Source of the DNA: Psammoneis japonica
Lineage: Eukaryota
Assembly (NCBI GenBank): GCA_008632985.1
Contig: QPGO01000186.1
Location: forward strand, 1-64,000
Direction: 5' to 3'
Length of the DNA: 64,000 nucleotides
The notes below the pieces were generated by a model. That model was not told the DNA's origin. It saw only the letters and a program-made list of their open reading frames with translations, and did not search any database. Within the stretch, counting starts at the first letter, position 1; each line of letters begins with the position of its first letter. Below are positions 1 through 64,000 of the stretch, piece by piece. The position numbers and the translations under genes are program-made.

Positions 1-3000
1 GGTGATGGACCCAATGTTGACCTCCCACAATGCATGCATGTCCACTGCCTTGTGGCATCACATGCCTCACACAAGCTTCTTTTTTGCTTGGATGTGTTCC
101 CAAAGAACAGCAACAAGCTCCACTGCGCACATTGTTGCAACCTGCTGTGGCAATTGATGCAATGCATTGAAGCAGATCCTGCTTCAGGCACATTCAGCTT
201 TTTGCAAGGAAGCAGCAGGTTTGGTGAACTCGCACCCCAAGCAAGGAAACCCATCGATCAACAATTGCTTTGTGCTCTCAAAGGAATTCCTGCAGCTGTG
301 CACTTTCATTTTTAACACCAACTCATCATTGGACGATGATCATGAGTTGACTGTCTCTGTCAAGAATGCCAAGTGCTTGAAGTTCCTCATGAGAGTCACC
401 AAGAATGAGTGCAGTTCATTGGCTCACTTGTGCAAGTGCATCAAGAAGCAGATTGTTGAAATGCTCTGCTCATTCCTGAAACAAGCTGAGAGTCCAATCC
501 ACATGGAGACCTCATCCAACCAAGTTCAGAACCCATGCCTCCAATGTGAACATTGCAATGACTCTTCATTTCACACTTCCTTTGGTGTCAATGGCATGGA
601 TGCAGCTGGCCTGCCGGCCATTGACAATCTTCCCCTGGACAATGCTCCCGATGATGGTGTGTTTGCACCCAAAGATGCTTTGGCCTCACAGGATGACACC
701 TTTGACACCCTTTGTGAGGAGTTGCATGCCCTTGTCATTCCTGCAAAACAGATGATGATTGCCTGTTGCATCATGCTTGCTCAGCATCAGTGTTCAAACT
801 CAAGGCTGATCCAAACAAAGCTGCCAAGTGCATGTGTCTTGTGTGCACTGGTGCACATCTTTTTGAAGATTGTCCCATCCTCAAGAACAATCCTCACATC
901 AAGGGTTTTCACATTTGCTTCTGCCAGTTCTTGAAGCAAGAAGCCACTCAATGTGCAGCTGCCTTCACTGGCGCTCAGGGTGACTTGCCTGCTGGACAGA
1001 ATGGACAAGTTCTCCTGCCTGCTGATTCTCTGCCATCAGATTTTGGCTGTTGCAGTCAGTTTGTTTGGCTCCATGATTCAGCCTCCCATTCTCTCCCAAC
1101 CAAGACAAACCAAATGATTGTGGGGCAACTGTGAAAAAGGGGCTCACTGTTCCATCACCTTCTGCTTCTTTGCCTCTTTCTCCAGATGCCAGCATGGACA
1201 CCACCCACCTTGCCACCCCCTCAATGCCACCTGATGTCATGACTCTCCCTGACAACAATCCTTTTGTGAATGATCTAGATCAGGACTGGGGCCAAGATCA
1301 GGGGAGAACAGAAGAAGTTGTTGAGCAACCATTGGAACCTTTTGACCACAAACACTCCAGTGTGCGTGACAAAACTGGCTTTGCTGCTGTCAACTCTGTC
1401 CAGATCTCCACTGATGAACCTTCTTGGGTGTCTCCATCTGCCATGTTTGATGCAAAACACAAAGCTTTTGAAATGAATGTGACACATTTTGAGACTGACG
1501 AACATTGTGCCCTGTTTGATGCTGGTGCCTGTGTCTCCTGTGTGAGTGACATGGATCTCCTTCATTGTTGCCAAGCATTTGCTTCATCCAACCCATGTCC
1601 CCTCAAGGTTGGCCCAGCTCTTGGACAAGCTGCCATTCCCCATGGCTGTGGATGCTCATGCATTCCAGCAGAAATGAAGGGAGGGGTTGTGTTGCCATTT
1701 CTTGCACATCATGCTGTCACCCACTGCTCCAATCCACTCTTGTTGACAAGCATGCCTTCCATGCTTGCAATGGTGGTTGCAAGAAGGATTTTGCAGTTGA
1801 TTGTCTTCTTAAGTTTCATGATCGTGGTGCCTGCAAGCATGTTGCCAAGCACTGACTCTGCTGCTCCAGTCAGGATGTGATCATTCATGGACAGTTGATC
1901 AATGACAGGTGCTTTGCTCATCCCCTGATCCTCCCAGAAATGCATGACATGCTCAACAAGTCCATTGCAACACTTGAGAAGGATGATCTCCCATGTTTGC
2001 TGAAGATGCAATGCTGCCATTGCGTGTGTGATTGACACCAGCAAAGAAAATCAGCAGCAAGCCCTCAAGAATGGAGTGAAGCAGATTTTACATTGCCATC
2101 AAGATCTTCCTTTTGACTCTTGCCTTGAAGAAAAGGTTCCTGTGCAGGCTCTCAAGGTTGACATTGAATGCCGACTTTGGCATCAACGCATTGCAAATCC
2201 AAGTGACCACACTGCGTGCATGATGCTCACCAACATGTTGATGGCACACCCAGGTTTGGCCATGGGGCCTCTCCTTTGGATGATTGTCTCACTTGCATTT
2301 GTGTGAAACAGACCAAGAACTTGGCTGGTCTTGGCTCCACTGGGACTGCTGCCCAACCGCATCAAGGATTGACTGTGGACCCTGCATTCTCTGGCTAAAA
2401 GTCCAAGAACAAAAACTGCGTGGCAGACTGTGTGGGAATCAGTGGTCAGAGACATGTTGGATCACAATCTGTGATCATCACACTCAATGTCTCCATGGTG
2501 CTGCGCATGTTTCCAAGGCCACTCCCATGTCATCATGCTCATTTGCTGATTCTTGGATGAACACTTGCCAAAATGTCCCAACTCCCAACAAACATGTCTT
2601 TGTGTGGATCAAAGTGGTGAATTGCATGCCAACCTGGCCCTGTGAAAACTCTTTGAACATGACTTTCAACACAAGATGCAGCTTTTCAGGACTGATGCCT
2701 CCAATCAGAATGGCCCTGTTGAATGCAGTCACTTGATGATGCAGAGTGCCATCCACTCTGCGCTGATCAGCACCAATTTGCCTGCAAAATTTTGACTGCA
2801 TGCTTTCCACCACTGTCTCTGCATCAAGAATGCTTTGCCTTCAAGGATCAAGATTTTGCTCTCCTTGTCCCCTTGCTGCTGGAAGAAGGAGATTTTTCAA
2901 CTCTTTGCACCTTTGGATGCTGTGTCTGGGCTAAAAAAAACAAGCATCGTCCAGCAACCATGTGCTCCAACTCTGTCAAGGGCACATTCCTTCTTGGTTG

Positions 3001-3770
3001 CATGTCCTGCCATGTCCCATGTCAAGGTGGACAAGCATGTCTGGCTCAATGAAGGCACAAATGATCTCCCACATTGTGACATCCCGCTGTGAATGCCATG
3101 CACTTGCAATGCACTCAGAATGGCAAACCTTTTCCAGCTGAAGCAACTGAGTCCGCTGTGGATGGATTTTATTTTTTGGGTGATCCATTCTCTAAAACAC
3201 TTGCCTGCACTGTAAAATGCTCCCCTTTGGATGAATTGTTTGGCACGGACATCACTGCAGATGAAATGTTCAACTGCACACATGTCTCTGGCATCAACAA
3301 GGTCCTTGAAGAAACCAGCAGGGATGGCACAAAGCTGCCTGAATTTCTTTTTGCAGCAGGTTGCAACAAGCAATGATGTGAAAGATGCTCCATGCCAATC
3401 TTGCACCCTGGCCAAGTCCCCTGCCCCAAACAAGAGCTGCAACTGTGACTTCCTTCTTGAGAGCATGCCATTTTCAATGAATGACCACCTCCCACTCCAA
3501 CAACTCCAGACAAGATTGATGCACCATGCCACCCAGCTGTTGCAGCAGATTTTGCTTTGATTGTCCACTGTGTGTCTGGGACAGCATTTAGCCGACAGGT
3601 CATCAACCAGCATGGTTTGAACCACAAAAACATCCAATCTCCAAAAATGTCCTCTCACAGAACACTGTCAGAAGCTCCCTTGTCTTTGCATGTGATTGCA
3701 CCTGGATTGAACCTGTCAAAGTCCAGTGGGGGAGCAGTTGGGAACACGCAACATGTGGCAGCACCTGCTG
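1..3770 (+). mobile_element. Degenerate Ty1/copia LTR-retrotransposon relic (gag knuckle, protease, GAG-pre-integrase, integrase); runs off the left edge
   Basis: Motifs occur in copia order across broken frames: CLVCTGAHLFEDCPIL zinc knuckle (~834-880), ALFDAGACVSC protease (~1508-1540), LWHQRIANPSD (~2175-2207), CLTCICVKQTK, PHQGLTVDPAFSG, ETCWITICDHHT, DQSGELH, DASNQNGPVE (~2693-2722), LCTFGCCVWAK (~2902-2934). Many TGA stops and frameshifts. No RT or LTR recognised. Confidence 0.85.
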
Positions 3771-4115
3771 TAGTCCGCGCCCTAGCCATTTCAAAATGCA
3801 ATTTTCCCGCTTCCATCCTGCCGGTTCTACAATGGTTTCAAACAGCCACCTCGAGAGCACCATCACTTCCTCTACAAATTGATAATGTGCGAAACCCTTG
3901 TAGCTAGTCTAACTGAATCTGAGAACTACTGCGCCATAGACAAGCTTAACACATCAACATTTATTTAGCAACTCAAAACAAGTGCACTTCCTACATGTAG
4001 TTATAAATTATTCTCCTTCCAATTTTCTGTGCAAACATATAACTGTTGTGAAACAACAGATCCGTGGTCCAAATATAATATATTGGTGGAATATGAGACA
4101 AGCTAATAATGACAT

Positions 4116-6297
4116 TCAGACAGCTCTGCGAATGGGCTTTTTTGATCGAGCACGAGGCAGGCTGTCTAACTCCGTATCAAACGTTGTCGCGTCTCCATCG
4201 TAACTCGACATAGGAAACGTTGTTTCGTCGTCTTCGTCATCATCTTCATGACCCAGCGTCCAGTTTAGTACTTGATCAAGAAATGACTGGGAACCTGTGC
4301 GTCCCCTCCCCACGGCAGCATCACATGCATTGTTTGCCTTTTGCACGGCGAAGCACAACATGGAACTGGAGGAATCAGCAAGTACGTCCTCCTTCAGGGA
4401 TTGGGTTTCAACAACCGAGTTGTAATCGACGGTGTATTCGTCACCTGTTGCTTCGCCCTCGGTATCATCTCTTGAGATCGCTTCCTGATAGTCCAAGACA
4501 GACCCAACTTGCTTTCCAAGCTGGGTAAAAACAGATGACTCATACAGCGTTTGGACCACTTTGACCAACCTGACAAAACTGAAGTTGTCATTTGCCGCCA
4601 TCTATTCGTAGAAGTACGAAACAAGTTGGATAAGAAACGCGATACTATCCAAAATAAACAATATGGTTCTTCTTACTTACCTTCGTAGGAGAATCAACCT
4701 GGTCATTCTGTGTTGTCCATAAATAAGGTAAATCGATCATCATTCCTGTATCACAGCAATCGATAATCATCGTGACGGTGACTCCAGCGGGCATAGGAGC
4801 AAGAAGAGTTTTGAAGATCAAAGTGTCTCTGATGAAGCCACTTTCGTCAAAGTCACTCGGGACGATAATCTCATCGTAACTCTCGACCCTTTTGTCAATA
4901 GGCGCATCAAAAATACGCCCACCGTGCCCAGAGAACATGACGAAGACCGCATCTCCTGGTTTGCTTTGCTCAGAAAGTGCTTTGAATGCTTCGGTGATGT
5001 TGATGTGAGTCGGGTGCTTATGCTCATTATCGTCAAGGAGAACAGTCATGAGACCTTTCGATTCTGGGAAGCCGTGCACGTTCACAATGTAGTCCTATGT
5101 TTTTGTCGTTCTCGCGATTGTGAGATTGGGTGCAAGGTGGAAAGATACAGGGAAACAGAACAACTACACTATCGAGACCAACCTTCATTGAGCGCACATC
5201 GTCTTGACTAGCCTTGAGTTCTGCGCCATGAACATCTGTGTAGTTGCAACCGATAAGGAGCGCCCTCTTCGTTCCTTTTGTGGGGTCAAAGTTTGAGGGC
5301 ACAAGAGAAAATGGTTCTTTCAAGTCAAATTTTCTGCAGGAGGAAACGGTCGGAACTTGGGGATATTCAATCTCGTCCATTTCTGCTTTCATTTTTTGAA
5401 GAAGAGAAGCCCACGTAATAGTAGAGTCGGTGGGAATATCTCCAATCGCCAAAGACTCAGAGGTTCTATTACGCTTCACTGATGGAAGGTCAGTCTCAAT
5501 AGATGATTCCTCATCGTCGTCAAACAAGCTGCCTGGTGTCATTGTCTTTTTAATCGCAGCATCGTCAGCCTCACTGGCCAAGTCGTATAGCACCTTTAGA
5601 AGTGCATTGCTGCATGCACCGCCATAGGATCTCCCTATAGGAAAGTAGAAATGGACAGAACAATATGAGCACTCTGCTGTGTGCTTTAACCCCGCCGCCA
5701 GAGAATGGGTCACAACGGTAACGTACCAGGTTCTTGTGCTCCATCTATCACATTGTACTCCTCGCAGGTTGGCAAGTCCCACACCTTTCCGTACCTTGTG
5801 AACGAACCTCCAATCACTCGAACATCACACGGGATGAAGGCAGAACTTTTCTTAGCGTAGTCTTCAGGCCTAAGCTTAGACACAGACATGGTAAGTTCCG
5901 GATCATCTCTTCGCGTCATGGGCAAGTTTTTACTGTTATCAGCAACAACCTGAAGGTATGCCATGAGATCCGCCATGGGCAGATTCACATGAACATCGCT
6001 GTCGGCGATATGGCTTGAACGCGCAAAACAACTTGAACGAGGTGAAAGGAATTTCCCGTCTTCATTCTCTACTTGGACTTGACCATTCATCTTGGTGGAA
6101 GTGTTTATCGCAAACTCAGGACTGATATCAACCTCGTGTGCGGGTGACATGTTTCTACTGCCTATGTATCCTTTGGTTCCCGGAGAAGCTTCACCAGTCG
6201 TCTTCGCTCCAACCGCTTCAGAACTAGTAGGTGCCCCTCGTTCAAAAATGGATCGGTCTCCGTCGGCGTTGGACGACGAGGAATGTGTTCTGCTCAT
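4116..6297 (-). CDS. Type III-like metacaspase (p10 before p20), 4 exons: 6297-5727, 5634-5183, 5094-4681, 4601-4116
   Basis: p10-like GGACSNALL...QVPTVSSCRKFDL precedes p20 KRALLIGCNY, FSGHG and DCCDTG. GT-AG introns join the ORF pieces in frame. Start codon uncertain. Confidence 0.85.
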
Positions 6298-7672
6298 GCC
6301 ATGCAGAACCAAAAATTAATTGGTTTGATCGAATCGCCGAGCGCCTGCCAGCTGCTGGTTGTGACGGCTTGACAGTGTTTCCTGCCGATACAATCACCAA
6401 GAGGCGAGGGGCGGGTCTCGCAGAAACTTCGACAACAATGAGAAAAACCAAAGATTTTTGTGACCGCTACTGACTTGATTGAATCACTGAAATTCCTTCA
6501 TTTATACTAGAATAAAGTTTATATAAGATTCAAGAATGAATAGCAATAAAAGACAGCTATCATCGTCAACAAAATTTTCTCGCTGAAAATTTTATTGGAT
6601 GTGTCATACACCTAAGAAAAATCATATAAAGAGGGGAAGTGTCAATATACCTATCCAAACTTAATGCACTATAAATTTATGATATATTTGGTATTGTAAG
6701 CAATATTTACGAAATCGGACGTTCCGTTAAATCATTCTAAGGCACTGGTATTGTCACACATGCATCGTACATGCGCAGACACCAGTGCTGGGCTCTTTAT
6801 ACTCATTAGTTTCGCATGCGGTAGATGGGCCTGCCTACCTCTACTCTACTAGTGGTAGAGCAGGGCTCTAGTGGCAGGTTTAGAGATACGGCAGATAGAT
6901 GGCCCTCTAGTAGAGCAGAGAGTAGATGCTAGTAGATTGTGACTCTCTGGCAGTGAGAGCAGACATTGTGAGACTCTTCACTCTCTGGTGGTTGGCGGTG
7001 CTTGCTGTGGTGTCGGTGGGGTGCAGTCTGTCATGTTGTGCACTTCAGGTGTGGATTTTATGATGTGCCAGCACTGCCCAGAAATGGGCCACCCAGGCTC
7101 AGCAGGAGCATCTTAAAAGCCAGGGCCCCACCAGCTGTGCATGCATTTTGCAGAGGCAAGCAGGCAGCACTTCAGAACTTGGTGGAGTTCATTGACCATT
7201 GCATGCAATGTTGAGGACAAACCAAGGGATGATGCATGCCTTGTTTGGACAAACTTTTGACATTGGAGCATTGTCCCTTGGTTGAATGTCCACTACACAG
7301 TTTGAACTTTCAGCCAAAAATGGGTGTTCCCGGCCTGACAGGCTCAGTTTTGTGGCGGAAATTCTCGTTGAAAAATGTTTCGCAAGACCAGGGCAATCGT
7401 CGCCAGACTGGAAATTGTTTTGGTGGACCATCACACAGCTGTGCATGTTGGGTCAAAGGATGTTTGATTCATCCATGTCCTTTCACACTGACCTGCAAAT
7501 GAGTGCCTGGTGACACCAAGGTTGAAGCTGCAGCCTCCCCGTTTTCATCCGGTCAGACCCTTTCGGCACGTGGTGTCTTTGAAAATGACATTGACATTCT
7601 CCAGAAAGTGCTTTCAATTGTCTTCTGACACCTGTGTCAAGGTGCTGTTGATGAATCTTTGCTTCAGTCCAG

Positions 7673-8789
7673 TCACCAGGTTTGAAGAATGGAGTTCACA
7701 CAGACATCAGTCGGAAAGACACCCGCATTGGCTCCGACAAAGACATTGTCTGTGCGTGCTGCTTTTGCGTGATTGGAGGTGTCACCTGCTGAAAACAAGT
7801 TTTGCCCCTGAGTGTTGGCAGTGTTGTTGGCAAACCTGTTGTTCTGAATGATGATGGAGTTGTTCATGCTGCTGTCATTCTCTCTGGCAAACACATGGAG
7901 TTCTCGGCCGTGGCGGTTTGCAAAGTTTCCTTTAAAGTGGTTGTCGTCAACAACGACTTTGGAGCCAGAAATGTCTTTTGCAACTGTTTGAACAGAGATT
8001 GCCCCTTGTCCCCACTGCGGGGAAACAGAGACAAGATGCAACACTGAGCAGGTGAAACCAGCAGAAGCAAGAAAAACGGAGAAGAGCAAAAAATGGTTGC
8101 TTTGTTGTTTGTGTTCACACCATGTGAAGCATTGTCCAGGAACCCATTCTTCTTGACAGTGGCTGCAAGCTGAGCCCCACCAGCCCCTTTGTTTAGAGAG
8201 ATTGCTCCCCCGAGGAGAGCCCCTCTCCTGTGTTTCCCTTGAAAAAGCTTGGCTGCACATCAAAGTTCCCACCTGGCCTTGTTCAAACTGAAAACTGTTG
8301 GTGGCAACAATTGGCAGAGATGTGTGCATCTGCACAAAGCCTTGGATGTTGTGTGTGTGCAACTTTTCTTGCCGTTCCCTCAAAGGTCATTTTCCTCACC
8401 ACAACATCTGGGGACTCATTGAAAACAATGGTGCCTGTGTTGAAGGTGCATCTGTCCCTGTCTCTTGCAGTGCAGCAAATGCCAATGATGCTGCTGCATT
8501 CAGTTGTCTCTGTGCTGGATCTGCCGACCAGCGCGGCGCCAGCTCCATCGGCGAGATCGACTCCGCCCGTGACTGAGTTGGGACAAACACAAGTTTGAGT
8601 TCGCACATCATGAGGGTCGGCACTGGCTGAGCTGAGACCACCTGCCAGGTCTTGACGATCTGCAATGCACGCAGTCTTTTGACAGAAACCACCTTTTTTG
8701 CCTCCTTTTGTGGATTTCTTGCCACCCTTTCCCGATTTCTTGCCCGCTCCCGATTTTTTGCCACCTGTTTCTGATTTCTTGCCGCCCAT
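7673..8789 (-). pseudogene. Decayed host-type gene: GKK-rich low-complexity N-terminus, then a Cys-containing region and beta-helix-like (GAI / FxxN) repeats
   Basis: ORF 8283-8789 begins MGGKKSETGGKKSGAGKKSGKGGKK. ORF 7673-8383 contains QGAISV, NHFKGNFA and NRFANNTAN. Frames are broken, there is no Tyr, TpA is nearly absent and no signal peptide is visible. Confidence 0.5.
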
Positions 8790-9259
8790 TCCTGACTAGC
8801 TAGAGTAGAGTGTACGTAGAGAGTTCAGGCCCCTATTTGACTATGCTGTTTCTCACCATAACACTGGCAATATTTTTGAAAAATATACTTGCATGCAAGT
8901 CTAGAGGACTCAATCTTGCCTTGTACAACACTCGTATCTTAGAGCAAAGGAGCGCACAATTTTGTCGGCCACAACGCAGCTCCCTTGATCCGATCTGATC
9001 CAACTGCTCTAGACTTTCTGATCGGCGAGTTGCTCTCTCTCTCTTGACGGCGAAAGCTTCTCTCTATTGCGCAAATTTGTGCATGATGATTGGTCATTCC
9101 CTACCTAGAGTACCGCATCTGAAACGAAGTTTGCATCAAAACAAAAAAGTACCGTGCCGTCTACCTCTTAAGGCCTTTAAATTTTTTTGCTTATATGCTA
9201 TTGGCTTCTTCTCCTCATGTATTTTCATAAAAGTACAAACTACACCACAGTCCTCGTCT

Positions 9260-10307
9260 CTAAGCAGTACTACCGACAACTTTCCAAGTCTTTTTAAAGT
9301 CTTCCGTTTCAATCACAAGATATCCCTCGACCGTTCCTGGATTTTGTGGTTGAAACTTGACAATAAAGTTGGTGGGTTCCCGATTGGTCAGCGATCCTTC
9401 ATTGGGTGTGATGGTCCAATCCATGGGCGTGTCCGGGGTAAAGGCGGCACGAAAATCGGCAAAGCCCATGAATTCATTCTTGACACCAAACTCGTGAATG
9501 GTGGCAATGCCAATGCGAGAGGCCAACTCAATAGTGCCTTCGAGCTGGTCTCCAGGAACGACGGCACCAAAGGCCTGGTCCATATCGAATTCCTAACAAA
9601 AAAGAGATAAAAAGGAAAAGATTCATAGAGTGCGTAAGAAACACAACATCCATACGTCACAAACAAAAACAATCAATAACCCCCAAAAGTAACAAACAAC
9701 ATTCCACATCATCATTCAATTTCTTACTCACTTCATTCCGTTCCACTCCAAACTTGGCAAGCGTCCTCCAGTCCTCATCGGGCCGTTCCTGATCATACAT
9801 TTCCACCGCTTCCCGCTGCGCATTCTTTTTCGCTCGAATCTCTTGCTGATTCCTCCAATTCTCAATCTGCTGCGCACGCTGCAACTCCACACCCTTCTCA
9901 ATCAACTCATCGGCATATCCGGTCGAAGTACCCCACGCATTCTTGGCACTCATCAATTTCGATTTGGCAAGCTGTGGCTGCACGTCGTGTCCAAACTTTT
10001 CCAATCCCTTTTGTCCGTCACCGGCCACACCCATTTGACCGTCGCCGCCGTCGAATTCATCGAACTCTACATAATTGTTCCAATCGCCAACACCGTAGCG
10101 GTCCTTTTCTTCCTCCTTGGCCTTGGTGTTTTCAAACGAGTCGGCCTCGACATCGGGGTTTCCGTCGGGACTGTAGAGTTCTGAAGATAAGTCATCCAAA
10201 TAGCCAAACACAACAGACGAGTGATGACGTGCTTTGGGGAGGTTTGGAACAAAGGCAGCGTGGCCGTGTGCTGCGAGAGTAATCAGAGCAATAGCAGAGA
10301 GCTTCAT
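9260..10307 (-). CDS. Probable plastid-targeted protein of unknown function; exons 10307-9732, 9592-9260
   Basis: Signal peptide MKLSAIALITLAAHGHAA followed by FVP (ASAFAP-like). A GTGAGT...TTAG intron joins ERNE|EFDMDQ in frame. The C-terminal region is beta-rich. Confidence 0.8.
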
Positions 10308-10699
10308 GATGGAGAGTCAATGATGAGAACAACAAGAAGAAGAGTGTGTCAAGAAAAACAGCAGGCTTTGGATTTCGATTGGCCCATCATCGTTCGCTCC
10401 CATCACGAAAGATCCACAGCGCAAGTGCGCACGTAGATTCTACGGTCAAATGTACCAGCCATCCACGATCGATTGACACCGTAGAAATCTACGGCAAATC
10501 GTACTAAAGTCGTCCTTCGGAAGAAGCATTCTTCATTTCGAAATGACGTCATGTCGTTAACTAAAAATATTTGTGGCGTCAAAGCAGTCGATCCAGTCAA
10601 AAAAACAGCAATCGAACCAGTCCATCCTTCGACACACTTCGATGCATCTGCATCTCACAACAAAACGGCGGCATTGCGTTGTTGCAGAATCTAAAGACC

Positions 10700-12193
10700 A
10701 TGGCGGCTCCCGAAAACAACAACAACGACGACGACAAGATGGACGTGGAAACCACTCCGTCATCCACTACAAAAAAGGTGGAACCCTCCGCATCGGCAGA
10801 ATCCGCGTCCGAGTATCCCAATATGGAATTGGCACAAAAGATTCATCGACTCGGCGTGCAACAATTATTATTGGAAGATCCGTCGGCTGTTGGAATTGCT
10901 ACGGATTTAAAAGAAACCACGCTTGATTACATCTTGACGCATCTTGAAAACCCCACACTGTACCGTCACGTCATGGAACATGTCTTGCACCAAGAAATTA
11001 CAAACGAAACTGTATTGACGGAATTAGGAGACAAGCACACGAAAACGCTCGAGGAACTGGAAGCCAAGGTACAAGAGCAAAAGGAATCGGCGGGTGATAT
11101 GGAGGTGTTGGATGCTAGAATGGAGGTGGCACGCTTTGCCGCCAAGAGTCTCACCAAGGACGAGGCTTTACAGGAGTATGAAAAAGTGCTGGCGTTGCCC
11201 AAACTCAGCAGTGGCAAAAAGATTGATGCGCTCATGGAGAGTTCGCGTGTTGCGTCCTTTTTTGGTGATACGAGCAAAAACAAGGAAATTTTGGAAAAGG
11301 TGCGTTTATAAAAAAAAAACAATTGGAGTGGAATGATGATATTGGATGTGTGCTGGTGTCATTCGTTTGGAATAGAGAAACTTACAAAATCACACTGCTC
11401 CATATTATGTATGATTCAGGCATCCAAATTAGCGGCAGACGGCGGAGATTGGGACCGACGCAATCGTCTCAAGGTGTACCGTGCGCTTGACAAGCTGCAG
11501 GCACGCAATGTCGAGGAGGCAGCGTCGCTCTTGTTGGATTGTATCGCCACCTTTTCGTGCAGTGAGCTTTGTTCCTATACGGATTTTGTAGTCTACACGG
11601 TTCTTTCGAACATGCTGCATTTGCCACGAACCGAGCTCAAGGAAAAGGTTATTGATGGGCCGGAAATTTTGTCAGTGGCCAATGAAATACCCGTGGTTGT
11701 GAGTGTAAAAAGATTGCTGAACGGTTTTTGTTTTGCTTTGGCCTTACTCAAGTTCTTCTCTCACCTTTCCAACTTTTCTCTCTTTGTCAAGAAACGCCTC
11801 GTGAATGCCTTGTATGATTGCAATTACAAGGATTACTTACACGCCATGGTGGACATGCAACCCATTCTCGTGGCGGATCGTTTCTTACAAGCCCACTGTG
11901 GGTACATTATGCGCGAACTCCACGTGTTGGGGTACAAGCAATTTTTGGATTCCTACAAGTCGGTCCGTCTCGACAGCATGGCAGCGTCGTTTGGGGTGTC
12001 GGTGGACTATTTGGATTTGCAATTGTCGCGATTTATTGCGGCGGGACGGCTCACGGCCAAGATTGACAAGTTTGGTGGAGTGGTGGAAACCAATCGACCG
12101 GATCTCAAGAATGCGCAGTATCGTGACATGATTCAAGAAGGGGATCACTTGTTGAATCGTATTCAAAAGTTGGCGCGTGTTGTGGATTTGTAA
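10700..12193 (+). CDS. RPN7: 26S proteasome regulatory subunit Rpn7/PSMD6; exons 10700-11299, 11420-11698, 11792-12193
   Basis: GGDWDRRNRLKVY motif, PCI region YKQFLDSYKSV...FGVSVDYLD...SRFIAAGRLTAKIDK, and C-terminal GDHLLNRIQKL. Confidence 0.95.
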
Positions 12194-12331
12194 AGACATG
12201 TACCGGTAGGTATGGGAGTAGAAAGAAAGAATAACAATTCGAATGTGACAGACAGTTCCGACGCAATGGTCTTATGAGCTTCTTCTAATGATTATGCATT
12301 ATGTACGGATCCAATCCATATAATATTCCAA

Positions 12332-15300
12332 CTATTGCCAGACCCACATTTGCTCGTCCGACGAGTCACTACACGGCCACAAAAACAACGAGGGATCTCC
12401 TCCCCGGTTCTGACAAAAGGCTGGATTGGACGTTAAACGAATTTGCGTCTCTTGCAAGGTCCACCTTTGCATTCGACCATGACGCTCGCGGCCACACTCA
12501 TCCAAGACAAGTGTGGCACCATTGAAAACGACAAGGTCCTCCTCCCGTTCCACCGAAATGCACTTGTTGTAATCGAGACGACTATGAATGTAGCCATCGT
12601 CGTCCATGTGCCACAATTGATTGTCCGTGTCGTCTTTGCAAGTGCTCATGGTAATGGCGGTACCTCGGACATTGGATGAGACCTCTATGCATAGCCTTTC
12701 AGATGCGGATCGAATCGTTTTGAATAGCACGTCTGGTGTGGTCGACCCGGCAGTGGGTGAAAGGGTGGGAGGAGGCGTAACCGCAGGAGCAGGGGATGGC
12801 GCGTTTGTAGAGAAAGACTCGCCATGGAATACGACCTCCTCGTTTCCCGCACCATCAATAACAACGCCACGCCCAATCTCTTCAAAGCTGTGATGGATTT
12901 GAGCCTCGTCGCGAGATTTGAGCAGATTCTCATTGCTTTGTTCAAAGAAATCCACGGGGTCCACAAGACTTTTGGATGCAGGGAAAAACCGAGCATCCGC
13001 TGCATCGTAGCTGCCGTCCGAATCGGCATCATCATCGCTAAAGAGTGGTTCCATGGGAGAGCATTCGTTGCAAAGGACAGACATGGTCCAAGTTGTCTCT
13101 AGAAATCGCGCCCCATCCTCACTTTTCATATCTTGTCTTGTCAGTACGACTTGCTTTGCAAACCGTTGAAACATTTCATCGCAGCCAGGTGAAACTGTGT
13201 TATAAGCATCTGTAAAGAGTTGCTCTAAATGAGCGACTTCAGTGTGATTGATCTCTCTCGAGAGTCCGACCAAAGATACACGAAAAGATCCATTTTCAGA
13301 GCTGAGTGTCACGCCACACTGGTTGGATGAGGATGATTCGGCAGGAGATGCCCGCCGTCTGGTTTGGAACACAGCCACCAGCACGGCTCCCGTGATTGTA
13401 AAAATGCTACCAATAATCAAAATCAAAAGGACACGACTTGATGGCAATCTGCGCTTCTTCTGCATGGGTAGTTTGTGTGCTGATTTTGAGGGCGAAGCGG
13501 AGGGAGAGGATCGCACCACAGCTGCCGGTGAATCTCCAAGAACACTAAAATCGAGAGAAGAAGGAGATCCAGTGAGTGTACAAACAGTACAGCACTCACT
13601 TCTCGAAGCGACTACGACCTACCTTTCGCATGGCAATAGACTAGAAAGCAGAATCTGGTCAATTGGGAGAGAATCGTCATCTTGGTTGCTCTCTGCTTCG
13701 GTCGAAGAGGAAGAGAGATCGCATTGTAAAACTAGTTGGTGGCTGTCGCGTTTCTCAGGCTGATCAGAATCTCTAACGCACAGAGGAATCATACCTTCTG
13801 TTTCCTCCAACGTGCCGGAGGCACAGCTAGTAGACTCGTCGTTGCTGTGCTCTGAAAGAGAAGAGAGATCCACTTGATCGTTCTCGGGTGAGATGTTGAG
13901 TTCCACCCAAGGTGTCGAAGAGACTTCCTGCGGCTCATCGACAACGACGGATGTCTGCACATCAACATTGCATTCTTCGCAGCATTTCAGATCCTTCTCT
14001 CTGAGTGATTTCTCTTCAACGGTGCCATCGCTGGTGACCATATCAACACTGTTCTCAAACGTCTCAGAAGCAGTCACTCCTTGACGAGGATCAAACCTCG
14101 ATTCGTTCTCAAGAGGATGTGGACAATCGGATTGTGACCCGTTCATGCAGCCAGATACCGTTGAATCCGTTTCATTCAAACTTCCGAGCTCGGGCTTCAA
14201 GTCGGAAGAAGCTAAGCCTGGAGAATCCACGCACGTGACACATGCATTGCACTCGTGATCCGGGTTGACCTCATGATCCCTTTCCTTTATTGCCAAACCA
14301 AGTTCAAGATCTGGCTGAGAGTCCAAGCTGAGGCCAGAAGGAATCGCTGATATGTTCATCACCGTTACGTAATTGCTGTAGCTGTCTAGTGTCTCGCGTA
14401 TGTCTTCTTGATTAGATTTCAATGCCTCAGCAATGAATGCTCCTCCTCCGCCACCTCGCAGAGACTTTTCACAATCAGGCAATGGCGATTCAATTGCATG
14501 TGGAATCTCGAGCTTGGGCATGAGACAAAAAGACGCCGAGGGGAGAGAATCAGCGCCAGTATCACACGAGGCAATGTCCTTCTGAACCTTTGCAATGGAT
14601 CTTAAGCCAAGTTCAAGATCAGGCTCCGCGTCAAAGGCGATCTCCGAAGAAGGCGTCTCTGTACTAATCCCACCTGAGCCTTCACCGCAGCTATCACAAT
14701 AGGAACTGGAACTATCGGTTGTCGAAACTGATGCAGCTTTGGGAACTGTTACGGAGTCAAGCGACCTCGAAGACGATGTACTTAGATCCATAGAGCTGGA
14801 ATCAGTTGTTTCATCGATTGTTTCACTGCTCTCATCGGAACTGTACTGCAAGTAGGAAGACATTGGGGCTTCTGATCCCTCACTCACCAGCGATGATTTC
14901 GGAGCCAAAACAGCGTGTAACCAAGGAGCAATCAAGGCCTGTGATCTTTCGTCAACGGGTAGATCATAGCAGACCTGATACGCGTCGCTGCCGATTGTCA
15001 TTGTGGTTTCCTTCCCCGGCTTTGCGAAGCTTGATTGTTCGTACACAATTCGAGCTCTGGGAGAGAGCAACGTTCGAAGCCACTCTTCGTCACTCGTTGC
15101 GCCACACGAGCTGCTAGATTCACTATCAATGTCACTAACTTCATCTGGAGAGTCAGAAACTGTAGCAGATAGAGCTGAACACAGTTCAACATTTTCAGAG
15201 GAACTGTCACCCAACTTTTCATTATGTTGCTCCTTGCTGCTGACTTCGTAACAATGACTTTTGCCCACTTTCTCATTAGACTCCATGCCAATCGGGATAT

Positions 15301-16663
15301 GACTTGGAAAATTGCCATTCGATTCCCTGGCTGATTCATAGCAATCGCTCATGTCGACGCACGTTTCAGTTGAAACGACTCCAACCGAACACGTATTTCC
15401 AGCAACAACAGTACATGCTTCATCGTCAAATGTGTAGCATAATGCGACACAACGTTCTTCCTCTGCATTGTGTGGCCGAGAACTTGTCTCTAGTGATAGG
15501 CTTCTAGACTTGCTGTCGGTGATGAGAGAATCATCGGCGTTGTGTTTGGTAGACCCGAAACTTCTGTAAGAAGAAGTTGAGACAGAGCCTTCATCAATGC
15601 TAGAAGATTCAGTTTGAACGTCAAGTGGCAGTGGGGCAATTAAATTCCTCACCCACTCCACATCTCTATGCACGTCGCGTGCGGTCTCGTCATCAAAACC
15701 ATGCTCGTTTTCTGTTTGCATTTGAGCTTCACTCGAACCTTGACAACTCGTATCACTATTAGCTACCTCAAAAGTATCGTATCCTTGATACAGTGGCTTG
15801 ACCCTTGAAACCATCAAAGCTCGTATCCAATCTTCGTCATCAATTTCCGATTCTGATCCAAAAGTTTCAGATTCTGCTATGCTGGGGCGTCCAAGGCCAA
15901 TCACATCTGTATCCCTACAAGGCGAATCGACTCTACCCAACACTTCCTCCAGCAATCGGATTCGGGGAGCAAGGAAAGTTCGTAACCATTCTCCACTACT
16001 GCTGGGGCCTTCATTATGGGAGGAATCACTCTCAACGTCGCTGTCGCTAGGGCAATCGCGCCAAATTGATGAAGCCATGGAAAAGTCGTCCTTGTCGGTT
16101 GCTGAGGAAGCCGGCTGAGCTTGGACCACATATAGACGAGCATTGTGAGCAAAGTGACTATCTGGAAGCGTATCATTCTCAACTGCGGGTGACTCTTCAT
16201 CTTGCACTTCGCCACAACTTCGGGTTTGCTCACGAAACGTGCGAAATTCGAAGCCCACCCCTGTCGGCACCAAACATGTACTTTCATTGACGTCCGCCGT
16301 ACTATCATTTTCTTTGGTGGCTACGTATTGAACAGTCTCTCGAGAGGCACATGGGCTAGAAAAATCTGTTTTCGCCCTAAGGAGAACGAATAACGAGAAT
16401 GAGCAAGCGAAAAATGGTGAGACGTCCATCACCGTTCGCGCGAAACAAATGAGACGTTCCTACACGAACCTTTGACAACTTCGAGAGCAGTCCAAGAATG
16501 TGGAATCATCAACAGGCTTGAGGTCACAAGAAGTATCGCCACGGAGGACTTCGCCTGATTCACAAGACGCCATTTTGCCAACCCATGGTGGATATGTTGT
16601 TCGCTCGCCTTCGCCTTCAGCGCGTCGCGGGACCGCGAGCGAATTTAGAAATTTTGGGGTCAT
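12332..16663 (-). CDS. Large Ser/acidic-rich single-pass membrane protein with C-terminal ricin-B (beta-trefoil) lectin domain; exons 16663-16470, 16376-13623, 13544-12332
   Basis: Two GT-AG introns fuse three ORFs in frame (CQR|AKT and CES|VLGD). TM segment VLLILIIGSIFTITGAVLVAVF. QxW repeats NQLW, MQRW and EQMW with paired Cys. Confidence 0.75.
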
Positions 16664-17111
16664 TCACAAATTTGATACTACAAAATCTACTTGATTTTCA
16701 CCAAGAAAAGACATATGTTTTCCGTTCCATTCGCTTGTATGAATTTTGAACATAACTTTTCACGTTTGTGAGACAAAATGGACGATAAGTCATTTTGTCA
16801 TAGACATCGATGTCACTGAAATAAGTTTTATACAAGTCGTTAAATTCAAAATTTAAATCAATATGTTTAACATTCGGATACGAAGGAAATTGGTATAAAG
16901 TAAACCGTCAGCTGGTGACCGTTGTGTCGTTTTCGTTTCCAACCGGGACGATAAAACGAAAACGAAAACCCAAAAACGCAGCCATATCTTCTGTACATTG
17001 GCCATTGGCCGCCATTTCCATTTGACGCTGTGACGAAAGCTCCTGTCTTTGACGGCGATCGAATCATTCATTATAACAATCTTGACGGTCGCACCGCCTT
17101 GAATTTGAAAA

Positions 17112-17463
17112 ATGGTAGATCCAGCATATCATCTCCCGCTCGTCGTACTTGTAAGTCCATCAACACCGTATCCCGTCGCCATCCAAGGTGGCAATCGCAA
17201 TGAGCAATATTTCCCGCGTGCTAAGTTCTAAGGATATTGCGCATTTCTCTTTTCTTCAGGCGGGCGTTATTTTATTTTTGGGAGTGATTGTGTTCTCGCG
17301 TTTGTCATCGAAAAAGCCCGCAAAAGTTGAGAAGGCCGCGAAATCGACAGCTCCAAAAACACCAACAAGGAAGTCCACGAGACCAAAAGGGACCAATATG
17401 GGTAGCGTCGAGACTCCGGTGGGAAGGCGGTCAGCACGAATTGCTGGCCGGAAAGAAGACTAG
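17112..17463 (+). CDS. 80-aa protein with N-terminal TM helix and basic tail; exons 17112-17150, 17260-17463
   Basis: A GTAAGT...TTTCTTCAG intron gives MVDPAYHLPLVVL|AGVILFLGVIVFSRL, followed by a K/R/T/P-rich tail ending TPVGRRSARIAGRKED. Confidence 0.7.
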
Positions 17464-18410
17464 ATTCCTCGTGAATGTTTTGGGCTTGAAGATCATTGAA
17501 TTGTGTACGGTAGGGCTACTGTAGTTTGTTGGGGTATAATACTGTGAAAGTATTTGGGATTGTGTTTGAAGGTGCTACCACTGATTAATATCGAGGAATG
17601 TTTGGATCCTTTCTTTGTAACGGCGATTAGAAATACTCTGATACATCATTAAGTTAGCAGCCGATTGTGACCGGTGAAATTCAATGTTTCGTAGATGTGT
17701 CTTTGCTATACTCGTAACCTAGAAAACACACCAAAAGTACTTCCGCTACATCTAGTTATCTCTGAAGCATGCTGCTTTGCCTCTCTCCAAGAAGGCACTG
17801 AATCGACACGATTCCTCATTCGTCGGCATCCAGACGCATTGCTTTGCATCGAAGATAGAAAAGATCTTTGAGCAAGAAGGCGCAGGGTGGAAAACTGAGT
17901 GCGGGTGTAGAACGCTTGGGCTGTGCGATTAGAAGAAAACCGAAGGACTTATTGTTCAGGTACTAGGCCAATGTCATTCTCAATTCACTCTAGCTAGGGC
18001 TACAGTAGTACCGGTAGGACGGACCCGCCTGCTACATACAGTAGGAACCTCTAGCCCTACAGTAGAGCATTCAGCATTCACTCTAGCTAAAGGTTAGACT
18101 AGAGAGTATAGTAGTAGGCCTTTTATGTCGAAAAAAAAAGTAAAAAAAAGTGAGTGCGCCAGGTGGAAAGACGAACCAAGGACGAGCTTTGATCTCGTTT
18201 CGGGGGCGGGCGGGCGGCGGGTTTCGGTCGTGCGGCGCGGAAAAAAACAACGCGAGTGCGCGCGAGCCTCGAGCTTGCTTTCGCTTGTCGTCGACTGTCG
18301 ACGGACGAGAACAAGAACAACTGTCAAAACTCAAAACGAACAAAGAGACTGTATGGTATGCTAAGAACTCGCAAACGAAACCATAATTCAAAGAGAAAAG
18401 CAGAACAATC

Positions 18411-19386
18411 ATGTCATGCTGTTATGATAGTGCCAAATATGCACCGTTGGAGATGAGTGAAGAGGCATCTGCCGCAAGAAGAGGTGGAGGCGCTAACTGG
18501 GATCGATTTCCCAGTTCCCATCGGCGCTCACCGACGAACGAATCCGTACCGACCAACTCGATTCTTGTAAAGACAGGAGGAAATGCTTTGGCAGCAGTCG
18601 ACAAGAGCGTTGCATCTGATCCAGGAATCGCGTCAGGTGAGTTTGATAACGGAGCAGGGTTCTAGCGGAGTTGTGCAAGTGGTCCCACTTCCAATTTTTC
18701 GCTCATCACGATTGAAACTTCTTGTTCATCCAGTGACGGTCCCAGAAGGAGTAAAGCCAGGGCAGCAAATTTATGTGACGGCTCCAGACGGCAGTGGACG
18801 ATACGTGTCGGTAACAGTACCAGATCGATCTTTTCCTGGACATGTGTTTCTAGTAAGGTTTCCAACAATCGCTCCTCTCGTTGCGACGGGTGTGCCTGTG
18901 GAGAACGCCGACGAAGCGGTAAGGAACGCAGTTGTACCTGGGGAAGATGTCGGAATGGAGGAAGTCAAATTAACACAACAACCTGTGGAAGACGTCCATA
19001 AAACGGAACCATTGAACAGCCAGAATCAAAACTTGGTGTTGGTCCGAGTACCACCTGGAACAAGGCCTGGGGATAAGATTCGAACACAGGTTTCGCTGGG
19101 AGGACAATATGTTACAGTGGAAGCTGTTGTACCAGAAGGAAATGTTTCTCAATTCTACGTGCAGTTGCCACCACAAAATGTTGTCCCTGGCCATGAACCA
19201 CCACGTCCTGGACAGAGCGAACGAGTTTTGGTACAGGTCCCTCCAGGTGTCACAGCAGGTTCCACAATTCGTGTAGCGCTTCCTGGAGGGCGCATGATTG
19301 ACGCTGTTGTGCCCCAAGGGAATGTTTCACAGTTTTACGTGGAAGCACCAGATTCAGAAAACTATAACGTTCCGTCCATTGTGTAG
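18411..19386 (+). CDS. Protein with three VxVPxGxxPG-type repeat domains; exons 18411-18636, 18734-19386
   Basis: GTGAGT...CAG intron in frame. Repeats begin VTVPEGVKPG, VRVPPGTRPG and VQVPPGVTAG; the last two end VVP(E/Q)GNVSQFYV. Confidence 0.75.
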
Positions 19387-19544
19387 ACGAAGGACGAAGC
19401 TGTATCGGAACGCCTGGCGTCAATTGTTCAAAGCCCCATTGATTGAAGCTGTCCACGAATCATTCTTTTTGCATATCTCGAACAGCGGAATAATAGTTTT
19501 ATCGTTATGAAAAATCCTTTGTAGATTCGCGATAGCTGGTCTCG

Positions 19545-21536
19545 TTACGTTCGCCGTTGTTCCTCCACAAACAACTTTCTTAATTCTAGCGTTCTTGCGT
19601 CCGCTACTGTTGTGCAAGGAGTGAGTGTCCACACTTCCATGTTGGAAATATCGAATTCGCTCTTGTTTGAGGTCTGTCGACAAAGTCGTGGGTTTGCAAA
19701 TGTAGAAGAGGAATTCGTTTCGCCCCCAGCCAAATCACCATCAATCATGAGTCCAATACCCGATGGTTCCCCCTTGTGTGGACTGGCTTGTCCCCGTGCG
19801 GCCCAATCACCGCCGCCTACCGCCAGCGTCGTTCTTGTGCAAAACTGAACATAATTATCGTCGCCAGTGTAGGGATACACTTCCATTTCACGGTCAAACT
19901 CGTTTGGGTTTTTTTGGATAGCTTGTGGTGTAGCAAAACGTGACTTTTTCAATCTCCACAAAAACGACTCGCCACTCCCAAACCAACCCTTTCGTATTCG
20001 CCACGGTGATCCAGTAAACGAGCCAAACACATCCCCAGACGTTGTTTCGATACCAATAATGGTCCATGCTGACGCTCTGATACTATTTAACATTGTTTTT
20101 AAAGATGCACCCTTTGTGAGAAGCAAACGCAAGTCAAGATTGAACATGAGATAGAGCAAGAAAAGAAAACGGGTTCTCTCCGCGAAAGTCAAGTAACTTA
20201 CATCCCGGACAAGCGAGTACTTTAGCCAAAAGTTTTCTTCAGAGATGGAAAAAGGAAGGAAACCACGCAGCGCTTCCATGAGCAACGGCGACAACACGTG
20301 AGGCTTGGCGCTTTCGTCACTATAAGAAGTCCCAAGAATCCGGAATGGCCCAGACGACTCGCTCTGAAAAGTGGCCCATCCATCGAATCGGACCAAGTCA
20401 ACCTTTTTACCATTTGTCTCGCTCTCGAGCGGTTTACTTGGAGACTCGACAGATTCCTCTACCAACTGCGGTGTCTCTTGTTGTGTTGTTGTGTCGTCTT
20501 TACCGACTTCCCACCAGTTGTCTTCCCCTTGCGAAGAGCGACTCTTGGTTGACAATGGGATTGAAAACGGATCTTCATCATCAGAAAACAAATTACTACT
20601 TGCAGTCGACAAGGCTTCTAGTGTTGTTTCCGTTTTTGCCTTTTTCCCCCGTTTCAGTGCCGCAATCACATCCTCTTGTTCCTCAGCCTGAAACAAAGGA
20701 TCGGTCGTTAGAACATTTACAGCACTTTCCACATCCGAAAGTAAATCCAAATTGTCATCTGCTGTTTGAATCGACGTTACGAGACTGTCCAAAAAGCCGT
20801 GTTCCGATTCGCTCAAGACATTTTGTTTTTGAATGAGAGTTTCGTGCAACAAACGACACGCCTCGGTGTATTTGCCGCGTGACACGGCGTTTTTGCTTGC
20901 TTGCTTCACCGTCTTTTCCTTATGACTTTCTTGCGCCTCTGCTGTGGGTCCATCATTGTTGTAGCGCATTTCAATTTCGCTTTCCAATCGCATAAATCCT
21001 TCCGGTCTGTTGTCGGACTCATCGGTCGAACTTTCGTCCATAAAGTCTTCAAAATTATCCAAGTCGATGGGTGTGCTGCTCATGTTCTTGTTTGCACCGG
21101 CGGTTGGAGTTGCCACCACCTCCACTCCCGATGATTCCTCTTGTTGCGGATGATTCGGTGGTGTCAATTTACGCCCATGAGAGCGACCACGCAGCCATTC
21201 TACCGCCTGCTCATCCGAATCGACGTTTTTATTCTTTGTCGGAGTGCGAGGTGGGCTCTGACGCGAGATGCTACTTCCTGAAACTTCAACATCATCCGAA
21301 GAAACATCATTGTCTGGAGATTGAGCCATATTCTCGGATGCATACGTATCCGACGGTCGTCTCTTTTCAAACGATCGATTTCGCAGCCACTGAACAGCCT
21401 CCTTGTCGGAATCATCATCCTTTATTCCGCCGTCATCTGCTCGATCCATGCGCATCGACATGGGAGACGCTTTTTCATTGCTGTCGCCATGTTCCTTTTC
21501 CGTATCGGGTCGAGAAGAACAACAACCACAAACCAT
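19545..21536 (-). CDS. TLDc (OXR1-like) domain protein; probable in-frame intron 20201-20112
   Basis: WLKYSLVRD|GASL, IETTSGDVFGSF, WFGSGESFLW, LAVGGG, SSTFANPRL and MEVWTL motifs. Confidence 0.9.
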   Translation of the reverse strand: MVCGCCSSRPDTEKEHGDSNEKASPMSMRMDRADDGGIKDDDSDKEAVQWLRNRSFEKRRPSDTYASENMAQSPDNDVSSDDVEVSGSSISRQSPPRTPTKNKNVDSDEQAVEWLRGRSHGRKLTPPNHPQQEESSGVEVVATPTAGANKNMSSTPIDLDNFEDFMDESSTDESDNRPEGFMRLESEIEMRYNNDGPTAEAQESHKEKTVKQASKNAVSRGKYTEACRLLHETLIQKQNVLSESEHGFLDSLVTSIQTADDNLDLLSDVESAVNVLTTDPLFQAEEQEDVIAALKRGKKAKTETTLEALSTASSNLFSDDEDPFSIPLSTKSRSSQGEDNWWEVGKDDTTTQQETPQLVEESVESPSKPLESETNGKKVDLVRFDGWATFQSESSGPFRILGTSYSDESAKPHVLSPLLMEALRGFLPFSISEENFWLKYSLVRDVSYLTFAERTRFLFLLYLMFNLDLRLLLTKGASLKTMLNSIRASAWTIIGIETTSGDVFGSFTGSPWRIRKGWFGSGESFLWRLKKSRFATPQAIQKNPNEFDREMEVYPYTGDDNYVQFCTRTTLAVGGGDWAARGQASPHKGEPSGIGLMIDGDLAGGETNSSSTFANPRLCRQTSNKSEFDISNMEVWTLTPCTTVADARTLELRKLFVEEQRRT

Positions 21537-21910
21537 AATTTTGTTTCAAGAGACTTGTAAATTCGTAACAGGAGATGAAATGAAAACAGAGCGGTGTATG
21601 CGAAAAACCCAAAACGGCATTGTCTTTTTTTTTTGTTCAATTCGCTCTGACATCGCGTTCAACGCACATCGACTATATTCAATATATTCTAAGATATGTT
21701 ATATATAAATGATTATGAATATTTATGGATATGTATATGATGATTAATTCATCGGAATAGTGAAGGTCTTGCCGTTGTCCGAGAGTGGCGCGAGCGTCCG
21801 ACGACCGCGAAAATTTCGCGCCCCATTTTAATTTTTCCCGCCTTTCAGTGTTGTTGACAACGAGCCAAGTCGTAAGTCTGTGAAATCGTCAGAGTTAATT
21901 TCTCGTCATT

Positions 21911-22859
21911 ATGGTTTTGTTTATAATCGGCCTCGGTTTGGGAGATGAGCGGGACATTACGGTTCGTGGCCTGGAAGCGATTCAATCCTGTGATTTGGTA
22001 TTTTTGGAAGCATACACGTCGATTCTATGCGTTTCCAAAGAACGGCTCGAGGCCTACCACAAAAAGCCAATCACCGTTGCAGATCGAAACATGGTGGAGA
22101 GTGAAGCAGAACAAATTTATCAACCCGCCAAGTCACAAAACGTGGCGCTCCTCGTCGTGGGTGATCCCGTGTGTGCCACGACACACACCGACATTATGTT
22201 GAGAGCAAGACAAGAAGGAATTAAGGTTGAGTTAATTCACAATGCATCCGTCATGGGAGCAGCAGGGTGTTGTGGACTGCAGGTAGGTTTTGACTGATTC
22301 CATCTTTGGTGCGTACATCTTTCTCGCTTTCCCAAGCCTCATTCGTTTTTTGTGTGTCGTGCTTTTTCAGCTGTACAATTTTGGTCAAACCGTTTCCATA
22401 CCCTTTTTTGACGAAAAATGGCGTCCAACCTCGTTTTATCCGAAAATCAAATACAACCGTCTCGGTGGTATGCACACATTGTGTCTCTTGGATATTAAAG
22501 TCAAGGAACCTGACTTTGAAGCCATGACGCGAGGTCGAACCGTCTTTTTGCCACCACGATTCATGTCGGTCCAAACGGCGGCCGAGCAATTAATGGAAGC
22601 GGAAGAAACGCATGGAGAGTCTGCCTATGACCCCAAAACAACGCTATGTGTTGGATTGGCGCGATTGGGTCAGCCGACACAAAAAATAGTGGCGGGGACG
22701 CTGGAAGAATTGGCAACGACTGATTTTGGGGAACCACTTCATAGCTTGATTGTGTGCGGTGAGTTGCACGAGTTGGAATTGGAAGTTCTGAAAGAATATC
22801 TTATTGAGGGTTCCAGATACATAGTTGGTGCGGAGGAAGGTAATAAGTCCGAATCATGA
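21911..22859 (+). CDS. DPH5: Diphthine methyl ester synthase; intron 22283-22370
   Basis: LFIIGLGLGDERDITVRGLEA, FLEAYTS, LVVGDPVCATTHTD, LYNFGQTVSIPFF, HTLCLLDIKVKE and DFGEPLHSLI motifs. Confidence 0.97.
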
Positions 22860-23262
22860 TCATCCACAGGAAAGTTTACGTGTTCGAAAAAGTAGGTAAA
22901 TCGCATGTAACAAGGTTCAAAACTCTTCCGTCCGCCACAAGCGATAGTTACCCAACTTTTTCGCTGCCACGCTAGTATGACAGAGAGAATGCTTGGATAG
23001 AGTAGTGATTCTAACTGGGAGAGTTGTGATTCTACTCTACACCGGTAAACTTGAAACTGACCCTGATATCCATCCTGCTTTCGGACACGCTCACACAGAC
23101 AAGGCAATCACACCAATTCCCGCGCAAAACTCAAAAACATCAAAAATGAGAATCGCGAACCCAACAATGGTCCAATCTGAACGCAAAAACGCGTCGTTCC
23201 TCTCATCTGTTTGTCGCACAAGTCAGAGACATCGTGGAACTTCCGTTCCCTCTATTTCAGCA

Positions 23263-24099
23263 ATGAAGCTCATACGAGTATTGGTAGTTTCACTGTCGGC
23301 TCTGACAGTTTGTGGTGAGGAGTATTTGCCCATTTCCGAGAATTACGCAAAACGTACGCAACAACGAGAGGTGAAATGGAACGGGGAAAACACCCTCTTT
23401 CACGCAAACAAGATTCATGCTAGGTTTGGGCGCAAGGAGAGTGAATTGTCATTTCAGCTGGATGATAAAAATTACATTGAAGAGAATGCAACTACACCTA
23501 TCGGACAAGCAATATCTTTTTATTTCCAGGCAGAAGAACACGAGAAACCAAGTAGCGTTCGAATGTACTTTATTCGCCCAGACGAGGATTGGAGAAAAGA
23601 AGAGAATGAACTACAGTATGCTTGGAAGCTTAGTCAATCTTGGATGCCAAATGACAACCATGGAAGCGGCTGGATGTTCTGGAACGTTGAAGGATACGTG
23701 GACTCGGCCATTCAAGTGCCACACGACAATGCAGTTTTTGAATGTGACTATCTGGAGTTCAATTACAAACCTCGAATGTCAGATCAGACTCTAGGGGTCT
23801 TTATAGCTCATGAAGTGAGGATTGGGGCGTACTTGTCCGACAAGTACAGCGAGAAGGATTTGGTCTCGTACAACCCGTGCGGTAGTCGCGGTGACACCAC
23901 GTGCCAAGTTATTGATGGACTCGTCTCGTGCATTCCTAAAAACAAACGACACGAAACTGTTCTGGCGGTTGGTGGAGGGTTTGCCATTGTGTGTTGCCTG
24001 GTGGGTGTTTTAATATATTTCCTTCGGAGAGATGTGGAACGCCGGAGCACTCGGTACACAACGGTCTCTGCCGATCTCGAAGCGGCGGTTGAAGAGTGA
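23263..24099 (+). CDS. Type I membrane protein of unknown function
   Basis: Signal-like MKLIRVLVVSLSALTVCG, an uninterrupted ORF, C-terminal TM VLAVGGGFAIVCCLVGVLIYFL and a short tail. Confidence 0.7.
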   Translation: MKLIRVLVVSLSALTVCGEEYLPISENYAKRTQQREVKWNGENTLFHANKIHARFGRKESELSFQLDDKNYIEENATTPIGQAISFYFQAEEHEKPSSVRMYFIRPDEDWRKEENELQYAWKLSQSWMPNDNHGSGWMFWNVEGYVDSAIQVPHDNAVFECDYLEFNYKPRMSDQTLGVFIAHEVRIGAYLSDKYSEKDLVSYNPCGSRGDTTCQVIDGLVSCIPKNKRHETVLAVGGGFAIVCCLVGVLIYFLRRDVERRSTRYTTVSADLEAAVEE

Positions 24100-24286
24100 T
24101 CGAACGAGGAGAATTACAGTTAATCTTTTGAGGAAAGGCTTTGCGTTGTTAAATAACAATCATTACAAGACGATGTACCCTACAGAAACATAATTAGCAA
24201 CGAATCGCAGTGACCCATACAGGAGATAATAAAGCTTTCTGTAGTCGCTCTCTCTAGAGAGAGCCAATCTACGTCAACAGTTTGCT

Positions 24287-25113
24287 TCACCTGCCATAAT
24301 TAGGAACATAGGGAGCTGCTGTCGATGAAGGATACGATGATGTGTTTGTTACATATGGTTCATATGGTGCTGCTGTGGCAGAAGGATAGGATGAACCATT
24401 CGTTCCCAGGTTAATCTCCTGATCGGCGTATGATGCAGTCGCCATTGGAGCTGCAGCAGGAGGAGGCGCTGACGGACCATATGGGTTGTTGAATCCGGTT
24501 GCAAATCCATCATCATGAGTATTGTCGACAGGAGGAGGTGGTGAAGATGCTTGTGTCATGGGAGGAGTGTAAATGGGCGGTGCAGTTGTGGCTGGAGGAG
24601 GGGGACCTGATGCAAATTCGACTGTAAAGGTAGACCCAGGACCCATGCCAGGTGGGACGACAATCGCGTTCAGCTGCCCATCAGGCGCCTGTACGTGAAT
24701 TGTGTCCCCCGGGCTAACTCCCTCCGGAAGTGTCACCGAAATGTACTGTTTCCCACCGTCAACCGGTGCCGCAGCAGTGGAAGGCCCTTGATTCGGCTGA
24801 TTCTGTAGAACGAGTGCGTTTCCTCCGCCATAGGCAACAAAATGAGCTGTCGCCTCCGCGTGATTCCCGTCTATTTTGGTAAACTCACTCTGGGGCCTAC
24901 CGGAAAAAAAAGAAGTTAGAGCATTCAGAGACATGGGTGCTTCATATGCTGGCGACAACGAGAAGTTGTCAGTCCCCCTCAGAGTACTTACGGCATGTAG
25001 GGAGCGTTTTGCGGCCTGCGATTTCCAGGATACGATCCACCAAGCTTCTTCTTTTGTTTAGATTTCCCGGTCGAGGGATCGGTAACTACCTCAGTTGACG
25101 ATGAACATCCCAT
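24287..25113 (-). CDS. Predicted N-myristoylated Pro-rich protein with a VxLPxGxxPG domain; exons 25113-24992, 24896-24287
   Basis: MGCSSS start and an in-frame GTAAGT...TAG intron. ISVTLPEGVSPGDTIHVQAPDG...VVPPGMGPGSTFTVEF is followed by a P/Y-rich tail. Confidence 0.8.
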
Positions 25114-25460
25114 GGTGATACCAACAGCACGATTGCAGTGACAGCAAACAAAAAGAGTGACCGAAACCTGCTGCCGCAACACAAAACACGAGGCGCAAAA
25201 CGGGAACGAGGCACGAGGGTCAGTCACGAATCAACAATCTTTCATGGAAAGGAAAAGCTCGCAAGGACCAAGGCAAGGACTCTGTGCTTTGCATGCTAAC
25301 TCAGCACTACATGTATTACGATCTCCAAATTTCCCACACTTCACCGAGTACCGGTAGCTTATTTAAAGTCTCTCTTCTCTGATAAGGTTTCTATTTTCTC
25401 ATTTCATAATTAGCAAATTTATTGATTTCTTGAGTTCCGCTCTATGCTGAATTCTCGATT

Positions 25461-28208
25461 CTATCGGCTGTCCAAGTTTGTTGAGTTGCTACCCTTTTGG
25501 GTGTTCTTTTTCTTCATCATTGATTCGGGAAACTTGCCTTCAATGGAACCCTTATTCATCCATATTTCTCCTCCCAAGGACGACGCATCCCATCTTACAA
25601 CTTCCAGGTCATCGCTTTTCTTCAGCACTTCCTTCATCGAGGGCTCTGCTTTTTCTGTGGATGTGTCGGTTCGTAGGTTATATTCAGTAATTTGTGTCTC
25701 GTCCTGAAGTTGAAATGATTCTCGCATGTATCTTTCATACACTTGCTGTGCAGCATCAACATGTCCCGCGCGTTGTTCCATCAGCTCATATGATCGCCAT
25801 ACCGACAGCTTATCTTCACTGGACGACGGGAACTGCTTTAGTGCACCTGGGTTAAACCGAAAACAGAAAGAGGATGGAGGTTGATTCTCAGTTCATCTGT
25901 TCAAAAAGCAAAACTCATGAAGACAATGAGATTACTCACGTTCAAATATATGTGTAGCATCGGCGTAATTGCCAATATCAGCTTCCATCTGTGTCCAAGC
26001 GGTTATTGTGGCTACATTGCGGTTGTCAGCATCGAGAGCACGGTTAAAACAACGTCGAGCTGCCGCATAGTCTCCTTCTCGAGCCTCCAAAACACCCCAT
26101 GCTTGCCATAATCGAGCACATCGGTACCCTCCACTTTGCCCGCCCGTTAGCTGCGCGCAAGCCCAAATGCCCTGTTGAAAGATGTCCCTCGCCTTTTGGG
26201 GTGTTCCATATCGAGTTTCCAACACACCCCACGCCTGCCAAACAGGTGCGTGTCTTTTGTTAACTTCTGTGCCGCGCTGCAACCTACAAAAACACAATGA
26301 CGCAACACAGCGCAACAAAACGAATTAGTCGCCTCGTCGCCTCATTCTTCAATGAACCGCTGCCACCCCTACTCGATAACTTACAAGTCTCGCGCCGCAT
26401 CGATGTCACCTAGTTTCGCAACGTAAAGTGCATAGGGCTGCAGAACGCCCGCATCCCTCGGGTTGACCTTGAGTGCCCGTTCGAACAAGTCAATTGCTTT
26501 TCTGCTGTCACCGTCCGGACGCTTCGTTTCCATAAGTGCATATGCCTGAAGGACACGAGAATTTCTCTGGTCAAACTTGAGAACAGTTTCAAAGCATTCT
26601 GTCGCTTCGGCCCAGTTTTCTTTATTTGTCTCCAGCACTCCAAGCTGCAGCCATGCTGCGGAGCATTTGGGATCCACATCTATAGCTTTCTGAAATAGTT
26701 CTCTAGCTTTTCTCACGTCACCAGCCTTTTTGTATTCCAGTGATGCCCATGCAGTGTAGACATAGGATGAAGGTTTGAGATTGGCTCGTTTCAGCTCTCT
26801 TTCTGCCGTCTGATAGCATATCCGCCCAGCAGCAGCACCCTGTCGAAGCTTTCGGGTTCGCAGCTGCGCAAGGGATACCCATGCGGCAGCGTGGGTAGGT
26901 TTTGACTTCACAGCTGCAATATATTGGGCTTCTGCTTCAGACAGATGCCCCATCCTCTCTTCCAAACACCCCAGAGCCTGTAACAGAAACGGATTGGCAC
27001 CCACGTCGGACGACACCTCGTCGCTATTGATGTTTGCTACAGCGTTAGCAATCCCAACGCGAAGCCATTCCTTGGCACGCTTAAAGTCTCTACGACGTTG
27101 AGCAATGCGCGAAAGCCCAAGGTATGCCCGACCGTCACGAGGATCCATTTCTACAGCCTTTTCATAAAATTCTTGCGCCTCTTCTACTCGTCCATGCTTT
27201 AGTTCGTTCTTGGCATAGTAGTTGAGTCGATCCAGATTAACAACGAGAGCTCGGCCTAATCTGACCCCGTCGCGAAATTGAACGGCGCCTTCTCTTACAA
27301 GCGAGGAATCGTAGTAGCTTCCAGCTTCCGTGCGCCGATAGCCATAAACACTTTCTTCAACCTTTTGAGAAAGATAGTCAACGGTTACAGTCGTATTCTG
27401 AGGCGACCTTTTCATTTTTTCCTTGGCTGTCTTTGCGGTTTTCGCCTCGGCTGCGGTAGCTTCTTTTAAAAGCCTCTTTTTCTCGTCACGTGGCTGTGGT
27501 TGTATGGTAGGTGCAAGCAAATCAGATACCGGTAACAACGGCTTGGTTTCTGGTGCGACTTGTTCAGGTTCCAGGTTAGGTGTGCTGGAGGCTGTCGCTT
27601 TTTTCACCGCCGGAGCGCTTCTCGCGCTCCCGGGATGCTGGCTGGCAAGATCTTTATCACGCTTGGCAATTCCATACAAATCACGTTCTACGCTTTCTTC
27701 ATCCCAAACTGGTTCGGGAAGAGAGATTCAAACCCCAAATGGACGGAGGTGCTTTCCCACCATTAATTCTCATTTGCTCGTACGCCTCCTGTCGTTTTCT
27801 CCGCAGTTGATCATTTTCCTTTTCTGTTATTGGCTTTTCACGCTTCCGATTATACTTTTTTCTTCTTTTGCTCCGTATTGTCCCGCTTGCTTTCGCGTCA
27901 CCACCCTGTTTTAGTAAAAGTCGTTGTGTTTTGGATTTTCTTGAAATTCTTTCTCGTTGGGATCCTGCTGATGATTCGCCTTGACTCGAGGGAGGCGGTG
28001 AAAGCACCATGCCTATCCGTGCTCGAGGAAACTGAGGGCAGTACCCAGATCTAGGAGGCGTCAGGCGCATAAATCTGGCGGATGGCATGAATGCCCAAAC
28101 TTGTGTTTGCAGTAGGGTCGTCAGAAGAAAAGATAATACAACACATGGTCTCAGTGATGAAAATGTGCCGGCATTTGGTCGATGCCGACGATGGCTCGTT
28201 GGAATCAT
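25461..28208 (-). CDS. HAT/TPR-repeat protein resembling plastid RNA-maturation factors HCF107/Mbb1; multi-exon, two apparent 1-nt deletions near 27715-27735
   Basis: Hydrophobic presequence ending VWA-FMP. HAT/TPR repeats include DPRDGRAYLGL, NPFLLQALGCLEERMG, HAPVWQAWGVLE and ARLWQAWGVLEAREG. Confidence 0.8.
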
Positions 28209-28956
28209 GATTTTTCTATTTCTCGTCACAGTAGCTTCAGGCTGCTCACTCAACAACTTCATGAGTAATCTCTGCGATTTCTTGAACAAACTCTCTAGTG
28301 GTTTCAGATTCAACAGCTGTTCCCTTTCGATATTGTTGGAGAAAGACGTTCTTTGTTGTGGTCGTCGTTCTCTCGTTGCGTTGTGTGCCTTTCTCACTTC
28401 AAATCTCCATACGATACATTCCGTGACAGAACTTCAACTTGTGTAGGTGTCCGTATGTAATCTTCGTTTGCTAGTGAGGAATGCAGAATCGTAGAGGATA
28501 AAAAGAATGCATTCGGCCAGACTGCCAGATGGGCCGCGCGATGACGTGGAAGGGAGAATGCAACGACGGATGACAGAAGTACGTACTTAGTCGAGCGAGT
28601 CGTTCGATCTGAAGATGATTCGGCCCAAAAGGCCCAACGCACCGCGACAACCGACAACGTGTCGCGCTTCTCCATTTTTTTTTGCTTTGAGCTTTTTGAC
28701 TTGAAGCCGAAGGACAGAAAACGCAGTGTTGGCGGCGTCGAGGAAAGAATTCTAGTAGAGTACTTGTCACATTTTAAAACAGCTACAGGGACGGCCTGAT
28801 CTGTCTGGAAGTGTTAAAGTCATTCTGAGAAAAGAAAACCCAAGGAATATAGTCAACATTCGATTGAACTCACGAACGCATAAGTTTTCCGTCGAAACCT
28901 GAAACATGTCTGATGGTCCGGCCTCGCGATCAGTAACCAAAAAAATTGGAAACAAC

Positions 28957-31900
28957 ATGAACTGTTCGGAGCTCCTTCGTCGCGTGCAGCAAGCTGAATC
29001 ATCACTTCCCGAGGGTGCGATGCCTGTCTTTGGGCACCCACCACAACCTACCGTCCACGCGTGTCAACTCAAAGAAAATGTGGACGATGAAGAGGAGGAT
29101 GCCGTGTTTATTTTAATGGCGCGATCGAGACGCTGTGTATGCGTGCAACTATGGACGTGTGCGACAACAGATGATGATGAGTCTTGGGAGGAACTGTCAC
29201 AACCAAGCAAAGTTTTGGACGTTTTGATCCTTGGTGAACCATCACTCGGTCCATCTTCGGACTACCACGTACAAAATGATGAGGAAGAGAGCATAACCTG
29301 TGCTACTGTTCTAGCGTTGGATAGAAATTTCCCTTATGACAAGAGAGACTCAGTACCTCGTCTTACACCAGTGACTGTTGTTGTTGGAACAAGTTACTCT
29401 CGAGTGTTATCCGTCGAAATGGTGATGGAATCATGGACGACAGGACATAGGACTATTCGTCTCAACAACGAAGACAATTTTGTATTCGAACCTCTGCCAT
29501 TAGATCAAGAGTCACCCATACAGTTAAAGAGCGGTGTGGATTCTGCTGCAGACCATGATCAGAGTTTTTCGGAAATGTCAATGACCTCTGAAAACGATGA
29601 TGGAACTACTAGGGAGGAGCAGAGCAAAAGTGACAAACTGTCTAAAGAACAACACCGTCATCCTTTTTCTCCACAAGGTGGAGTGACTAGCTTGCATCCA
29701 TTTGTTTTGAAAACAACCACGAAAGAAGGATCGACGTTTGTCTGGGTTTCCTACCGTGATGGGACAATCGTGCGATTGCACCACGCTGGTTTCTTTTGGT
29801 CCATCATAACAGATGACACAACACGTCTTGGACCAGATGCCCTAATCAGAACACGGGTCTTGCTCCCGCCGTCCATGGAGGCAGCCGGAACGACGGTGTT
29901 AGCACTACCAAAGTATCATCCGTCACCCTTTTCCCCATTACCACCGATACACACAAAGTTGCCAGAACAAGCACCGTTAGACGACGTTGATGATAACGAA
30001 TCCTCGACTACTGACAGCAAGACAGCAGAACAGGACGAAGATGATTACGTTGATTTTGTCCCTGATGTTCACGAGGCCTTATCATATGGAATTGACAGCA
30101 GTGCTGTGGGCCTAGCTGATCAAGCCGACTTGCCTGCTTTGTCGTTTCATACTTCTGAGAATCATTTTGATCGACGAGCTTTTGATGATACCGAGAACGA
30201 TGGCCGGAAGTCGTCCTCCAAGGATAGCGAAATCCTTGGCAATGTACTCGGAGGTGCCAAGAAAATAGTTGGTGGAGTATTTGGTGGTGCCATTGGAGTA
30301 GTCAAATGGGGCTTGGGTGGCGGAAGAAAGGAAGAGGTTGGTCCTCGTTTCAGCTTTTCAACGTTACAGATGACTTGCTTTTTCTAAACATTTTCATGAC
30401 TTCTCGTTGTTTATTGTGGATTAGGACGAAGCGGATGGAGAAGGGTCAACTCATGACGCTCGGATATGATTATATCTAACTCTGCTAGTGGCTTGGTTTC
30501 GTTTCCAGGAATGCATGTTGCCCCATTGATCTGTTCACAGGCTTTGAAATGCACGACGCTCCGCGACAGGTGAATTTTGTTTCGATCGATCCTGCGGGCA
30601 ATCTCCTAGCGGCAGCTGACAATCTCGGGCGAGTGTTGCTGATTGATCTTTCTACAAAACAAGTCGTCAGGATGTGGAAAGGAGTTAGAGAAGCTTCGTG
30701 TTGTTGGATCGAGATGAATGGCCGAGAAAGGACTGAAGAAGACCACCGATTCAAGAGAAGTGATCTCTATCTTGTTATCCATTCAAAGCAACGACGAGTT
30801 GTAGAAATATGGAAAATGCGTCATGGGTCGAAAGTCAAGTCGATACAAGTTGGCCGAGAGGCTCAAATTGTGCAATACCACGAATCAACCGAAAGAGGCA
30901 GTTTGGCTGGGTATGTGTTTCTGGAGTGTCTGAATACTTTGCACGTTCTCAACCTCATCCCAATGTGCTTTTTTGGTTATTTGGTTTCAGCTGCTTGTTG
31001 GTGCACGCCGCCACAACAGGGACGACCCAGAATCAGGTAGAGACACTATCTATTACCGACACAGAAACTGCTAGCAGAGGCACACACGAGAGTAAGCAGC
31101 GTTCTCCAGGTAGAAAAAACCTCCTGAAGTCGACGCATGACGCTACACTACGTCTTCAACTGCTCCAACAGCTTCTTGCAGACACCAATGTACCTTCAAA
31201 CACGCACGCAGTATACGACGCTCTAACAGGCATTACGTCATTAACCGACCTCGCCTCAGCCCTAGATCTACTGGCTGTGTCGCCGCAGCTGGAAAAGAGT
31301 ATGGATGTGGATGGTTCATCCTTTCAGTCAATTGCAATTTCTTACTGCAGAGAGAAACTCGACGAGGTAGTCAAGGATACTGGAGAGAAGGCGTACACGA
31401 ACGCAAACGTTAAGGAGCTCTTGTCGAAAATTACCTTTCACACACAGGTGGGTTAGTCGATATACCAAAGCTTGCAGTAAGAATTGCAGTCTCTCACCGT
31501 GCCTGTTCCTGTTTTCCGCAAAAGGTTGTAGACGCGTACAACATATTGAGCAAGTTTGAGAGTGAGCGGCATTTTGACGATGAGGACGACGTAAATCTTC
31601 TTCCTAGATCTGCGTGGGCCGTCGAGTCACTTGGATGGATTGATGCATTCGAGCGGGTGACTGATATAGGCGCCAAGTCCGGAAAAGATGCATCCGCAAA
31701 ATCGAATCGATCCGATCGTTTGCTTTTTGCGACGTTTGCGAAAGCTTGCAGCGGTTCTGACCTGGAAACAGTTTTTCGCAAGGGTATCAAAGGTTGCAAG
31801 CACCATGTGCATTTCACAGACAGCTCCAGGTCTCGGATAGAAATATTGGTGAGTGGGGAATGATCGTACCGTTTATCTGTCAACGTGAATGTGTCTCACA

Positions 31901-34213
31901 CATCGCTTCTTTGCTAACGAAGGTACGATTATTCAAACCACTACTCCAAGACGTCTTTGCCTTCAAAGTGGTGAACTCAATCTTCAGAACCTTATCCATA
32001 GACACCGACTACGACTACCTGCTAAAGGTACTTTTTTATTACCAGGCTCCTTTGCTACTCCTCGGTAGTTTGCAGCAGTCTAACGTTCATGTGTTTGCTC
32101 CCTTCTTTAGTGTTTTGGAGAGTGGTTCATGACGCTTTCCGTGAGGCAAGCTGCGCAGAAAAGCTTTTTCATTTGGAATTCGCCCATGGTCCGTTGGTTG
32201 CAGGGAATCGTCAGTTGTCAGCTTGATGATGGTGTACCTCCGGAATCGCTGTTGCATGCACTTCACTCGTTCTGCTACCAATCTGATCATCTTGTAAGAG
32301 CGTTCCTTCTTGCGGCGCTGTGTCACGAAGCCATAGCTTTGGCTGCTAGGCAGAAAGAAGAGAAAACGTATGGCAAAGTATCTTATGCTGCTGCAGGTAC
32401 GCCTTTATGAAAGGAGGTATGGCGGGGAGCGCTTTTGATTGCGTACCGCTGTTTCTAACCATTTCCTTGCGCATGCATCTCGTATCAAGTTGGACCATGG
32501 GAATCACTGTTGCGAAAGATACGAGTCTGTGTCTTTGTATCGTTACGTCTACATGGAATATCTCTTGGATCCTTCCCTGTTACGGTTTGTAATGTGGACG
32601 CTGAAGACATATTTTCAATTTGCCAGTGGGTCGCCAGAGACGAGCTACTTTCAAGTCACAAACAAGAGGAGATTGCCATGCTTGAGGCCTCCTGCAAAGA
32701 CAGCGGGTTGATATTTCGTCCATCCCTTGAAGAAGGTGACGATCCTCTTCGCTTGAAACGATTACAGAAGGCGTGTACCTCCAGAGCTCTTCCAAAACGA
32801 GACACTCGCGGTGGCGAAAACGTTTCTATCCGGGACGACAAGCCTGGTGCCTTGCTGCTCTACCTCTGCGATTTCAACAGCCCATTGTTTTTGGTGGCTC
32901 ATCGGGCATTGCTTCTTGCCGGGTTGTGGAGTCAAGAGGTACGTTAATCAAATTGTTATGTTTGTTGAGTCGACGTGTAAAGCTCATCTCACCGTAATCG
33001 CGTTGAACGCGACCTTGTCTTGCAGCCAACCTCGTTGCATACCTTGAAGGACTCGTTATCCGCTTTACAGGCACTAGAAGATTCTAGCACCAAACACGAA
33101 TCATCCCTTGTGGCTGCCGTTAGTGTAGAACTGTGGCAAACACACATTCGCCCCGTATATCGAGCGTTCCTCTTTGGTTTTCACGATGTACCAGAGTTGA
33201 GCGAGGATATCATTTCTCCACTCTTTAACGACACTGATTGGCTTTGTGGCTTGGGCGAAATGGCCTTGGCGATTCTCACTGTCATTGCAAGACTTGAAGA
33301 ACACGACGAGGATTATGAATATCTCTATGTTGCTACCGAAAAAGGCAAGGGCAGCAAAGAAAAGAAGAAGGAAGGCGATGAAGAGGACGACGATGGGAGC
33401 CAGGTTTGGCCACCGGTCCGGGATGACTTCATGCTGAAACGCCTCGTCCAGAAAACCAAACGAGCTGAACCTGGTGGACTTGATTTACACCTTGCCGTGA
33501 TTTGTGCGACTCTTACGTCACCAAACGACGTTTCGTCGCTCTCTCGGTGCGTCGCTGGCTTTTATGATGCCTTTCTTCAGACGGCTCTCTTTTCCTCTCC
33601 ACCCGCTGCAACAGAATCGCAAAGACAAGAACGAGACGTGTTCTTGCGTCGCGCCATTGTCACCAAGGCCCAACGAACCACGGGAGGATTGGGCTTGAGC
33701 GGACCCGTACTTGACAGCTTGGAACTGGGCGAGGACATGGATACTCTTGCCAAGGTATGGAGTGTTCCAAGCGAGAATGTTCGCACCACATTTTTGCTGG
33801 CAATGTACGAACTTGGCAAGGATGAAATGGTGGATGACTTGGTCATTATTCAGGTCCAGTACCTGGATGTTGACGTCTTTGTCACGCGTGGTATTGACAT
33901 TGCCTGTCGACGTTTGGATTGGACCATTGCCGATTTACGCGCCAGCTCGGCAAGACGACACGTACTTGCTCTGTTGGATGCGGAAACGTGTCAATGGATA
34001 CGAGAGCAAAGCACCAATAACGCGAGTCGGTCGTTGCTGGAGAAATATGGCGATGATAATACCCAAGTTGTTTGTGATGTTGCAATTTCCCTTACCCATA
34101 CCTTTATTCTCCGTTTGCTAAGTTTGAGTTCTGCTTCTGGAGACAAAGTGACGAGAGTTCAAATTCACTCCCTGAGTGTCCTTACCGGAACTCTGTTGAG
34201 GGAGCGAATCTAA
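28957..34213 (+). CDS. RAB3GAP2: Rab3 GTPase-activating protein non-catalytic subunit (RAB3GAP2)-like, multi-exon
   Basis: 30549-30850 reads DAPRQVNFVSIDPAGNLLAAADNLGRVLLIDL...VRMWKGVREA...LYLVIHSKQRRVVEIW, the RAB3GAP2 N-terminal signature. Co-oriented ORFs separated by GT-AG introns continue to the stop at 34213. Start may be 28906; exon limits not fully resolved. Confidence 0.75.
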
Positions 34214-34384
34214 GTTTTGTTAATCAAGCAAAGATTTTACTTTAAGTTAATGTAAGAGATGATCTAAAGATGATAATGATTAACTGACGCCACTTAAAAA
34301 AATATGCACATTGATACCGTACGACCGTACTGTGAAGAGTGAAGAGCATGAACGAACACAAAAAATATGACTTTGCATACGATA

Positions 34385-34873
34385 TCAACCGGATAGCGAT
34401 GCAAGTGGATGAGCAAGCAGAACAAGGTCATCACATCTCGAGTCATCAACAATCATGCTATCCCCAGATTCATCGTCGCTGTATTCATAATTCATCCCCG
34501 TGTCTTCTCCTTCTTCTTGTTGATTAGGCGGTTGCGGTGGTGCGGCCGCCGTGTCTTGATCGCCCAAATCATGAAGAAAGTTGTAACTGTCGCTCTTTCC
34601 AAAAGTGGAACCCTCGGCAGCCGTAAACACGGCAAACGTGTCGGGATCCGAGTGTGTTCTTCTGCTTTGTGGTTTCGTGCCTGGAACTTGCTCAGGCCGT
34701 TTTTGTGCTTCTGCCGTGGGTGTTTCACCACGAATCTTGATGTAGTATTCCGATCCTTCGTGACTACTTGTTGGTTGAGTTGCCGTTGTATCAATATTGG
34801 GAAAGATGCGACGACGCTGTGGGGGGAGCGGCGTTAGTATCTCTGGGGAGTGTTGGACCGATGTAGACGCCAT
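34385..34873 (-). CDS. Hypothetical low-complexity acidic protein (162 aa)
   Basis: ATG-initiated uninterrupted ORF with plausible composition; no recognisable domain. Confidence 0.5.
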   Translation of the reverse strand: MASTSVQHSPEILTPLPPQRRRIFPNIDTTATQPTSSHEGSEYYIKIRGETPTAEAQKRPEQVPGTKPQSRRTHSDPDTFAVFTAAEGSTFGKSDSYNFLHDLGDQDTAAAPPQPPNQQEEGEDTGMNYEYSDDESGDSMIVDDSRCDDLVLLAHPLASLSG

Positions 34874-35499
34874 GTTGTAACGTTGTAACTGTTGTTTCTC
34901 AGGGAAGAATCTGTCGGTGGTAAGTTTTCAGCTTTCTTCGATTGGTGCGAGTTGTACCTTGATGAGAACGGCACTGAAGCAACAAAGATCAATCAGATTG
35001 ATGCAAATAGAATCCTATCTTGATGAAAAGGATAGCAACGACAACGTGAACTTTGTCTCTACGCCTCTTGGAAGTGATGCTGGACAAAGCAATGCTATTG
35101 CTGTGAAGTGATGTTGGTTCCGTGGCGGTGCCATCCACATCGGCAAGAAAAATGCGTTCACGCGGTTTTGCGTAGAATCGTCGTAGACGTCAGTACTCGT
35201 GACAGCGCAATCAGATGGGTGACGTGGAACGCGACACCTTTTTGTTCTTTGTTCTTCATGCTAAAATATGTATGCAATACTTTATAAGTTCAATCTAAAT
35301 ACGATATTCAGAGCCATCTGTCAACTGCAACTCTCGTCAGTAGAGTTGCGTAGGAACAATATGTATTAGAATGCGTTCTATAAACTTCCTCCATTCGCGT
35401 AGATATCATTTGAAATTTCCCGCGTCATTTTTTACTCGTACAACCGTCGCTGTCGCTTGTACAGTACCGTATGTGCCGCATTTTTCTGTTGTAGTACTC

Positions 35500-35606
35500 T
35501 CTAGGCATCTACCTAATAGCTAGCTAGACTACACTCTACTCTAGCGAGCTAGAGTAGTAGTAGCTAGCTCTCTAGCTACTAGCTAGAGAGAGAGTAGAGA
35601 GTAGAA
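35500..35606. repeat. TAG/CTA/AGAG-rich low-complexity tract
   Basis: TAGCTAGCTAGACTACACTCTACTCTAGCGAGCTAGAGTAGTAGTAGCTAGCTCTCTAGCTACTAGCTAGAGAG; similar tracts at ~6835-6936, 8796-8822 and 17988-18117. Confidence 0.8.
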
Positions 35607-36265
35607 GGCCCTGCTGTACGCTGCGTATTCCCCAAGGCTCCACATTATACAAAAGTACGGTACATTAATTATTGTACCAACTACCTGTGTTATTCTTGCT
35701 TCAGCATATGGAATGCACTGGGAACCTACTCTCTAGGTCCTAGACTTTGTGCACTAGATGCTGACTCCGCACCTGGCAACCTCGACACATTCAAGCTCGA
35801 TTACCGGTATCTTCTTCTCTCTAGAGTAGAGAAAACCCACATTGATCCCCATTTCCCGTTTCTGGCATATTGGTTTGGTCTTTTGAAAATGTAAAACAAA
35901 ACTCCAAGTCGCTGAAGTGCGCGTTTGAATTCCACGTTTCGGCACACTGTTCTGCTGAGTTCAATCCAACATTCAAAAGAATGAACATGTTTTGTAGTCT
36001 AAGCTCTCGTTCTTTTCTACAGCTTTTAACTAGAAAAGTATGCAAGCCATGAATGATTTGGACTTAGGATTGCAAACATCTTTCAAAGTAGCTTTGGCTG
36101 GTGAATCTTCTCCACTTTTGGTCGCGTCCATGATCAAGGTCCTTCTACGCTAGTCATCTCAATAGAGTACGCTTGACGACTCAAGATTCCATTTCAATTT
36201 GTGACCGTGCGCATTCCCACAACAGCCTCGACCCATAAACAATCTCCGCCGAGGACGCAAACTGA

Positions 36266-36667
36266 TCAAAAAGCAGAGTGACTAAATTTGATATCATGCA
36301 TTGTACTCGGTTGACTGTGATCATGATCCTCTTCGTCATTGTCTTCTAGACTGAAATCATCGGTTCCACCCGTCGCGTGAGCCAACACCATTGGAAGACC
36401 ATTCTTACAATTTGGATTCAATGCCTTCATTTTGGTGTCGTCTGTTACCACGCAGTGCCAACTGCAACCAGGAACGACCTCTTTGCCGCACCAAATGAGT
36501 CGTAATACTTGGGGGGTCGCATTGGCACTGGTTTTCTTGAGCAAGTGCGGATAGAGTTGCTTCTTCACTTCTTGTCGAAAGTCGTCAAGCGTCAAGTCAC
36601 CAAAGCGGATTCTCGCTTGTTGACCAGAGAGGGACTCCACAATGACAAAGTCGTGTTCTTGGTACAT
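36266..36667 (-). CDS. Small protein with possible ubiquitin-like fold
   Basis: MYQEHDFVIVESLSGQ...TLDDFRQEV...LRLIWCGKEV resembles the Ubl pattern (xLxGK, TVxxLK, RLIFxGK). Confidence 0.5.
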   Translation of the reverse strand: MYQEHDFVIVESLSGQQARIRFGDLTLDDFRQEVKKQLYPHLLKKTSANATPQVLRLIWCGKEVVPGCSWHCVVTDDTKMKALNPNCKNGLPMVLAHATGGTDDFSLEDNDEEDHDHSQPSTMHDIKFSHSAF

Positions 36668-37299
36668 ATTTGTGTGTGTGTGTGTGTGAATGGATTGATA
36701 ACGTTGTTTTATGAGAGAGTGATGGCTCGAGAGACGGGGACGACACTCAACACGATCAACAACTTGCGGGACGCTTTTGCCGCCAACGACCCAGACAGAC
36801 CCACGACAAGCAAACGCGGACAGTTGGATTCGTTCGACTCTGTTGGTAACTTTTCTACGGAAATCCACACGTGGAAAAGACAACGCGCGCGCTTTTACCC
36901 GTCCGCATGCCGCATGCCTTGCTTTTTTCGCGCGCTCGAGACTGCTCGAGACTGCTCGAGAAGCAGGAGCAAGCTTTACTCTCTCTCTCAACTACCTAGA
37001 CCACTGCAGCCCCTCTAGTTTACGTACCACACCGGAACAACAGTGTGTAACTCGACAAACTTAGGCCATCAGTAAAACTAGTACGACAGAGCATATCGAC
37101 AGATCGACCCTTGGAGAAAGAGCGAGTTGATTCCGTTGCACAAGCGACAAAAGGGAACAGAATCCCCCAATGCTGGTACAGTTACTCGAATTTAACGAGC
37201 AAACTACTTTAGGAAAATACTGAATGAATCCAAGACAAACGCCAGCCACAATCTCTCATATGTTTCCGTCGACCCCCAAACACTTCTGCAATCACGGCT

Positions 37300-40200
37300 C
37301 TAGCGCCTTCGTTTTCTCGAACCGCCCTGCGAACTACCCCTACGCTTGTTGCTCCCACGTCGATCATCTCCTTCATCGTCCCCGTGCGCGCGTCTACGTC
37401 TGTCATCAGCGGCAGCTTCTCGTTCCATATCATCCCAATCCATGCCCTGCTCCTCGAGATCATCATCCGCATCAAAATCTGATTCTTCCTCGGATTCTGA
37501 ATCAAATTCAGATATCTCTTCCTGTATTTCCCAAAGTTTCGACAAGATTAGATATACATTGACACAATAGTATGAGTCCTTCGGCACTGCTACTTACTTC
37601 AGATTCCTCTTCTTCCTCCTCTGGAGCCTCACTGAACTCTGAATCATCGGCATCGTCGTCTTCCTCGTCTTCTGCTTCGTCCTTACCGTACAATCGCAGA
37701 AACTCCCAGCCAGCTTCCTTCTCGGTCACCTCGTCTTCTTCGGTGTTCATATAGAAACGATCATCCTCGTTCACGGTCTGCATAATTTGCTTCCAGTTGA
37801 GGTTCATTGGACCCTGCGTGTATGTGATTTCCATATCCGTCAGCCATTCCTGCACGTACCGTACGAGAAGCAAACGACAGGGTTAGAAGAAAGGAGTTGT
37901 AATAGTACCTGTCACACTGACTTGTCCTAGTCGCACCTGAATGGCCTCTCTGTCGTTGTTGGGAATCATGTCAACCCTCCATACCGGTTTGGAGAAATCC
38001 TTGTTGATCAAAACAATATCAAACGCCTTACTCATGTAGGTGACACGTTCAAAGTGCACATGATCAACATCCGCCAGGTCGACAACAAAGAACGGGGTCT
38101 CTGTCAGATTGACGAGACAATTCAGGGTGGGCTGAATAAACACCATCTCCTTGTTTGGGTTGCCGTGGAATCCCAAATCACGATAGGGCAAGTCAAACTC
38201 CAACGAGTAATTGTTCTTGGTAGCCACCATCTCGACCTTTTTGCAGAAATCCTTAAAAGCCTGATTCAATCGCTTACGGAGCTGGCGCTCGCGCTGCTCG
38301 TCATCCATCTCATCCGGATCATACATGCTCCGCCGTCCCGCGTCCACGGTTTGACTCGCATCCACCACCTCTGTAAAGAACTGAATATCACGCTGCCGTT
38401 TCTTTCCCACCATGATTGGATTCTTCAAATGAAAATGAATAAGAACCATGATTTCACTCTCACAAGGTTGGTAAATGGCATACTTGATGTTGTTGTACAT
38501 GATATCGACAACCTCTTGGCGGGTGGAAATGAATCGCAAGCCATTCGTGTGCGATTCGAGGTTGCCCTGCGTCTTGCGTCCGTGGATGACGGGACGCATG
38601 GTCAAATCCGACAAGCGGGGGACGCGCTCATTCTTGGTACGAACAAGCTTTTCTTGTTCCACAAGGTTGGCCTCTTCGAGTTCCCGGAGCTCCTTCTGTC
38701 TGGCTCGTTTGCGGAGTTCCGAGATTTGACGGAATGCCTGTCAATGACGAAATAGTGTGGATGTGCTGTAAGATTCAACGCAAGAGACAGAGACAAACAC
38801 ATGCTCCCTATTTATATTCTCACCTGTGTCAAGTTATGACTATCCAAACTGCGAAATGTCATCTCCCGGATAAAGGTGGCATATGGAGCATACTTTTGAA
38901 CAAGCTTGGCCATGTTGGCCGGTGCATCCTTCCCCACAGCCATGCCTGCCGTGTAGAAGTTGATTCGAAGATACGTCGCGTTGTCTGGGTCTGGCAAAAC
39001 CACATTCTTGATAGTACTAATGTGGAATGGGATCGGATTTCCATAAATGGGCAGAATCACACACTGGTTCACCATGTCCACCTTGACTTGGTTGGGTTGC
39101 ACATTTTCAGGATAATCCTTGGTTCGCTTGTAGGTTTCAAGCTCCTCCACTGTATCGGCTTCATCGTTCCCGCCCTTGTTTCTCGAATTGGCGCGGGCCA
39201 ATTCACGCAAACGCTCCTCGTTTCGACGGTTCATTAAATCAATTTGACGGCGCTCCCGTTCTCCGGCACCCTCTTGAACTTCTTGTGCGGCCGCCTGCGT
39301 CGATGCCAACCGAGCCGAGGTCCGCTGGCCCTGCTGTTCCTTGGCAACCTTGCGAGCGAAGGCCGCATCACCCTTGGGGGCGTCTGGGGCGGCGTCTTCA
39401 TCGTCATCTTCGGACGATTCGTCCGAGGCTTCATCGTTAATGGTGTACGAAACGTCTGATAGCGACTTCGCAAACTTGGTCAGGACTTCTGCACTGTCTT
39501 TCTTGACGCTCACCATGTCTGAAATGAGTAGCGAGTACGTGGACAAGTTCTTGACCTAATGTTATACGCATGAAAGCACAAGGAACAATGAGAACCCGTG
39601 AACGGACCAGCAAAGAAAGACACAAGCACAAAAATACACAAAATAACTTACGGCACTCTTGCTATTCGTCGATGACTTGGCCTCGTCCGCCAGTTGCACG
39701 CCCTGAAACGCGACCGACAGACAAAACGTCATGCCAGGTCGAAATGGAAGTGAATTCTTTCCATTCAACACCAAGGCCGGATCACGAAAGTCCAATCCCA
39801 CGGCAAATCCAAGATTCTTGGGAAGGCACGATACGAGATCCTCCTTGCCATTGGATTGGAGATACTGCACGGCAGCCTTGTATACATTTTTCAATGGCTT
39901 TCCGGGAACCATGGCTTCCAAACAGGCCGTTTGCATCTCCAAGAGCGTCTCGTACGTTTGTGACACAATCTTGGGTGGATCCACCAAGAAGGTGCGCGCA
40001 ATGTTGGAACAATAATACTTGTACCGCGACCCGAGCGACACGAGAATGACATCGTGCGACAAGACATCGCCCGTGGATTGGGCCGAAATCTTGACATCGT
40101 AATTCCCTCCACTCTGCACAATGGGAAAATAGCACGACTCGACATCGTCCTTGGGGATGCCCTTGAGTTTGATTTTGGCTGGGTCCTCGATAATGTTTGT

Positions 40201-40985
40201 AATTTCCGTCGCGAGCTCCTCGTGTGTCACCTTGAGTTCAGAATCAATAATTTCTTCCATGCGCGGCGTACAGCCGTGTTTAAGAACCTTGTTGCTAAAG
40301 ACGGAACTCTTGCGAAGCAAATCCAGTTCAGTCTCGTCCTTGGTGGCCATGACAATGCCAACGCCCTGGGTGGCGTCCACCACGGTGGCTTTTTCGTCCA
40401 GCATGGTTTCCCATTTTGAAACAAACGAAGACGAGTTGTCCTTGTTTCGTTCCTTGACAAACACACCAACAGTTGCCTTTTCATCATTTTCATCCGTGGC
40501 ATTGAGTCCAGCTTTTTCCAAGAGCTCTTGTAGATTCTCCGCGTTATCGTCCGCCTTGTTCTTCACAAGAAACGTAATGCTTTTAATGGGATGACCCGGC
40601 GGTGCCTGATCCACGGCGGGGCGTAGAAAGTCACACTTTTTGCGTGCACCCATAAATACGACATGACCGGCTTGGGTTAAAAGCAGAATGGTTTCGGGCA
40701 ATTCATAGCCATAGAGGTACAGTTGCAACACGACGCTCTTGAGAAACAACGCGTCCTCATCGTGCTGACCGCGCTGTAGACTGAGACAAGAAGCATTATG
40801 CCAAACTGTGGAACTGCAATACAGAAAGAAAGCAATGTGAGATTATGTACAGCAATACGCAAACGCACACGAGAACCGCAATGCTTTTATTCTTACCGAT
40901 TCTTGACAAAGTGCGCGTGGAGTTTACCGAGACGGGCATAAAAGCGCGGCACGTCCAGCTCGGGACCGCCTCCGTTCTTTGACAT
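37300..40985 (-). CDS. SPT16: FACT complex subunit Spt16, multi-exon
   Basis: LYGYELPETI, YFPIVQSGGNYD, SLGSRYKYYCSNIARTFLVDP, PFHISTIKNV, GNLESHTNGLRF, HFERV, GPMNLNWKQIM and an acidic C-terminus. Confidence 0.97.
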
Positions 40986-41257
40986 GGTGTCGGTTTGTAT
41001 ATCAACAACAATAGCTGAAGGTACAAACAAGCAACGACGAAAGAGATTGTTTGGGTAACAGCAGCAATGTCAATGGCAGCAGCGACGCCGCTGTTTGTTT
41101 TTAGGAGTATGATTTTTATTTTTGCTGTTAGCATACCACCGTCAGTGCGTCGTTGCGTTCGCGCCAAAAGATCTTTCTGGGGCATGTCTGGGGCGCGCGA
41201 TTTCAGACGCGCATCGCCCGCTTATTTTGTGCGCGCCTCATTTTTTGAGAAACAACC

Positions 41258-42093
41258 ATGACGCGACATCATCGTTTCTTCACGACTGCAATTGTATGGA
41301 GCCTCGTTGTTCTAGACACATTTGCATTTGTTGCGTTACCATCAAAGCATGTTAGCTGTCAGTGGCGCGATGATTCTGAATTGTCGTCGTCGACTCCTCG
41401 TCTTCCCCTCGCGGAAGCATGGAATCAATTGTGGACAGACTTGACGACGGGCAAAAGAACCGACCAAGAGCAGCAGCAGCAACAACAAGATCCATACTCC
41501 GATTCATCATCCACTGCAACAGTCGTTCGACTCGCCAGCCGATCCTACAATGCCACGTCTTCCAAACCCTCTTCGAAAAACTACACTACCCGCAAAAACG
41601 AACAATTCTCCGTCAACATTACAAAAAATGGTGTCGAGGGCGACTACAATCACTATCGCACCGTGGCACTCAAATCCACACCGGATCGAGCGCTTTCGAT
41701 ACTGACACAGGATGTCATGGATTGTCTCCAGCAACAGCATCCAGAGATGGAGAGCGGTGATTTGGGAGAAAACATTCTATTGGAAGGTGTTGCCTTTGAC
41801 TATTTTCAAATTGGCAAACAATATCATATCAAGAATGTTTTGTTTGAAATTACAGAACCCATGATTCCTTGTGCCAATCTTTGCTCATTGCCTGTAATCA
41901 ACAATGAGAACTTGACTCCGAAAGAAAGGTGCAAAAGTGCAAAGATTTTTTGGATTTCATGGGTTCACGGGGCGACGGCTTTCGGGGATGGTATGCCAAA
42001 TACTCACGCCGGGGTTGGTTCGTGTCGGTGACAAATGTTGTACAGCAAAAGGTTCTGAACAAGAACGAAACAAGAGATCATAAAAAGAAATGA
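41258..42093 (+). CDS. MOSC-domain protein with signal/plastid-like presequence; two apparent 1-nt deletions near 41925-42000
   Basis: GVEGDYNHYR, PDRALSI, GDLGENILLEG, FEITEPMIPCANL. The C-terminal GFRGWYAK and LTPGLVRVGD lie in shifted frames. End approximate. Confidence 0.8.
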
Positions 42094-42757
42094 ATGAACG
42101 GGGTCTCTATCTTCAATTGGTAAAACTTTAGCGGCTCGGATGACGGTGAAGAACACATCTCTAAATGATTGTTCTCTCGGAACGGAAAAACTGCTTAGAG
42201 AGTTACCAGAAAACCCTCTTGGTGAGCTGTGAAATGGGTTGTAGTCACCTGTGAAGAAGGCATTTGTAAGTCACGAGCAGAGTGCCCGAGATTGACTGGC
42301 TGCGTTGATGAGTTCATGCACGGCATTTTTCCGAGTGAGGCAGAAGAAGGAGAAAAGGAAAGGTTCAAGGGATCAACAAAAAATTTGCCTGTGCACTAAA
42401 TAGTGCCACAAAGACCCTACAAAGTCTTGTCCTTATTCGTTTGAGATTGTAGCCGAGGAACAAGAAAACAGGATATCATGGATGCCGTGTGTTGCACGCA
42501 AGACGCGGCGGCGCGGTGACCGACCGACCGCGACCACACCAAGCAACGGGCGTCCGCCCGCCCGCCGGGGAGGCCCATCGCATCAGACCTGGTCGGTCAC
42601 CAACGATACCGGTACTGCACAAACCGCACAACCATCAACACATCAATTTAATTCTTCGCCAACGACCACCGGAGAACCGTCTTTCGAAGCGTTAGTTGTG
42701 TTTGTCGACAAATATCCTTTTTCCCTTCTCGAATTGACTGTCTCGATACATTGAATA

Positions 42758-43764
42758 TGAAATTAGTTTCTATTGAATGCCGCAGTGGTGTCGTCGTCCT
42801 TGCTGGTGGTACTATTGCCGTTGGGTGTGTATCATGCAGGAGGAGTATTGGCATTTACATCCTCGGCCGATTCGAGAAAGCGTACTTTATACACAGGTAC
42901 CTCATATCGACCGTTTGGCTCGCAACAGCAATCATACTACCGCGATCATCCGAGATTATCGTTTGCCTTGAAGCATCTTCGAGCGGAAACGTGCAGCGCC
43001 CAGCAATGAATTTTCAGGACCTATCGAACGGACAAAATTTTAAGTGGTGGGCCGAGACAACGTGATTATGGAGTATCGATTGAAGCAGAAAAGAGCGAAC
43101 GTGATTTGTTAGCGCTGCGATTTGAACTGTCCAACATTGACAAATTAGAAGCCGACGTCAGCTTGCGTCGTGAGCCACAGGATGTGTCTAGTGGATCAAC
43201 ACAAGGTGTGTTTATGGAAACGAAAAAGATCTTTTGATGATGACATATCACTGAATATCATGTACAGGTGCTCTACAGTAGTCCTCATTTCTTCTTTCAC
43301 TTCACGATACAACAGCGGTCGGAGTTGAGGTGGAGGGCACGGTACGAGCGAGGGTGACACAAACATGCGTTCGGACCAGCGAAGAGTTTGACGTCGATTT
43401 AGAATTTCCAATCTTTGCTATTGTAAGGCCAATTGCTTCGGCACAGTCCAATGACGATGACATTGATGTTGAGGCGCTTCAAGAGGCGGCCGGTATGAGT
43501 CGTAGCAACAAGTCACGAAACAAGAAATCATCCTTCCGGAGCACGTCGGGGCAGAATATTAATGAGATGGACATGATGGAATTGCAAAAGTTGTTGCAGG
43601 ACTTTGATGTTGAGGATGATGTCATTGAGGATGAAGCAATTTACTCATCGAGGGATGGCAAATTGGATGTGGGAGAGTTGGTTTCGCAGCTCTTTTGGTT
43701 GAAACTCGATCCCTACCCAAAGAAACCAGGCACCGGTCCGATATTCACATCCATCTCAGGATAG
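42758..43764 (+). CDS. DUF177/YceD-like protein, probably plastid-targeted; 5' part frameshifted in this assembly
   Basis: ERDLLALRFELSNIDKLEA, VEGTVRARVTQTCVRTSEEF and LDVGELVSQLFWLKLDPYPKKPG motifs. The 5' reading needs frame changes. Confidence 0.75.
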
Positions 43765-44563
43765 TGTCTCCTAATGACTAGGGATGATGGTGTAACCTAC
43801 TCGAGTTCTAGTGATGCAGTTCCATTCTTTTCAGTGTACGACGTCTCATGAGAGATCGCAGAATTCTTCACTTTCGGTCTGCGAAACCAGGTTTCGCTCT
43901 CACGGAAATTGCAAATCTGCCAAAAGTGTCCATGACAGCTTTAAAGCGATACCCTTTAAAGAATTCGGAGACGCTGACGGCCTCGGTCGGTCAATTCTTT
44001 CAACACAACAGCATAGTCGTCGGCAACAGCTTTCCTCAACCGAAATGGGAAGCTCAATGGGCTTTCCACCAAAAGTCCAAAGGTTTCATCTGGAGGATTT
44101 TCATCAAGCCCAGTCATGATGGTGGCTGTCAGAAAGACAAATAATATGGAAAGCAACAAAGTGGAGAGAAGATTGAAGATGAAGTTTCAAGTTGCGCCAA
44201 TAACATCATCTTGAATCTGTTTTTGGACAATTTTGGAAAATGAAAACTCCCTCCGACAATCAAATTCACATCTCCCACTCTCAAGATAAACAAAAGCATT
44301 TACTATCGCAAACTATTTTTGAGTTATACAGGAATGGATGACCTTGATTGACGTTGATTGAATGTCGGCGCTTGGGCTTTACCCGGATTTTCAGAATCGG
44401 CTCGGATCGTTCCGTTCACAATGGCGTATCGGCGCTGTCTATTCTATCTGTGCAACTCGCCCGTTCCGCCTACCGTAAGGTTACCATAAACCACAAGGAC
44501 ACATAATGATGGTCTCATGAGTGCATCACTTTGACTTACTTTTGAATACTTTGAAACAGCGCT

Positions 44564-46237
44564 ATGACATCACGGGCAGATCATTGTGCAACCGAAGATT
44601 CCGCTCTTCTGAACAGAGAGCGACAGATGTCTGAGTCGAGAATAAATTGGAAACGAATGAGAATGTTTGGAATTGTGTTGATTTCTTTTACGCTCGGCTC
44701 TCTTGTGATGTCAAGTCGTCGGGTATCCTCGCGAGAAAGAAACATGGATGAATTTGTGTCTTTCCCAAGCGACTTTGTTTGGGGTTCGGCAACATCAAGT
44801 TACCAGATTGAAGGCGCCACAAAAGAAAATGGCCGAGGAGTGTCGATTTGGGACGTTTATTGTTCTACAGATGATAATCACACAAACTGCAATGGTGATA
44901 CAGCTGATGTAGCGTGTGATCATTACCACCGCATGGAATCGGATGTGAAGCTCATGGCAGAGCTTGGGCTCAAGGCTTACAGATTCTCAATAGCATGGCC
45001 ACGTATTATTCCTCAAGGGTCCGGCGAAGTGAATGCTGCGGGGGTTGCTTTTTACAATAGGCTCATTGACAAATTGCTTGAACACAACATTGAACCGTGG
45101 GTGACCTTGTATCATTGGGATTTGCCGCAAGCACTTCAAGACAACTATGAGGGATGGCTCGGCAGAGACATTGTCAAAGACTTTGGAGACTACGCAAGAA
45201 TATGTTTTAATGCATTTGGAGACCGTGTAAAGCATTGGATGACCATTAATGAGAGCTGGACGGTTGCAATCCACGGCTTTGAAGAGGGCTCGAATGCACC
45301 AGGGTACTTTGGTCAGCCATACATTGTTGCACATCATTTGATCTTGGCTCATGCAAGAGCGGTGCGCATATATAAAACAGAGTTTGCGGCACAGAATGGT
45401 GACATTGGGATTGCAAACTGCGGAGACTTTCGATTTCCTCTGGACCACTCTAGTGAGGCGGACCTGGAGGCCGAAGAACGAGCCATGGAATTTCAACTTT
45501 CTTGGTTTGCGGACCCAATATGGAAAGGTGATTATCCAGAGTCTATGCGAACTATGCTTGGATCGCGCCTTCCTCATTTCACTCAGGAAGAACGATCCGA
45601 GGTGTTGGGATCGAGTGACTGGTTTGGTTTGAATCACTACTCGTCGTTATTAGCTAGCAAGCCCGAGGGCAAAGCACCGAGTAGCGGTGGATACTGGGAG
45701 GACATGCATGTGAGTTTTAGTTCAGATCCCAGCTGGCGAAAGAATTGCATGGTACGTCACAAGTGTTCTGAGGACATGCAACATCCCTTTCTCGCCTTGA
45801 ACTTGAAAAGATTTCAGCGTCTTGCTCCCTCGCACGCCCCGTACTTACTGTAGGGCTGGAGCATCGTTCCGGACGGCGCTCGAAGGCTGCTAGAGTGGAT
45901 TGACGAGCGTTATGATCACCCCAAAATTTACATGACAGAGAATGGATCATGTGATGACGAGCCAGATCTGGATTCTGCTCTACATGACTACGGGCGACGC
46001 GACTACTTTGAAGGGTACCTCCGAGCTTGCGCGGAAGCAATAGAGGCTGGAGTCGATCTTCGGGGTTACTTTGCATGGTCGTTGATGGACAATTTTGAGT
46101 GGCAATATGGATATAAGCGTCGGTTTGGTATCTTTAGAGTGGATTTTGTAACCCAGAAACGCACACCCAAGCTCTCGGCGGCGTGGTATAAGGACACCAT
46201 AGCATCAAACGGGCGAAACATTGATAAGGCCAGATAA
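44564..46237 (+). CDS. Glycoside hydrolase family 1 (beta-glucosidase-like) with N-terminal TM; intron 45752-45853
   Basis: FPSDFVWGSATSSYQIEGA, YRFSIAWPRI, TLYHWDLP, acid/base TINES, nucleophile YMTENG and GYFAWSLMDNFEW. Confidence 0.95.
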
Positions 46238-47720
46238 TTGTTGTCGATGCTTTCCACGATGTCATGTGGTATTTCTTAATCTCTCCAAAAAACTAAAGTT
46301 TGGCACTCCAGAGTAATACCAATATAGAAGGATGGCAGTATGAATGAGCCCAATGATGGCTGTGACAAAATCATACCAAAAAGTGTCAGCTGGAATCCAT
46401 CCAAAAAACTCTACGAGAAAGTACATCGAATTGCTTTCAAGGACGAGCAACATGAGCAACCAAAAGCCCTGATTCATAATTCGTTGCAGTTTGATTGGAT
46501 ATTCAACACTCGGGAGACTTGAATCAATAAACAATCTGAATCCGATCTCCACAAATGCAATAGACAACATTAACTCTGTGCTTGCTGTATTCGGAGCAAA
46601 GTTGCGCGGCAAGCAGGTTATTGCCACAATGTTCAGCATTCCCATTAAAGGCATGATGTTTGTATCGTAGTGCCCGCTTTCTCGTAGGACGGCCAACGAA
46701 ACCTGCAGGCAATGGTCCGTTTTCCTCGTACCGGCCTGTCCAAATGAATGGGGTACGAACTCAAACTTTAGCGAATTTCTTTTGTGCTTGAATCCAGGAA
46801 TATGGATGTACTCCACTAAGTGCCCATAAGGCACAGGGGTGGATCCTTGACTGTCACTCTCTTCCGCAAGCTTCAGTTTCCATTTGTTTCTATCCCATTT
46901 TCTTCCTGTGTGTCTATTAGCCAATATCGCAAGCCTGATGACAAGTTCGTGGCGATCATGAGGAAAGTCGTCAACACGTAAATTCTTCTGCAGCAACACA
47001 GCATTGTACATGCAAGTCCAACGCATGAGTCGTGTATCTTCTCGGACAAGACAGACTTCAGGATTGCCGATTGTATCAAACGAAACCACGTTTAGGATCG
47101 AAAGCGGCGGAACGTCGACTTGTTCAATAAAACTAGTATCCATTTGCTGTCGACAAGCATGCTCTCGACCTTGCATAGTCCAAACATACGGTTGGAATTT
47201 TGATCGCTTTGCTGTATTATCATTTTGTTCATCCCCCATGTCATTCCAGAACAAAGTTACTCGAAATTTCATGGGAACATGACCAAGACGAACGTCCACT
47301 TCTCCAACATGCCACACCACGACCTGGAAACGTATTGAAGCATCGCTGTCTTCCTCAAAGTGTGTGGGAAGAATACGCCTCCTCGCCATTCCATAGTTGA
47401 CTTTATTTTTCAGCAGAAAACTCTCATCATTCGCCTCCTCTTCATCGTCCTCGAGGAATAAACCCGAATTATCGTCGTTTTCGTTCGCGTCATCACTAAC
47501 CCAGAAGAAAGACGTGCTTCGATTCATCTCAACAACTAGACGCACTGAAAGAGGAAACCTGCGCAAGGTTGACGAGCGGAGTCAACAAATGAGCGTCAGC
47601 AAGAAAGAAAGAATGGATGTTGATGGCTGATGATGGCCGATCGATAATGGGGTCGCGAGCTGGGATTGATTGCGAATTCGATGGTCCTGGTCGAGTCTTG
47701 TAGTTGGTGGCGTTTTTTAC
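45726..47720 (+). repeat. Segmental duplication, copy A (GH1 3' end + pLGIC-like gene + upstream DNA)
   Basis: Aligns by eye with 60237-62210 from ATCCCAGCTGG to GGTGGCGTTTTTTAC. Confidence 0.95.
46262..47566 (-). CDS. Pentameric ligand-gated ion channel-like protein (Cys-less Pro-loop type), copy A
   Basis: MKFRVTLFWND, VPPLSILN, DDFPHDRHEL (FPxD loop) and four C-terminal hydrophobic segments. True start uncertain (ATG 47527 or an upstream exon). Confidence 0.75.
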   Translation of the reverse strand: MRRFPLSVRLVVEMNRSTSFFWVSDDANENDDNSGLFLEDDEEEANDESFLLKNKVNYGMARRRILPTHFEEDSDASIRFQVVVWHVGEVDVRLGHVPMKFRVTLFWNDMGDEQNDNTAKRSKFQPYVWTMQGREHACRQQMDTSFIEQVDVPPLSILNVVSFDTIGNPEVCLVREDTRLMRWTCMYNAVLLQKNLRVDDFPHDRHELVIRLAILANRHTGRKWDRNKWKLKLAEESDSQGSTPVPYGHLVEYIHIPGFKHKRNSLKFEFVPHSFGQAGTRKTDHCLQVSLAVLRESGHYDTNIMPLMGMLNIVAITCLPRNFAPNTASTELMLSIAFVEIGFRLFIDSSLPSVEYPIKLQRIMNQGFWLLMLLVLESNSMYFLVEFFGWIPADTFWYDFVTAIIGLIHTAILLYWYYSGVPNFSFLERLRNTT

Positions 47721-47745
47721 AGCCAGACACGCCCCCCCCCCCCCA

Positions 47746-48250
47746 GGTTTTGACGTGAAATTTTGAGTGTCTTTTTTTGTCGCAAACTCTTGTCATGGCC
47801 ATTGCTCCAGCACTTCATCATTCAGCTGCAACGTTGATTTGTCTTGGAGCTTCAGTTTGCATGTCAGAAGGCCCTTGGGACATTGTGCCATTGATGCAAA
47901 AGAGTGGAGCCCCTCAGCAAAAAATGCCCTTGCACATTGAAAGCACTGAGGATGGATCTGTCAGCGCACTTGTCACAAAATCTTCTTCCTGGGCTGGCCA
48001 GCCATCCTCCAGGCAATGTTGTCCCAAAGAAGCCTTTGTTGGCCCCATCCAATGACCCCTGGTTGTGTTTCTGATGATTTGCCTGGCACAGCAAGCTTGA
48101 TCACATTGGCAAGCATCTCTGCAGCTGGCGGGTTCATTCAACTTGTCTGTGACATCTCCAAGGCCAGATCTGCTGCCACTCCCATTCCTTGCTCTACTCC
48201 AAGCTTTGCTCCCCCATCTCATGACAACCAACATGGGTGTGGGTGGCCGT
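47746..48250 (+). repeat. Diverged ~500-bp direct repeat, copy 1
   Basis: Shares CTTCATCATTCAGCTGCAAC, GGACATTGTGCCATTGA, CCAGGCAATGTTGTCCCAAAG and GGTTCATTCAACTTGTCTGTGA with 52447-52955. Confidence 0.9.
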
Positions 48251-50481
48251 GAACAATGATTTCTTGTCAAAGGTCAGAGATTTGGCGGCGATGATGAGCC
48301 GTTGCTTTTGGCAGCAATGGATGCTGGGCTCAACGAAGATTGTTGATGGAATCAGAATTGTTGGTCACTGCCTGGTGCTGCTTTCACTGCTGATCATGTG
48401 ATTGTTGCTGCTGCTGGAGATGTTGTTGCAATGCTGATGCTGATGGCACTGCTGCCGTCGTTGCCTCTGAGCGATGGCTGCAGCAAAGGAGGCAACATGG
48501 TTGCACTCAAGACAAAATTGATTGTGGTGTCTAACCTCCCATTGCAGTGTGGCATGACACAACTGCTGCCACATCATGTGATGATCATGATGACACTGGT
48601 CTTTGGTGGATTTGAATGACCGCTGCCATCATGTCTGGTGGTGTGTCCACTGTCCTTGTCATCTCGGACCTCCAATCAGATCTAAAACTTGCAAGCCAAC
48701 ACATCGTTGTTGTTCCCATTGAATGTCATTTTGGTTGTGCTGTTTTGTTGGTTGAGCTGATGATGCATGTGCAGTGCATCAACCAACCTCTGCCAACAAA
48801 ACAACAGTCCGATGGAAATGAAGCATCTCAAAATCACCGCATCTGGCTAAAAATGCAACAACGGTCACCTGACAGACACAGCAGACAGCAGCAACAGCAT
48901 TCAGCATGCTGGCACAGTGCAGTGCTGGCACCCATGGCAACATCAACAACCCACAATGCACATCAGAGATTGCAACTTGCAGCCAACCAGACACCACTGA
49001 CTGAACAACAAAACCAAGAACCCTTGTCACAATGGATCTGGTTGCCTTGCAGGCAAGACTTCGTGCCTTGATGGAAATGACTTTGACTCAGGATGAGCAC
49101 AAGATCCTGGCTGCAGCTCTGCCAACTGGCCCCATTTTGCTGATGTTGAAGCACAAACAGTTGACTGTTTGGATTGGGGACTTTGACTGGTCAGCTGCCA
49201 CGGTGGCCTTCCTGGCAAACAAAGCAATCACAAAGTGGACTTCTCCATCTGATGCTGTCTTCAGCTTTGTGCCAAAAAGGAGTGCAGCTGCACTGTTTCA
49301 GATGCCTGTCTGAAGGCATGTGTGCATCCTTGCATGTTGTTTGTCAAAACAGAGCAGATTGGCTTCTCAGACTTTGCCGAGGAAGATGCCCTCAAGCATG
49401 CCAGAGTCCAAGATGTCAAGATGGATGACAATGAGCACAATTGTTTGAATGCCTTCAGCATCTGCGTCTTGTGGATCACATTCTGTTTTACATGGTGGTC
49501 ACATTCCTTGCCCCAGATGGAAAGTCCGGCATTCCCAGGTCCAATTGCAATCATGACAACAATGAACTGCTCCCCCACGCAGTGAGGGATTTGCAACTCA
49601 AGCATGAACTTTACAACCCCATTGAGAAAGGTTGCAAACATTCTTGCCGCAAGTTCATTTCAGTGGTCCTTGTTCTTGCCGCTTCCTTCACCGGCATCCA
49701 ACTGGCCTGCAAAGAACAAGTTGATGGTTCTGCCAGCAAAGGTCCAGTTGGTTGGATGGCACACTGCCAACACCACCGAATGTGCATCACTGAAGGCAAA
49801 AAAGACAACATCTCCAGTGGTTTGTGTCAGAATCTTGTGCAGTTGGCAGCTGCCAGCAAAGGCCGAGGCACAAAACATGCCCTTTGCATTGATTTGCCTT
49901 TGTTTGGTGTTGCCACGACTTGCACAGAGTGGACATTCCTTGTTTGGACCCTCCAACAAAACCAGATGGAATGAATCAATTGGCTGTTTGTCTGCCAACA
50001 GACATCATCAACTGCAGAAGAAATCTCAAACAAGATGCCAAGGCAGCAGCTGAGCACATTGCGGCGCTTTTGTTGCACCAAAAGAAGCCAGTTCATGAAC
50101 AAACTGGAGGTGATGGCACCAAGAGAAGCAAAGAAAAATGATCTAAGGTGTCCCAACTGTTCCTGAGGACCATCTGGCCAGAGAGCCAATGGATTGTTTT
50201 GCCACTGGACTGTCATCTTGCACCGCACTGAGTGCGTCTCTGCGATTGAAGTGGGGCACGGGGGGGGGGGGGGTGGAACTTGGGGCGGCATCTGCATGCC
50301 CTTCAGGAAGATCAGGATCAGCAAACCCACAAGCAGTGAGGATTTTGACAGCAGACAGTGACAGTCAACAACAACCTGCAGCAATGAACATTGCCATCAG
50401 TTTGAGACCTGAGCAAGGGAGATTTGTTGCAAGTTTGGTGGTCAACCACTGGAATGAACAGCTGGAAATGATTCTTGAGAA

Positions 50482-50852
50482 GGAGTTGTGACAATGGGTG
50501 GTGGAGCAGTGCAGGCCATCTCAAAGCACCAGAAGCTCAACACCTGAAGCAGAACAGAAGCTGAGCTTGTTGGAGCCAACAATGCCACAACCATGATGCT
50601 GTGGACAAAGCTCTTTGTGGAGCACAAAGGGCATTCAATCAACAAAAATGTCCTCAAGAGTGCCATCCCATTGGAGACTGGTGGGTGCAGGAGTGCTGGC
50701 AAAAGGTTGTGAGCATTCAACACCCAGCACATTTCTTTGTTGCCAATCAAATCAAGAAGGGCAGCTTGCAAGTGCAGTGTTGTCCTGCCAATGACATGCC
50801 AAGGGACTTGATGACCAAACTGTTGCAAGGTGAGAAGTTCCAAAAGTTCTGA
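50482..50852 (+). mobile_element. Ty1/copia RNase H fragment (degenerate)
   Basis: GGAVQAISKHQKLNT*SRTEAELVGA...MLWTKLFVEHKGH and HFFVANQIKKGSLQVQCCPANDMPRDLMTKLLQGEKFQKF match the copia RNase H pattern (KLNTRSSTEAELV; YFF...YCPTxDMxAD.xTKPLQG). Confidence 0.88.
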
Positions 50853-52446
50853 TGAGCTGTTGTGGTTTGTCAACTTCAAGCACGACAGGCATGACAAGGC
50901 CTGTTCTTTGTGATGTCAGACAAGAGTTCTGATGCATGTGGGTGAAAGATCCCTGACAAGTTCAATGCTCAGTGCAAACATGAGGTGTGATGAGAGCCTT
51001 GAGACCCGCACACATCATTTGTGTCAAAGAATGATGAAAATGGAAGAAGAAACCACCTTTGTTGATGTTTGAACCATCCGAGTGCTGCGTTGTTTGGACC
51101 AATCAAAGACAGATGGCCCAATTGCTGCTGGAACAGATGAAAGAAACAATGTGATTGGATTGATGCCACATGCAGAAATTGAGAAACCACTGCCGGTGTG
51201 AGTGGAGCTGTGGAGGCAAAAATGCTGTGCCATGAAAGAATTGCATGACAGCGCAGTGAAGGATTGGACATGCTGTGTGCCAAGGCACATGACTGCTGCT
51301 GTGCACCGGTGGTGTTCTCAATGCATGATGAGACAAGAGCATCATGAACAATGCCAAGCTGTGCAGAATGAATGTGTGCAAGACCAGAGAGTGCTGGTGA
51401 ATGTTCAGCTTTGATGATGAGTTGCAGGGCAAGATTTGCAGCTGAAGCTGCAAAGAGAACAACAAGTTTGAGAAGATCACACCAGACCAACATGTTGCCA
51501 GATCCCGGAATGGGAATCTTCAAGAACTTGCAATGGACAAGAGAGATGTTTCTTTTTCTCACCCTGCAGACAAATTGAGGGTCAGCTGTCCTCCCACACA
51601 TGGTGTGGACAACCAAGGGGCACATGGCCCATTTGAAATGCTCAGTTTGAAAGATGATGGGTGTGGCAAGGTCTGCTGTGGACCAGTTCAAGACAAGAAT
51701 GGAGATGTCTTTGCCATGTGCAAGTTGGCGCAATTCATTGATTGTGACATCAACAAAGCAAGGTCCCATGCAATGTGAACCTGTCAGAACATGGATTTCT
51801 TTGTGGTGGATCCTGAAGTGGTCAATGGATCATGGACCAATTGAACAGTTCACACAAAAGGAGCTCAGTGGAATGGAATCACCGTGCCTGTGTTGTTGAG
51901 TTTGTGGAGTGTGCACAAAATGTTGCCCCAACACTTTCAATGACATGTTGGAATTTGCCAACAAAGGGCATCATGCCAGCTGGCGGTGCACCTGAACAGA
52001 AGACAATGGTGACAACCAAGGAGATTTGGCCAGCAAGTTCATTGTGAGGAACAAGCACTCCAACCATTGATTGCAGCAACAAGAGTGTGTCAGAGCATCA
52101 AGACTGGCAGAGAAAATGAGAAGCCTGGAAGCACATCTGTTGAAGAGAAGATGCTTTCTTGGATCCTGATGTGATGGATTTGGTGACACCTGACAAGCAA
52201 ATGTGCATTCATCACCAATCTCACCAACCTTCTTTTTAGCTCACTCTTTGGAGTGAATCATCTGGTTTGCATGAGTTGTGTTGTGATGCCAGTGGGCACT
52301 GTTTTGTCACCTTTGCGTTGCAAGAACAAAGTTGTTGAGAGCTTCCAGGCAAACCACAGTTGCCATGAAAACCAGGACATGTGCAACAAGTGGCACAGGA
52401 AACCTCAGAGGATTCCCTGCATTGACTTGTTGGTTCAACAATTGAT

Positions 52447-52955
52447 GGCTTTGATGTGAAATTCTGCATGTGTTTTTTGTGCTGTAAAACTCACTCTTGT
52501 CATCACCACTGCTCCAGCCCTTCATCATTCAGCTGCAACATTGTTTTGTCCTGGAGCTCAAATTTTCATGTCAGAAGGCACTCTGGACATTGTGCCATTG
52601 ACGCAAAAGAGTGGAGATCCTCAGCAAAATGTCCTTGCATGCTGAAAGCACTGCAAGTGGATCTGTCATTGCCCTTGGTGCAAAATCTTCCTGGGCTGGT
52701 CTGTCATCTTCCAGGCAATGTTGTCCCAAAGCAGCCTCTGTTGGCCCATCCAATGACCCCTGGTGTTTCTGATGAAATGCCTGGCACAACAAACTTGATC
52801 ACATTGGCAGCATCTGCAGTTGGCAGGGTTCATTCAACTTGTCTGTGATGTCTCCCAGGCCAGATCTGCCTGCACTCCCACTCCCTTGCTCTGCTCCAAG
52901 CTTTGTTGCTCCCCCAGTGACAGCCAATGTGTGGGTGATGGGTGTGGGTGGCCAT
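52447..52955 (+). repeat. Diverged ~500-bp direct repeat, copy 2
   Basis: Aligns with 47746-48250. Confidence 0.9.
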
Positions 52956-53899
52956 CAGCTCTCTGTCTTTCTTTGCCCAAGTGCTCCAATCCACTGCAGG
53001 ATCTGTTCCTTGCACCATGGCTGCTTTGGGCATTGCACCCCATTCTGTGGAGGTTGCTGGCTTGAAGCAAGGGGCCACCTGTGTGAAGTGCAGCCAGCAA
53101 GGATGCTGCACATGGACAAGCTTGGCTTGAAGAGCATCAGAAATCTTTGGAACAACTTCAAAACAATCACCAGGAGCAGCTGAGCCATCTGGTGCAACAG
53201 TTTCAGGCATTTTTCTAGCAGCACCTTCCCAACAATGATCAAGAACCCTGCTCCTCTCCTCAGCACAAGTGGCAATCTGTCTGCGTCACCCCTGCTGGTT
53301 TGTCAGTGGAAGTTCCTCCTCCTGGAGATGCTGCTGTGGCCAGCATCACCTGCAATGAATCAAATTTTGTGGGAGGTGGGACAAGTTGTCTTCCTTGCCC
53401 TTTCCAAATGATGTTGCAGGTGATGCATCTGACACAAAGTCTTTCTTTGAGGAGGCGTGGCCCAATCACAAGTGAAGGTCTTCAAAATCTTTGTGTGAAG
53501 CCGCTTGGCAGAGTGGGGCCAAGTGCTGGATGGACATCATTGTGCTCCTGCCAACCAAACCATTGGTTGCTGAAATTTTTCTGGCTGCAACACAATTGGC
53601 AACGGTCACCCAATGGAACCAAAACTTTCTCATTGCACTTGTTTCTTGTGTGCTTTCAATGCAAGTGGGTGCACACATGATTCTTGTGGCAGCGACTTCA
53701 ACATGTGTTGCCAGGTTGCAATCAAGATCCAAGCAGGTGTCATTGGCATTTCTGCTGCTTGCTGCACAACCCCACATTGCACAACCCCTTGCAGGTCAGT
53801 GGTCCACAACTCACTGCATCATGGCTGTGTCAGTTTGTCTGCATCCTTTGTTCCCTTCACTGTGCTGCACAAACCAGGTGGTGCAGTTGTTGTTTCCTG

Positions 53900-56800
53900 C
53901 ATCTCTGTGTCTTTGCACTGTCAAACCTGGCAAGCAGGCTCATTGGGCACATTTTCAATCCCAACATTTGATGAAAAACAAGAGGTTGTCAAGTCATGTT
54001 TGTGTTGCATCATCAAGTCTGCATGAGCTGGTCTTCATCCTCTGCAGGCAAAACTGCTGCCTGTCCCCAACAGGTGCCACTGCTTTGTCAACAAGGCAGA
54101 GTTCTGCCTGATCTTCATCAAGCTTTTTGTGCCAACTTTGAGTCCTTTCTCAATGACCTAAATTGGAGGGTGATGCTCTTTGCAACTCCAACATCTGACT
54201 TTGTCATGACACTGACTCACTTGCCAGATTGGCAATTTGATTCAAGTCATCTGATGTCATGTTCAGTCACATGCAAGACATGGATTTTTCCACCTGCTTG
54301 TGCACTCTTGGCAACTTGACTGCACTCTCACAACTCCAGGGGCTTTTGACATGGCACAGCACTGTGGTCACAAATTGTTTGTGCACAGGATTTTGTTGGA
54401 CCACTGTGCATGCCATTGGCTTGAGCATGCATTTTCTCTTTGGAAACCCTGCCATTGACCTTCCCCAAGCAGATTTCTGCTCTCTTCATGCTCATTTTTC
54501 CAAGCACATCACTGTGTGTCTAGAGGCAATTGGGCTGATGCTGGACAGTTGTGCTGTGCTGGCATGGAATGCTGTGCTGTTGCACCCCAACACACCAGAT
54601 CTTCTTTTTCTTCTTGCTGAAAGGCCAGATGGAGACATTGCTCAGTTTTGCATTTCTGCTGCCAAGCATTGTTGCAAGTGTCAGGAGCCAGAATGGTCCA
54701 AGAAATTTGCAGATCTCTGCCACACAAAGTGTTCACTTTTTCCTGCCTCTTGTCCATGTTCAAAAATCGACTCAACTTTGTTGAGTCCATTCTGGTGAAT
54801 GGTGTGAGAACTTTCTCAATCATTCCTTCTTCTGCCCACTCATGACAACAACATCAGACTGCCTTTTGCAAAGCTCAAGCCAGGTGCAAAAAGGTTGCTT
54901 GTGACTGTGTCAAGAACAGAGAATGTGAGTGTCACAAAAGAGTTGCCAAGTTTGGCCTCAAGTGCACTCCAGAGTTTGCCAAGCAAGCAAAGATCCTCTG
55001 CACTTTGCAATGTGCAGAGGAAACAAAGCTGCATGTTTGGGAAGATCAAAGCATTTGCAAACAAAGAAGCCTCTGGTGTGCAAAATGTTCAGGTTCCCAA
55101 GAACCCCACCAGGGATGATCCCAAGACATGTGAGAATTGGGCAACAATTGATGCTCCAAAAAATGTTGCTGCTGTGTCACAAAAGAGCAAGAAATTGAGC
55201 ATGTTTTGGACAAGCTCAAGATGCCCCTTCTGTGGCTCCTCCTCAGTTGGTTGATCTTGGAGACATGAGAGCAATGCAGTCATGGCTGGCCCAGTTCTTG
55301 ATGGCAAGTGTGGCACTGATTTGTTTGATGAAGCTGCTGCCCTGCTCATGCTGCAGCACATGTGTTGACATGCTCCAGTGTGAGCATTGAGTTTTCTGAC
55401 TCCTGACAAACTGTGCAAGAGAATTTGAGTCTTGGCCAGAGCTCACTTTCACTTCTTTGAATCAGGTTTGCACCCAGGTGTCGCTGGAAGGTTGTGCACT
55501 CAGACCAGAGTGCCTTCCATTGCTCTGCACAGGATGAGCATGGAAGTCCAATGAAGAAGAGATTTGCAGCATGTGTCTGCTGGCTAACACAGCAAGGTCA
55601 TGTGTTGACCTCTTGAATGCACTTTTTGATGTCAGCAAATCCACTCTCAGTCCCAGCATGTTTTTCCATGCATTCTCTTGTGCTGACATTTCCCTTCTCA
55701 GATGGTGCCACAATGGCTCCTGCCAGCCCCTTTCAGCTGCTTCTTCCATTGGGCAACTTTGTTGCAGCATGTCAAAAGCAACGTTTTGCAGCAGCAATCA
55801 TCTGCATTGATTTCCACAGATTGATGCGTGCTTGTTGTCTTTTCTGGCAAATTTCTGCTTGTGTTGTGCAGCTTCTTCACAGGATTCAGCACAAGTTCTG
55901 TGAGAGTCACAAATCACAACCAACAACCAACTCATCCTGTCTCCAAGCTTCTCTCATCTGCACATGTCAGCTCTCAACAAAACTCTGCTTCCTGTTGTCA
56001 AATCAGGACGCGTTCCAGGTCTGGGTGGGACCTCGCACTGCTGAACTGTGACATCGACAGTTTTTTGAATCGCGTCGTATGTCGCGCACGTAGATTTCTA
56101 CGTGCACGACATGCGGTGAGCTTTTTGCTTCTGTTGTTGCACTCAGTGGTGAGCTGAAATGCATTTTGTCAATGTCCTTTCAACTGATCCAATCATCAGA
56201 AGATCTGTTTTTGCACTCTGCTTTCTTTGTTGTGGAATGACCATTTTTTTGTTTTGTTGTGGACATTTTTCAAGTCATCATGAATGATGCAATGAACTCC
56301 ACTGCATTGTGTTGCTGTTCCTGCTGGGCGTGTCACCTTGAGGAACCAATGCACTGGAAGTGTGGGCCAGCCAACAACACCAGCCCAGCTGGCAACAAGC
56401 AAAACAGCACTGTGAAACAGATCTGTTTCTTTGAGCCCCTTGTGCACAACAGTGCGGCACTGTTCAAGCTCACACCTGGGAAGCATGGTCCAAGGAGAGG
56501 GCATGGCTCCTGACTTGGGCAAATCCAGAGAGATGCCTGGAGTGCACCCATGCATTGTCTGCCCCCCAATGATGGCAGTGCAGCATCTCATGAGGACATC
56601 ACACACATGGAGATGCATGATGGCTTGATTTGCACAATCAACATGATGCAAATGGCTGTGATTTTGTCTGACACAATGCAAAAACCAAACAAACAGAAAT
56701 TCAATGTGATTCCCTGTTTGCATGACCCTGCTTCTGCAGAGCAAATTAGGCTCACAATTTTCACAGCAGCACTTCTGTGACACATCTGCATTTTTGCAGC

Positions 56801-59800
56801 CTGTTGGGCACATGGGACAGATTGGACCTTGGCCACACACAGCAAGAATTGTTGCGAGAGCTTTGTCCAACTTTTGCAAGTGTGAAGTGTGGTTGGCTTC
56901 AGCTCTGCACATGGAGCTCTGCCAATTGTGTGGCCTGTGACCCCCTGGCATGTGTGGTTGTTGCACTTTTTGATGCTCCAAGACTCCATCATTTTTGGAA
57001 ATTCTTGCACTGGAAATCTCCAGATTGTCCAGAGGGGCACTTTTTGTTGCCAGCAACAATGACTGCACTTTGTGCTGCAATGGGAAAGTGCAGGCAGCAA
57101 TGGCAGCAATCCTTTCTGAGTGTTTGGGCAAAAGTGTGGTTTCTGCGGTGGCAAATGTCCCCCATTTTCTTCTGGGCCTCTCCAAATGGCCCTGCTCCCA
57201 TTGTTTTGATTTTCCAATTGTTTGTGGGACAGGCCAAGGCAGTGTCTGGCAACTCTCTGTTTTGTTGAAACAATTTGCGCAGTGCACCATTTAAAATTTT
57301 TGATTCCAAGCCATGCAGAGCATTCTTTGAATCAATCTCCTGACGGATCCCATCAAGTGCAAATTTGTGTCCAAGCACATGTGGATGACACATCAAAGCA
57401 GATCAATGACTTCCCAAGCATCTCCTCAACCTCTTTCTGTGGAACGTGCTTCTCTTCTTTGGCATCACAACCAACTGTGGTGTGATCAGCTCAATGCATG
57501 TGGGCATGAGTTGCAGCAGCTGAAAAATTCCTTTTATGACACTGAGTGGGATCTCTTGGAGTGGGGGGGGGGGGGGACCAAATTTGCACCCACATGCAAT
57601 GAAGACCTGCACACTGAAATCCACTCAGCAGATCAATCAACTTCCAAATGCAGCAAACAGCTGTGTCTGTGTGCTCCCCACAAAACATTGGGGCATCTGT
57701 TTGCACTGATTGGGACTCAGAAGAAGCAATGATGCATGGAGTTGGGCTCCTTTTGTTTGTTGTTTCCTGCCAAATTGTGCCAAATTGTGACAACATTGTT
57801 GTGCCTGTCATTTGCCATCAATGGCTCATGTTCTGGCATGCCCTCATTTCTCTTGCAAAGCAGAGCCATGCACAACAGGTTCAAAACAAGGCATGCAGGC
57901 CATGTTTGCAAATGTGGGTGCAACCAAAACACTGAGCAAATCATTGTGTGTGAACCACATTTTCCTTGGAGGAGCTAGAGTTTGGTCACTTGATGTGGAA
58001 CAAGGGGCAACACAAGTGCAGTGGTTCATTTGTCATGCCTGTGGAGTGCAACAGGAGCTTCTCTCCAGTGGTTGTTTGCATGAGTCAGCATGACACATCG
58101 CAGTTGCTTGGCATCAGCTGCAACCAGGCACTGATGTGCAAGCTTTCTCCATGATGTCAGCTCTCCTCTCTCTCAATGTGAGCAATCATGGCTTGCATCT
58201 CTTTGTGCTCATTTTGATGGAGTCTTGCCTCTGGCCTTCAGAGAGTCAGCAATCTGGTTGGCACTTGGCAGACATGATGTGTTAGAGTTGGAGCAGTTTT
58301 CTTGTCTTTGGAAATTTGGTGGATCAGCTGTTGCTGATTGCATCTCCCAGTGTTCATGGTGTTGGACATTGCTCCCTTCAATGGATTGGATCTTGATGAG
58401 TCTGAGGTTTGTGGCAACCTTGCATTTCTCAGCAGCACCAGCATGCTCAACAATGTCTGACAAGAAAAGACATCTCTGTGAGCCTGGAAGCCCTGGATCT
58501 GCTTGTGCAACTTGCTGCATTTGCCTGAGTCCACACAGTTGAAAGCCCCTTTGGGAAACTGGTTGTGCCTCCATTGAAGATGTGCAGACAAGTGGCAGGA
58601 TCCTGTGTTCCCAGCAAGAAAGCACATTTGCATGTGTGATCTCTGTCTGGCTTTGACATGTTTCTCATGATGCAGAAAGCTTGGGAACTTCAGCAGGAGA
58701 TGTCTTCTCTGTCTTCTCTCAACAATGGGCACTGGGAGCTTGAATCACAGCATCAATTGAAGCTCAGTGCAGAAATGCCTCCATCTCTAACCTGGTTCTT
58801 TTTAGGAGCACTTGCGTGTGACATTGCCTTTCTGGGAATGTCCACTCTTTTCTCAGATCTTGTCTTTCTCATGTTTTGCTGTCAAACTTGGTTGGGCATT
58901 TTGTGTTGAATTGACTTGCTGTGGGTGGTGATTGTCCATGCATTTGGGTGCACCATCACAGTCAATGGCCAGCCATTGTTTTGTTGACTGTGCAGATCCA
59001 GTGTTTGGCCAGTTTCCTTTCTCACATTAAGCCAAGGCACGTGAAGTTTTGTTGCTGTTACATTTTCTTGTGTTTTGGCCAGCCAAGTGCTGCAATGTGA
59101 CTGGACATGAAAGATTGGAAAATTGCTGCAACAACAGTGCCCTTGTGAGCATCCTCTTCAACCTTTCAGTCTCACAACCAACCACTGATCCCCCCCCCAC
59201 CATTGACCTGGAGAAAGTTGTCAAGCTTTGCTGCCATGTGTGAATGTGTTGTTGTCAGAGTGGGGTTTGTTTGATGAAATGCACCAGATGTTTGTGGAAT
59301 GTTGCATCTCTTCTAGATCTCTTCTCAGCTGGGGTTGTCCCAGGTGCTTCGTGAGCAAAGGGACACCAGGGTCAACAAGCTGCTGCAGAGTTGCTTCCCT
59401 CCTTGATGCCAGAGTCAATGTCTGTGCAGATTGCTTGGCAGCTGGCAGGCCAGTTTCAAGGACAGCAGCAATGCTCATGACATGGCTCATGTTCTACCTT
59501 TTCCCATTCGTGAGCCACACCTTTGTCTGTCTGACAGAACAGCTGCTGCCAGGTTGAAGGCAACTGTCCAGTGTGCTGCCACAGCTCTTGCTTTCACAGA
59601 GCACCTTTGCAAAGGAACAAGAGTTAGATGGAAGCTGCAACAGACTTGATGGACTGTAAAGTTCACACAACTCTCATCCACTGGAACTCCAAGTGACATG
59701 CATCTTCCATCATGCTGATTCACAAGCTCTCACCTGCAAACAAAATTGCCTGCCAGCACAACTCTGTTTGCCCCCACAGTGTCCCTTCGAATGTGGAGAG

Positions 59801-60200
59801 TCCAACCAAGTTGGTTTGTTGATCAGGAATTTGTGTTGGGAGCAATGGGAGCACACAATGAAGCAGTTCACTGTCATGATGATGTGGAGTCCCAAAAGTC
59901 AGCTCAATGCCATCAAGTCAAGGCCAAGCTGACAGCAACACACAACAAATGACAAGAACACTTGGCCAAAGATTGCAAAGTGGGGTGCAGAACTGGGTTG
60001 CGATGGTGAAACCTGGACTCAAAGACAGCTTTAAAGAAGAGAAGTGCCTCATGCTCCATGGGACATGCACCATTGTCAGCCATTTCAGTGGGGCATCACC
60101 TGGCAGTGATGCCCATCCTGGCCAACCCATGGTTGCTTCTGCCACACTGAATGCTGCCCTGGAAGTGCACATTGACCAGTGCTGGCCTGGCTGGCAATGG
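53900..60200 (+). mobile_element. Degenerate large non-LTR retrotransposon (LINE): probable APE, RT and possibly RNase H; limits approximate
   Basis: RT motifs CGTGQGS (57223-57243) and AHVDDT (57375-57392, i.e. YVDD), then LWCDQLNACG...LKNSFY and HKTLGH. Weaker endonuclease-like IGLMLD / KIDSTL at ~54530-54780. Assignment to the diatom Ambal-like clade is only a guess. Confidence 0.75.
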
Positions 60201-60236
60201 AGCAACAACACCATAAAATTGATCTGTTTTTTATAT

Positions 60237-60660
60237 ATCCCAGCTGGTGAAAGAATTGCATGGTACGTCACAAGTGTTCTGAAGACAAGCAACATCCCAT
60301 TGTCACCTTGAAATGAAAAGTTTCCAATGACTTGCTTGTTTGCACGCCCCCCTGGGGCTGGAGCATTGTGCCAGACGGTGCTCGAAAGCCACCAGAGTGG
60401 ATTGACGAGCGTAATGATCACCCCAAAATTTACATGACAGAACGGATCATGCGAGGATGAGATTCAGCTCTACATGACTACGGGCGACGCGACTTCTCTG
60501 AAGGGTACCTCCGAGCTTGCGCAGAAGCAACAGAGGCTGGAGCCGACTTTCAAGGTCACTTTGCCTGGTCGTTGATGGACAATTTTTGAGTGGCAACCGG
60601 TTTGGTATCTTTAGAGTGGATTTTGGAACCCAGAAACGCACACATTGATAAGGTCGATGC
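60237..60660 (+). pseudogene. Truncated, frameshifted copy of the GH1 3' end
   Basis: Homologous to 45726-46255 including the intron. The splice acceptor region is lost, TENG and DNFEW are frameshifted and there are several deletions. Confidence 0.92.
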
Positions 60661-60739
60661 TTTCCACAACTTGCACGTGATGTCATTAGTTGTTCTTGTA
60701 CGATGTTACGTTGTTTACTATTTTTTCTTTATCTCCCAA

Positions 60740-62005
60740 CTAAAGCTTCGGCACCCCAGCGTAATACCAATAGAGCATGATGACAGTATGATTGAGTCCA
60801 ATGATGGCGGTGACACAATCATACCAAAAAGTGTCAGCTGGAATCCATCCATAAAACTCAACGAGAAAATACATCGAATTGCTTTCAAGGACGAGCAACA
60901 TGAGCAACCAGAAGCACTGATTCGTAATTCGTTGCAGTTTGATCTGATATCCAACACTTGGAAGACTTGAATCAATAAACAATCTGAATCCGATCTCCAC
61001 AAATGCAATAGACAACATTAACTCTGTGCTTGCTGTACTGGGAGCAAAGTTGCGCGGCAAGCAAGTTATTGCCACAATGTTTAGCATTCCCATTAAAGGC
61101 ATGATGTTTGTATCGTAGTGTCCACTTTCTCGTAGGACAGCCAACGAAACCTGCAGGCAATGGTCCGTTTTCCTCGTACCGGCTTGTCCAAATGAATGTG
61201 GTACGAAGTCAAACTTTAGTGAATTTCTTTTGTGCTTGAATCCAGGAATATGGATGTGTTCCACTAGGTGCCCATAAGGCACAGGGGTAGATCCTTGACT
61301 GTCGCTCTCTTCCGCAAGCTTCAGTTTCCATTTGTTTCTATCCCATTTTCTTCCCGTGTGTCTATTGGCCAATATCGCAAGCCTGATGATAAGTTCATGC
61401 CGATCATGAGGAAAGTCATCCACACGTAAATTCTTCTGTAGCAAGACAGCATTGTACATGCAAGTCCAACGCATGAGTCTTGTATCTTCTCGGACAAGAC
61501 AGACTTCAGGATTGCCGATTGTATCAAACGAAACCACATTTAGGATCGAAAGCGGCGGAACGTCGACTTGTTCAATAAAACTAGTATCCATTTGCTGTCG
61601 ACAAGCATGCTCTCGACCTTGCATAGTCCAAACGTACGGTTGGAATTTTGTTCGTTTTGCTGTGCTATCATTTTGTTCATCCCCCATGTCATTCCAGAAC
61701 AATGTTACTCGAAATTTCATGGGAACATGACCAAGACGAACGTCCACTTCTCCAACATGCCACACCACGACCTGAAAACGTATTGAAGCTTCGCTGTCTT
61801 CCTCAAAGTGTGTGGGAAGGATACGTCTCCTCGTCATTCCATAGTTGACTTTATCTTTCAGCAGAAAACTCTCATCATTCGCCTCCTCTTCGTCGTCCTC
61901 GAGGAATAAACCTGAACTATCGTCGTTTTCATTCGCGTCATCACTAACCCAGAAGAAAGACGTGCTTCGATTCATCTCAACAACTGAATGAGGAAATCTG
62001 TGCAA
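60740..62005 (-). CDS. Pentameric ligand-gated ion channel-like protein, copy B
   Basis: Intact ORF nearly identical to copy A, with a shorter C-terminus (GVPKL* versus GVPNFSFLERLRNTT*). Confidence 0.75.
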   Translation of the reverse strand: MHRFPHSVVEMNRSTSFFWVSDDANENDDSSGLFLEDDEEEANDESFLLKDKVNYGMTRRRILPTHFEEDSEASIRFQVVVWHVGEVDVRLGHVPMKFRVTLFWNDMGDEQNDSTAKRTKFQPYVWTMQGREHACRQQMDTSFIEQVDVPPLSILNVVSFDTIGNPEVCLVREDTRLMRWTCMYNAVLLQKNLRVDDFPHDRHELIIRLAILANRHTGRKWDRNKWKLKLAEESDSQGSTPVPYGHLVEHIHIPGFKHKRNSLKFDFVPHSFGQAGTRKTDHCLQVSLAVLRESGHYDTNIMPLMGMLNIVAITCLPRNFAPSTASTELMLSIAFVEIGFRLFIDSSLPSVGYQIKLQRITNQCFWLLMLLVLESNSMYFLVEFYGWIPADTFWYDCVTAIIGLNHTVIMLYWYYAGVPKL

Positions 62006-62404
62006 GGTTGACGAGCAGAGTCAACAAATGAGCGTCAGTAAGTGGGCATCAAACGCAATAAAGGAAAGAAAGAATGGATGTTGGCTGACCATGGACTGGT
62101 TGATGGCTGATGATCGATGACATCGATGCGGTCGAGGTCGCGAGCTTGTCGCGAGATCGAGAGATGGTCGATGGTCGTGGTCGAGTCTTGCATTTGGTGG
62201 CGTTTTTTACTTCCTCATGACTGAAATCCCACCAAAAAACCCGGAAATCCCACCCTGGCGCGCCGAATATTATTGAGCTTCGAAAACCGGGGGGTTCGGG
62301 CGGGTGCCCGGTTCATTATTCCGGTTCATGCAAACAGTGTCCCTATCCATTACAGTACCTATCCATCATCGCCTGAGTAAGTCTAAGTCTTAAAGACCTG
62401 AAAG

Positions 62405-63931
62405 ATGCAAGATCGGGAGCACGTTGCTCTCATACTCCCTCCGGGACCCCTCGGGATCCAGATCTCACTGGTAAGGACTCCTCCTCCTTCAACCTCGAGC
62501 TACTGCACCGTGACGAGCGTTGGCTCTGCAAGTAAATTTGTCATAGGAGACTTACTTTACTCCATTGATCGTGTGCAAGTTGCTAATTGGAGCCTTCAAG
62601 ATGTATCTCAGCTTCTTTTATCGAGAGCCGAAACCGTCCGCACTGTGGTGGTGATGCGAAAGAAGAAGCCGCATCCTTCCATCGTCGCCCCAGCGATATC
62701 TGAGAGTGAAATGCAAGAACGACATAAAAGAGCCAGAGAGCATGCGCTGACATCCCTTCCCGCATCGGAGAATACTCAGGCAGCTGAATACCCGAAACGA
62801 AAGCGGGGTCGACCGCGTAAGGACGAAACACGAGAGGCTACTCAAGCTCGTAGCATGCCCAAAGGAAAACCTGGAAAGCAAAGAAAAGTTGAAAAGAAAA
62901 AGGCTGCTGCAGAACGCTCAAGTGTTACTGCTCCTCCACCACAACGGACTGCTGCTGCAGCATCTGCTGCAGTCGCTGCTGCAGAACGCTTAAGTGTTGC
63001 TGCCGCCCCACCAAAACGGACTGTAGCTGCAGCATCTGCTTCAGCTACTGCAGTGAAGGTACCTGAGACCGAGGCTCCTCATGACAGCCTTCATCGCCCA
63101 GAAGTTAAGGGTCAAATTGTCAAGTCATATGAACTCAAAGTAAGTGCTGATAAGCTCGAATCGCTGCAGGGAGATTCTCGATTGGAAGGAGACTCTCTTG
63201 CTTTGGAGCGACTTAAGGAGCTCTGCCAAAGCATGCGCCAGGAGAGTGAACAAATTATGAACTCTCGCCCGGACTCTACCTTAAACACCGGAGAGCGCAA
63301 TCTCAAGGGGCTTATCAAGTTCAAAGAAGAACACGGCCATTGCAATGTGCCTTCTTCCTACAAGAACAAGTCACTTGCTGCTTTCGTCATGAAAATGCGG
63401 GAGCGGCACAGGAAACGTTCATCGGTCTCGAGTCAAAGAGGCAAGCAGCGATTAAACGATGACATTGGGTTTCTCAATCGGCTTGGGTTTTGCTGGGGAT
63501 CACCCGGTGCGTCACCGATAGATTGGGACACCCATTACGAAAAACTAAAGGCCTTTGTAGCGGAAAAGGGCCACGCGAGGGTCCCGCAAATCTACGAGCC
63601 TGACAAAAGGCTGGGTAGCTGGGTGCATGCCCAGCGCAAGGATTATGAGAACTTAAAGGAGGGTAAGAAATCTCCACTTACCGAAGAAAAGATTAAGAAA
63701 TTGGAGGATATAGGTTTTCAGTGGAAGCTAAGAATTGCACGGCCCAAAAAGACGGATGAGCGCTACAGGCGGGTTTCGAGAAAGAGCTTGACCAACGGAA
63801 ATACCGATACGGAAGCAGCAACTTCACACAAAGCTGAAAACGACAACAAAGAAGGGGAAAACGCCGAGAAGGAAAACACCGAGAACGAAGTTGGAGAAGG
63901 GCCCTTTGATCCGGGTGAGTTTATTATATAG
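62405..63931 (+). CDS. Helicase-associated (HA) domain protein with PDZ-like N-terminus and AT-hook; may continue past a donor site at ~63914
   Basis: LPPGPLGIQI...IGDLLYSID (PDZ-like), KRKRGRPRK, and two HA repeats FKEEHGHCNVP...LGFCW and WDTHYEKLKAFVAEKGHARVP...LGSWVHAQR...LEDIGFQW. Confidence 0.85.
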   Translation: MQDREHVALILPPGPLGIQISLVRTPPPSTSSYCTVTSVGSASKFVIGDLLYSIDRVQVANWSLQDVSQLLLSRAETVRTVVVMRKKKPHPSIVAPAISESEMQERHKRAREHALTSLPASENTQAAEYPKRKRGRPRKDETREATQARSMPKGKPGKQRKVEKKKAAAERSSVTAPPPQRTAAAASAAVAAAERLSVAAAPPKRTVAAASASATAVKVPETEAPHDSLHRPEVKGQIVKSYELKVSADKLESLQGDSRLEGDSLALERLKELCQSMRQESEQIMNSRPDSTLNTGERNLKGLIKFKEEHGHCNVPSSYKNKSLAAFVMKMRERHRKRSSVSSQRGKQRLNDDIGFLNRLGFCWGSPGASPIDWDTHYEKLKAFVAEKGHARVPQIYEPDKRLGSWVHAQRKDYENLKEGKKSPLTEEKIKKLEDIGFQWKLRIARPKKTDERYRRVSRKSLTNGNTDTEAATSHKAENDNKEGENAEKENTENEVGEGPFDPGEFII

Positions 63932-64000
63932 ATTTGCAGATGTGGTGGTTTGAAGGAACACACCACCTCTTCCTTTAGCGTCCATAACATGCTGGTTATG

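Follow-up and report, generated by a model that had tools for sequence, protein, structure and literature searches.

What leaves long stretches of diatom DNA almost without TpA, with little CpG, and full of TpG and CpA? This question is raised by the first 64,000 nucleotides of a contig of Psammoneis japonica (QPGO01000186.1, assembly GCA_008632985.1); we refer to this whole stretch as the window. The original prediction described TA- and CG-poor, TG/CA-saturated blocks with sharp edges in this DNA, and dinucleotide counts, a 1-kb profile and a 200-bp map bore it out. Three blocks, none of them assigned to a strand, were delimited:

Positions 1 to 3770: converted block 1, which continues past the start of the window; TA 10 against 255 expected, CG 24 against 214.
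Positions 6960 to 8796: converted block 2; TA 5 against 114 expected, with a partial loss of CG, 43 against 113 (counts over 6960-8790).
Positions 47721 to 60236: main converted block, 12.5 kb; observed/expected (o/e) ratios of 0.04 for TA, 0.12 for CG and about 1.9 for TG/CA.

Pooled over the three blocks, 48 TA were observed against 1216 expected and 155 CG against 1046, with an approximately 1.9-fold elevation of TG/CA. For the main block, base composition predicts 847 TA and 718 CG, where 33 and 88 were counted, and TG (1550 against 826 expected) and CA (1382 against 737) were in excess; its (TG+CA)/TA ratio of 2932/33 = 89 might be read as an equilibrium. Every full 1-kb window within the blocks had a TA o/e of 0.00 to 0.09, and this held for 12 consecutive kilobases. 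TG and CA mostly reached an o/e of 1.7 to 2.2 in these windows (1.5 to 1.9 in block 2), the other A-containing dinucleotides were near normal, and the GC content of the blocks was 47 to 49%. In the remainder of the window (8791-47720), the o/e was 0.54 for TA and 1.03 for CG, and the composition of the host genes beside the blocks was unaffected.

The switch in composition occurred within tens of bases in both the 1-kb profile and the 200-bp map. At the left edge of the main block, the last TA lies at 47718 and the next one at 48195; at its right edge, TAs reappear between 60214 and 60264. Block 1 ends at 3771, and block 2 spans ∼6934-6960 to 8796, bordered by DNA with 17 to 22 TA per 200 bp. 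Since the depletions of TA and of CG have their outer borders in common, the two losses may share a targeting step. Pairwise blastn comparison of the three blocks detected no similarity at an E value of ≤1e-10, and the pattern is therefore not due to a single family's intrinsic composition.

The coding content of the blocks is changed accordingly. The 143 stop-to-stop open reading frames (ORFs) of at least 70 amino acids contained 0.1% Tyr, 4.9% His, 6.3% Cys and 6.2% Gln, and the stop trinucleotides on both strands comprised 931 TGA, 43 TAA and 32 TAG. ORFs that are almost Tyr-free, rich in His and Cys and terminated nearly always at TGA had indeed been noted at the outset; these properties are automatic consequences of the absence of TA. 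Because TGA is the only stop remaining, such blocks also yield long spurious ORFs, which is relevant for annotation. The description of the blocks as relics of transposable elements (TEs) was not confirmed. Pfam searches with the 143 block ORFs (E ≤ 0.1) and with 11 ORFs of block 1 (E ≤ 10) returned no significant family, and the sole hint of TE coding ancestry was one match below the threshold:

Positions 2723 to 3049, + strand: Copia-type SH3_retrovirus (integrase SH3-like domain, PF25597), E = 0.043, 14.2 bits (cut-off 27).

No homologues were found for this ORF in a search against longer proteins, for the ORF at 50972-51829 (−) in a protein search, or for the ORF at 56199-57290 (−) among 1.84 billion representatives, and viral contigs searched with two block ORFs held no relatives. 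As no ancestral or intact relative was recovered, no substitution could be polarised directly. Rfam detected no family in the whole window. To look for TA-free blocks in other diatoms, metagenome contigs carrying homologues of the flanking gene were searched, which provided one uninformative 1.9-kb locus. Most of the main block looks low-copy at a likeness of at least 80%; its genome-repeated part, 50256-52591, had a summed contig depth of 200 to 1100, compared with ∼60 elsewhere.

Losses of TA and of CG are separable, as is evident at the end of block 2:

Positions 8500 to 8796, no strand assigned: TA-free sub-segment with near-normal CG; TA 0 against 14.2 expected, CG 17 against 21.6.

TA is gone here but CG is kept, and the two losses are thus decoupled. 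CG loss was also partial at 7200-8195 (22 observed of 56 expected, with 3 of 68 for TA), and at 52000-55500 both were depleted (TA 5 of 238, CG 9 of 199). A single process acting on both dinucleotides, as first envisaged, is not supported by these segments, nor by the survivors, among which TA alone shows a flanking bias. The 42 surviving TAs were distributed as 29 YTAR, 10 YTAY, 3 RTAR and no RTAY, against ∼25% per context expected from mutational input (chi-square, P = 6e-11), whereas the surviving CGs showed no flank bias (32/39/33/38, P = 0.86). The products were asymmetric, too: YTGY and RCAR together numbered 1313 in the blocks and YCAY and RTGR 846, a ratio of 1.55, compared with 1.11 (1881 versus 1697) in normal DNA (Fisher's exact test, P = 1.1e-9). 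Random strand choice predicts a product ratio of 1.06 and a TAY preference one of 1.37 to 1.46. The survivor bias and the matching product asymmetry together point to A>G mutation at 5'-TAY-3' on either strand.

In a forward simulation, all TA and 90% of CG were converted in the normal DNA of the window, with this gene-rich DNA as a proxy for the ancestral state. TG reached 1.87 to 1.88 and CA 1.89, compared with the observed 1.90 and 1.82. Over the other 12 dinucleotides, unconverted DNA had a root mean square deviation of 0.116, which fell to 0.092 when the strand was chosen at random and to 0.065 to 0.070 with the TAY model; under the TAY model GpC rises and ApT falls, matching the observation. 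Survivor contexts, product contexts and simulation are thus consistent with conversion of ordinary DNA. Cytosine deamination alone cannot yield such a composition, and the proposal that T:A>C:G change at TpA, besides CpG decay, best accounts for the composition is supported by the sharp blocks, by the contexts and the simulation, and by direct observation of the same mutation in Bigelowiella natans.

We consider it probable that the blocks result from near-saturated, TpA-targeted T:A>C:G hypermutation combined with a separate CpG decay, both acting on sharply bounded and probably silenced DNA of repeat or foreign origin. The host would thereby impose two mutation pressures on the same DNA. The first would be a TpA-specific T:A>C:G hypermutation of the B. 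natans kind, almost saturated, in which the A of 5'-TAY-3' would preferentially become G on either strand. YTAY would then turn into YTGY and RTAR into RCAR, RTAY would be struck from both strands, and YTAR would be lost most slowly. The likeliest chemistry would be that a deaminase, TadA/ADAT-like or other, acts on adenine in DNA and leaves hypoxanthine. The second pressure, independent of the first, slower and uneven, would be conversion of CpG to TpG/CpA via 5-methylcytosine deamination. Because TG/CA is the sink of both pressures, TA and CG would disappear with little shift of GC away from the genome mean. The blocks would be old, with part of their sequence duplicated after conversion. 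The composition of the blocks, their limits, their recurrence in a second read set, the separability of the two losses and the TAY rule are demonstrated by the data; in which direction the mutations ran, which enzyme acts, whether silencing or methylation is involved and whether the process serves defence are what we infer.

Hypermutation of TpA to TpG/CpA in integrated foreign (viral) DNA has been described in the chlorarachniophyte B. natans (Mettrop et al., bioRxiv 10.64898/2026.01.13.699255, 2026), and the original prediction's statement that no description of such a signature was known could thus not be upheld. According to the available text of this preprint, mutation-accumulation lines show the change directly: of the 231 de novo mutations recorded in two regions of integrated viral DNA, 230 were A>G/T>C, all of them at TpA, at a rate of ∼6e-7 per site per generation, and the viral region has a Rho_TpA of 0.45 (10.64898/2026.01.13.699255). 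It was the only report of TpA hypermutation that we found in the literature, in diatoms or elsewhere, and no diatom report was found. The blocks described here share the depletion of TA with gain of TG/CA, but the evidence in B. natans consists of observed de novo mutations, whereas here it comes from composition. The depletion is also ∼10 times deeper in the diatom blocks (o/e 0.03 to 0.04), and their DNA has no recognisable viral genes, unlike the integrated viral regions targeted in B. natans. They are, furthermore, CpG-depleted and show a preference for a 3' pyrimidine, whereas the preprint, in its available text, mentions neither CpG nor diatoms and gives no flanking preference (10.64898/2026.01.13.699255). 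The diatom case is probably of the same kind as the B. natans hypermutation, unusually saturated and accompanied by a separate CpG decay. Both hosts are algae of the SAR group.

If this is true, TpA-directed hypermutation is not confined to one rhizarian alga but also occurs in diatoms, which are major, genetically tractable primary producers, and it can near completion. TA-free, TG/CA-saturated blocks would then be a simple genome-wide marker of DNA treated as foreign by the host. A naturally occurring enzyme that turns A:T into G:C within double-stranded genomic DNA would also be indicated, an activity for which the literature yielded only amphioxus ADAT2, as cited in the available text of the B. 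natans preprint. TAY would provide a sharper substrate rule for testing candidate enzymes, and the locus would allow the losses of TA and of CpG to be distinguished in a natural setting. A wider reading, which we put forward tentatively and would not yet favour, is that diatoms and chlorarachniophytes might have in common an ancient DNA-editing defence. A TAY-specific deaminase or other base-modifying enzyme would, without depending on cytosine methylation, target silenced DNA of foreign or repeated nature. Such DNA would end up free of TA and of Tyr codons, with TGA as its only stop, and would carry a compositional scar recognisable in any genome.

Several known systems resemble parts of the pattern. 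The 5-methylcytosine-driven CpG decay of methylated TEs in vertebrates and plants likewise changes CG to TG/CA in a block-limited manner, leaving survivors without flank bias, and CpG loss, TpG/CpA gain and flank independence were all found here; this decay accounts for just half of the signature and cannot remove TpA. CG methylation of diatom TEs is reported in the available text of PMC9998398.

TadA, ADAT2-3 and ADAR enzymes produce A>I changes that read as A>G and prefer a 5' U/T, and the natural bacterial TadA site, U-A-C-G, fits TAY. These are known mainly as RNA enzymes. ADAR prefers a 3' G, in contrast to the 3' pyrimidine in the diatom blocks. The passage on ADAR in the available B. 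natans text names only the 5' U (10.64898/2026.01.13.699255). ADAR-type editing copied back into DNA is ruled against by the 3' pyrimidine preference and by the roughly equal enrichment and the interleaving of TG and CA: had one transcript been edited and then reverse-transcribed, the two strands would not be affected equally.

The same targeting and outcome could alternatively arise by thymine chemistry, which we regard as unlikely. For example, a TET/JBP-type dioxygenase would oxidise the T of RTA; the resulting 5-hydroxymethyl- or 5-formyluracil would mispair with G or be mis-repaired, giving T>C. In sequence, T>C on one strand of a TpA and A>G on the other look identical, and the RTA/TAY rule is compatible with either base. 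Base J in kinetoplastid telomeres and 5hmU in dinoflagellates have a preference for TpA, and T>C changes are an effect of 5-formyluracil. We found no support here, however, for the occurrence in diatoms of these modified bases or of enzymes that make them, and the only study of TpA hypermutation favours, as a proposal in its available text, an ADAT2-like deaminase (10.64898/2026.01.13.699255).

It is improbable that the composition was intrinsic or selected, that is, that elements or foreign DNA were poor in TA and CG before arrival or spread, for example by escaping a TA-dependent nuclease along with CG methylation. As this explanation would have it, no TA-containing relative turned up when three block ORFs were used as protein queries, and TA-free sequence was evidently copied in the TA-free state, which it would equally accommodate. 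The copying is seen in an internal direct repeat of the main block:

Positions 47746 to 48257, + strand: copy 1, forming an LTR-like pair with 52447-52952; 81% identity, 90.6% in a purine/pyrimidine alphabet.
Positions 52447 to 52952, + strand: copy 2, forming an LTR-like pair with 47746-48257.

At the pyrimidine-purine steps of this pair, CA/TG were concordant in 90 cases and discordant in 3. This concordance, together with contigs from another public read set (run X1, see below) that are 95 to 100% alike, indicates copying while already TA-free, and some of the block sequence may have arrived already converted. Self-comparison of the window in the purine/pyrimidine alphabet recovered the known duplicates and a 78-bp repeat (56354-56431 / 60159-60232); no converted copy of normal DNA was seen in it, the many matches of 26 to 64 bases being at chance level. 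Against an intrinsic composition, the pattern is common to three mutually dissimilar blocks, coding capacity is gone and Tyr is down to 0.1%, the TG/CA excess equals the yield from converting ordinary TA plus CG content, and the flank asymmetry of products mirrors that of survivors. Moreover, the block edge falls exactly where a host duplication ends; this duplication brackets the main block:

Positions 45726 to 47720, no strand assigned: left copy of a 2-kb direct duplication, ending exactly at the main block edge; normal composition.
Positions 60237 to 62210, no strand assigned: right copy, starting exactly at the main block edge; 85.7% identity to the left copy.

The left copy contains the 3' end of a GH1 gene (+) and a 434-amino-acid ORF (−) whose top database matches are diatom proteins, one of them named as a neurotransmitter-gated ion-channel ligand-binding-domain protein. 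TA and CG are normal in both copies, with 74 CG/CG and 56 TA/TA steps conserved between them. This makes it highly doubtful that a single RIP-like, duplication-triggered defence of dual specificity converted the TpA and CpG of repeats in bursts. The coinciding outer boundaries of the two depletions and the repetition of parts of the main block in the genome would agree with such a defence, and many diatoms encode a fungal-RID-related DNMT4 of unknown function (PMC9998398, available text). The repeat-induced element implied by the term "RIP-like" is nevertheless not supported, since the adjoining duplication is unconverted and TG and CA show no strand clustering (1446 runs, versus 1462 ± 27 in shuffles). 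Nor do the retention of CG at 8500-8796, the context bias of TA but not CG survivors, and the internal repeat copies, which were not independently converted, fit a dual-specificity process. RIP of ascomycete fungi is similar in being a transition hypermutation that strikes only selfish or repeated DNA, stops at fairly sharp borders and destroys coding capacity. It changes C>T mainly at CpA, however, raising TpA and yielding AT-rich DNA, whereas TpA is erased here by T:A>C:G and GC is maintained; the TpA excess typical of RIP, a high TpA/ApT, is not found in the main block (33/753). RIP is also triggered by duplications of hundreds of base pairs at ∼80% identity or more, whereas the 2-kb duplicate beside the block is untouched. 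In the first ∼400 bp of the right copy (60237-60650), 13 CG/TA>TG/CA changes and 2 reverse changes relative to the left copy were seen, compared with 4 and 5 at the left edge. This hints at leakage of conversion across the right border, but only as a hint, because this segment is a truncated gene fragment in which relaxed selection may contribute.

Contigs from run X1 (k-mer depth 50 to 70, ∼60) reproduce the TA/CG-free block at 99 to 99.7% identity, for example over 47732-49446 with 17 differences and over 57645-60278 with 7. They differ from the window by ∼1%, the normal flank included. Of 1523 contigs placed, 233 matched at ≥99% and 398 at 95 to 99% likeness; coverage by runs X2 and X3 was limited to the flanks or to an unconverted island:

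Positions 56007 to 56115 (109 bp), no strand assigned: unconverted island inside the main block, a fragment of a very high-copy repeat; TA 3 against 5.3 expected, CG 13 against 8.2.

The normal composition of the island serves as an internal control, in that TA and CG are callable there, and together with the reproduction in X1 it makes an assembly artefact unlikely. Systematic miscalling of modified bases as TG/CA, to which one might turn because the sequencing platform is not recorded for either the assembly or X1 and because TA and CG are the two self-complementary pyrimidine-purine steps and typical methylation targets, is very improbable, given the same sequence in independent k-mer contigs that differ equally in normal DNA, the fixation of TG or CA per site without strand-dependent mixture, the 13 CG and 3 TA of the island, and the CG kept at 8500-8796.

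Between the window and X1, the 31 listed positions inside the block represent 29 events: 15 CG<>TG/CA, 4 TA<>TG/CA, 2 adjacent double CA<>TG and 8 others. This spectrum is only weakly diagnostic, since any transition at a TG/CA step in TA/CG-free sequence makes CG or TA. In the X1 contigs, summed depth over the bin that covers the island repeat (55512-56095) is 52568, and loose ends lie at positions 56007 and 56104. The island can also form an imperfect hairpin (∼56078-56112) of 8 + 6 paired bases with a one-base bulge, at −26.8 kcal/mol (z = −3.3).

Sliding 1-kb profiles of all 16 dinucleotides, together with exact counts against the base-composition expectation, confirmed that stretches of the window have almost no TA, few CG and a saturation of TG and CA. 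The features concerned are as follows:

1-3770: block 1, TA/CG-depleted and TG/CA-rich
6960-8796: block 2, of the same composition
47721-60236: block 3, of the same composition
47746-48257 and 52447-52952: ~510-bp LTR-like direct repeat inside block 3 (81% identity)
56007-56115: 109-bp island of normal composition inside block 3
45726-47720 and 60237-62210: 2-kb direct duplication (85.7% identity), with block 3 exactly between its copies

Block 3 contained 33 TA (847 expected) and 88 CG (718 expected), and both TG (1550 versus 826) and CA (1382 versus 737) were nearly doubled. Observed/expected counts were 10/255 for TA and 24/214 for CG in block 1, and 5/114 and 43/113 in block 2 (6960-8790); the other 39 kb had ratios of 0.54 and 1.03. 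The abrupt edges noted originally were also confirmed: TA counts per 200 bp were 0 to 2 inside blocks 1 and 2 versus 13 to 22 just outside, and on the left side of block 3 no TA occurs between those at 47718 and 48195. The sequences flanking blocks 1 and 2 (3800-4100 and 6600-6950) are themselves above the window mean of 7.5 TA per 200 bp, at 13 to 22, which makes the compositional step even steeper. A run of 13 C (47733-47745) lies at the left edge of block 3, 12 bases past the end of the duplication. As noted originally, block ORFs were poor in Tyr (0.1%) and rich in His (4.9%) and Cys (6.3%), and TGA made up 931 of the 1006 stop trinucleotides on both strands; the Tyr scarcity and TGA dominance follow automatically from the absence of TA.

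The contexts of 42 surviving TAs, excluding the island and a TATATA edge, were strongly biased: 29 were Y-TA-R, 10 Y-TA-Y, 3 R-TA-R and none R-TA-Y (Y, pyrimidine; R, purine; chi-square P = 6e-11), while fresh mutation from TG/CA would feed each class at ~25%. In contrast, the 142 surviving CGs were evenly spread over contexts (32/39/33/38; P = 0.86). Since TA is self-complementary, this bias means that the A of 5'-TAY-3' is preferentially lost on either strand, roughly nine times faster than the A of TAR. Such a substrate should convert Y-TA-Y to Y-TG-Y and R-TA-R to R-CA-R, and this prediction held. YTGY+RCAR outnumbered YCAY+RTGR by 1313 to 846 in the blocks (ratio 1.55) and by 1881 to 1697 in normal DNA (1.11; Fisher P = 1.1e-9); predicted ratios were 1.06 with random strand choice and 1.37 to 1.46 with TAY preference. 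Forward simulation on the window's own normal DNA, with every TA and 90% of the CG converted over 20 replicates, gave TG at 1.87 to 1.88 and CA at 1.89, against 1.90 and 1.82 observed, so that the TG/CA excess is quantitatively the yield of converted ordinary DNA. For the other 12 dinucleotides, the root mean square deviation was 0.065 to 0.070 under the TAY model, 0.092 under random choice and 0.116 without conversion, and the TAY model also gave the correct direction of an odd GpC excess and ApT deficit. Product contexts and simulation are the strongest arguments here that the blocks were probably once normal in TA and lost it through a specific reaction.

TA depletion was uniform and near-total across the blocks, but CG depletion varied, with observed/expected ratios from 0.05 to 0.8. 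TA and CG counts were 7/213 and 40/197 at 47721-51000, 5/238 and 9/199 at 52000-55500, 3/68 and 22/56 at 7200-8195, and 0/14.2 and 17/21.6 at 8500-8796. TA loss and CG loss are separable and probably represent two processes. The original proposal of one process erasing both dinucleotides finds no support at 8500-8796, where TA was lost without CG, or in the differing survivor contexts.

The signature had been thought undescribed, but a full-text literature search returned a single relevant description, a preprint on TpA hypermutation in Bigelowiella natans (Mettrop et al., bioRxiv 10.64898/2026.01.13.699255, April 2026). According to its accessible text, two integrated viral regions mutate ~1000-fold faster than the remaining genome in mutation-accumulation lines, and 230 of the 231 mutations there were A>G/T>C, every one of them at TpA, appearing in some lines only; transposase and reverse-transcriptase domains are overrepresented among TpA-poor coding sequences. 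The agent proposed by the authors is an ADAT2-like DNA adenine deaminase, and they liken the process to RIP. The core TpA phenomenon is thus already in print, and the diatom evidence is compositional. As far as that text defines it, the diatom blocks fall within the phenomenon's compositional definition, with much deeper depletion (TA observed/expected 0.03 to 0.04 versus a Rho of 0.45). New here are the different lineage and TA loss at saturation, as well as the TAY rule and separable CpG decay; CpG, diatoms and flanking preference go unmentioned in the accessible text. Diatom transposable elements carry CG methylation, and RID-related DNMT4 genes are present in many diatoms, as reported in PMC9998398.

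We favor, as the somewhat more probable account, B. natans-type TpA-directed hypermutation with independent 5mC-driven CpG decay. The former would strip TA from the blocks and the latter would separately remove CpG, with adenine deamination on DNA as the leading candidate chemistry. The bacterial TadA site, U-A-C-G, fits the TAY rule, whereas the 3' G preferred by ADAR does not. Thymine-directed chemistry (5hmU/5fU) would leave an identical sequence outcome, yet we regard it as rather unlikely.

An intrinsically TA/CG-poor composition is unlikely: no blastn similarity could be detected between the three blocks at E ≤ 1e-10, so their composition is not the property of one family. What the blocks are is less clear than the original label of transposable-element relics implied. 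None of 143 block ORFs of at least 70 aa had a significant Pfam match (the best, a Copia-type SH3-like domain at 2723-3049, was subthreshold at E = 0.043), and no relatives were returned when three block ORFs were searched for homologues and two were scanned against viral contigs. Contigs of a public sequencing run, X1, were matched to the window, 1523 of them with at least 80% likeness. Their summed depth showed block 3 to be partly repeated (200 to 1100 at 50256-52591 versus ~60 elsewhere), with much of it low-copy. The remaining 39 kb held ordinary host genes, including metacaspase, RPN7, SPT16 and a GH1 glycosidase, and no intact transposon.

A single RIP-like process of dual specificity, which would explain both losses at once, is very unlikely given their separability and the unconverted duplication adjoining block 3, whose copies still share 74 CG and 56 TA steps, although RIP hits duplications. 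Fungal RIP also raises TpA, the opposite of block 3 (TpA/ApT = 33/753). The order of TG and CA was random (1446 runs versus 1462 ± 27 in shuffles), with no sign of processive single-strand bursts. Moreover, the internal repeat copies had the same TG or CA at 90 YR steps and differed at 3, while under independent conversion the CG sites alone should account for at least a dozen disagreements; this internal duplication is thus later than most conversion. Of the 1523 X1 contigs, 233 + 398 were at least 95% like the window, indicating that TA-free sequence was copied in that state. The main caveat is that some block DNA may have been converted before arrival.

X1 contained 74% of the window's sampled 31-mers, and its contigs, which differed from the window at 17 positions over 47732-49446 and 7 over 57645-60278, also differed in normal flank (8 differences over 768 bases), which marks them as another haplotype or strain rather than an assembly copy. 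A base-calling artefact, named originally as a possible refutation, is hardly credible, since these contigs contain the same TA/CG-free sequence at a consistent k-mer depth of 50 to 70 over flank and block alike, each site carries one fixed TG or CA, and the island and the CG kept at 8500-8796 serve as internal controls.

Among the X1-window differences listed (40 of 405), 31 positions in block 3 formed 29 events: 15 CG<>TG/CA, 4 TA<>TG/CA, 8 other and 2 adjacent double CA<>TG changes. This spectrum is weakly diagnostic because transitions at TG/CA steps in TA/CG-free sequence always yield CG or TA; the double changes, seen at ~0.7% divergence, point to CG or TA intermediates of short lifetime. 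The block 3 ratios (TG+CA)/TA of 89 and (TG+CA)/CG of 33 would, at equilibrium, correspond to loss/gain rate ratios. In the duplication copy at the right border, ~400 bp carried 13 CG/TA>TG/CA changes versus 2 reverse, with no such excess at the left border (4 versus 5). Since this segment is a truncated gene fragment, we treat these changes only as a hint of conversion spreading past the right border.

The island (TA 3 versus 5.3 expected; CG 13 versus 8.2) belongs to a very high-copy repeat (summed contig depth bin 52568 versus ~60). At its end lies an imperfect hairpin (~56078-56112; 8 + 6 paired bases, one-base bulge), and the island folds as a whole at -26.8 kcal/mol (z = -3.3) and has no Rfam match; beyond 56104, other copies run on differently. 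The island is possibly the terminus of a young MITE- or Helitron-like mobile element.

A 434-aa ORF flanking block 3 had its best matches in diatom proteins, at most 54% identical, in keeping with a diatom host. Each duplication copy carries a ~430-aa minus-strand ORF without a Pfam domain, one match being named as a diatom neurotransmitter-gated ion-channel ligand-binding-domain protein; in the right copy, the GH1 glycosidase gene is also represented by a truncated piece of its 3' end. Compared in the purine/pyrimidine alphabet, the ORF-bearing part (46291-47603) shows 97.6% identity, its differences thus being mostly transitions. A 78-bp repeat (56354-56431 and 60159-60232; 91% identity in that alphabet) links an internal site with the right end of block 3, and X1 contigs connect the two (56371>60185 and 60118>56350), which suggests alternative arrangements or a common element terminus. 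Finally, a tandem duplication (62903-63067; ~72-bp period, 84% identity) lies within an ORF with helicase-associated (HA) domains.

Follow-up and report, generated by a model that had tools for sequence, protein, structure and literature searches.

The window analyzed here is a stretch of 64,000 nucleotides from Psammoneis japonica (contig QPGO01000186.1, positions 1 to 64,000), in which a truncated copy of a GH1 gene, hereafter the relic, adjoins a block of DNA depleted in TA and CG. The features of the window are as follows.

1–3770, 6934–8796 and 47719–60213, no strand: depleted blocks (TA o/e about 0.04, CG o/e 0.11–0.37, TG and CA about 1.9).
12335–13618, 19548–21545, 26384–27727 and 39565–40842, minus strand: host genes with ricin-type lectin, TLDc, TPR and SPT16 domains (Pfam-type domain matches).
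44564–46237, plus strand: intact GH1 beta-glucosidase gene with PF00232 on both exons and an open spliced frame; the exact start ATG is uncertain.
45752–45853, plus strand: intron of the GH1 gene (GT..AG, 102 bp).
46262–47527, minus strand: gene X copy A, an intact ORF for an uncharacterised protein conserved in diatoms.
47719–60213, no strand: repeat block adjoining the relic (12.5 kb, TA o/e 0.04, CG o/e 0.12).
47746–52953, plus strand: decayed copia-like element flanked by 81% identical direct repeats (47746–48248 and 52447–52953).
56007–56104, no strand: short mid-block repeat motif with retained CGs and an inverted repeat; a similar motif occurs in four other loci (L051, L048, L082 and L066).
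60182–60236, no strand: right margin of the block, with 51 bp that also occur in a block on contig C30, followed by TATAT.
60237–60660, plus strand: GH1 relic, comprising the end of exon 1, the intron and most of exon 2.
60237–60385, no strand: CpG-loss zone next to the block, where 7 of 11 aligned CpGs have become TG or CA and the sole aligned TA is kept.
60740–61975, minus strand: gene X copy B, an intact ORF whose 3' end faces the relic.

Positions 45726–47720 and 60237–62210 form a direct duplication with 86% identity, the 12.5-kb block lying in between, and the duplicated unit, which contains the 3' part of the GH1 gene (PF00232) and the whole of gene X, has only these two matches in the 91.4-Mb assembly. 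Because the intron is retained in both copies, the duplication occurred at the DNA level. The relic carries a nonsense codon at 60248 and several frameshifting indels and has lost its splice acceptor, and one contig of run X2 ends in the letters of the GH1 exon-exon junction. The relatives of gene X share 36–63% identity with it and include named diatom proteins. Its two copies are 95% identical at the protein level (of 408 codons, 41 differ synonymously and 20 non-synonymously), and copy B matches the relatives at residues G, Q and C, where copy A departs from them. X2 contigs cover 60881–62095 of the copy B region with 1, 5 and 2 differences; together with the spliced GH1 junction they hint that copy B is transcribed, X2 being one run that is not recorded as RNA. 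The relic is the dead member of this 2-kb tandem duplication and is situated at the edge of a putatively silenced repeat block.

Blocks of this kind are widespread. In 424 kb from four P. japonica regions that were not chosen for repeats, the window included, 38 TA-depleted blocks make up about 36% of the DNA, and outside them TA o/e is at the host level. The block next to the relic is covered by short-read contigs of run X1 with few differences, and one X1 contig (57645–60278) bridges the block-relic junction; an assembly artefact is therefore unlikely, with the reservation that X1 may come from the same sample. Between X1 contigs and the window at 47966–51507, 19 of 26 differences fall at CG, TA or CA/TG doublets among the differences listed (40 of about 100), which suggests that the haplotypes kept diverging at these sites of the block. 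Within the copia-like element, the direct repeats are probably LTRs, and 50478–50952 has 68% identity to a copia locus on contig C7; a resemblance to RNase H was judged by eye from its motif. A tblastn search of the window with copia ORFs gave no match, and the right half of the block was left without annotation. The motif at 56007–56104 is CG-rich, escapes the depletion and has a very high X1 contig depth; it may be where an abundant element ends, or else a site that is protected. To the right of the relic, the HA-domain gene region at 62360–63289 has a second copy on contig C186 (99487–101505), which has lost 8 of 18 TAs in one segment and is accompanied by a tandem repeat. On the same contig, TA returns at the same aligned point in two copies (98205 and 103290), and a third copy outside the blocks, on contig C10, retains TAs and CGs that these two lost.

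All nine doublet substitutions that the first-pass annotation had quoted from the alignment of gene and relic are present, and it was right that TA is ancestral at its three TA>CA sites (45891>60393, 46041>60531 and 46067>60557): the residues affected by the resulting L412P, I462T and Y471H belong to LL, AI/AL and GY in the four solved GH1 proteins compared. The list had left out TA transversions at 45911, 46004 and 46149, reverse TG/CG differences at 45943 and 45952, and four more CpG losses. With these included, CG>TG/CA is found at 10 of the 26 CG sites of the fragment 60237–60645 (10/52 bases vs. 8/147 other C/G bases; one-sided Fisher p = 0.005). Five of the ten losses are synonymous and three intronic, and the direction of these is polarised only by the 10:2 asymmetry. 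Changes at target doublets are asymmetric between the copies, 13 forward vs. 2 reverse (p = 0.004); the asymmetry is mainly due to CpG, which accounts for 10 of the 13 forward changes.

The TA sites of the relic give a less clear picture. TA>CA occurred at 3 of 13 sites in the same fragment (3/26 bases vs. 7/165 other A/T bases; Fisher p = 0.14, Poisson p = 0.05–0.12), and thus the enrichment over other A/T bases, by which the earlier reading had proposed to be judged, is not significant. Transitions do not dominate, as three TA transitions (3 of 44 substitutions in all) are matched by three transversions. If all substitutions are pooled, 6 of 13 TA sites are changed (binomial p = 0.015; per-base Fisher p = 0.06). 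Deletions took away 6 of the 19 TAs of 45726–46170. With deletions counted, the relic has 8 TAs vs. 19 in the gene, and its TA o/e is 0.31, compared with 0.68. These six TAs were removed by three small deletions (45841–45852 and 46106–46119 in gene coordinates), one of which is exactly the splice-acceptor TA. The TA excess in the relic is 2.7-fold, compared with 0.5- to 5.6-fold in six other out-of-block duplicate pairs read both ways and about 50-fold in the converted zones described below; non-target divergence amounts to 25/312 bases (8%). The samples are small (13–14 TA and 26–27 CG sites), and, as regards the direction from TA/CG to TG/CA, which is correct, the relic cannot show it for TA; copies of retrotransposons do.

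A search for copia reverse transcriptases yielded 804 candidates, of which 150 were scored and 30 taken as loci. Longer stretches were obtained at 40 loci and 37 of them tested (without C56, C160 and C267), and an LTR pair was present in 34; since the loci are the best reverse transcriptase matches, they are biased against TA changes that destroy Tyr. The 34 pairs contain 340 differences: 240 TA>TG/CA, 32 CG>TG/CA, 28 CA/TG double changes and 40 others. As the LTRs of an element are identical at insertion, these changes arose in place afterwards. One element (L031), compared with an outgroup copy, has changes at 57 of 63 TA sites (31 TG and 26 CA, with one transversion), at 17 of 81 CG sites and at 8 of 616 other A/T bases. 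In a young 6.6-kb copia family with ten copies (L094–L102 and C388:8910–15480), five copies are converted from the 5' LTR up to a front at about 1.5–4.4 kb, two are lightly changed and three unchanged. Non-target divergence is low on both sides of the front, and TA losses number 59 in the 5' LTRs vs. 2 in the 3' LTRs. Three of the copies (L100, L101 and L102) have a 3' flank in common, which limits their independence; L101 and L102 have no matching target-site duplication, which points to misassembly or recombination. In the converted parts of five young copies, 416 of 503 TA sites are changed, on both strands and with no transversion among 1006 TA bases. Of the 828 CG sites there, 43 are changed, and of the 5157 A/T bases outside TA, 40.

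Our analysis shows that a mutator producing transitions only acts on both strands of chromosomal DNA after insertion and in a position-dependent manner, that TA loss precedes CpG loss, and that CpG decay is about 5- to 16-fold slower in the young elements. RNA editing before reverse transcription is ruled out by the changes on both strands, the unequal LTRs and the changed flanking DNA, and a single converted master copy was rejected as the main source, given that shared converted sites agree in 436 cases and differ in 250. In three families (L006, L009 and L029) the internal regions are TA-poor in every copy and the LTRs retain TAs, suggesting that elements already converted went on transposing. 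Among 80 of 218 metagenome relatives of the copia elements (L142–L221), CpG depletion is frequent, with o/e down to 0.03; none has a TA o/e below 0.35 (the lowest 1-kb window has 0.29), in a set shaped by best-match selection and collapsed assemblies, which says little about the spread of the process among organisms.

The position dependence follows the neighborhood of the element. Across families, TA is lost from whichever LTR faces the TA-poorer flank (24 informative pairs, Spearman 0.77, p = 1e-5), and this holds for 14 of the 16 pairs whose flanks contrast clearly. In nine pairs, in rows chosen by eye, exactly one flank consists of an old CG-poor block that predates the element. Seven of these have 58 TA losses on the block side vs. 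0 on the far side, that is, 58 of 102 TAs (57%), with 2 CGs lost on the block side, at a background divergence of about 0.7% (12/1721). In the remaining two, one very young (L097) and one with both LTRs already TA-free (L128), the losses are 2 vs. 1. A universal 5'-to-3' polarity was rejected, as it is seen in the one young family but the 34 pairs overall have 127 vs. 113 losses. The DNA next to the C388 element, compared with a homologous flank on contig C74, has lost 4 of the 8 TAs that lie up to 286 bp from the LTR and none of the 28 that lie further out, to 1464 bp; this homolog is not the empty site of the same locus, and an empty-site allele was not found for L095 either. The spreading of the TA mutator from block edges is thus real at other loci, and the leakage into neighboring DNA that the first-pass annotation had proposed is a property of the system, although in the relic it holds for CpG only.

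The distribution of changes along the relic separates the two doublets. Up to 60660, lost CpGs lie at a mean of 151 bp and kept ones at 244 bp from the block (permutation p = 0.016). The three TA>CA lie at 157, 295 and 321 bp and form no gradient (p = 0.41). The spreading from the block edge that had been proposed for both doublets is therefore upheld for CpG, by enrichment and gradient, and not for TA. The same separation is seen when 67 block edges are averaged: TA o/e outside is 0.55–0.66 vs. a host value of 0.53, i.e., a step, whereas the first 100 bp outside have a CG o/e of 0.90 (0.78 if the 41 CG-poor edges are taken), which reaches about 1.0 further out, so that its slope ends about 100–200 bp outside the block. 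Since TA itself was used to place these edges, the value of the first outside bin is inflated and the CG profile may be blurred.

Based on these results, we consider it probable that the relic marks a boundary at which the TA mutator stops near 60210 and CpG decay runs about 150 bp further, the three TA>CA being mostly or wholly pseudogene drift. Several observations argue for this boundary. On the junction side of the block, the TAs at 60214, 60232, 60234 and 60236 are unchanged; the TA at 60264 is intact; and the relic retains both of its GTAC sites and its GTAT, i.e., all three of the most vulnerable RTAY sites. Compared with the converted zones of the young copia copies, the relic deviates in opposite directions at TA (3/14 vs. 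416/503) and CG (10/27 vs. 43/828; each p about 1e-6), and TA transversions stand to transitions as 3 to 3 in the relic, as 0 to 416 in those zones and as 1 to 57 in L031. The pooled TA excess, the TA o/e halved by the deletions and the closeness of the hits (within 321 bp, similar to the 286 bp at C388) speak against the boundary, and the CpG gradient is a single test.

The halved TA o/e and the closeness of the hits also favor a weak leak of the TA mutator into the relic, of which the three TA>CA, all polarised to the relic, would be the work, with the C388 flank as a precedent and the 2.7-fold TA excess as a further argument. The excess of transitions, however, is not significant, transversions are equal in number, a gradient is lacking, and the sites nearest to the block and most vulnerable are intact. 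Judged by their sequence context, the three hits have a likelihood ratio of 0.29 relative to a uniform process, one of them having arisen by the rarest route (TTAC to TCAC), all are on one strand (p = 0.09), and the ratio of TA to CG changes is the inverse of that in converted zones. We therefore regard such a leak as unlikely.

The first-pass annotation had supposed, as an alternative, that the process acted on the relic for less time. The relic agrees poorly with this: its non-target divergence of 8% is about ten times that of the seven LTR pairs, which had already lost more than half of their TAs on the block side. In a variant of this idea, the relic was brought to the block recently, e.g., when the GH1 copy lost its 5' part by deletion, and the mutator had little time. 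The junction cannot be dated, and very young elements such as L097, with 99.7–100% identical LTRs, are unconverted even beside an old block; but 7 of the 11 CpGs by the junction are already lost, even though CpG loss is the slower process, and we find a recent junction very unlikely. Equally little weight can be given to plain pseudogene decay of generally mutable CpGs with no influence of position, the gradient having arisen by chance. In mutation-accumulation lines of Phaeodactylum no dinucleotide is more mutable than CG (PMC6604790), and the gradient rests on one p value; however, the same short CG dip is present on average outside the 41 CG-poor edges.

Two processes are at work in depleted blocks of this kind. 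The first is a fast TpA-specific transition mutator that changes TA to TG on either strand and prefers TA followed by a pyrimidine. The second is a slow CpG decay, presumably by deamination of 5-methylcytosine. DNMT5-dependent CG methylation of transposons is established in Phaeodactylum (PMC9998398); it would explain why CpGs decay slowly inside blocks and immediately beyond them, but not the TA loss, which comes before the CpG loss. The stop near 60210 is probably due to the location of the relic in the 3' flank of gene X copy B, which is intact and probably transcribed and could shield it. Between the gene X copies, transitions at target doublets are balanced (12 forward and 10 reverse; TA 3 vs. 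4), and no excess of TA or CG loss was found in gene X copy A, whose 5' end is about 190 bp from the left edge of the block.

In the converted zones, A>G per strand varies with the 3' neighbor (C 0.60, T 0.42, G 0.30, A 0.21), and it is half as high where the TA follows a G. The TAs surviving in old blocks independently confirm this 3' preference: TTAA is over-represented 5.1-fold and CTAA/TTAG 3.2-fold, and ATAT (0.03-fold), ATAC/GTAT (0.07-fold) and GTAC (0.28-fold) have been cleared. AA>AG amounts to 1.0%, compared with 41% for TA. We suggest that, in the first process, an enzyme recruited to silenced chromatin could deaminate A in DNA to inosine. The order of preference (5' T >> A, C > G; 3' C > T > G > A) resembles what we assume to be typical of TadA-type substrates (TAC). 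Alternatively, the changed base could be T, through a modified thymine in R-T-A mispairing, or an error-prone polymerase could act at WA, since A>G in TAY and T>C in RTA are indistinguishable from sequence. The lack of transversions and the low AA>AG do not fit the spectrum of polymerase eta, and, together with the resemblance to TadA-type substrates, they make this alternative somewhat unlikely. A Tet_JBP search of the assembly, too, gave no match, although its control gave none either. Conversely, no deaminase stands out among the nine PF00383 matches and two PF02137 (A_deamin) loci of the assembly, and amphioxus ADAT2 prefers GAA for adenosine (PMC10354150), which does not fit a TA target. 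The accessible text of PMC10661471 contains no context data for TadA. One locus (L089, C79:87006–90176, minus-strand ORF 313–1785) combines a TadA/MafB19-like deaminase with DIOX_N and 2OG-FeII_Oxy in one open frame, and a TadA-like gene is present besides. The assembly also has 27 C5-methylase matches; at L080–L082 (C301 and C297), C5 DNA methylase genes lie inside TA-depleted DNA and have apparently been carried there by repeats and converted along with them.

RIP in ascomycetes, which is triggered by duplication, changes C to T mostly at CpA, thereby creating TpA, and leaks into flanking genes. The process described here resembles it in the transition hypermutation of repeats in place, on both strands and with short-range leakage. 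It differs in that TpA is removed and not created by C>T, that the 2-kb duplication is largely untouched and not changed in both copies, and that the two LTRs of an element, though identical, do not fare alike.

A closer counterpart is the TpA hypermutation of integrated NCLDV and virophage DNA in Bigelowiella natans (Mettrop et al., bioRxiv 10.64898/2026.01.13.699255), where, according to the main text, the rate per generation is raised about 1000-fold, activity is limited to some lines, and an adenosine deaminase (with an ADAT2-like candidate) is proposed but unproven. As far as that text goes, the two systems share the restriction to TpA>TpG/CpA transitions on both strands of chromosomal DNA and the regional action on foreign or mobile DNA that leaves windows poor in TpA and rich in CpA and TpG; the P. 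japonica process has all of these features. In P. japonica, however, the host is a stramenopile, the targets are copia elements and older repeats amounting to about 36% of the sampled DNA, and the erasure is nearly complete (o/e about 0.04 vs. 0.45 in the NCLDV region). The later CpG loss, the 3' pyrimidine preference, the neighbor-dependent conversion of LTRs and the fronts inside copies are further differences from the account in the main text, from which the words "diatom," "CpG," "flanking" and "spread" are absent; its supplementary tables may hold context data. Literature searches, with subscription journals mostly outside their coverage, revealed no report of TpA loss in diatoms.

In conclusion, a TpA-specific mutator, described in 2026 in one rhizarian, is found here in a diatom-like genome, on retrotransposons and at a large scale. 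The relic alone is a weak example and should not be taken to prove that TA loss spreads; it is of value as a boundary where two decay processes part. The sequence preference and the position rules point to the class of the enzyme, and, with 240 of 340 LTR differences being TA>TG/CA, the dating of insertions by LTRs would be distorted. We tentatively propose, as a scenario that may well prove wrong, that this lineage of diatoms has a chromatin-guided DNA adenine deaminase with a preference for (non-G)-T-A-pyrimidine, which nucleates on new retrotransposons or enters them from old repeats and advances in cis as a front, and by which about a third of the genome has been rewritten. In this scenario the TA boundary would be separate from the CpG-methylation boundary, and active genes would shield DNA such as the relic. 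If true, nature would have its own adenine base editor of genomes, and RIP would have a counterpart that works from A to G.
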